A DNA stretch of 64,000 bases from the human T2T-CHM13v2.0 reference genome, Homo sapiens, in NCBI RefSeq assembly GCF_009914755.1, contig NC_060940.1, one strand, 5' to 3'. Under the pieces are notes generated by a model. That model saw only the letters and a program-made list of their open reading frames with translations. It made no database searches and had not been told where the DNA came from. Positions 1-64,000 of the stretch are shown here, piece after piece. Both the position numbers and the translations under genes were made by a program. Positions within the stretch are counted from its first letter, which is position 1; each line of letters begins with the position of its first letter.

Positions 1-250
1 GCACAAGTGAGGCCCCTGCTCTCCCGTGCTTTGGGTCCGTTGTAACAGCATAAAAAGCTTGTGGAGTATCTTAGGTGAGTCCACTCTTGCAGCTGGGCAG
101 GCATCATAGTGTTCGGCTCCCTGTTACAGTGTCATTTCTTGGGGACATAGCAGATGGAAAATTCTGGGGTAGTTTTGATTTAGCAGTTATCACATTTGCT
201 GTTCATGGAGTGTCTGCAGGGGCTAGGCACCCCTCACGATGCTTGTGTCT

Positions 251-527
251 GCCAGCCATGGTGGCTCATCCCTGTAATCCCAGCACTTTGGGAGGCTGAG
301 GTGGTAGATCACTCAGGGTCAGAAGTTGGAAACCAGCCTGGTCAATATGACAAAACCCCATGTCTACCAAAAATACAAAAATTAGCCATGGGTGGTGGTG
401 TGCACCTGTAGTCCCAGCTACTCAGAAGGCTGAGGCAGGAGAATCTCTTGAACCTGGGAGGTGGAGGTTGCAGTGACCTAAGATTGCACCATTGAACTCC
501 AGCGTGGGCAACAGGAAGATCCTCACA
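251..527 (+). mobile_element. Alu (AluS/J-like), poly(A) tail lost
   Basis: Dimeric Alu sequence (GTAATCCCAGCACTTTGGGAGGCTGAGG ... AAAAATACAAAAATTAGCC ... ACTCCAGC); no A-tail. Confidence 0.95.
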
Positions 528-921
528 CATACAAAGATGTTCATGCCATTTTTCATCCTCTATCTCAAATAGCCAGTAAGGCATGGAGTGGGCTTCCACC
601 CTGGGACCCCAGCCCTAAGACCTGCACCTTTTTCTACTCCAGAGTCCTTGCCCTCCACACGCTCTGTAAAGAGCATAGCTGCCGAAACCAGCTTGAGGCA
701 GTCCCAAGGCCCGGCATCTTGATGTCGCAGATGCTGCTTGGGGCCAGGAGAGTCACCCTACAAAGTGTGTTCCAGCATTTACTTTGAGACCTGTTGGTGA
801 TTAGCAGGTGATTTCTACTTGCAGACAAGGCCCATCATGGCTTCTGTGCCCTGTGTGGCCAGGCCTTGCCTCCTTGGCCGCATGACTGTGGTGAAACAGC
901 CAAAGATGGTTCAGACTAGAA

Positions 922-1130
922 CAGAGATCAGAAAATGATGGCCCACAGGCCAAATCTTACCCTCCACCTGTTTTTTATAAGTAAAGTTTTATTGGAACAT
1001 GCCCAGTCATTCACACTTCATGTATAGCTTCTTATTATAAGGGCAAAGTTGAGTTGTAACTGAGATGGAATGCCTCCCTGGAGCCTAGTATGTTTAGTCT
1101 CACCCTTTATAGGAAGTTTGCCAACCTATG
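922..1130 (+). mobile_element. MER58A-like hAT-Charlie MITE
   Basis: GGCCCACAGGCCAAATC...TAAAGTTTTATTGGAACA...AGTTTGCCAACC matches recalled MER58A; 8-bp TSD GACTAGAA (914-921) / GGCTAGAA (1131-1138). Confidence 0.8.
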
Positions 1131-1290
1131 GGCTAGAATACTGAGGCTGATGTACACTCACATGTAAAGGGAATACCTTCCATACCGCATGTAGTGATAT
1201 GGAAAAAATCTCCATGACATTATTACTAAGAGGATAAAGCATGGAAGAGTACCACACAATACCTTTCTAATTTTAGAAATAGCAAATATG

Positions 1291-1583
<293 letters not shown>

Positions 1584-2439
1584 CCAAACACCAAATATGA
1601 GGATATATACTTCCACCGGTGCATACATACGTGCTTCTATGTGTAATGTATACCTGTAGAAAGACACATTAAAAAGTAACCGTCACTTAGTGGAGGACCA
1701 AGGTGGGAAGACTCACTTTTTCATGTATTCACCCCCCTCATGCTCTTATTCTACACTCCTGTGTTGCCTATTTAAAAAAGGTGATAAAATAGTTGAAAAA
1801 GTGTAGAGGCTGAATAGCTGAGATAAGGAAGAGGGAGCCAAGAATATGTGTTAATTTACCTTTTTACAGATGATTTTTGAGCAGTATTTTCATGATAGAC
1901 TTTCTGGGAGGAAACCTGTGACGGGAGGGGAAGCTCAGAATTGCTGGTTTTATTTAAGTGGAAATAAATTTTTAGTTGAATCATAAAGGTAGAATGGGCT
2001 TAGGGCACAACAAAAAGCTGTTTCTCAATCTAAATATTTCTTCTCTGGCCGAGTGATGGGCTTCTAAACAAGGTGTCATCCAGATGAAGGAAGTGGGGTG
2101 TTTTCATCTCCATGTGATCCTCTCTTTGCTTGGATGAAATCTGGTGTGAAATAATGGAACAGTGGTCCACAGCTGCCAGGAGAATCTCAGAAAACCCTCA
2201 GTACCATCGTGCAGACTTCCCCACAGAGAGCCTTTAGGAACACACTGCACTCAGATTTGCCATCTTCTGAGGACAGTCTAAAAATCACTGCTCCGGAGGT
2301 TCAGACACCGTCAAATGTTTAACCAGTTTGTTAGCCCACCAAAAAGCCACTTGTAACCTCAGAGATATGTGGAATCATTCTTTTGGGGGCTAGTCTTTCC
2401 ATTTGCAGAACTTCCCCAACAGTAGGATTGCTTTCAAGT

Positions 2440-2607
2440 TGGGGTCTCAGCCACAGCTTGCACATTCGATCACCCAGCATGCTTTTAAAAATACAGAGGC
2501 CAGGCCCTGCCTGGTTAATGCAACATTAATCTTTGGGCCTCAGCATCAGGATCTTTTTAAAGTTCCCCAGGTAATTCTAAGGTGCATCCAAAGTTGAGAA
2601 GCCCTGC
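2440..2607. mobile_element. MER5A-like hAT MITE remnant
   Basis: TTTTAAAGTTCCCCAGGTAATTCTAAGGTGCATCCAAAGTTGAGAA terminal motif. Confidence 0.6.
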
Positions 2608-3245
2608 TTTCAAAAGGCTGGAACAAATTCTGGTGTTACAATTAGATCTGAGTCTGAGGCATCAACCCAGCAAGTATTTTCTGAGCTTTGGTTTCCGTTC
2701 CTGTGCAGTAGGATAAAAGTACCACCCTCCTTTCAGGTGGTGAGCCAACTTGTGAATGGGGACAGCTGACAAGAAATACTTCCTGGCTGCCTTGTACACA
2801 TACCAGGGGCCCGCTTCAGAAGCACATGGGCATCAAACTTCTGTATCCCCGCCTCAGTTTTGTCACTTAGCTGCTGCTGGGGACACAGGAGCAGGCAGGT
2901 GATATTTCTAGCCTGTCTGCTCATCTGTAAGGTAGGGATCTCTATACCCTACCACACAGAGCCACTGTGAGGATCCAGTGAGATTCCCCAGCCAGGCTGT
3001 GCCCAACACAGTGCCATGTCAAAGTAGCTCCTGCTGGTCCCTGTCTCTAAAAAACGTGGCAAGTCCAGGCTCAGATGGGAAGGATTTTTGGGGCACTGAA
3101 TCTGTCTCAATCACTCAACTGTGCTATCCTCAGTGAGTGTAACCATGGCTGATACGGAAATGCCTGAGAGGCCACATTCCAGTACAGCTTAATCTACTAA
3201 TCCTGCAGAAAGGGAAACAACGGCAGATAAGGCAGGGGAGGGCCG

Positions 3246-3440
3246 TGGAGTCAGACATCCAGCACCATGCCCCAGCTTTGCCTCCTAGGGGCTCGTAAGC
3301 CCTGGCCAGTTAACTTCTGTGCCTCAGTTTCCTCTTCTAGAAGAGGTGATAATGGAACTCCTCTCCTGGCTTCTGTGAGGGTTTAATAAGCCAATACACG
3401 TGTAAGACAGCAAGCATGGTACCTGGCGCAGAGCAGTGGT
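3246..3440 (+). mobile_element. MIR SINE (further MIR fragments ~2640-3020)
   Basis: MIR core CTGTGCCTCAGTTTCCTC...TGATAATGG...GTGAGGGTTTAAT. Confidence 0.75.
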
Positions 3441-4641
3441 GAGGACGTGGTCAGTTCTTTTGGCTCGAGAGCTGGAGTGAAATACCTCGGGTCCATCTCA
3501 TCACCCAACGATTGGGCCTCAGGAATCTTGCTCAAAAATAGCCTGCCAAATGGGCCTTCATTTCTCAGTGATGTCCCCAGCACTGGCACACAGGCCAGCC
3601 AAGTTGCTGCCCTCATGGAGTTTATATTCTCATGGGGATGACTAAAAAAGCAAAAACCAAACACCAAACAAATGGAAGGATTGCAATGGGAGACCCAGGC
3701 CATGCAGGGCGTTTACAAGGGTCGGGGGAAGATTTAGATTGGGGGACTGATAGAAGAGACATGGTATCTCCAGTGAAATCACTTCTGATTTAAGGTATGA
3801 ATTCATCTCAGCTCTGGGCTTTCAGTCATCCTGGAGGAGAGAACAGCCAACAGTGTGACACCTGACCTGCCAGAGAGGAGAGGGTGTGGCAGATGGCAGG
3901 GCCTGGGGAGACATGGACATGGAGGCAGGAGATAGGCAAGGGCAGCAGAGCTGATTGCTCCTGGCCTTATATGCCACGTCATCAGGAACATGGATTGTAT
4001 TGAGTGCAGCAGGCACTGTCTGAGGGGCTGAAATCAGGAGAGTGGGATTAGATCAGCTTTAAGAGGCTGGGGACACTAATTGGAGATGGTAACTGCAAAG
4101 CAACACTCACCTGCATATAGTTCAGGCTTGGCCTGGGGCTTTCAGGCTGGGAGGGCCTTGGGCTTCTGGCTCACAGCTCTGGGGTCCTTCCTGGGATTTT
4201 TGGATCTTTAAGTCAGTATACAGCTGCAGTTATTTCCAGGAGCCATGCTCACAGATGGGGACTTGAGAATACAGAGAGAGATTGTACAAGACCACTGCCG
4301 CCTAGGGGCACAGAGTAAGAGGAAAATGAGTGGGCACCTGGCCCTGGGAAACACCCTAACAAGGCAGGCAGAGAAACCAGCTCGTCTTCTCAGAGCTTGC
4401 CAGACATGCTCTCAAGGTGAACATATAAGTAGTTCTGGTGGTTGAAAACCAGGTCTGACACACTCCAACCTGCTGAGCATGGTGTAGACCAGCTCAGACC
4501 AGCCCCAGCTGCTTAGACCAGGCAGGGCAGGTGCACACTTGCCATCACAGTGCTGGAGGAGGGACCCCACAGAGCACTGCAGGGAGCTAAGCAGGAGCTG
4601 TGGGCTCTGAGGATGCTTTGTTCCCCACCCCCCACCCCTGC

Positions 4642-5162
4642 AAGATGGAGTTTCGTGCTTGTTGCCCAGGCTGGAGTGCAATGACGTGATCTTGGCTCAC
4701 TGCAACCTCCGCCTCCTGGGTTCAAACAATTCTGCCTCAGCCTACCACGCAGCTGGGATTATATGCACATGCCACCACCCCCAGCCTAGTTTTTTTCCTT
4801 AAGTACAGACAGGGTTTCACCATGTTGGTCAGGCTAGTCTCGAACTCCTGACCTTGTGATCCACCCACCTAGGTCTACCGAAAGTGCTGGGATTTCAGAT
4901 GGAGTCTCACTCTTTTGCCTAGGCTGGAGTGCAGTGGCATGATCTCCGCCTCCTGGGTTCAAGCAATTCTCCTGCCTCAGCCACCCAAGTAGCTGGGACT
5001 ACAGGCATCCACCACATTTGGCTAATTTTTGTATTTTTAGTAGAGACAGCGTTTTAACCATGTTGCCCAGGCTGGTCTGTAAATCCTGACCTCAAATGAT
5101 CCTCTCACCTTGGCCTCCCAAAAGCACTTGGGATTACAGGTCTAAGCCACCATGCCCAGCCC
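4642..5162 (-). mobile_element. Two fused tandem Alus (4642-4895, 4897-5162)
   Basis: Two antisense Alu bodies; one TSD (GGATGCTTTG at 4611 and 5163) flanks the pair; the junction lacks the tail of one copy and the 5' end of the other. Confidence 0.9.
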
Positions 5163-5829
5163 GGATGCTTTGCTCTTTACTGTGTTTAAGTAAATGAGCA
5201 ATGTGTGAATAAGTTCTGGCTTAAACCATTTGAACGATGAGCATATATAGAGCAAAACGTGAACATCTCCCTCGGCTGCATCGTCTCTGCCTTTTGGTGC
5301 ATCTGTGTATACATGGGTGCTTGCTTCATATGAGGTTTCAGTTTTAACTAAAATGGGACCAGATGTCTTTTGTTCTGTAGCTTTTCCCTTACCTGTGTCT
5401 TGAAGGTGTTTCTGTGCCCCTGTGCATGGGTGTGCATCGTCTTCTGTAATGTCAGCGTGTCCTGCTGTTTCCGCACACCTGCCATGCCAGGTCCATGGGT
5501 CCTGCACATAGGCATGGAGTGGTTTCCAAGCTTCCTCCGCAGCAGGATGCTGCATTGAACATTCTCGCCCACGTTTTTGTGAACTTGTTCAACAATTTCT
5601 TAAAGCTGACACCAAGACTTGGAGCTCCCAAGTCAGAGGAGCTCACTCACACATACCTGCCTCAGTTTCCCCAGGTTTCACCAGTTTGTGCATTTGCTAA
5701 CCACAGGGATGCCAATTCTCAGCATCCCTGCCCATGCCTGGTGACAGCTGTCTTTCAGTCTTTCAGTTTGTATTTTCCTTAAGTGTATTAGAACGTGCTC
5801 TCTCCCCCCCCATGGAATGCAATTGTTTA

Positions 5830-6343
5830 TTCTAGAAATTTGTATTGAGCACCTGCTCTGTGCCCTTCTTTCCGTAGGTGCCAGGGTGCTCAGGAAAGAG
5901 GACAAAGATACGTCAGCATGCCATACAGGACAGGCAGTGCAGGGGAGAGGGGCTGAGGAGGGCAGCAAGCACGGCCTCTGGAGAAAACAATGGAGGTGGT
6001 GAGGGGGGTCAGTCAGCCGGAGCACCTTTCTTTCTTGCAGAGGCAGGCAGGAGTGTGCCTGCCTGGTGCCACCGAGCAACCTCAAGAGGCTGGTTGGAGT
6101 TGTGGGGAGGTGGAGGAAAAGTGAAAGGGCCAATCAGGGACAATCTCAGAGTATCAAAAGGCTTATTCTCAGACTTGGTCCAGGAGTGACAGGGTCTGGC
6201 ATCAGTGGGGTTACTCAGGTGTGGCATGCAGACTGGACTATGGGCAGCTGCTGGGTACAGGGAGAAATGGAGGTGAGAGATGAGGGTGCTCAAACCCAGG
6301 GTATGACCTCCAAGAGAGCAGGAGTGCTGTCCAGTCAATCCCT
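5830..6343. mobile_element. Ancient L2 fragment within old L1M-like sequence
   Basis: ATTTGTATTGAGCACCTGCTCTGTGCC and GAGGTGAGAGATGAGGGTG motifs typical of the L2 3' region. Confidence 0.55.
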
Positions 6344-6926
6344 CTCATAGCCCCAGTGTTTCTTGGCACCTGAGAAACATGTTGGTTAACTTTTCTCCCA
6401 TGAGGCGCTCCCTGTCTTTCCCTGCGTGTCTGCTGGGCTGCTGGCCCCTCAGGTTGCTTTGTAGGAGACACTCATGTACGCAGGGTGTTTCCCTAGCTGA
6501 CATGTCTGAGGACGTCTTTCGTTGTGGGGAGTCACACAGGGATTGACTGGACAGCGCCCCTGCTCTCTGGGAGGTCATACCGTGGGTTTGAGCACCCTCA
6601 TCTCTCACCTCCATTTCTCCCTGTACCCAGCAGCTGCCCATAGTCCAGTGTGCATGCCACACCTGAGTAACCCCACTGATGCCAGACCCTGTCACTCCTG
6701 CACGAAGTCTGAGAATAAGCCTTCCGATACTCTACAAGATTCTCCCTGATTGGCCCTTTCACTTTTCCTTCCACCTCCCCACAACTCCAACTAGCCTTCA
6801 GGCTGCTCGGTGGCACCAGGCAGGCACACTCCTGCCTGCCTCTGCAAGAAAGGTGCTCCAGCTGACTGACCAACCCCCCTCACCACCTCCATCATTTTCT
6901 CCAGAGGCCGTGCTTTCTGCCCTCCT
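5956..6926. repeat. Long inverted repeat: arms 5956-6343 and 6538-6926, 194-bp spacer
   Basis: Manual alignment of arm 1 with the reverse complement of arm 2 gives about 18 substitutions and 5 small indels; mirrored ORFs 6066..6350(+) and 6345..6695(-) share peptide text. Confidence 0.97.
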
Positions 6927-7894
6927 GTTCTTGGTCTCAAACCTTATTTTTGCGTATGGTGTCAGGTCTGTTTACATCACACCAACTTGTAACACCATCT
7001 GCGTGGCTTTCAATTTTCAAGTGTTTTTTTTTGTTCACTTGTCCTGTGGACTCATGCCATGTCACCGTAGTGCTGAGTGACGCTTAAAGGGTGCTTTTCT
7101 TATTAATCTTATAGAATTAATTTCTGCTTTCATTGAGAAGTATGGGTTATTACTCTTATGTTCTCAAAGTGATGGTTGGAGTGGTTAAATCGCTTTGTCG
7201 CCATGACACATCCCAGATGTTGCTGAGTCTGAAATGTAACCTAGGGTCTTCCAATTGTGAGGTTGGTTTCATGGCGTCACACCCCACCTCCCTAAAGCTG
7301 GCAAGAAATCCGAGGTCCTGTGGGGCCAGCGGGCATTGGTCTGCTATAGACGAGCTAGACCAGGACAGACCACTTGCACTTCACTCACCTGGTTGAGTAT
7401 ACCAGTCGTAATTGTAGGCACTGGCGATATAGTACAGAAGATGACACTTCAGATGGCTACAGATGCTGTGAAGAAACTCCAAGGAACTCTTAGGCGAAGG
7501 CCAAAAGCACGAGGAGGAGTTAGGGCATGGCAGGCAGTCCCCGTGTTGCCAGAGGAAGTGACGATGGGATTACAGCTGTGGGAAACATTTGCATTTGATT
7601 CTGAACACAGTGGGAAGCTATGGAAGGGTTTGGGGTCTGAGGAAGGGTCAAGGCAAGAAGGGACGGTGTCTGGGTTTAGGAGACACAGCAGAGACAGAAG
7701 TGGAAGCAGTAGTCATGTGTCTGGAGGCAGAAGCCAAACGCCAGTGGGTCTTGGATTTTGTTTGGAATGTGAATAAAGAAAAATTAAGGTGCCCCCAGAG
7801 TTCTGGTTTGAGCATTGGAGTCAACAGTTGCCCCCTTTACTAAAGTGCAGAAGCCCAGAGGAGGAACAGAAGTTTGATGGTGGAAAAAATTGAG

Positions 7895-8190
7895 TTTTTT
7901 TTTTTTGAGATAGGGTATCCGTCTGTCTCCTCACCTTGAGTGTAGTGGCATGATCTCGGCTCACTACAGCCTCTGCCGCTCAGGCTCAAGCAGTCTTCCC
8001 ACTTCTGCCTCATGAGTAGCTGGACAACAGGTACACACCACATCTGGCTAATTTACCCCCCCCCCCCGCCCCAAGATGAGGTCTTGCTATGTGGCCCAGG
8101 CTGGCCTCAGAGTCTGCCAGGCTCAAGCCATCTAGCTGCCTCAACCTCCGAAAGTGCTGAGATTAGACACAGGAGTCACTGCACCTGGTC
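7895..8190 (-). mobile_element. Alu (AluJ-like)
   Basis: Poly(T) then antisense Alu; linker replaced by a C-run. Confidence 0.9.
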
Positions 8191-8445
8191 ACAATTTCCA
8201 TTTTGGCTATGTTCAAGGTAGATATACTCACTCCAGGGCTCTAGAGGGAAAGGCTGACATACGAATTTGGGAAGCTTTACCATTTGGATCTATGGAAAGA
8301 TAAGTGGGGAGTGCAGGCAGAAGAGACCTGGGACCCTGTACAATTTAGTGGCAAAGTCACCTTCAGAGAGATGGGAAGAATCTCAGAAGAGGGTGGAGAT
8401 GCTGAATGGTTGAGGGCTTGCGAATAGAAACAAGCCACCTTTGGC

Positions 8446-8704
<259 letters not shown>

Positions 8705-8719
8705 AAAAAATCTTTTTGA

Positions 8720-8897
8720 TGAGTGGCAGTGCAGTAGGCTCGTTTGACACCAGCATCACCTCAGATGCAGGAGTAGTGCAGTGCATTGTGATGTCACTAA
8801 GCAACAGATATTTTTCAGCTCCATCACGATCTTACAGGATCACTATCATATCTGCAGTCTGTTGTTCACCAAAACATCATCAATGTGACATGACCAT
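8720..8897. mobile_element. Tigger3/MER7-like TcMar MITE fragment
   Basis: ACACCAGCATCACC...GTCACTAAGCAACAGATATTTTTCAGCTCCAT matches the recalled Tigger3 end. Confidence 0.65.
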
Positions 8898-10178
8898 AGC
8901 CATTCCAGCGAGTGGAGGAGGGCCTGTGCAGGGAACTGGAGGATTCTCAAGTCGTCAGGGCAGGCAGGCTACTATTTTCATTCACCGCTTGCCCTGTCTT
9001 CCTGTGGGTCTTCTTCTTAAGATTTTAGCCACGGTTGGTTGGGCTGGGTGCTGCAGTGGGGAGAGCACTGTGAGGTAATTGGCCGGGATTACAACAGAGA
9101 CATGATTGTGCTCTGAACATCCCATGCAAAGTGGGGACGGGGCAACTGAGAATTAGAAGAGCAGCAGCATTCAGGGATAATCCTTTCCATCCTTAGCAAG
9201 TTAGGCGTAATGCATCTCAGTTTTTAATAATTACGGTTTACTCCAGCAGAACCATCACAGAGCCTCTCTTCAGCCCCGCCTAGTAGATGGTATCTGAGGT
9301 CTTCTGAAATGTCAGGCTGAGCCAGCTCTGAAACGCGAGATGGCCCCTGGTCACCTCAAGTGGCTATCAACAAAGAGACAAAGAGGCCCCCTCAGCATCA
9401 CAGCCATTGGTAACCATCGGAATTTTACATAGAGTGATATGTTAGCCTTGAAGTGGTGAAAGCTGACATCTAGAAAGCATTGGTAGACTTCTGTATGAAC
9501 TTAATGCCATCCTTTAAAGTTAGGCACAGTGCATCTTTAGTTTTTAATGAGCACTGTTTACCCCAGGGATGCACACACCCCACAGTGCCATGCCTCTCAG
9601 TACCCCGTCCATGGTGGATCCATACACTTGTCACACTCTGCCACAGCTGTTCACACAGTGCAGGCCCTGAGCTTAAAAGAAACCTATTCTCCATCCCACC
9701 CAATCCTGCTGCTCCTTGTGGCTGGGATTTGAATCCATCCCCATCCCGTTTCTACGGGGGGCTGCACAAGCCTCACCACTAGGCTGTCCCAGGCCCATTG
9801 GGTGATCATCCCGCATTGTACAACCTGAAGCAGTTTATCTGCCTGATAAGGGCTCCCTAGGGGCAGGGCCACAGTCACCAAGAGCCACAAGAGGGCCACA
9901 GGCAGCCCATTTGCAGAAAATGTGCCTGAGTTTGATTCAGGGCCTGAAAGCATTGTCTTGTTTAATCTCATAGGTGGGTTGATATCGGCCCCATGTTTCA
10001 GGTAACAGAGGGATTCAGAGACTTTAAAGAAATTTACACAGTTATGGGGGAGAGAGACAAAAGACTCCTTTTAAGTAAATTCACACATCGTAACTGCAAT
10101 GTAGAGGTCTACCGCTGTGTCCCCGTGCTCCTTAGTCTACGATGAGTAGTAGTCAAATTGGGCTTGGATCCCTCTTCT

Positions 10179-10651
10179 GGTCCCCAACCCCTGGCCCAGT
10201 ACCAGTCCATAGCCTGTTAGGTACTGGGCTACACAGTGGGTGAGCAGCCCTTCGTCTGTATTTAGAGCCACTCCCCATCACTCGCATCACCGCCTGAGCT
10301 CTGCCTGTCAGATCAGCAGCAGCACTGCATTCTGAAAGGCATGCAAACCCTATTGTGAACTGCCCATGTGAGGGATGTAGGCTGCATGCTACTTACGAGA
10401 ATCTCATGCCTGATGATCTCTCACCCTCTCCCATCGCCCCCTGAAGGGACCATCTAGTTGCAGGAAAAGAAGCTCAGGGCTCCCAATGATTCTACATTAT
10501 GGTGAGTTGTGTAATTTTTTCCATGTAGTAATAATAGAATGTACAAATGTAACACACTTTGTATCTCAAAAGCATCCCCACCCCCTACATCTGTGGGAAA
10601 TTTTTCTTATACATAACTCGTCCCTGGTGCCAAAAAGGTTGGGGACTGCTG
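10179..10651 (+). mobile_element. MER1A hAT-Charlie MITE
   Basis: TIRs GGTCCCCAACC / GGTTGGGGAC; internal CATCTAGTTGCAGGAAAA and GATTCTACATTATGGTGAGTTG. Confidence 0.85.
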
Positions 10652-10917
10652 CCACGTGACCTTGCACATGGCCCTGTATCCAAATGTAAGCCACATTCTG
10701 CTTCTCTACCATGGGCCTGGGGCAGTAACTTCTCGAGCTTCCCATCTGCCATGGTGAGAACACCAAGAAATAGATGAAATAGTGATGCCCAGCCTCACAG
10801 CAGTCACTCTGAAAGCATTACACAGCACCTTCGTCTTTACTATCTTCCAGGCCATTTCCATCATCATCTCTGGCATTCTAATGCCAGACTGCTTTGATTT
10901 AAAATACCAGATTTCAG

Positions 10918-11029
10918 AGGCTGAGGCAGGAGAATGGCATGAATGCAGGAGGTGGAGCTTGCAGTGAGTCGAGATTACATCACTGCACTCCAGCCTGGGC
11001 AACAGAGCAAGACTCCACCACGAAAAAAA
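10918..11029 (+). mobile_element. Alu right-arm fragment
   Basis: GAGGCTGAGGCAGGAGAATGGCATGAA...GACTCC plus short A-run. Confidence 0.9.
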
Positions 11030-14000
11030 GATTTTGCAAGCAACTTCACTTACATTTTGGAAGACTTAATATGACAAATACACAAAGAAAAATGACTAGA
11101 AAACTATGTAACTACTGTCCTAACAGTGGTTATCCACAAAGGATGGGTTGACAAGCTATTCTAGTTCTGTGTTCCCCTCCCCCCCCAACAAACAGTAAGC
11201 CTTTCTCACTTTTTTTTAATTCACCATTTAACTTGTGCTTGTAGAAGAGCAACTACACAGCTAGAGCTTGCAGAAGAAAAGCCTGAAGCTTAAAAATATC
11301 AGGAACACAGCAGCAATGTCACAGTGTTATTGAAAGCACACTCAAAATGTCATGAAAAAATAATGCTGGGTTTACCGAAGGGGGATTTACATTCATCTGG
11401 TGACAGGTTGTGCGCTCAGTATTTTGAGTTCTTTAATCCCCAAAAGCCACAGTGTCTGTCCTGTAGGCATCCATGTCCCCAGCCCCGAGTCTTTTGGGTT
11501 CTTGCCTGGGAGTCACACTTACCTCCTGCTTTTCTGGGCACGCCTGTCCTGCCCTCCACCTTCCAAGACCATTTCTATTTCTGGTTGAAACCTTGCTCAG
11601 TGTGATTCCTTGGGGTCTGTCCATCTGTACCTCTCATAAAGCAGCAAGCAACAGCTGCCTTGTCACATCCCCACCTTGTGCCACCACGTAACTAGCATCT
11701 TGAGGGCTGGGCTTGGATGCATTTATATCTAGTCATCGACTCTGGGCTCAGAGTGCACACATTCAACATCAAAACCAGCCTCTGCTCCTGATTAGCCATA
11801 GCATTTACCCTCTGTGCTTTATTTTCCATGCCCTTAAGATTAGGATGGTAATTACAGCACCCATTTCACATGGCCGGCTTAAGGATGTTATGAGAATTTG
11901 TGTTAGTCCTTTAGTTCAAGATTTGACAAGCAGTGGCTTCTTTAATCCTTTTAAAATAAAGTACCTCGTGGTGTTGGGATCCGGAGAACCAGACCCAGAC
12001 CTGCCTTCAAGGAACACTTGGGTACTGCCAGAGCCATTTCTGGATCAGTTGTGGATGGTGGAAGTCTTGGAGACCCATTTCAAACCAAGAGGTAGGAGGT
12101 AAAGGCCTTGATGGATGTCAGCATAGTTCACAGTGGAATTAGATTTCACGGGGCACCCATCACGCAGTCCTGAGGCCCAGGTGTTGCCTAGGAATGAATT
12201 CAAAGGCTATTCAGCCTGGCATGCTCTGATACTGCCCATCAGGACCCCCGCAGCCATGCAGTACAGAAGGCAGAGCAAGGCCACTCCCTCCCACTCCACA
12301 GATCCAAGGGGCTAAGACACAGGGAGAACATTCTCCATGATCTTCACATCCTGGAGGCACAACTGGGTTTTCAAAGTGGTGAGACTCACAGACTTATGAG
12401 GGAGCTAGGTCGTGGAGGATGCTGGCCAGATCCCCGCCACACACACAGATCAGTCCTAGCTGGGTTGCAGGGATCCAGCCCTCTAAGCTTCAAAGGCAGC
12501 TCCTAGTAAGTGGAGTATTGACCGGCTCGCCAGACCCAGATCACAGGTGAAACAAAGTGAAAAGTTAGTCTCTCCTCGCAGCCATTTTCACTGATGAGCA
12601 GTTGAGGCTGTCCGATTAATTTCAGCCGCATGCTGGTGACAGGACACAACGCAGTGTACCCCAAGAGGCTTATTAAAAAGAACAGCCACTCCTGGGGCCC
12701 TCTGAGGGTGCCCTCACACACAGACCCCCTTTTCCGCAACTCCCCAGTGCTGTGTTAAGTTGCTAGCAGTAGGGAGGATGGAGACGGAGTTTCTGAAATG
12801 AACACCAAAGCACATGTCAGGACCACGCGTGGCCTGGCAGGGGGCTCATTACCGCAGCTTACATCCTTCTCCCTGCAGGGGAGGGGAGGCAGTGCCCTGG
12901 GGACTTATGGGCTGTCTCCTAGGTGACCGTGGCATCCCAGGAGTTCCTTCTCCAGTTGCCTTCCAGGTGAGCTTAGAGCCAGGTGCATCCCTGGGGGCAT
13001 GACATCCCCAGAGTGTTTCCCAGCTTGGTGACAATGGACTCTGCAACCCAGGAGGCCTGGCCCCTCATGGATTTGGGGATGGAATCATCTGTGCCATTTT
13101 CCTTCCCGTGTTTTCTGCCCAGTAGTTTGAACCGCATTTCTAAGGCCGTTCCCTCTCCTGTGTGACCCCAAAATGGCTCTGGCAATACCAGGTCTGTGGA
13201 GTAAGATTGAGGTCTGACCTGAGCATAGGGTTCACAGAGGAGTGAACCCTGCTGGAGGTGGCCAAGTTCAGAAGTGAAGGGCGAGGGCATTCACTAAGCA
13301 GCATCCCCATGGGCCACGCTCTATCCCAGCATCAAACGTTATCGTTGGCTTTGTCCCAAGAACCTGCAGGGCAGATTCTGTGATTTCCCCCTTTATTTTT
13401 GCTTGCACCATTTTTTAAAACAGCAAGAGACAGATCACATACCATACAATTTACCCACTTAAAGTGCACACAGCTTGCTAGTTTGACTTTGATCCCCCTT
13501 CATAGGCTAGGAACTCGAGTCCTAGAAAGGAGCATCGTGAGCAGCCCAAGTACACCTGCTGGTGAATGACACAGCCAGGAGTCATCTAAGACACTGTCCC
13601 CGTGGTCCCTAGTTTTTACCCAGAGACGGGGACAAAGGTCGCTGGCTCTTGAGAGCTACAGGCTATCAGGGTCTTCCCTGAGGGGCTGTTTTATGTCGGG
13701 AAAGTCTAGACTTACAGGCACTGCCCTCTTTGGAGTCGAGATTGAAGCCTACCGTGGTACTGTTTCTCCCTTTTATGGCGTAGTTCCTTGAGTTTTCACA
13801 AAGGCTTGGAGTCCTTTAGCCATCACCATCAAGATGTGGAACAACTCCTTTACCCCCAAATTTCCTAGCATTCCCCTATAGGCAACCCGACAGCTCCCGC
13901 TCTGTGCTTTGTCATTCCTAGTTTTGGGAATTTGATGATGTGCTTGAGATTCGTCCATGTTGCCAAAAACCTGCATAGTACGAAGCAAACATTCACCCAA

Positions 14001-15154
14001 CACAAGGGGTAGCAAAGGAACGAGGGCTGATTCGTAAGAAGAACTGCTTCAATGCACCTTTAAAACCGTGTTAATATCATTGCAAGGGCCAAGGTCGCCT
14101 CAAAATGTAGGTACTAGAAGAGAAATCCAGAATGTTACATAGAAGACGCACGCTAACAAGAGAGCCCGGGAAAGGTCGCCACACGTCCTCATCCCAGCTC
14201 CCGGGGGGGCAACTCTGGGCTCAGGGACGTCACTTCCCACAGTTAACATGCTGGGATTCTGAGGCTCATACCCTGAAAGTGGCCTCCCCATCATCACTGA
14301 CCCCGCCCAGGTAGCAGAGGAACGTCAGGTTCTGCATCCACAGCTCGGAAAGTCTGCTTTGTGACTGGAGAGTGTCACCGTCGAGGAGTGGCCATTATCC
14401 TGAGCCTGTCTTTTATCGCCACGTTGATATTTTACCCGTGACAATGAAAATAGATGGCGACTGGATTTTGTTCCTTGCCGTATGTCCTTTGCAGGTAAAT
14501 TTAGGAAACCTAATAGGGTAAAAGGCTCAAGGAATAGGGCCATTAAAACGGGGAGACTCATCCCCGCATGTGAAAAATTGAGTTGTCTCCCACCACTACC
14601 TGAGGGGTCTACCCCACCCCGTTGGGTGGTGGCTTAGGCCTCCATGTCTGTATCACCACATCTCACAGACTGTCCTGGCCCCAGAAGGTAGGAACTGAGT
14701 CTTTTCAATTTCCCGAGAGCCCATGATGGGGTCTGGCCTCATCTAAGAGGAACATGAGGAAAGCCAGAGATGGCAGTGTCATTCTTTACCCAACACCCAC
14801 AACTTCTCCACCCTCGTCTGCAGACCTGTCTGAAGACTGCAACACCCACCCATTTGCTGCCTTTTATTTATTCAGGCTGTCTGTAAATATCCCTGCTGAA
14901 TAGCCGTCTCTCCCCATCTCTAGCCCCTTCGGCCTCTGCCGTCTCTGGAGCAGGCAGCTGAAGACCTACAATACCTAGACGCTGATCTTGTTCCAGAAAG
15001 AAGAGGAAGGGCTTTTCAGATAAGGTTCCCTCTGCCCCCTGCAGCACCCTCTTCCCCCAGGGTAGGGAGTTGAGGAGTTGCACCGGTAATAGGTTGTGGT
15101 TTGCAACGATGCTGTATTTTGGGAGTTTGTAATATCTTTGTAAAATCCTCCTTG

Positions 15155-15282
15155 ATTGGGTGTGGTGGATTATGCCTATAATCCCAGCACTTGGGAGGCC
15201 TGAGGTAGAGGATTGCTTGAGTTCAGGAGTTTGAGACCATCCTGGGCACCATAGGGAGACCCCCATCTCTAAGAGAAAAAAA
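15155..15282 (+). mobile_element. Alu left monomer (FLAM-like)
   Basis: Single Alu arm ending ACCCCATCTCT plus A-rich tail. Confidence 0.85.
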
Positions 15283-18200
15283 TCTCTACTCAGTTCCTTT
15301 GGTATATTAGATGCCTCTACCAGTAAAAGTTCCTATGAAGTTGCTGGCTAGACTTCACTAGTGTCTCTTACCTTATTTCAGTCATTTCAGGATGTCAAAG
15401 GAGCCAAATCTGTTTCTAATCACCACCAACTGCATAAATATGTATCAAATGATGTATGGTTGGCACTATTATCCTCATTTCACAGATCAGAAAGCTGTGT
15501 TTTGGGGAGGTTATGCATATTTCTCCAAGGTCTAGAGTGTCTTAACAGAAGGAACTCAAGTTTTCTGACTCTGAATATGGAGTTAAGGGCTTTGGCAACC
15601 CATTCTTATGGATTGCCATCCAGACGCCCCTTTTTCTTGTTTGTAAAACTGTAACAGACCTAGTCCCAGCATTAACAGAGTCCCTGCTGGGGAGCAGGAA
15701 TGGAACATATCTTGTCCACACATTCCTCTGTTGCTTAGGCCCCAGAGCTGCAAGCCCACTTTGTTACAAAAATGCAGTTGTGCCCAACAACTGTCTGCTT
15801 CTTGGTGACTGGCTTTATGATTGCAGCCAGCTAAGAAATGGTGTTGTCATTCCAGAAGTCTCGGTGGTACAGAAGGCTGAAGTCGGCAGCTAACAAGGGC
15901 TATGAGAGATGAGAATTTCACTCTGAGGATCCTGGGGGGAGGAGGCATCTGCAGCAGGGACTGGAGGGAACCTTGGTGTTAAAAAAAAGGCTGTCATTGT
16001 AAATGTGAGGCGTTTCAGCTTCCGACTACAGCCCGTGTCTCTACTGTTGGACGCCAGTCCTGGGATGAGCCTGGCACTGGCTTCATTCCCCTGTAGCAAA
16101 GGGGCCCAGTGGGGACACATGGGGTCATCTTCTCTTCTGAGTACTGGCCCTAGTCTCTTATCCACATTAACCCCACTTCCTTTGCCAGTTTACATACTCC
16201 CAGTCCTACCCAACCCCCCACCTTCAGATTCTGCTATTCAGCCAGACAGCATTACCAGTATTAGGCTGTTCTCAATCTATAAAGATGGCAGTTACAAGAG
16301 GTTCAGCCTCACATACGCCAGCAGCCACCAGCACTCTCCATTCAAGCCCACTGTGCTCAGCAGTCTGGGTTTTCCATCTGTCACGCACTCACTGAAGCCC
16401 CTGGTCTAGCCAGATTTCCGCAGGTGTCATCCACTCAACTTGTCCCAAATGAAGCCCATCCTCCCGTGGCCCCTCACCTGCCCCCTCCTCATCCTGGGTT
16501 CTCTCGAACCATCACAGCAGCCCTGCCTCCAAGCCTGTGTCCCAAGACATGGCTCTGCTCCACATGGCCTCGAGGATTGAACCATCCTTGTGTCACAGAA
16601 GCCTACTGTCACACCATCAACCACAGCAGCCTACACTCACTGGGACTTCCCAGGTGCCAGGCACAGACATGTGACACATATAGCCTCGTGACAGCTCAGT
16701 GCACGTCCCGAGCTAACCCTGCCTTCCAGGAAGGGGAAGCAGCTGGGCCGGGTCTGCCCAGCTACAAGTCCACCCCCTCCCCATGGGCCTGCCACCTTCA
16801 CCTTTTTTCATTTTCACATCTAGAGGGCCCTTTACACAGCAACCCTCAGCTCACTTCTGGTCACCCTCCACACCTCTGCCTCCTCCGGGAAGCCCTCTGT
16901 GCCCTGCTCAGAACAACCTGAGTTCCCTCTCATTGGGGCATCCACCGTGATCCACCACAGCCATCTGTCCAGTGTCTGCCCTCCCCATCCTCAATGACAC
17001 TGTGGCTTTCCAAACCTGAGGCCACTTCTGCACCCCTTCATGCCCAGCCCAGCATGGTGGTGACACAGGTCATGTGTTTGAATGTTCACTGTTGCCCATT
17101 GTCTCTCTAGGCACTTGATCCCCATGATGCTTAAAACCACCCCACCTTTATTCTGTCCAAGGCTCAGAGGGCAGGCATTTGCCTACAGAAACACAGCTAG
17201 TTGGTGGCTTTAGGTAGCCCTTGAATCCTTACCACCACAGTACTAGGATATGCTTATGGTTGTCATCCCCAAATGACAGACAAGGAAACCAAGGGTCAGA
17301 CAGCACTGCCCACGGCAGGACTGGACAGAGACACGTGCCTCCAAGCTATGTCCTCTCCCTACCCCTTCATAACAGTCACCCCACCGACTGCTACCTCTCC
17401 TCTCCCAACCAACAAGGCACTGGCCTCTCCCAGGCACTCTCAGAGCCTGTTACCTCCAGGGCCTCTCCCCAAGCTCTGGTCATTGCAGGGCAGGGCTCAT
17501 CCTGGCTGTGCTGAATGATGGTGGTGGTTGCAGGCTAAGTGGCTGCTCAGACCCCGCATCTGAAGAGCATGACAGGAGGGGGTTGTGAGGGCATGGCTTT
17601 AAACTGACTTTTACATCCAAGCCTTCCTGTATCTAAGAATCAGTTCCCCTACACTGCAAGCAAAGACCTCCTTCCAGCATCTTTGAACCATCCTCTAAGG
17701 AGCATTCAGGGATAAAGAGGCTCTTCGTAAGTGGGGTCCCATCCTTTGAAGAGAGGATCATGTTTGCTTTGGGCCTGCAGCCAGACACCCACCTAAAGGA
17801 GGAAAGCACAGCGCACGCCAGGCTGGTTGGGCTCAGAGATGATTCAGAGGAGCTCCGGCTTTGTTCAAGGTCAAATGTTTCTTTTTCATCCATGCACAGA
17901 AGGCAAAGCAACAACTTGACTTACAGGAAAAGACAATCATTAAAAGGGGTCTTCATTTTGTTAGCTTATCAGGGTGTCAAACTTGAAACGAGGGATCTCA
18001 CTCGCACAGTGGCCATGTCCCTGGAAAGGTGCAACGCAAAGTAGATCATTGTGAAGAGATTCACTCCTGAGATACATGAAGATGCTAGGCTGTTTCAGGG
18101 AACCCTGCAGGGATCCTCGAGGGGAATGATTTCTTTATGAATGCAAGTCTCTTAACTCACATGATTTGTGAAACTGGGCTTGGATACAGCTGGGGGTGGA

Positions 18201-18536
18201 TGTTCCTGATCTGACATTCTCACTTGGCATCTTTGGTCCTTTCTAAACCACAGATAAGGCAGAGCTAGCTGTGGACACAGTCCTGTCTTCCCTTGTAGGG
18301 TCCAGTGGATCCAGGACTTACATCCAGCAAGCCACAGCAGCACAGAGGTGCTGCGGACGCAGGAGTGGACATGGATCCTGTTAGGTTTTTGCCTTGTTTT
18401 AAAACATTTTATCCCAGTGAGGTATTTACTTCCTATTCAAATAGCGTATAGTAGGCAGAGTAAGAACATTCCTAGCCCCAAAATTTATGTGTCCCCTTAT
18501 CTAGCAAAAGGGACTTTACAGGTGTGATTAAGGATT

Positions 18537-18818
18537 GGCCAGGCACAGTGGCTCACACCTGTAATCCCAACACTTTAGGAGGCTGAGCAAGAGAATCACT
18601 TGAGACCAGCCTGGACAAGAGCAAGACCCCATCTCTACAAAAAATTACACTCAGGTATGGTGGCTAGTACCTATAGTCCCAGCTGCTCAGGAGGCTGAGG
18701 TGAGAGGATCACTTGAGCCCAGGAGATCGAGGCTGCAGCAAGTTATCATTACACAATTGCACTGTAAAACCTGGGCAAGAGTCGAGACTGTCTCCAGAAA
18801 ATACAATTTTGAAAAAAT
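18537..18818 (+). mobile_element. AluJ-like, following an MLT1 fragment (~18470-18535)
   Basis: Alu dimer with GATCACTTGAGCCCAGGAG; 14-bp microhomology deletion in the left arm. Confidence 0.9.
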
Positions 18819-19337
18819 GCAACCACATCACAGGACTTCCTGCTGAGCACCCTCTGCTCTCACGGTGAAGCCTCCCAGCCTCTACCCTATCCCCTAAAAA
18901 ATGTGCCGAGGGCCTCCCACACAACCCAGACCCATGCCCTGGGACCCACACACACTGTGTGTTCGCGTTGCTTCAGAACCAGGATCAGTGTCCCCCTCTT
19001 GGTGTTATCTTCCACTGTTCTTGGCTCTTAAACACAATACCATGCCAAACAACCTTTTAACTAGCCCCTAGCCTAGGTCCTGATTATTTTCTTAGGATTA
19101 ATTCCACAGGAAGTCCGTCTCCTGTGTTTTGCTACACATCTTGTGTGGCTTTATGTAGTGTTCTCCAAAGTTGCCTTGGACTTAGAAGCGTACCTTTGCT
19201 GGAAAATCAAGGAAAATGTGGGGAAGAAAGCTGTGCCTAGAACATTCTTTCATAGCCTTAAAATGTAGACCGGAACGGTGGTACCATGAGCTAGCTCAGA
19301 CTCACAGCCAAGCTTGGTTGGAGCCTCGGAGTGCTGT

Positions 19338-19360
19338 AAAAAAAAAAAAAAAAAAAAAAA
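19338..19360 (+). repeat. A23 homopolymer in the last intron
   Basis: Direct read; no associated SINE body. Confidence 0.95.
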
Positions 19361-19518
19361 TGGAAAGGTTTACGTGACAATAGGGGTTTCTCATTTCTTC
19401 AGGTGGCACCAGTTAGAGGCAGATCCAATGAGCCAGTCACAGTTGCCAATCAGATCCCTCCTGCCCTCACACCTGGCTCCCCTTCCTGGCCTGTGGTCAT
19501 TTGCTTTTCATCCGCAGA

Positions 19519-19548
19519 CTTAACCCGATTCTCTCCCTGCTCTTTCAG
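19519..19548 (+). promoter_or_regulatory. SNX29: Branch point, polypyrimidine tract and 3' splice acceptor of the terminal exon
   Basis: CTTAAC (branch A ~19523), TTCTCTCCCTGCTCTTT, CAG ending at 19548. Confidence 0.85.
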
Positions 19549-19672
19549 CGACATCACCCCGCCCGGAGAGCCTGTGAACAGCCGGCCCAAAGCAGCTTCC
19601 CGCTTTCCCAAACTGTCCCGGGGTCAGCCCCGGGAGACCCGCAACGTGGAGCCCCAGAGCGGTGACCTCTGA
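19549..19672 (+). CDS. SNX29: Sorting nexin-29, last coding exon (phase-2 start; DITPPGEPVNSRPKAASRFPKLSRGQPRETRNVEPQSGDL*)
   Basis: Canonical acceptor, CpG-rich open frame to TGA at 19670-19672; peptide recognised from memory as the SNX29 C-terminus after the PX domain. Confidence 0.9.
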
Positions 19673-20163
19673 CCTCGACAAAACCGCAGCCACGGGCCCT
19701 GTGCGTGGCACCAGCTGCGTCCACCCCAGCCACTGCCGCTGGCCCCTCACCTCAGCGTGACAACCACGTCCCACTGGTGATCCTGAGAGCACACGATTCC
19801 CAACAGTTACACAACACCCCGATTAAACTAATCAGTCTTCGAGCCGCATGATACCGTGACCCGAGAGACCAAGGCAGCACCTCGCTGGAGAGACTGGGAC
19901 ACACAGTCCTTCTGCTTCTGGGGTCTACCCTGGGCTGCAAGGGCTGTTCCTCCACCTTCCTATAGTTCAGGGCTGGCAGGAGGGTGGGCACCAGGTCAGG
20001 CTGGGTGCGCCATGGTTGAGAGGCAAAGGTGATCCCCTATATAGGAAGGTTCATGCAGAGCCAGCCTCTCCACTCTTTCCCATGTGGGGACTAGAATGAC
20101 TATTAGCCTCTCCCTTTGCTTTTTAAGGTTATTACCTGGCCTAACCTAGGGATGGCTGGCTTT

Positions 20164-20181
20164 GGGGGGGGGGGGGGTGGG
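20164..20181 (+). repeat. G14-T-GGG run in the 3'UTR (G-quadruplex-capable)
   Basis: Direct read. Confidence 0.8.
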
Positions 20182-23100
20182 CATGGTTCCTTTCACTGCA
20201 TTTTCCACCAACAGTCATTAGACACCTGGCACTGTCACAGCTCACTTTTCCAGAGGGATATTCCTGTGGCTTTGGCAAGGAGCCATTAGTGATGTGCAAC
20301 TTGAGTTCAGAGAACTTCCCCTACCTCCCCCATGGCTGGCTTCAGGAAGGACCAGTGCCCTCCATAGCCTGAGGCCACCTAGGCCCTCGCCAGGCTTGGA
20401 GTGGGGGGACTCAGACATCTGGCCCAGCCATCAGCAGCAACCTAGTAACCCGGCGTCCTCCAGCGTGTCCAAAGTAGCATTGGCCCTACAGTCATAAGAG
20501 ACTTGGGTCAGGGAACCACTGCAGAAGGTTCCAGGGTTTTCAAACCAGGCTCCATGACTATGAAGTTGGACCCAGTGTGGACACTTAACAGATCATGTGT
20601 CTCTCCACTAAAAACATTTTCCATCCCGTCTGCCCCCGACATTGTCCTTGATAACAGAACTCTGCATCCCCTAAGACAGAGTCCTCTGTTCCTCCCATGT
20701 CAGGTGGCTCTCAGAGTACAGGGACCTTGGCAGGTGGAGAGGAGGATGGGGACCAGCAGCTGGGCAGCCCCCAGGGCTCCTCCTCCAGTGAGCTCACATC
20801 AGAGCACCTCACAGAGCAATAGCCGTCCTCAGATGCTCAGCAAAGTTGTGGCAGTTTGCATTTCTAGGGTAAACTAACTAGGAAGGATGTCGTGAAATGG
20901 ACTATGCAAGAGTAAGTTTGTGTGTTTCGCCTTAATCTGAGGCAGAGACACAGCAGAACCTGAGGACAAAAGCAGGTGGAAGGTGACGGTTAGATGGTAA
21001 GCCATGGGCTTGTCCTGGAACTGCTTCAACTCAGTGGCTTAAAATGAGAACTGCCCAGGTGAGCATGGAGCATCTCCTAGGCTCGAGGACATCTCTGGAG
21101 AATCATCTGGAAGGTTTATACTGTGCCTTCCCCTCGTAGCAAAAAGGAAGATTGTTCGTGGCCTTTAAGGAAGGCTGAGATCACTCACACACAGCGCCCC
21201 CCCACCCCAGAGAAACCGAGTCAGCCTACATGACTTCCAAGGGGACCTGGGGCCAGATAAGCCCTGCCCCGGTGAGACCAAATGAGCTGGAGCATGTATG
21301 GAGGTGCGGACCCTGCAGTCAGTTTGCGAGTGTGGAGGACCCGAGACATCCTGTAAAGGCAACTTGGTCTCCCTCCCACTCACCTGCCAACATTGCTGCA
21401 ATACACATGGTTTATCTGAAATTCCAGGGCCAAAGTGCACATCAGCTCACCTGACTGGCAACTCTAAATAGAGAGCCCTAATGGACTGAGGCAGGAAACG
21501 TCTAAAAGCTCAATCTGCTGTATGTCATGACCCCTTAGGTTGGGTTTATGCCACATCGGTCATTTTGAAGTAGGTGTTTGATGCCAGCTCAGAGACTGTC
21601 TCAGGAGTGCCTCCCTGGCCTGGGTAGCTACCCTGGAGGTCATCTCCCTGTTCTCTGTTGGATAAAGGAACCTCCCCCATCTGTGATATTCCCTTGGGCC
21701 CAGGCTTATGACCTGCACCTTTTCTGACACCTGCCCCCAAAGCACAGGATGTGAATTGGTCTCTCTCCAGATACCCCACGAGGAAGCACCTTGGACATTC
21801 TGCACATGATAATAATGCAACGGAGTCCCCCATTGCTGAGAGATACTAACCTGTGAGAAACAAGTATGCTCTCAGCTGGTGTTGAACTGGTGGGAGAAAC
21901 TGCCTCCTACTTTTATAATACTGAATTATTCACAAAAAACCTGGTCTGCTCTCCAAAATGGGGAGAGCATGTTCCTGGGAGCCACATGGGGACCATCCCC
22001 AGCTGCCTGCTCCTGGTACCTCCCCCATGATCATGCACAGACCGTAGAGTCGAGTCATCTCGCAGATCCAGACCATCTCCTCTCATTCTCACTCTAAAAA
22101 TGCTGGTGGCCCGCACATGACAGCAACTCCCCGAAGCCTTCCCTTTGGAATCCCATAGAATGTTCTGCAATGATTGGGTCCATCTTGCTGCTCAGAAGAA
22201 TCCCGTCCTGCTCTCTAGTGTGGTGGGATGAACTTCAGGCAACAAACAACTGGCAGGGTTCCCAGTTCCTGGAGTTATGGAGCAGAAACACCCAGGCCTA
22301 GCAGAATTGTGGCTGAAACCTGGTGCCCAAATTCCACACCCTGGAAATGTGTCAACTGCCCGTCAGCCTGGATTCAATTCTGAGGGCTAAGCCACGACCT
22401 TATCCATGAGTGGCGAAGACACCCCTGAGGAAAGGATTGCTTGCACCTCACATCTGTCTTCTTCTAAGATTACTCGGAGATTTTCAAACAACATCTGAGA
22501 ACAGAAGCCCCCTCCCCTACTCAGAGAGGAACGAGGGTGGCCCACCTCTCAAGGGCCTTGGATTCCTGGGACCACCCTTTGCTGGGAGGAAGAATCCACA
22601 CCGAATCCTTCTGTCTTCATGGCCTGCTGTGCTGAAACAGAACAGCAGGTTCCATCTTTCACATCTTTTTTTCTCCCCCAGATGAAAGACGACTCAGGAA
22701 CGGTAGGGCTGGGCAGAGGTGTCTCTCCTTGAGAGACAACAAAAGCTTCTAAGGGAGGGAGCTTAAAGGCTGCTAGAAACCTAGCCCAACCATCCACTCC
22801 TGATCTGAGACAGAACCTTCTCCGCCACTCTTCCTGCAATCAGTGTGAAATTCCAGCTTCTTTGATTCCCACTTAGCAGTATGCTCCAATCACGTTGCTG
22901 GCAAGGCATTTTAGAGTTTGGAGCTGAGGTTCAAAGCCCCCTGCATTTCTCTACTGGCAGGCCCTGGTGAAGGAAGACACTTTCAGGGAAGAGGCTCTTA
23001 CAGTCTATGGTGGTAGCCATCTTCACATCCAGTCACCAGTTGCATCTAGGGAGCTGCTGGCTATAAAAGGGATCATCCAGTGGAGTTGTAAACGAGGGAA

Positions 23101-24180
23101 CCATCTTGCAAGATCTAGGAAGAGGAAGGGGAGGGATGTGGACTGGGTCTGATCACAGCCCTTGGCCCTGCTTCATACTTTGGAGCTTATTAAGATCAAT
23201 TTTGATAACCATGTAATTTCTTAGAACCATGGCAGGTAGTATTGTGCTTTAAAAACCAGAGGCTCCTGAAAGTCGTTTACACCAGGTGGATTGATACCAT
23301 GGCTGTAGCTGATGCAACTAACAAGTACTGGGGCCAGTGATCACAATCCAGGGTTGGAAACAGGAGTGAAGCCCACCAGCCTGCCTGGTTGATGGACAGC
23401 AGGCTCTGCCTTCTGGAGGCGGCTTATATCCCAACAGCCTGAGGCAGGGCTCTGTGGCCCAGGCCAGCAGTGGCTGCCTCTCTTGGTTCTGCATGGTACA
23501 TTTTGCCAACCCTGAGGACCAGTTCTTGGGGTTCCAGGCCTCGGCCTTCCTGCTCCACGTGCTCAAGTCCCCACATGGGGCTGCGACACCATCTGGCTCC
23601 TCACAGGGAGGTCCAGCCATGTTCTGTGGGCTCCCAGTGAGCCCCCTCCCCTCCGGCTACCCCCAGAATCCATCCTTCATTCCTCCACCAAGCTCCTGTG
23701 TGAGCTGCAGCGCCCACACGGGGGAAGCCCTGCACTCCAGCAGCATCTTCCAGCCTTGGCACAGAACTGATGGCAAAGGAAGGGCTGGGTTTTCAGCTTC
23801 TGGGACCCGAGGAAGACCCCACCTCACTCCTCCTTCCCCAGTACATCAGACTGGTTAGGAGGCATCCCAGAAGGGGCAGCCTCATGCCCAGGTTTCAGCC
23901 CTAAAGGTAATGATTGTCTTGACTCTGCCTTGGCATTTCGCTCGGAATCACGGCAGACTTGGAGTGTTTCTTCAAGGCAGGCATCTGCTTATGAGCAAGG
24001 TCAAAGATTTTTCAAAATATTGTGCATTAATTCATTAAAGCTACTGTTAAATATTTGCTGTTTTTAGATTGGCGTCCGTGCTAATTCTGCAGTTGTAGCA
24101 CTGTATATTTTATCTCATTTCTGTGCCAAGAAAGTTCATCTTTATGTTTTTCTAATACACAATCTTGATCATGTTTCCAA

Positions 24181-24186
24181 AATAAA
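24181..24186 (+). terminator. SNX29: Candidate proximal poly(A) signal AATAAA
   Basis: Canonical hexamer at the end of a U/A-rich block with upstream TGTA motifs. Confidence 0.6.
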
Positions 24187-25008
24187 GCTTCAGCTCCTTG
24201 GTCAATAGAAGTAAGGGTGTAGCCATCCAGGGTCTCCCGGCTCTAGGCAGACCGGATCCCGCAGTTCATCCCATGGTTGTTGAAATGTACCTCGATCAGT
24301 CATCTCTGGTATTCCTCACTCTAGCCATGAGCCATTGCCATCTTATGGGCCCGATTTGGGTACTCTGAATTATGTCATGGAGTAGACAGTTACTTCTAAA
24401 TCCCAGCAACCAAGTTGCGTATCCTTCCTTATAGCTAGTTTCTATAGAGAAGTAAAAAAGAAATCTGGCTTCCTTAATAAGATAGTTGAGCCTATGACAT
24501 TAAGGAGCAGCGCTGCTGGCGGAAGATTCTAGATTCACTGGTGGTTTAAGAGGCCCAGGGATTTAGTTCTTACTGGTGCGTAAGTGTTTTCCCATCCTAA
24601 CCGGAAAACCACTCACCCAGGCTTCCCCCACTTCCCCTCAAATTTTCTCAGCTCTGCCGCTGGTCTCCATGAACGGCAAGGGGAACCACCACTCATTCAC
24701 TGTCAGTGTAGGTAAGACAGAGGATGCCCTTGCAAAAATTGGGACTGAGGACAGTAGCACACGGAATGGTGGATCATACATTTGCACCCAGAGCTACTAA
24801 ACGCTCAGTGACCCCAGAGACCATTAATTTCCCGGAGTGAAGGGGATGGGGGTAGAGCTAATTGGAATTTTTATTATCCAGGACTCATCCTAAGAAGAAT
24901 GTTGGCCTCTCTTCATCCCTGGCTTAGCCGTCAGGTAGAACGCTTACTCACCTGACACCGACTTCTTAGAGAAGCGAGTCTTTTTTGAATGGAGGAGCGA
25001 TGGTAACC

Positions 25009-25023
25009 CCACTAGGGGGCGCC
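25009..25023 (+). promoter_or_regulatory. CTCF core motif CCACTAGGGGGCGCC
   Basis: Matches the CTCF core consensus CCACYAGGGGGCGC. Confidence 0.7.
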
Positions 25024-25220
25024 CATGATCGGCTCCCAGTGCACCCCCTTAAGGGTAAGCAGGCCACATATCTAGAGTCTGATAGTCTGTGTGTTCATAA
25101 GGTCTAGAAGTCTGTGGAAACGCCCTGAAACCTGTAGTATTATCTTAACTACCCTCTTATGTTAAGGTTTACATAATAGGATTTTTAAACAAATGTGTTT
25201 AATTTTTTAAGATCTCTTGT

Positions 25221-25316
25221 ATTAAAATTTTCTTTTGGAATAAGCTGTGGAAATTTTGTTACAACCTGGTTGAGATCAACCTCTTTACAATGACACAAAT
25301 TGTGACATTTTATAAA
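25221..25316 (+). terminator. SNX29: Candidate distal poly(A) signals ATTAAA (25221) and TATAAA (25311)
   Basis: Variant hexamers in an AU-rich block followed by a GU/U-rich tract (~25336-25356); repeats resume shortly afterwards. Confidence 0.55.
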
Positions 25317-25729
25317 TTAGATACTTCAGTGGATGGTCTCTGTCTCAGTTCTTTTTCAACAACTGGAGATTGAGGTGAACTTAATACACGTGGATCAACT
25401 GAATTGAAATGGAGCAGAATCTCATTTTGAGTTAATTAGGCAGATTTGGATAAACTGGCAATGCAGCATTAAAATTTCATACAGAAAACACTCCTCATTA
25501 CAGGTACCTATGTATTCACTTCTAGAAGAAACAATTATTAGGCGGCTACTGTATACCAGGTGCTTGGCATACAGCAGTAAGACAGGTAAGGTGTACTGTT
25601 GGAGTCGCACTGGACATGAAGCAGACAGATTTTTAAGAAGTCAACCATCCGGATAATTTCAGACCACAGTAAATATTGCAAAAGAGTGACAGGAATTAGA
25701 AATTCTTGGTCCCAACCAAGAATCTACGT

Positions 25730-25909
25730 TCAACAGCCTAGGCACTGCTGTCATTGGGGACTGGATGATTCTGTTGTGGGGGGCCGTCCCGTACATTGTA
25801 GGATGCCTCCACCTGTTAGAGGCCAGGGGCACCCCTTTAGTTGTAACAGACAGATGTCCAGACATGGCCAGAGGTCCCCTGGGGGAGGGGGGGCCAGTGG
25901 AGAGCCATG
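25730..25909 (-). mobile_element. MER20 hAT-Charlie MITE
   Basis: CATTGTAGGATG...CCAGACATGGCCAGAGGTCCCCTGGGGG matches recalled antisense MER20. Confidence 0.7.
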
Positions 25910-25945
25910 GGGCTAAGGCCAAGGGGTCCTCTTGGCTAAAGTGGC

Positions 25946-26238
25946 TTTTTTTTTTGGAGACAGTTTTTTACTCCTGTTGCCCAGGCTGGAGTGCAAAGGT
26001 GCCATCTCCGCTCACCACAACCTCCACCTCCCGGGTTCAAGCAATTCTCCTGCCTCAAGCCTCCTGCGTAGCTGGGATTACATGCATGGGCCAGCACTCC
26101 TGGCTAAAGTTTTATGTTTTAGTAGAGACAGGGTTTTTCCATGTTGGTCAGGCTTGTCTCGAACTCAGACCTCAAGTGATCCACCCACCTCAGCTTCCAA
26201 AAGTGCTGGGATTACATGTGTGAGCCACCACACCTGGC
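25946..26238 (-). mobile_element. Alu (AluS-like)
   Basis: Antisense dimer; TSD GGCTAAAGTGGCTTT / GGCTAAAGTGACTTT. Confidence 0.95.
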
Positions 26239-26705
26239 TGGCTAAAGTGACTTTTAAGCTGAGACCTAAAGGATGAAAAGAAACTCTGCACTGCCCCCAC
26301 ACCTCCCAAATAATTTACACTGGCTTAAGTACTCAGACCCTGCAACAAAATAGGCAACATTTTTAACCCAGTTATGGTAACAGAGAAAAGAAAGGCTCCT
26401 GGGATGAGAATCCAGGCATAAAGTCAGTTCCCACCAGGGCCGCATGAAGGGCATTGTTGCAGGTGGCTCTTAAAGCCCGGCTGCGCAAACGCTGCTGTGG
26501 GCTGTCACAGATGGAGGCGGTGCATAACCATTTCTGTCTGGGGTTGGGGGTGATATGGGCACCATGCCAGGCACCCCACAGCTACGTTGCCATGGGCATT
26601 AAGTCAGGAGGCCGCACTTAGGGGAATGCAGAGGGACGTCAAGACAGTCTTCAGGCTGCTGCTCCTGTCCTGCACCATCCTAAGTGACCCTCCCAATGCC
26701 ACCTC

Positions 26706-26882
26706 CATCAGCGCTGTGCAGCGGAAATACCATGTGAGCCATGTATGCCATTTAAAATTTTCAGCCAGGTGCAGTGGCTCAGGCCTGTAATCCCAGCACT
26801 TTGGGAGGCTGAAACAGGAGGACAGCTTGAGGCCAGGTATTCAAGACCAGCCTGGGCAGCATAGCAAAACCCTGTCTCTAAC

Positions 26883-26917
<35 letters not shown>

Positions 26918-27660
26918 AGACGGAGTCTTGCTCTGTCGCTCAGGCTGGAGTGCAGTGGCACCAATCTCAGCTCACTGCAACCTCTGCCTTCTGGGTTCAC
27001 GCCATTCTCCTGCCTCAGCCTCCCAGGTAGCTGGGACCTACAGGCAAATGCCTCCATGCCTGGCTAATTTTTTTTTTTTTTTTTTAAAGTAGAGATGGGG
27101 TTTCACCATGTTAGCCAGGATGGTCTCGATTTCCTAAACCTCGTGATCCACCCATCTCGGCCTCGCAAAGTGCTGGGATTACAGCAGTCAGCCACCGTGC
27201 CCGGCCCAGTTTGTTTCTTTTTTTTTTTTTTTTAAATTAGCCACATATGGTAGCATGCTCCTGTCTTCCCAGCTACTCAGGAGGCCAGGACAGGTAGATC
27301 GCTTGAGCCCAGGAGTTCAAGTCTGCAGTGAGCAGTGATCATAGCACTACATTCCAGCCTGGGCAACAGAGTGAGATCCTGTTTCACAAAAACAAATTCT
27401 AGTAGCCCCATTAAAAATATTTTTAAAACGCAGGTGATAATTGTAATAGTTTATTTCATTTAACCCAATACATCCAAGACATTGCCATTTCAACACGCAA
27501 TCCTTTTGAATCTTACTGATTTATTTTCCATTTTTGGGTACTAAGTCTGCCAAACTAGTGTGTTATTTTATGCACTGCACAGCTCTGCTCAGACGAACTG
27601 CATCTCAAGGACTCAGTGTCCTGTATGACTGGTGTCTTCCCGTATTGGGCAACAGAGCTC
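26706..27660. mobile_element. Nested insertion: MER33-like MITE > AluJ(+) (26764-27396) > AluY/Sc(-) (26887-27207)
   Basis: MER33-like ends on both sides; AluJ arms split at the linker by an antisense Alu carrying GGGTTCACGCCATTC. Confidence 0.8.
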
Positions 27661-28281
27661 TGTGGACCCAACTCCCAAACCTATGTCAGCCTCATCTCTG
27701 ACTGCCTAACCAACACTCCATTTGCATCACTTCACGAGCATCTCAAACCGAACTAAAAGGCATCTTTTGTTTTCTGCCCCAAAAGTGCTCCTACCCGTGA
27801 CTCCCCAGCTCAGGAAGTAGAGGTTCCATCTCAGCAGCTGTGGAGGCCACCAGTCCTTGCCTCTTCCTGTCCCCTACCTCGTAATTGACCAGGTTCCTAT
27901 TTATTCACTTCCTTAAGAAACAAGCACCTACTGTATACCAGTTGCCGGGCACACGGCAGTGAGCAAGACAGGTAAGGTGCACTACTGCCCTTGGCTCCAC
28001 CCCTGAAATAGATCTAGATCCGACTGCTTCCAGCACCCTCCACGCCTCACCACCACCATGGTCAAAGCTGCCATTGCCTCTCATGATGTGGGTGCCACAC
28101 TGTCCTCCCCAGTCACCCCCCGTGCCATCACACTGCCATTCAGGCTCCTCTCCACGCAGCAACCACTGCGACCTTTAACATTGGTTTGGATCACTCACTC
28201 GACCACAATCCTCCGTAGGACTCCTGCCCTGCTCTGCTCCTGGTGACCTCTGCCGTGGCAGACAGTGCTTTAAAAAGTATT

Positions 28282-28419
28282 GGCTGGGTGCAGTGGCTCA
28301 CACCTGCAATCCCAACACTTTTAGAGGCCAAGATGGGTTGGATCAGTTGAGCCCAGGAATTTTGACCAGCCTAGTCAACATAGTAACAATTCCATCTCTA
28401 CAAAAAAACACAACCACAT

Positions 28420-28450
<31 letters not shown>

Positions 28451-28602
28451 AGCCAGGTGTGGTTGCATATGCCTGTGTCTCAGCTCCTCAGGAGACAGAT
28501 GGGAGGATCGCTTGAGCCTAGGAGACAGAGGCTGCCATGAGCTGTGATCACACCACTGTATTCTAGCCTGAGCAACAAAGCAAGCCCGTCTCAAAACAAA
28601 AC
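28282..28602 (+). mobile_element. AluJ-like with (CA)n microsatellite in the linker (~28422-28450)
   Basis: Alu dimer; direct read of the CA repeat. Confidence 0.9.
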
Positions 28603-28882
28603 CGAACCCTAAAATCTGCTATGAAGGGGCAGGGATGTGGGGGGCTGTCAGAAACTTGCCCTGAGAGTGGCCTCAAAGCCTGCGCTAATGCCCCACCATC
28701 TATAGCTGAGGATTCTGAGGATTCTTTCCGACGTGCATGTAAGTGATGGGTAATTGAGGCATCATTGTGTGTGAAGCGGGACCTCTGAGAACCTTGATGA
28801 CTGACTGACAGGCCGAGGCAGCCTGGATTCTCCACACGGAGTGTTCCTCCTAGAGTCTGCATACATCTGTGACATGCCATCT

Positions 28883-29660
28883 GTGACAGACCCTACAATA
28901 GCCCCAAAGACACCCACACCCAAATCCCCGAAACCTGTGAATGTATGACCTTACAAGGGGCAGGGGGTTGAACACTGTCCCCCAAAACTCATGCCTGCCT
29001 AGAACCTGAGTGTGGCCTTACTTGGACACAGAGGGTCTTTGCAAATGTCATCAAGATGAGGTCACACTGTATTTGAGTGAGTGCCAATCCAGTGACTGGT
29101 GTCCCTGCCAGGAGGGGGAAATCTGGACAGAGGGAAAACAGCTTGTGAAGACAGGCAGGGACTGGCGTGTGGCAGCTACAACCCAAGGTGCGTCCAGGAG
29201 TGCCGGCAACCATGACAGGCCAGGAGAGGGGCACGGGGCACCCGCCCTCAGAGGCCCCAAGAGGAGCCAGCACTGCCAACACCTGGAATTCAGACCCCTG
29301 GCCTTCAGAAGTAGAAATACATTTGTTTGTTTTGAGCCACCATCTTATGGTCACTCATGACAGCACCTCCAGGAAGCAATACACATGGTGCAAGGGCCTT
29401 TGCAGATGGGAGTAACTGGAGGATCTGCAGATGGGGAGATGCCGCCGATCATCTAAGCACCCCAGTGGCATCAGAAGAGTCCTTGGAAGAGTCGGGAGAG
29501 GAGACATGATGGTGGAAGGAGAGAGACAAGGGACAGTATGAGACTTGAAGATGCCACCCTGCTAGCTTAGAAGATGGTGGAAGGGCCTTCACAGCTAGGG
29601 AATGCAGGCAGCCTCGGGAAACCAGAAAAGGCAGGGAACTAATGCTCCTCCTAGATGTCA
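28883..29660 (+). mobile_element. MLT1-type MaLR LTRs (one nested in another)
   Basis: CCTGTGAATGTATGACCTTAC, GGTCTTTGCAAATG, GGAGCCAGCACTGCCAACACC, GAAGATGG...AGGGAATGCAGGCAGCC motifs. Confidence 0.65.
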
Positions 29661-29939
29661 CCCTTTAAGTGTCAACCCCGGGGCTAACACAGGCATCCAG
29701 TGACTCCTCAGAAGCAGCCACCAGTGGTCGGCTGAGGGAGGCAGCGTGGCCAGCATCATAGCAGCAGGTGTTCCACGCCCCCTACCACCCCTGCTCCATG
29801 CCAGCCCTACACTGAGCCCTGGGATCCAGAAACAATGAGATAGGCCTGGGGAGGGGCAATTAGGAAAGGTGTTTCAAATACCTACAACAAAGTGCACTAT
29901 TGGGAGACGTGTGTCATCTGTGATGCTGCTGAGGGCACC

Positions 29940-30350
29940 TGAAGAATTTATAACAGCAAAGACAAGGAATCAAGCTAGGTTCCCATCAATGGATTGGATA
30001 AAAAATATATGGCACATAGAAAATGTGGTACCACGGAATACTATGCAGCCATAAAAAAACAATCACTTCGTGTGCAGCAACATGAACACAACTAGAGGCT
30101 GTTATCCTAAGAGAATTAATGCAGGAACAGAAAACCAAATACATGTTCTGACAAGTGGAAGCTAAACATCAAGTACACATGGACACAAGCGAACAACAGA
30201 CAGTGGGGCCTCCTTGTAGGTTGTAAAACCACCTAACGGAGTAGGCTTCTTACCTGGGTGACAAAATAATCCCTACACCAAACCCCCGACACCCAATTTA
30301 CCCACGTAACAAACCTGCACCTCTCAACCTACAAGTTGAAGGAAAAAAAA
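29940..30350 (+). mobile_element. Old L1 (L1PB/L1MA-like) 3' end
   Basis: GGAATACTATGCAGCCATAAAAA, ACAGAAAACCAAATAC, GTAACAAACCTGCAC, A-tail. Confidence 0.8.
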
Positions 30351-30538
30351 TTCACAGTTTGAGGTTATCCTTAAGGATTTAGATTACATTTTCTACAGCA
30401 AAAACAGGACATAGCCTCTTGTCCTAAAAATCATCCTCCTGATGAATGGGTCAACAACACCGGCTCTTTCCACACAAGGGAGGAGTGCTCAGCCTTAAAA
30501 ATTAAGGGAATGCTGACACATGGATAAGGCTTGAGGAC

Positions 30539-31203
<665 letters not shown>

Positions 31204-32123
31204 AGGACATTATGCTGACTGAAATAAACCAGTCACAAAGAATGGGCGATTCTGGATGATTACACATATGGCATTTCCTAGAAGAGCCAAATTCAAAGGG
31301 AGAGAAGGTAGAGTGCCAGTGGCCAGGGGTTGGAGGAAAGGTAGATAAGAAGTTCGTGTTTAATGTGTGTAGAGTTTGTTTGGGAAGATGGAGTAGTTCT
31401 GGAGATGGACGACAGTGTCAGCTGCATAATGACTTCAATGTACCGAATACCACACAACAGCACCCTTACCAGATAGTTAACATGAGACAGTTTATGTTAC
31501 GTGTATTTTACCACAGTGAAATCCTTAGTCATCACCCCGATTTCTCAGATGAGATTGAAGCCCAGAGGGGCAAGAAGCTTGCCCACGTGCCCACAGCTTT
31601 GACGCAGCATTACTGCCGATTCAAACCCAAGCTTTTCCATCCCAAAATCTTAGCCCTGACCACTGAGTGAAAGGGCAGCTAGGAGGATGGTGAAAGAAAC
31701 GTGGGATTGTTTTCCTATCCTGTGCTGTTAACTGGGTCTGACACCAGTTGGGACGGCCAACCAAGTTTGCTGGAGATTTTAAGTCAAACAAGGTTAACAT
31801 TTATCACAGGCCTGTTCAGCAGCTTATGGCAAGAGGTCAACTTTTTGATCACACAGAATAGATGGGAGTTACCACCCAAGACAGGGCTGGACCACGTGAC
31901 TTCTGATGTGCTGCCAGCCATGAGGAGGTCGATTAAGTACCCTGGGGAGGTGGCAGGACTCCTCCGTAAAACCAGCCCACTGCAAAGGGGGTTTCCCTCT
32001 GATGACACAGCCAGCGCTTCACAGTTCCCCATGGCCACCCTCTCAAACATTATGTTCAGACCAGAAAAATCAGATTAAAGAATGGAACCCCTTGCAAGCC
32101 CACGCATGAAAAGGCTCATGACT

Positions 32124-32439
<316 letters not shown>

Positions 32440-33400
32440 TCAAGGGCTTGAGGTGGGGGTCTCCTACCAAGGCCTGGCTCTGCCCCACCTGGCTATGGGA
32501 GCTGAGCCTTGTCTATCAACCTCTCCAGGCCTCAATGTCTTCAATCTGGAAAATGACCTTCCTGCTGGTCATTGTATTAAATGAGTAAGATGTAGAGAGT
32601 GCTCAGAACACCGTTTGTCTCTAAGCAAGCGTTTCTGAAGGGTCTTCTCACATCTGTGAACACAGCTGTTGTTCAATGCCTCACACTCTTCCCCTAGCTC
32701 ATTCTTCCACTTTCTCTGCTCTGACCCCAATCCTGGTCCATGGCAAGATGCCTGGGGCACAACCCGGGAGCCCGAAACATCTCAGACAGTGAACGCACCA
32801 GTGAGCCGCTGGCCACCTTTTCTTATTTAAAACCCTCAGTCCCACGAGGCAGGAATTCTCGACCCCCATTTTCCCCAACGGGGGAACTGAGCCTTGGAGA
32901 AGGTAAATTACATAGAAACCAAAAAACCCTAAAAGCAGCTGAAAGACTCAAGAACGACATGGAGAATGGCTCGAGCAGGGACGCTATCCTTCGAGGCCTG
33001 TTTGTCAGATGGGACCAACAGCATTACTCACCTCATGCGGTTGTCGGGAGGAACAAATGAGGCAATGGAGCATCAAGCATACAGTAAGTGCTCAATGGAT
33101 GGTCAGTCCGATCCTCTTTGGTGTGGAGACTGGATAGTCCCATTAAGTCGTTCCACCGCAGCAGACAAAGGCCCATAGACTTATTTCAGGACACCCTGTA
33201 TTGCTAATGATTATTTTTATTTATTGAGCACTTACTGTGTGTCAGATCCTGGGCTACTAAGCCCTTGATGTTTACCCTTCAAAGCCGTTACAAGACTTAC
33301 AGCAATGCTGGAAGGAATCTGAGGCCTAGAGAGGTGGTGAAACGTGCTCAAAACCACACAGCACTGAATGGTTGACTTAAGTGCAAGGACAGCGTGTTGT

Positions 33401-33436
33401 GGGGTTGGGGTTGGGGTTGGGGTTGGGTTTGGGGGG
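33401..33436 (+). repeat. (GGGGTT)4-type G-rich repeat
   Basis: GGGGTTGGGGTTGGGGTTGGGGTTGGGTTTGGGGGG. Confidence 0.9.
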
Positions 33437-34549
33437 AATCGAGACTGCTGTATCCCAGCCTCACCACTGCCCCCCAGGACACCTGACTCACTCCCCAAGG
33501 TATTATGGGCACAGAGAGATGAGCAGCTCAACAAAGACATGCCTTTTCTAGGAAAAAAACTAGTTTCTTCTAATATTCATTTTATGTCGCGGACGTCCTT
33601 ACTTCTCCATGAGACGCCCAACTGCCAGGTCTGCCTGTTCCGTTTCCCGCCCTTTCTCCTAAAAGGAGCAGTATTACTCCGTGTTCTTGCTCTTTACAGA
33701 ACCAGGAGTTCTGGGAAACAGTAAGGTGAGTCCTGTGTGCACAGGCTTTGGAATTTGTCAGTCCCCCTGCAGTGACCTGCCAAGCTGTCACCCCGGGACA
33801 CAAGTGCAGCCTGCAGCTCAGGGAGGCCACCTTCTGCCTCGCAAACATCAGCATCATCACCATGGGTGACAGAGGCACTGAGTATGGTAAAACCCAGTCA
33901 CCAGAGGTTGACAACCCTGCGTCCCTCCGCCACCCTCCTCCAACTCTGGTGAGGCTGTCTGGGTGGCAGCAGCTCTCCATGCCTTCAGCCCGGCCAGCTT
34001 TGCTTCCTCAGCTCCTAGTCTCCCAGAGTGACACTAAAAACCCACCCAGCTCAGTTCCTTGGTGGGCTGTACACTTGACCACACCCCAGCATCACCCAAA
34101 GGACTGGAGAGGGAGGGGACCGTGTTGGTTTTATTCACCATTGTCGGAACATAATAGACACTCAGTTAAGTGAATGAATAATTCAGTGAATGAATGAACT
34201 AAGTAACGATTACTTGCTGTTAGGCTCCTCTCCCTCTCTCCTGGTGAAAAAGCATAATTATCCCACCGCCATCCACGAGATTTCCGACAGGCTGGCTGTG
34301 AAAACACCAACTAGACCCTATGCCCTCAGCTGTTACAGCTCAGAGCCAAGACCCTGACCCACTGTGTCTCAGTGATGGCTGCATGTGCCTCATGTCTGGT
34401 CGGGAGCAGCTGCTCTGTGGAAGGGGGTGACATGTTGGTCTTCCAAGCCTCTGCCATGTGTAGACAACCCAGCTCAGGTGGCTACAAACCCTGAACCAGG
34501 ACTGGAACCAGGGGATGGGGGTTTATCTGGATCTCAAAAGCCTCCTTGG

Positions 34550-34840
34550 GGTAGGGTGCAGTGGCTCACATCTGTAAATCCCAGCACTTTAGGAGGCCAA
34601 GGCAGGATTGCTTGAGCCCAGAAGTTCAAGACCAACCTGGACAACATAGTGAGACTCCATCTCTACAAAATAATAAGTAAACAGCTGGGTGTGGTGGTAC
34701 ATGCCTGTAGTCCCAGGTACTTGTGAGGCTGAGTTAGGATTACCTGGGCCCTGGGAGGTTGAGGCTGCAGTGAACCATAATCACACCACGGCAGTCCAAC
34801 TTGTGTGACAAAGCAAGACTTAAAAAAAAAAAAAAAAAAA
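34550..34840 (+). mobile_element. AluJ-like
   Basis: Dimer, A-tail, TSD AAAGCCTCCTTGG. Confidence 0.95.
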
Positions 34841-35121
34841 GCAAGAAAGCCTCCTTGGATCATGGGATCTCAGCTTGCCCTCATCCCTGAAAAGCATCCC
34901 AGAGACTGCCTCCAAGGACACAGACGGCCTCCAAGGACAAGGGTTCATAGTAGCAGAAATCTAGGACACCCCTGTATCCTGTGCCAGGGGAATCCTGTGT
35001 TCTCTGAAAAGGGGCTTTCCCTAAGTGTCCCTCCTGTGGTTACTTAACCCTGAGGAGGAAGAGCAAGAGCAACATCCCAATCCACCCAAGGCTCAAAATG
35101 TTCTGAGACTGAATATCGTAA

Positions 35122-35254
35122 TTTTTTTTTTTTTTTTTTTTTGAGACGGAATCTCACTGTCACCCAGGCTGGAGTGCAGTGTAGCAGTCTCGGCTCACGG
35201 CTACCTCTGTCTCCCGGGTTCAAGCAATTTTCCTGCTTCAGCCCCTCAGTAGCC
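35122..35254 (-). mobile_element. Alu right-arm fragment
   Basis: Poly(T) then GAGACGGAATCTC..., truncated. Confidence 0.9.
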
Positions 35255-35397
35255 ATAACAGCTTTTTCATTCTTTGAAAACCAGAAGTGTTTCCCTATTC
35301 TGCATGAAATGAGTTAGTTGAATTCGAGTAGGCTGCTTCATCAAGATACATGAACCCATGGAAAGTGATTTTGATTTCTCTGCAGTGCAACTGCAAT

Positions 35398-35708
35398 GTC
35401 TTAAAAAAAAAAAAAAAAAAAAAAAAGAAAAGAAAAGTTAGGACTGAATCTCACTGTCACCCAGGCTGGAGTGCAGTAGGCGCCATCTCAGCTCACTGCA
35501 ACCTCCACCTCCCGGTTCGAGCAATTCTTGTGCTTCAGCCTCCCAATTACAGGCACATGCCATCACGCCTGGCTAATTTTTGTTTTTTCGTAGAGACTGG
35601 GCTTTGCCACGTTTACCAGTCTGGTCTTGAACTTCTGACCTCCGGTCATCCAACCACCTCAGCCACCCAAAATGCTGGGATCACAGGCCTGAGTCACCAC
35701 GGCAGGCC
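35398..35708 (-). mobile_element. Alu with inverted tail segment
   Basis: Antisense Alu body preceded by poly(A) instead of poly(T); see findings. Confidence 0.9.
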
Positions 35709-36137
35709 TTATCTGCCTTTTTTCTTTGACTATTGTTACTGTAGCTTGCATTTGTTTCTGTTTGAAGGATCACAAACGCTGCTGTACTTCCGTGTCTCCC
35801 TCTATTTGGCAACCTCTCAAGGGTAAGGACTGAAGGCTGGGTGTTTGGCCCCTTTGTCTACATCCTTTCCCAGTTTTATCTGCTGCTTTCAACACTGCCC
35901 ATACACTTGAGACTCTCCCATGTAGATATCTCCTAGGCATCTCAGATGTAACATGGCTCAAGTAGAAACCCTGAGGCCTCCCCCACCCTGCTCCTTCAGT
36001 CTCTCATGATGGTACAGGCACCTCCACCCAGCATTTCAAGCTCACACCTGAGTCATACCTGACTCTTCTGCCTTCACCGACTTCCCACAATACCCAACAC
36101 ATCAGCAAGTCCCATCTGCTCTACATGCAATACCTGT

Positions 36138-36605
36138 CATGTGTTGATGAATATCCCCATAAGATCCAGGGGTCCTCCCGGAACCTCAGAATTTTACCTT
36201 ATTTGGAAATAGATAAATAGGTCTTTGTAGATATAGTTACATTAAAGTCAAGTCATACTAAATTCGAGTGGGTCCTCCATCTAATGCTCAGAGCCCTTCT
36301 AAGAAGGCAGAACATGGAAATAGAGATGACCAAGGCTCCGTAAAAAGACAGACCCTGCGGAAATAGAGATGACCAAGTCTTGGTAAAGAGACAGATAGAA
36401 CCTGGAGCCACACATCCTTGCACTGAGAAATGCCTAGGACTGGCAGAAACCACAGGAAGCCAAAGAAGGGGTCTTCACAGAAAGGAGGGCCCCGCCCACA
36501 ACGCAATTCCAGCCTTCTCACCTCCAGAATTGCTGGGGAACAAACTTCCACTAAGCCACCAAGTCCATGGCCATGCGTTACAACAGCCCTAAAAAGAAAC
36601 TAACT
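36138..36605 (+). mobile_element. MLT1B/C-like LTR
   Basis: ACCTTATTTGGAAATAG...GGTCTTTGTAGAT...CCTCCAGAATTG...TAAGCCACC. Confidence 0.65.
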
Positions 36606-36606
36606 T

Positions 36607-36901
<295 letters not shown>

Positions 36902-37165
36902 CCCCAACACACTTCTCCACCCACACCCATCTACATCACTCCATCTCTGCTGCCATGCTCTCTTCTAGGTCACCGTGAGCATCTGCTGAGACACGCTAAA
37001 AGCCTTCTGCTGATCTCTGCCCTATCCCCGTACCTTTATTTCCCCATCAGACACCACATATTTTATATGCACACATATACCTCCATACGATGTAAATTTA
37101 ACATGCAAACACATAAGCACTATACACACATGTATATACATGTGTGTATATGTATGTGTGTATTA

Positions 37166-37428
37166 GGACAGTCTTACTCCTGTAACTCAGCCTGGAGTGC
37201 AATGGTGCTATCAACTTCCAGGCTCAAGCAATCCTCCCATCTCGGCCTCCTGAGTAGCTGGGATTACAAGCACACACCACCACGCTGGACTAATTTTTTG
37301 TATTTTTAGTGGACTTGGGGTTTTGCCATGTTGCCCAAGCTGGTCTCGAGCTCCTGGGCTCACACGATCCTCCCCGCCTCTGCCTCTCAAAGTACTCGGA
37401 TTACAGGCCTAAGCCAATGGGCCCACCC
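37166..37428 (-). mobile_element. AluJ-like, internally deleted
   Basis: Antisense Alu with GCTCAAGCAATCCTCCC; tail replaced by TA/TG low-complexity sequence. Confidence 0.85.
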
Positions 37429-37787
37429 CATAAGCTGTAGGTTAAATAGGTATAGGTATGTATATGTCATCTGTACATACATATGCTTGCGACTTCCTCC
37501 AAATACAGCATCCTCCACCGTAGAATGTTCCCTGCCGCCCCTTTCCAGCTAATTCCCACTCTGAACTCAGCAAGGCAGCTGCTTCCTGATTTCTGTCACC
37601 ATGGAGGAGTTGGCCTATTCCCGGATGTCATGTAAATCACATCGCATAGTGTGCAAACAGTCCCGTCTGGCCTCTCTTACTCAACATAATCTTTGAGATT
37701 CGTCCACAGTGTTGTATGTATCAATAATTCATTCTCTTATCACACTTATATTCCACTGTAGCCAGTGATGTTTGTAAAACAATCAGA

Positions 37788-38288
<501 letters not shown>

Positions 38289-38916
38289 TCACCCTGTTCA
38301 ACTCATCACAGGGAGGTTTTCCCTCATCATTCTGTCTGAAACCACCACACGCACTGCTGTATTCCCAAATAGCTAAGTGGGAGTTAGAGTGATGACTTCA
38401 CCTTACTCTGTGCTGCCCTCTCAGCTCCTAGAATAACTTCCTGGCAGAGCAGTTCACCCTCAAATATTTCAGTGAATGATCTGCAGAAAGCTTCAAGCAT
38501 AGGTTATGCCTTTTGTATCATTCACGAGTGCCATTTGTTGATACCTCCGGTTTTCTTCTAAGCACCCTGTGAGGTTAGAAGTAGTCAGGCATCCTGGTTT
38601 GGCCAATAACATTTGAAAGGAAGTCATCTATGTCCATTCCAGGTGTGAGCTCAGAAGGCTGGTGTGGGATCTACCTTCCCTTCCCTCTGCTGTGGGTGAT
38701 GATCACCAAGCTCATGTGGAGACCCTCCACCAGCCTCCTCCCAGGGGAGCCACAGTGCCCAAAGCCCCCCAAGCTGGCCTGTACTGAATGGATACCTCAA
38801 GCAAGGAACAAATTTATTATGTGAAAACAATGCCCTTTGGGGGTGTTTGTTATTGCAACATAACCTACAGTATCCTCAGTTTTTTCCATATACACCCTCC
38901 ACATTCCCCTCCTGCC

Positions 38917-39217
38917 TTTTTTCTGGGGGGTGATAGTCTGTCACCCAGACTGCAGTGCAGTGATGCAATCTCAGCTCCCTGCAACCTTCACCTCCTGAGT
39001 TGAAGAGATTCTCATACCTCAGCCTCTGGAGTAGATGGGGCTGCAGGTGAAGGCCACCACGCCGAGACAGTATTGTATGGGTGTGTATTTTAGTAGAGAC
39101 AAGGTTTCACCACGTTGGCCAGGCTGGTCTCTAACTCCTGACCTCAGGCAATCCACCAATCCACCTGCCTCGGCCTGCCAAAGCACTAGGATTACAGGTG
39201 TGAGCCACTGCGCCTGA
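38917..39217 (-). mobile_element. Alu (AluS-like)
   Basis: Antisense dimer. Confidence 0.9.
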
Positions 39218-39547
39218 CTTCAGCCTCCTGCTTTTAACTTAAGGCCACAACCTATTGATCCCCAAATTCACACGGGTTATCCCTGTTGTTCTTCACACAA
39301 CTACTGACCTGTATTTTCATTGCTCACTTGACACTGCTGCCTGGCATCTCAACCTCTCAAAGTTCGTATTTCCAAAGGGAGCTCCTAGTCCTGCTCTCAA
39401 ACCTGTTCCACCTCCAATCTTCCCCTCCCAGAGTCCCTGAGTAACTGCAGTGAGTAGGCCAGAAACTGGAGTTGGCTTTCAGTCCTTCCTTTCACACCTC
39501 ACACACCTGATTTGTCAGCAATTCCTATCAAAATACATCCAGATCCA

Positions 39548-40145
<598 letters not shown>

Positions 40146-40152
<7 letters not shown>

Positions 40153-40733
40153 ATCTTGGAACCCCAAACTCATTCAGCCAAAGGGAAAAGTCAAGCTGGA
40201 AACTGGGTCACGCAAACCTGTCTCCCCTTTTCCTTCTTAAACAAGATGGTGACAAGATTAAGAGCTACAAGCCTCTTCCGTATTTTACCCATGAAGAAAT
40301 TATGAGCTCCAAGATCCTTAACCCTAAGGTCTTTCTGTTAAAATGTCCCCACGGCAATGTAAATTGATAGCTCATCTTCAGAGGTGCAGTCACCCAGGGC
40401 CCACCAGGAACAAATGCGTATCTGATTGTTCCCTGCCCCATTTTGTCTGTTATCTTATGTAAACATGTAGATTCCCTGTATTTTTCCTCTGCCCCAATTA
40501 TCTGCCATCTTATGTAAAAAACGCAGATTGACTGAGCCAAAGGCACAAATGACTTTTTCCCTTCCCAGCTCTTACATGACAACTGTGTGCTTCTTAATAT
40601 CCTCTAAATTTGGAGCCTTCAAAATCATCTTCAGAGAAAGGCATAGACTTGTCTCCTAGGCACACATCCTTATCTTTGGCAAATAAACCTCCTAAAATGA
40701 TTGAGACCTGTCTCATCATTTTTCTTGACTGAC
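40146..40733 (+). mobile_element. MER4-family ERV1 solo LTR, 5' bases lost at the Alu junction
   Basis: AAAATAAATCTTGGAACCCCAAACTC...AAGGGAAAAGTCAAGCTGG start; GGCAAATAAACCTCC...TGACA end. Confidence 0.75.
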
Positions 40734-40769
40734 AGCCCAATGGATGCTCTAGAGTGAGCTGAACCTGAT

Positions 40770-41570
40770 GGGATTCCTGTGATTATGTTACCTTATGTGG
40801 AAGCAAAAGGGATTTCACTGATGTAATTAAGGTTACTAATCAGTTGACTTTGAGCTAATCCAGAAGGAGATTATCTGGGGGACCTGGCGTACTTGCCTGA
40901 GCCAAGGGCTCACAGATTGAAGTGGCCAAAATCTCAAAGTGTGGGAAGGATTTGAAGTCCCATTGCTGGTTTAGCAGATGGAGGGTGCTGTATGTAAAGG
41001 AACATGGGTAACATTAAGGTGCTAATTGCCACCCCAACTGATGACCAGCAAGGCAACAGGGACCATGGTTGTTGGCTCCAAGGAACAGAACCCTGCAAGT
41101 GGCAAGAAAGAGCTTGGCTATAATCCCAGCACTTGGGGAGGCTGAGGAAAGTGGGTCACTTAAGGTCAGGAGTTTGATACCAGCCTAAGACAGTGAAACC
41201 CCATCTCTACTAAAAATACAAAGATTAGCCAGGCATGGTAGTGCACACCTGTAATCCCAGCCACTCAGGAGGCTGAGGCAGGAGAATCACTTCAACCCGG
41301 GAGGTGGAGGTTGCAATGAGTCAAGATTGTGCCACTGTACTCCAGCCTGGGCAGCAAAGGGATATTCCTTCTCCCACAAAAAAAAAAAAAAAGCTTAGAA
41401 GTTTGCTCCTTATATCCTCCGGGTGAGGATTCAGTTCAGCTTTATAATACCTTGAGCAGAGAACCTAGGCACACTCTGATAAACAGTCTACACAGCTATA
41501 CATGTAGGCTGTTTCTATCTGCTATGTTTGTGGTAATTCTTAATGCAGCAACAGAAAGCAAATACAAATA
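40770..41570 (+). mobile_element. MLT1-type LTR split by an Alu (41118-41392)
   Basis: ATGTTACCTTATGTGG...GATGTAATTAAGGTTACTAATCAGTTGACTTTGAG; end GCAGCAACAGAAAGCAAATACA. Confidence 0.7.
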
Positions 41571-41589
41571 ACGACCTTCAATCCCAAGG

Positions 41590-42015
41590 GCAGGGAAATA
41601 TGTTCGCAATATCCTATTGCATAAACAACTTAGGTCCAGGAAATAAAGAACTCCTGCAAAGCAATGAGGACAACAACCACCTGATAGAAAAATGAGCAAA
41701 AGACCTGAAGACACACTTCATTAAAAAATAGCTAATAGGCCAGGCACAGTGGCTCATGCCTGTAATCCCAACACTTTGGGAGGCCGAGACAGGTAGATCA
41801 TTTGAAGTCAGGAGTTGAAGAACAGGCTGGCTAACACGGTAAGACCCCTTCTCTCCTGAAAACACAAAAATCAGCCAAGTGTGGTAGCAGGCATCTATAG
41901 TCCCAGTTACTCAGGAGACTGAGGCAGGAGAATCACTTGAGCCTGGGAGTCAGAGGTTGCAGTGAGCCAAGATTATGCCACTGCATACCATCGTGGCAAA
42001 CAGTGAGACTGTCAC

Positions 42016-42051
<36 letters not shown>

Positions 42052-42635
42052 TAATAAACATGTGAAAAAGCATTGAGTCATTAGTCATCAGGAAAATGCA
42101 AATTAAAACAGCACTTCATACTCATCAAAATCTGAAAATGAAGAAAGGCAGGAAATAGTAAGTTTTGGTCTGGATATGATGAAACTGCAATTCTCATACA
42201 CCCCTGGCAGGAGATCTTAGGAAGACTGATCTGTCTCCTGAGGTTGAATAGATGCCTATCCTATGATCCAGTGATCCACCTGTCAGGTATATAGCCAATA
42301 AAATTTAGCTCACATGTCCAAGACAAGACATCCACAGGAATATTTAAATGTGCATAATGCCCATCAATGATATACTGGATAAAGAAAATGTGGTATATGA
42401 ACACAATACTAAGCAGCCATAAAAAGGAACAAGATCATGTGCTTTGCAAAGATGGATGGAACTGGAGCCCATTATCCTCAGCAAACTAACACAGAACAGA
42501 AAACCAAATACCACATATCCTCACTTATAAGTGAAAGCTCCACAATGGTAACATATAAACACATTGGAGGAACAACTCACACTTTGGGGCCTGTGGTGGG
42601 GGTGGGGGAGGGAGAGCATAAGAATAGCTAATGCA
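41590..42635 (+). mobile_element. Old L1M/L1PB 3' fragments with an inserted Alu (41738-42047)
   Basis: AAATGAGCAAAAGACCTGAAGACACACTTC, GAAAATGCAAATTAAAAC, GATAAAGAAAATGTGGTATA. Confidence 0.8.
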
Positions 42636-42766
42636 GGCTGGGCACAGTGGCTCACACCTGTAATCGCAGCACTTCAGGAGGGCGAAGCAGACCTATCACC
42701 TCAGTTTGGGAGTTTGAGACCAGCCTGGGAAACATGGTAAAACCCTGTCTCTATTAAAAATACAAA
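42636..42766 (+). mobile_element. Alu left arm; L1 begins in its A-rich linker and the right arm is absent
   Basis: ...CTCTATTAAAAATACAAA joined to the L1 5' end. Confidence 0.9.
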
Positions 42767-48505
<5,739 letters not shown>

Positions 48506-48508
<3 letters not shown>

Positions 48509-48520
48509 CACCACACCTGG

Positions 48521-48559
<39 letters not shown>

Positions 48560-48678
48560 GGTAGAGAGGAGATCTTACTAGGTTGTCCAGGCTGGTCTCA
48601 AACTCCTGGGCTCAAGCCATCCTGCCGCCTTGGCCTCCAAAAGTGCTCGGATTATAGGCTGAACCACCACCCCCAGCC
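48506..48678 (-). mobile_element. AluJ-like left arm plus T33, fused to the truncated L1
   Basis: GCCACCACACCTGGC(T)33...CTCAAACTCCTGGGCTCAAGC. Confidence 0.9.
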
Positions 48679-49511
48679 GTGATTCCAACGCATGAGTTTT
48701 AGGGAAGGGGGCTGGTCCAAATGGACAGGAAGTTCGCAGCTCCAGAAGGGGCCTCGATTTGAAGGGGACTGCTGTGATGGAACCTCTCTGGGTGCAGTGC
48801 TTTCAATTGTCGTCACATGCCTTTGTCAGCAAACATTGAGCATGAACAGGTTTTTTCAGCTCAGAAATTAACTGTATTCTAATATGCTGTATTACAACAG
48901 ATACCCCAAAGGAAAATTTTGAAGTAAGATTTTCTAAAGTTGACTCTTAGGTTTATACATCTACCCAACGACTTGTTTTATGCGTCCCCTAGGGCACACA
49001 GACCCCATCGCAGCAACCTCGGCATTAGATGGAGTTTGTACGATTCTTCTCAACCAGCTCCCGAAGTACAATGGTAGCAAATGAATTCAAGTCCAGCAGC
49101 CAAACCTTCTGTCCCAGGACAGTCATTATCTTCACAGCAGTCACCAGCCACGTTCCTCTTAAGGAACAGCCTTGGGACTCAGGCTGAGAGAATGGGACAA
49201 AAGGCACCTGGGGCCATTTCCATCGTTTCAGCTTCCTGTCCTTTTCTTCTACCTCTTTCTAGAGGTTTCCATCAAAGAGTACCGAATTGGGCTGCGCTGT
49301 GTGAAGTATGTAACTGTCTACATGCATATCACGAGAACTTCCCCAGTAGCCGGAGTATTTCTGGAAGCCACTGTGGTGGACAGCCCTTAAGACCCCAATA
49401 TCTATTCCTCCTCCTTTATAGAAGGACAGAACATCCAGTTTTCAATGGGACACATGGCCACCCAGAATAAAAGCTGTTTCCCAGCCTCTTGGAAGTTACG
49501 AATGGCCATGG

Positions 49512-49861
<350 letters not shown>

Positions 49862-51221
49862 TGATGCGCTATATCCCTCACCATCCTCCCACAATCAGCC
49901 CACAAAAGATAAACCTTTTTAGACTGTCATGGAAGGAACACAGAAGAACCCTTAAGTCCCATGATAAACATGTAACCTTTGTTTGTTAGGTAACATGAAT
50001 GAGAAAATGGAGACCTTCATTCTGAAGCTGTCCATCAGCGTCTGTCCATCACCACATAGGGCCCAAAAGTAAGACCCACGGTGCGTTACAAGCTGTTGTG
50101 TAGACATGACCCAAGCTTGATTTCTAGGTTTCTGGTGGCAATCCGGAACAATCCACCTCTCACTGTCCCCAATCCATAAAGAGTCCTTCAGTTGAATATC
50201 ACCAGGAACAAAGTTGCTGTTAATTCTTAAGTTGCCTCTGCACAAATCACCAAAGTATTTATTCTCCTAGACAGATGCAGTCCTACACTTAGCTTCACAG
50301 GCTTGGCGAGTGGGGCACCGGTCAGGCTTCAACTCCTACAGGCTCCATCAGAGGACATCCTGGAATTGTGTGCAACCTGTTCAACTGCACATGGCAGCCT
50401 TAAAGAGGTCCAGGATTTCCATCTGAGGTATTAAGAAAAGCAATCATAACTCTTCCTTCCACTCCCCAAAAGCATCACAAGGTCTTACCCACAGAGCTCA
50501 GCTTTAGTGAGCAAACTTCTTATACCTCAAATAAGAATCCTGTTTGGACAATGAAGAATCTGCCTTTGGCTAAGTGTTGGCTGCTGTGTAGATAATGTGC
50601 ATATTGCCTAAACAGTCAGGCTCTGAAAATTGGGGAACTTCATCCCATTGCAATGGAAATAGTCAAGGTAAGGGAAGGCCTGGAGATGCAGGTTGGCCTT
50701 TGTTTTCTGGGGTTCTCAGACTCAGTACCTTCACAGTTCAGGAAGCCTCTGTCCTCCTCCTCACATAGCAGATACCACCTTGATCCTGCTCATCTTCCCT
50801 GGTTTCAGTAGAAGTCATTTTTTTGAGCATCTGTTACTCACAAGGACAGGTGGCTAACACATTTTAGAGCTACCATGTTAGGTGGGAATTGACACCCAGA
50901 GCAAGGCCACACAACTAGAGTGAGCCACACTCACACTCAGGGTAGCCAACTCCCAAAGCTAGCGATCCTTGGTGAAAGTCCAAATACCAACATCAATAAC
51001 ACTTAAGAGCGTGTTAATGCTTATCAGTTTCTAAGCCCCAAAGTCACTACTGTTCCTTATACAAAAAACATGCCTCCAATGAATGCAAATTAAGACCACA
51101 GTGATTTGTCATTTTAGAAATACCAGGCTGGCAAAAATGTCAAAACCTAATACGTTATAGTAGGCAGAGAAATGGCCCCGTGCAAGCATCCATCTCCTCC
51201 TGTCATGGGACACATCGTGGG

Positions 51222-52745
51222 TCATGGCAATGGCAAGGGCAGCCCATGTGGAGCAGCTACTGCAGGATGCCAGTTGCAGAGGCGGCAGCATGGCCAGGGC
51301 TGCGCAATTCAGAGCCAGCAAGACCTGGGAACATGCATGAGCCCCACCCTCCTGGGCACAACTGCAGCCACCCGGCTGTGGTTCTGGACCCGGGCATCCC
51401 TGTGCTCTCAGGGGGCTGGGAAGCCTCCCCTCCTACCGCAGGCTCCGAAGTGCCTGTTCCCACTTCCCTGGCCTGTCCCTGGATCCGGTGCCCACTTCAA
51501 TTTCAAAGCAAAGTTGTGGCCAAGCCTAGACACTTTAGTAACCCACCTGGGGGGTACATGTGCTTCGGGCAGGATTCAAACACCAGCATATACACCACCA
51601 CCCCCAACCACTACCTTGGCCCCCTCTGGACTTTGGGTGGCACTAAGTGTGGGAGGGAGGTCGGGGTGGCTGAGGGCAGCTCAGCATGGGCCTGCAAGAA
51701 TCCCTAGGCCCAAACAGCCTGGGTGCTGTGGACAGCATGTTGATGGCGGGAGGCAGACACGTTTCTGGACAGAAAGGGGTAGGTCCCTGGTGAAACCTCA
51801 CCTTCAAAGCCAGGGATGGCCTGAAGCCCGGGCTGTCTGTTCCAGGTGGAGTGAGAACTTATACTGCTTTCACTGGGCCCACTCATGGACCAATCAGCAT
51901 GTACTTCCTTTCTTCTGAGCCTCTAACAACCCCAGACTCAGCCAGACTAACACAAGTCGGGACTACCAGCTACAGGAAGGAGTTACCCACTTCGGGTCTC
52001 CTCTCTGGTGAAAGCTGGACAGTCATCAGGACAACCTGCCTTTGGGAAGAAGCTACCCTCCGCAAGCCTCCCGAGAGCTGTTCCGTCACTCAGTGAAGCT
52101 CTTCTCTACCTTGCTCACCCTCCAGTTGTCCGTGTACCTCATTCTTCTAGGAAGGAGGACAAGTACTTGGGACCCGCCAAATGGTGGGACTGAAAGAGCT
52201 GTAACAAACAGGGCTGAAACACACCCACACACACTAACTTGCCACATTGCATGTATTGAGAAGGAAAGAGTTGCAGTCCTCCAGGGAACCCAGATCTAGG
52301 GGGCTCCCCAAGCCAGGACTGTAACACCCTCTTTGGGGATCAGGAGTTCCTGGCATCTCCAAGCTTCCAGCTGCCAGCACATACCCCTTGTTCAGACAAG
52401 GGTACCCACAGAAACAGCCACATGTGGTACGTCTGGTCCAGTCAGCCTTGCAGAGTCAGCACCTGTGCCAGTACCCAGAGCTGCCTGCCCTGTTGTAGCA
52501 CCCAGCACACCTGGCCATACACAGCAGCCAGGCCCCACGCTTGTCACCCACACACCCGTCGTCACTTCGTGCCTGGCTCACCCTTGGAAGGTATGGGGTT
52601 CTGGGCCAGTGGCATGAGCCAAGTGCAGCCTGCTTAGCCAGGTGAGCACAATGAGCCCAGCAGGTGTGAGCAATGCTCAGGCAGAAGGTCCCACTGACCA
52701 CAGGGGTTTCCAGTTGCAAAGCAACACCCTAAGGATCTTGTGATG
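51222..52745 (+). mobile_element. MER52-family ERV1 solo LTR (GC-rich, ~1.5 kb) within MLT1 sequence (continuing to ~53080)
   Basis: CCTTCAAAGCCAGGGATGGCCTGAAGCC, CATGGACCAATCAGCATG, GACTGAAAGAGCTGTAAC motifs recalled from MER52. Confidence 0.7.
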
Positions 52746-53357
52746 ATGGCAAGGGGGCATGAAGGATACAGATGGGATCAAGGTTGCTAACCAGCTGAGT
52801 GTGATGGCAAGATTATCCTGGATTAGCTGGGTGTGCCCAGTGTCATTCACAGGGGTCCTTAGAAGTGGAAGCGGAGAGCAGAGAAGGTCACTGCCAAGAG
52901 ATGCTCTTCGAGGATGGAAGGGGCCACAGGCCAAAGGAACACAGGTGGCCTCTAAAAGCTGGAAAAAGGAAACAGTCACCTCTAGGAGCTTCCTGAAGGG
53001 ATGCAATGGACACCTTCATTTTATCCCAGAGACTCATCTCACTTTTGACGGAGATCGATGTGATCCTGTCTAGAGAAATGAACATGTGTACGCCCTGTTG
53101 CCCTATTCCCTGAAGACTCCACCCCTAGGTTAAACACTATTAGGGGCCTATTGCTCCTGTAACAGGTGACCAGAGTTAGTAGCTTAAGACATTCCTTGGG
53201 GTGTGGCCTTTTTCCTTCATCTCCAAAGCCAGATGAAGTTAGCCCCTCTCACTTCAGATCTCTCATCTTCCACTTAGTTTCACTTCTCAAGTCCTTGTAG
53301 CATCTCTCTCAACACAGCCAGGATAGGCTCTCTGCTTTTAAGAGCTTATGGAAATAA

Positions 53358-53595
<238 letters not shown>

Positions 53596-54826
53596 AACTT
53601 ATATTGGATGCACCTGGGTAATTCAGCATAATCTCCCCCATCTCTGTTGCTTTAATCACAGCTGCTAAGTCCCTTCTGTCCTACAAGGTAATACCCGTAG
53701 GTTCCAAGGATTATGAGGTAGACGCCTTTAAAGGACTTTGGCAGTGCCCAAGGTGTAGGGAGAGCTGATCAGCCATGGCTGCCTTCCACGTAGAGGGAGG
53801 TGCATGGTAAACAGTGTCAGGGACTAGGAGCTACTGGACACAGTGGGGCTTGGCCTCAAGGCCGCCTTCCATAAAAGCCCACTACTCTGTTGCTGTGGGG
53901 TTGAGTGAAGCACAAACAGCAACGCAAGCAGCCCCGACGGGAGGCTCCTGCAACATCCATGCAGGCGGTTCCAGAAGCCCAGCCCAGGGCTCCCATGTAG
54001 GAAGAGACCCCCCAGTGGACTGATTCAAGGGGTGCCCACAGTGGCCTGCCGTCTCAGACTCGGGGTAGGGGACAGGATGAAGGAGGTATGTCGGTAGCAC
54101 ATCCCTTCCACCACCTCCTCCCATAAACAGACTGCAAAAACTGCTGACACTCCCTGAAGTTCCTCCTCTGTCCCCGGAGGAACATTTGACGTGAAACACG
54201 GTCGTCATTTGCCATGTGCTGAGAGAGGCCCTGGCGGAAGAAGACGCATGTTAATGAGGAGGGAGTTGAAGGGGAATGGAAGAAAATGACCACCATCTGC
54301 TCCAGGGCTTTGGGGAAAGGGAGAGACTAGGACAGATGTAGAGTCAGTGACCCCAATTTAGTCTCAACTGCAGCTGTCTCAAGGTCTGGGCTGTAAGGGC
54401 CCAGGTGTCCTTGGTGATGCCCTTAGCAGGCAGAGGCCATTTCCATGGTTCCCACCTAGAAAGGGCCCTTCATCTTCTCAATGACAACATGGTCACCCAT
54501 TGTAGTCGGTCAGCACTGGGGGTCTGTGGGAGGGGTTCTCCAGGCAGAGGCACAGCCAGAGGACAATAAGTTAGCCAGAGCAAGAGGTTTGGGTAGGGAG
54601 AAGGCACTGAGGCAGGAAGGCTGGCACCAGGACAGATGGATCTGAAGTGGGGTCAGTCATGTCTTTCTATGGGTGATCACATTTTCTAGGCAAAGTTGGG
54701 AGTGCAGGTGAAGAGGTCATATATCCCCCAAATGCTGTTCAAATCAAGAACTTCTAAAACAAAAATATTTCAGTTTTTGCAGTGACGGCATCAGGTGTAG
54801 AAGGGTAGGTCCTATTATTGCCATCT

Positions 54827-60776
<5,950 letters not shown>

Positions 60777-60904
60777 ATTATTGCCATTTAATGGATGGGG
60801 GAACTGAGGCCCAGATAGATTAAAAGGTTGAAGCTAATCCGTATACAAGTTTGGGTTAAAGTTCTGGCCTGTGGCTCACATGGCTTTTTTATATTTTGTT
60901 TGTA

Positions 60905-61184
60905 TTTTTGAGACAGGTTCTTGCTCTGTTACACAGGCTGCAGTGCAACGGCACAATCATAGTACACTCCAGCCCCTACCTCCTGGGCTCAAGCCATCCT
61001 CCCTCAGCCTCCCAAGTAGTTGGGATTACAGGCACATATTGCCACACCCCATTAATTTTTGTGTTTTTAGTGGAGACAGGGTTTTGCCTTGTTTCCCAGG
61101 ATGGTATCAAACTCCTGAGCTGAAGCCATCCTCTTGCCTCGGCCTCCCAAAGTGCAGGTGTTGTGTGAGCTACTGTGCCCAGCT
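60905..61184 (-). mobile_element. AluJ-like
   Basis: Antisense dimer with GGGCTCAAGCCATCCTCC. Confidence 0.9.
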
Positions 61185-61434
61185 ATGCGTGCCTTGTTTA
61201 TCCACAGAAGTGGTCAGAAAGCTTCCTGGGAGCAGGGCTGTGGGTTAAGGCTCTGACCAACCCACGCACATTCCCCATCTCCAAACACAATGAGCCCGTA
61301 GCAATGAACCCTTGTTAGCCGATTTCATCAACTGAATGCACTTTCCTCAGATCTGATTAGACAAACAGGCTAGCCTGAATCCCAGCTGGGGTGGGAAAGA
61401 GACACAGGGAAACAAAACACAACCGGCTATAAGC

Positions 61435-61589
61435 CAGGGGATGGCCAAGTATTTCTGTAAAGGGCCAAATATTTTTAGGTGCAGATCATGAGATTCCCAT
61501 TGCCAACTATTCAACTGATGCGTGGACAAGGCTGTGTTCCAACTCACCTTTATTTACTAAACAGGTGGGCCAAAGTTTGCTGACCTCTG
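61435..61589 (-). mobile_element. MER58A-like MITE, internally deleted
   Basis: TTTCTGTAAAGGGCCA...GGCTGTGTTCCAA...AGTTTGCTGACCTCTG. Confidence 0.7.
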
Positions 61590-62161
61590 CACACTATGAT
61601 CAATCTATTGAAAGCCAGTCATGGGGATGGGGGTACCTGTTAGATCTGAAAAAATGAGATCTGTCTCTGTTCTTTATAAAGTGGGGGAGGAAGGGCGGTA
61701 TGGTAAGAAAATGAACAAATTCTGTGCTGAAGACTGAATAATGGTATTTACCTTTGATTTCTTGTTTACTGCATGTCAGGTGCCGTACATTATTCGCTGT
61801 AAGCCTCAAAAACTCAGGAAGATTTAGCCCCATTCTCCAGATAAATGAAGTGGCTCAGAGATGTTAAGTTGCTGGAGATCACATAGGCAGGATTCTAACA
61901 CGAAAGCTTATTCTCATTTCGCTATGTTCCACTGGGCCTGATCCAGTCTCAGCCTCAATTCTCCTGTTTGGGTGGTGCTATGTTATCCAGCAAGATGACC
62001 CTGCAAAGTCAATGCTGTGTATTCAAGGCACAATAGACAGTCTTCTAGAGGCAGTAGCCTCCACCTAGCACAATATGGTGACAAGGTAGCCCAAGCTGTC
62101 TGACCACTTCAGCCCAAATAATTTCACACAAGCATGAAAATTAGAGAAGATGTCATAATGG

Positions 62162-62694
62162 TGTCAGAGGGATTTGAACCAGAGCAACTCCATCTTGGGT
62201 AGGAGCTGGATAAAATGAGGCTGAAACTATTGGGCTGCATTCCCAGACGCTTAAGACACTTAGTCACAGGATGAGATAGCTGTATCTTGTGCCGACCTGT
62301 TTGCTGATAAAACAGGTTGCAGTAAAGAAGCCGGCCAAAACCCACCAAAACCAAGATGGTGCTTAAAGTGGCCTCTGACCGTCCTCACTGCTACACTCCC
62401 ACCACTGCCATGACAGCTTACAAATGCCATGGCAACATCTGGAAGTTACCCTATATGGTCTAAAGAGGGGAGGTATGAATAATCCACCCCTTGTTTAGCA
62501 TGTCAAGAAATAGCCATAAAAAAAGGCAACCAGCAGCCCTCAGGGCTGCTCTGTCTATTGAGTAGCCATTCTTTATTCCTTGATTTTCTTAATCACCTTG
62601 CTTTCACTTTACAGACTTGTGCTTTCTTTCTTTCTTGCAGGAGATCCAAGAACCATCTCTCTCGGGACTGCATCAGGAACCCTTTCATGTAACA
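62162..62694 (+). mobile_element. MER41A ERV1 solo LTR
   Basis: TGTCAGAGG..TTTGAACCAGAGCAACTCCATCTTG start, GTAACA end; GGGGAGGTATGAATAATCC lacks the MER41B tandem GAS block. Confidence 0.85.
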
Positions 62695-62896
62695 ATAATG
62701 GTAGAAGCACCTGGGATTTGGGAAAATCTTGGAGAGTACTTTGAATTTCTAAAAACCCATGAAAAGGGAGATTTTAAAAATTCACCAAGTGTTACCTAGA
62801 TCTTTAGGGGTCCAGAGATGCCAACTAGTTTTGGGGCTCCACACCACAATGCAATAAAAAAAATGAGGCTGCTTTGGTCGAAAAGGGAGGTAACAA

Positions 62897-63570
<674 letters not shown>

Positions 63571-63571
63571 T

Positions 63572-64000
63572 TGAAGGATGTAATACCTCTTCCAAGATTT
63601 TAGCCTGTCAATTGTTAAGTACAATGAGTTCTGACATCCCATCCAAAGAGCCAATCTATCAGTACACGTTCGGCTCCCGTTTTGTCCATTTTAAAGTTTA
63701 ACTTCCTCGTTCTCATCTCCTTGCCCCTAGTTTCAGTAAACAAGCTTTTCCACCAGTTCTAATCAGTAGGTCACATGTGTTGCCCTGGTCACCTACTCCA
63801 TCCTGAGTCAACGCTGGTTACCTGCTCTGACTTCAATCATCGTGACTCACCGGTTCTGTCCAGTCATTCCTGCTTCTCAGACTTGTACCCACTGCTCTTT
63901 AAAATAGCCATTCGGAATTAGCTTACACTGTGGTCCAACCCTAGCCAATAGGGGAATGACAGCAGTAGAGGCTACCTGTCTCAGAAATAAGAACCCCTTC
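63572..64000 (+). mobile_element. LTR10-family ERV1 LTR (runs off the window)
   Basis: TGTTAAGTACAATGAGTTC, CCCTGGTCACC repeats, AGCCAATAGGGGAA; AP-1 motifs at 63804 and 63843. Confidence 0.65.

What the first reader, a model, noticed from the sequence alone, without database searches (positions are those of the whole stretch)
5956..6926. ~390-bp, ~95%-identical non-Alu inverted duplication in the last SNX29 intron (long dsRNA hairpin/cruciform)
Seen: arms 5956-6343 and 6538-6926 with a 194-nt spacer, about 18 substitutions and 5 indels, and perfect runs of 67 and 50 bp. The sequence is ancient L2-like, so two independent insertions could not be this similar; it is a local templated fold-back copy. 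Inference: the pre-mRNA could form a long duplex, a substrate for ADAR or Dicer (endo-siRNA) or a modifier of last-intron splicing. In DNA it could promote spacer inversion and breaks.
Basis: partly seen in the sequence, partly recalled or inferred. Interest (0 to 1): 0.7.

Follow-up and report, generated by a model that had tools for sequence, protein, structure and literature searches.

The report
Old inverted duplication in SNX29 intron
A 390-base piece of intron DNA in the human SNX29 gene has a reversed copy 194 bases away, likely left by an old copying error; the RNA is predicted to fold into a long hairpin that would be spliced out, probably an ordinary by-product with no job of its own.

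Summary
Arms 5956-6343 and 6538-6926 flank a 194-nt spacer and differ by 18 substitutions and 5 indels. Identity is 95.3% ungapped and 92.2% with gaps; perfect runs are 67, 50 and 49 bp. A genome search finds only these two copies. An L2 tail lies just outside arm 1 and not arm 2, so arm 2 is likely the copy; L2 ancestry of the arm interior is only weakly supported. There is no target-site duplication. The anatomy fits the common 'Inverted Dup' class of template-switch duplications (under 1 kb, within 5 kb; PMC4617611); estimated age is 15-25 Myr. The stem is predicted 94-96% paired, just under the MDA5-candidate cut-off, and lies in an intron on both strands. Low-level nuclear ADAR editing is plausible but untested. 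Endo-siRNA, cruciform and SNX29 splicing roles are unlikely. A list of 197 more perfect pairs in human transcripts exists; none of its chr16 rows is this locus. Two weak oddities remain: 8 of 10 transitions keep pairing on the antisense strand (p=0.11), and the hairpin is centred in an inferred SNX29-AS3 intron. Ordinary member of a known class; interest 0.25.

The parts
5956..6343 (+). Arm 1 (388 nt), likely the original sequence; probably the decayed middle of an antisense L2 element
   Evidence: a 23-base motif is shared with 5 other genome loci, reversed control 0; profile match to the arm interior is weak and absent with one profile
6344..6537 (.). Spacer / loop, 194 nt, single-copy
   Evidence: only a self-match in the genome; no L2-profile match on either strand
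6538..6926 (-). Arm 2 (389 nt), inverted copy of arm 1, no target-site duplication
   Evidence: outer flank has no L2 match and is single-copy
5809..5908 (-). 3' tail of an L2 element (antisense to SNX29), collinear with arm 1 and outside the duplicated part
   Evidence: profile match E 8e-9 (partly circular); non-circular profile 10.0 bits vs best 3.3 in 200 shuffles; the same profile matches both arms of 3 of 3 mir-28-family hairpins, which PMC6433296 lists as L2-derived
5502..7388 (-). Inferred intron of predicted lncRNA SNX29-AS3 that holds the hairpin, 462 nt from the donor and 454 nt from the acceptor
   Evidence: hub annotation (exon ends 5501 and 7389; their joining is my inference); donor CAG/GTGAGT and AG acceptor read; centring computed
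1..19548 (+). Part of the last intron of SNX29 (NM_032167.5), host of the sense-strand hairpin
   Evidence: hub annotation; acceptor with a pyrimidine tract at 19549 read

Best explanation
This is a 388/389-bp inverted duplication with a 194-nt spacer in the last SNX29 intron, likely made by one replication or repair template switch roughly 15-25 million years ago and likely decaying neutrally since; the pre-mRNA is predicted to fold into a ~370-bp duplex that would be lightly ADAR-edited in the nucleus and removed with the intron. Steps. (1, inferred) The polymerase stopped at 6537, copied 6343 to 5956 from the other strand, and returned at what is now 6927. This is order '3-2-1-4' in the four-point model. 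(2, shown) The arms have since gained 18 substitutions and 5 indels, not significantly clustered. (3, predicted) Both strands can form the duplex: 94.2% paired on +, 95.8% on -. (4, inferred) On the SNX29 strand 8 adenosines sit opposite C and would be favoured editing sites. (5, inferred) The hairpin is intronic in every annotated transcript, so it would not reach cytoplasmic sensors or change the protein.
For: Two genome copies only. No flanking direct repeat over 4 nt. L2 tail continues outside arm 1 only. In 9 of 29 family loci the same tail starts 555-794 nt upstream of the motif in the same orientation, vs 429 nt here. PMC4617611: 54% of sequenced inversion sites were inverted duplications, nearly all under 1 kb and within 5 kb of the other copy, not typically tied to retrotransposition. 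PMC5453318: type 3-2-1-4 creates an inverted repeat, 31% of high-confidence events. Differences are not significantly clustered: P(longest run >=67)=0.26; outer vs inner half 14 vs 9, p=0.40. The C<>G excess (6 of 18) matches a window-wide excess in Alus: 52 of 328 vs 38 of 427 elsewhere, p=0.004. Maternal C>G-rich regions are reported on chr16 (10.1101/140111). PMC7006430: such duplexes are nearly absent from mRNA but far less depleted in pre-mRNA; 197 human ones exceed 300 bp and 96%. Of the 63 rows I saw, 26 have spacers under 1 kb (counted by eye).
Against: No primate orthologue was available, so direction, age and junction microhomology are inferred. One clustering test was borderline: a 117-bp stretch with one difference, p=0.04 on 23 events and 0.21 on 17 clusters, so some gene conversion is not excluded. 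8 of 10 transitions give G-U on the minus strand and A-C on the plus strand (p=0.11). The hairpin centre (6441) is 4 nt from the centre of the inferred SNX29-AS3 intron (6445), about 1% of 917 placements, noticed after the fact. The arm interior did not match one of the L2 profiles once the seed was removed. No editing or expression data were seen.
Confidence: 0.78

Rival explanations
1. The hairpin has been co-opted as an RNA bridge or editing platform for the antisense lncRNA SNX29-AS3: folding would shorten its 1.9-kb intron to about 0.9 kb and bring the splice sites together, and pairing is kept preferentially on that strand.
For: Centred in the inferred intron, 462 and 454 nt from the splice sites. 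The minus strand is better paired, 95.8% vs 94.2%. 8 of 10 transitions are G-U wobbles on that strand.
Against: The wobble bias is not significant (p=0.11). 8 transversions and 5 indels break both strands equally. The lncRNA models are only predicted (XR_), one model uses another acceptor (4301), and a 1.9-kb intron with a strong donor needs no bridge. The centring was noticed after the fact.
Confidence: 0.06
2. [quoted passage not shown]
For: Meets the Wang-Leung criteria quoted in PMC4319165: stem over 30 bp, identity over 85%, spacer under 2 kb. A 117-bp stretch has one difference (p=0.04 before merging nearby events).
Against: The signal disappears when nearby events are merged (p=0.21) and inner and outer halves do not differ. 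The longest perfect tract is 67 bp, shorter than the roughly 130-500 bp recalled as needed for efficient mammalian homologous recombination. Similarity stops sharply at both ends.
Confidence: 0.1
3. The hairpin is a source of Dicer-made endo-siRNAs or a miRNA, like the L2-derived miR-28 family.
For: Long, stable predicted duplex; L2 pairs in opposite orientation are a known miRNA source (PMC6433296).
Against: Endo-siRNAs were undetectable in non-mouse oocytes. The miR-28-type hairpins come from profile positions of about 125-185, while the arms match positions 413-754. No Rfam match in the arms except SNORA47 at E 0.52, far below its cut-off. The loop is 194 nt. No other genomic match to act as a target.
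Confidence: 0.04
4. Two independent insertions of a young repeat, or an assembly artefact.
For: Both arms carry a repeat-family motif region.
Against: Only 2 genome matches; family members are 66-79% alike; no target-site duplication; 23 differences between the arms argue against a collapsed or mirrored read.
Confidence: 0.02

Closest known systems
'Inverted Dup' structural variants of the 1000 Genomes phase 3 map (PMC4617611)
   Same: Duplicated stretch under 1 kb, inverted, within 5 kb of the source, no sign of retrotransposition.
   Different: Those segregate in living people and were found against a reference; this one has about 5% divergence between arms and is probably fixed (not tested).
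Four-point template switch, type 3-2-1-4 (PMC5453318)
   Same: A reverse-complement copy of upstream sequence that makes an inverted repeat around an uninverted spacer.
   Different: That study treats short events (clusters of tens of bases) with the ancestral allele in hand; here the fragment is 388 nt and the ancestor is unknown.
Long, nearly perfect intronic inverted duplicated sequences (PMC7006430; dsRNAscan preprint PMC11838218)
   Same: Over 300 bp, intronic, short loop, predicted ADAR substrate.
   Different: Just below the 96% cut-off (92.2% BLAST identity; 94.2% and 95.8% paired); not among the 3 chr16 rows of the 197-row table.
L2-derived miRNA hairpins (miR-28, miR-151, miR-708)
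   Same: L2-related sequence in inverted arrangement inside an intron.
   Different: Those are two separate ancient L2 3' ends with a short loop, conserved in mouse; here a local copy of a more internal part with a 194-nt loop.
Inverted Alu pairs
   Same: Intronic duplex of about 300 bp, typical ADAR substrate.
   Different: Not Alu; the arms have no partners elsewhere; pairing is tighter (best other inverted match in the window 82.5%).

Membership tests
Inverted Dup (local inverted duplication) | Duplicated stretch under 1 kb, inverted | tested here: met
   388/389 nt
Inverted Dup (local inverted duplication) | Within 5 kb of the other copy | tested here: met
   194 nt
Inverted Dup (local inverted duplication) | No retrotransposition marks; source is local | tested here: met
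   longest flanking direct repeat 4 nt, no poly(A) at the junctions; 2 genome matches
Inverted Dup (local inverted duplication) | Ancestral allele without the copy; junction microhomology | not testable with these tools
   no primate or population sequences held
Recombinogenic long inverted repeat (Wang-Leung criteria) | Stem over 30 bp, identity over 85%, spacer under 2 kb | tested here: met
Recombinogenic long inverted repeat (Wang-Leung criteria) | Observed rearrangement at the site | not testable with these tools
   none of 8 papers listed for SNX29+intron+inversion points to it by title or abstract start
Candidate MDA5 ligand (long, highly paired dsRNA) | Over 300 bp | tested here: met
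   366-372 bp
Candidate MDA5 ligand (long, highly paired dsRNA) | Over 96% paired | tested here: not met
   94.2% (+), 95.8% (-); BLAST 92.2%
Candidate MDA5 ligand (long, highly paired dsRNA) | Both arms in a mature RNA | tested here: not met
   no annotated exon of SNX29 or SNX29-AS3 overlaps 5956-6926 (hub annotation)
L2 retroposon remnant | L2 3' tail, tied to named L2 loci | tested here: met
   5809-5908
L2 retroposon remnant | Arm interior aligns to the L2 body | tested here: inconclusive
   motif shared with 5 loci, control 0; 6.6 bits away from the seed with one profile, -0.3 bits or no hit with two others
L2-derived miRNA (mir-28 family) | Rfam match; hairpin from the L2 3' end with a short loop | tested here: not met
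Endo-siRNA hairpin locus | Phased 21-23-nt small RNAs from both arms | not testable with these tools
   no read data; pathway undetectable in human oocytes per PMC10964541
ADAR-edited intronic dsRNA | Long stem, small loop, over 30 contiguous bp | tested here: met
   helices of 67 and 50 bp; these features favour editing per PMC11838218
ADAR-edited intronic dsRNA | A-to-I sites on both arms | not testable with these tools
   no editing database; SNX29+A-to-I+editing gave 0 papers

The most novel reading that the evidence does not exclude
An ape-lineage copying error was co-opted as a two-faced RNA structure. On the antisense strand it stays paired through G-U wobbles and bridges the splice sites of SNX29-AS3, in whose intron it is centred. 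On the SNX29 strand the same changes make A-C mismatches that hold the duplex just under the MDA5 threshold and mark eight ADAR sites.
Probability: 0.05. Interest if true: 0.6.

Novelty: new member of a known kind. Interest (0 to 1): 0.25.

Why it matters
As most likely read, it matters little. It is one of many fixed local inverted duplications. Its use is practical: a long duplex with unique sequence lets editing, structure-probing and small-RNA reads be mapped without the ambiguity of Alu pairs, and each mismatch reports its mutation class on a known strand without an outgroup. If the strand bias and the centring in the SNX29-AS3 intron proved real, it would show a replication error creating a splicing bridge for a new antisense RNA.

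Tried and rejected
Young repeat family: rejected. Known RNA family: none in the arms; Rfam hits nearby are Alu-related SRP/miRNA models below cut-off, plus SNORA47 at E 0.52. Single-sequence searches of the arm against the window and the family loci found no L2 similarity; only profiles did, and weakly inside the arm. Gene-conversion gradient: not significant. A higher overall local mutation rate: window Alus are more diverged, but they also keep fewer CpGs (0.11 vs 0.30), so they may simply be older; only the C<>G fraction is used. Polarising the 18 substitutions with the L2 profile: alignment too poor. A 5.7-kb same-strand repeat first taken for a tandem duplication is two copies of a dispersed repeat, so its spectrum (77 C<>G of 575; arms vs this p=0.03) is a rough control only. 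A larger background sample of the genome could not be fetched, so rarity rests on about 185 kb and on published counts. Tables S1 and S5 of the dsRNAscan preprint are not in the held supplement and may list this locus. Earlier scan findings were not available.

Full report
Observation. Self-BLAST of the window gives 5956-6343 against 6926-6538 at 92.2% over 395 columns, with 18 mismatches and 5 gap openings. A local alignment gives 382 paired columns, 95.3% identity, 10 transitions, 8 transversions and indels of 4, 4, 2, 1 and 2 nt; perfect runs are 67, 50 and 49 bp. Similarity ends sharply at both ends. Both strands fold at -849 kcal/mol, and 0 of 20 shuffles reach this. It is the best of 143 inverted matches of 100 nt or more in the window, the next being 82.5%. 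In 40 loci from elsewhere (121,307 bases, chosen for L2 or miRNA motifs and so not random) the best of 17 is 83.7%. Searching the whole genome with arm 1, or arm 1 plus flanks, finds only the two arms. The spacer and the outer flank of arm 2 match only themselves.

What the arms are made of. A 23-base gapped motif from arm 1 has 6 exact genome matches: arm 1 and 5 others, with reversed control 0. The motif of one of these has 93 matches at up to 3 mismatches, control 0. I used 29 loci for profiles, dropping my own locus and 2 near-identical paralogues of L013. These loci align with each other at 66-79% on average. A 22-base motif from the flank of arm 1 has 9 matches, control 0. A profile from the 8 foreign loci hits 9 of the 29 family loci on the same strand, starting 555-794 nt upstream of the arm motif; in the window the distance is 429 nt. 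A joint profile (29 loci plus 6 of the 8; two dropped as MIR-like, by recall) matches 5809-5908 at E 8e-9 and nothing outside arm 2. That was partly circular, so I repeated it with the 29 loci alone: 10.0 bits, against a best of 3.3 in 200 shuffles. The joint profile matches both arms of 3 of 3 mir-28-family hairpins, which PMC6433296 lists as L2-derived (passages). So an L2 tail lies beside arm 1. Inside the arms the match is weak: 6.6 bits away from the seed with one profile, and -0.3 bits or none with two others. L2 ancestry of the arm interior is likely, not shown. Arm 1 is likely the original.

Origin. No direct repeat over 4 nt flanks arm 2, so there is no sign of retrotransposition. The layout fits a single template switch of order 3-2-1-4, a type that makes an inverted repeat and formed 31% of high-confidence human-chimp events in PMC5453318 (passages); those events are much shorter. 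Size and spacing fit the 'Inverted Dup' class: 54% of sequenced inversion sites, nearly all under 1 kb and within 5 kb (PMC4617611, passages). Junction microhomology cannot be seen without the ancestral allele.

Age and decay. The K2P distance is 0.049, with a 95% interval on the raw proportion of 2.8-7.3%. Six of 18 substitutions are C<>G. Alus in the window also show more C<>G than Alus from other loci: 52 of 328 vs 38 of 427 substitutions, 16 vs 30 elements, p=0.004. C>G-rich maternal mutation regions are reported on chromosomes 8, 9 and 16 (10.1101/140111, passages), and an oocyte process peaks at RBFOX1 among other genes (PMC9217108, passages); neither passage names this locus. Discounting the excess leaves about 3.4% divergence. 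At a recalled rate near 1e-9 per site per year this gives about 17-24 Myr, with wide error. Differences are not clearly clustered: P=0.26 for the longest run; P=0.04 for a 117-bp stretch with one difference, or 0.21 after merging nearby events; 14 vs 9 events in the outer and inner halves.

RNA. The arm-arm duplex is predicted at 366 bp (94.2% paired) on the SNX29 strand and 372 bp (95.8%) on the antisense strand. By the hub annotation it is intronic in both genes. It lies 12.6 kb from the last SNX29 acceptor and at least 5.9 kb from the donor. PMC7006430 (abstract, passages, supplement searches, part 4 of 6 of its table file) reports that such duplexes are nearly absent from mRNA and less depleted in pre-mRNA. 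It lists 197 human pairs over 300 bp and 96%; only 20 were expressed above 0.01 FPKM and 7 of those strongly edited. Its 3 chr16 rows are elsewhere. Of the 63 rows I saw, 26 have spacers under 1 kb (counted by eye; their origin is not given). The dsRNAscan preprint (PMC11838218, passages) counts 2,018 duplexes over 300 bp and 96% paired genome-wide, 74% of them unedited, and finds editing favoured by long stems, small loops and over 30 contiguous pairs, all met here. Its tables were not held. LIRBase keeps arms over 400 nt (PMC8728187, passages), so this repeat would fall just short. On the + strand 8 transitions give A-C mismatches; ADAR's preference for A opposite C is recalled, not tested. 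Endo-siRNAs were undetectable in oocytes of 10 of 11 mammals studied, humans among them (PMC10964541, passages). Rfam finds nothing credible in the arms.

DNA. The repeat meets the quoted criteria for a recombinogenic long inverted repeat (PMC4319165, passages). A 194-nt spacer, four substitutions near the loop and a longest perfect tract of 67 bp make cruciform extrusion and frequent spacer inversion unlikely; this rests on recalled length requirements.

Results against the neutral reading. First, 8 of 10 transitions keep pairing on the antisense strand (p=0.11). Second, the hairpin centre is 4 nt from the centre of the inferred SNX29-AS3 intron 5502-7388, about 1% of 917 placements, or about 2% allowing for a second acceptor; this was noticed after the fact. 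Third, one clustering test is borderline. None is enough to claim function.

In print. No paper held SNX29 with A-to-I and editing or any of five SNX29-AS3/hairpin phrases. Eight papers held SNX29, intron and inversion; I saw only the listing, and none pointed to this site. None of the 20 papers listed mentions SNX29. Searches were background searches, seen as listings. The library omits most subscription papers and all browser databases.

Verdict. Interest 0.25.

Noticed in passing
window 42775-48508 and 54838-60522: Two same-orientation copies, 84.5% alike, of a dispersed long repeat (44 genome matches listed, the long ones at 86-92%). The ends look like near full-length L1 (recalled); one frame gives a weak endonuclease match (PF03372, E 7e-4, below cut-off). 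Not a tandem duplication. The annotated enhancer 43138-43657 lies in the 5' part of the first copy.
   Followed up: partly
window-wide Alus: C<>G substitutions are about 1.8 times as common a share as in Alus from other loci (52 of 328 vs 38 of 427), in line with the maternal C>G process reported on chr16. Window Alus also keep far fewer CpGs (0.11 vs 0.30).
   Followed up: partly
window 7398-7447, 7584-7633, 7753-7884: Weak collinear L2-profile matches suggest a second L2 remnant that overlaps the SNX29-AS3 exon 7389-7575.
   Followed up: no
window 3600-4017, 25505-25604, 27687-28176, 33218-33256, 35918-36138, 39355-39544: Further L2-family remnants found with the profiles; 27687-28176 holds pieces on both strands next to each other.
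   Followed up: no
window 11962-12142: The exon of other SNX29 transcripts has a weak acceptor and no GT after 12142, so it is likely an alternative last exon; it overlaps the first exon of SNX29-AS3 (11965-12187).
   Followed up: partly
window 51105-51918: Two overlapping stop-free frames of 200 and 255 codons on the + strand; the longer has no Pfam match and no tandem repeat lies there.
   Followed up: partly
L013, L014, L015 (G000:C1:160.78-160.95 Mb): Three paralogous 3-kb loci, 98.1% to 99.97% alike: a recent segmental triplication.
   Followed up: no
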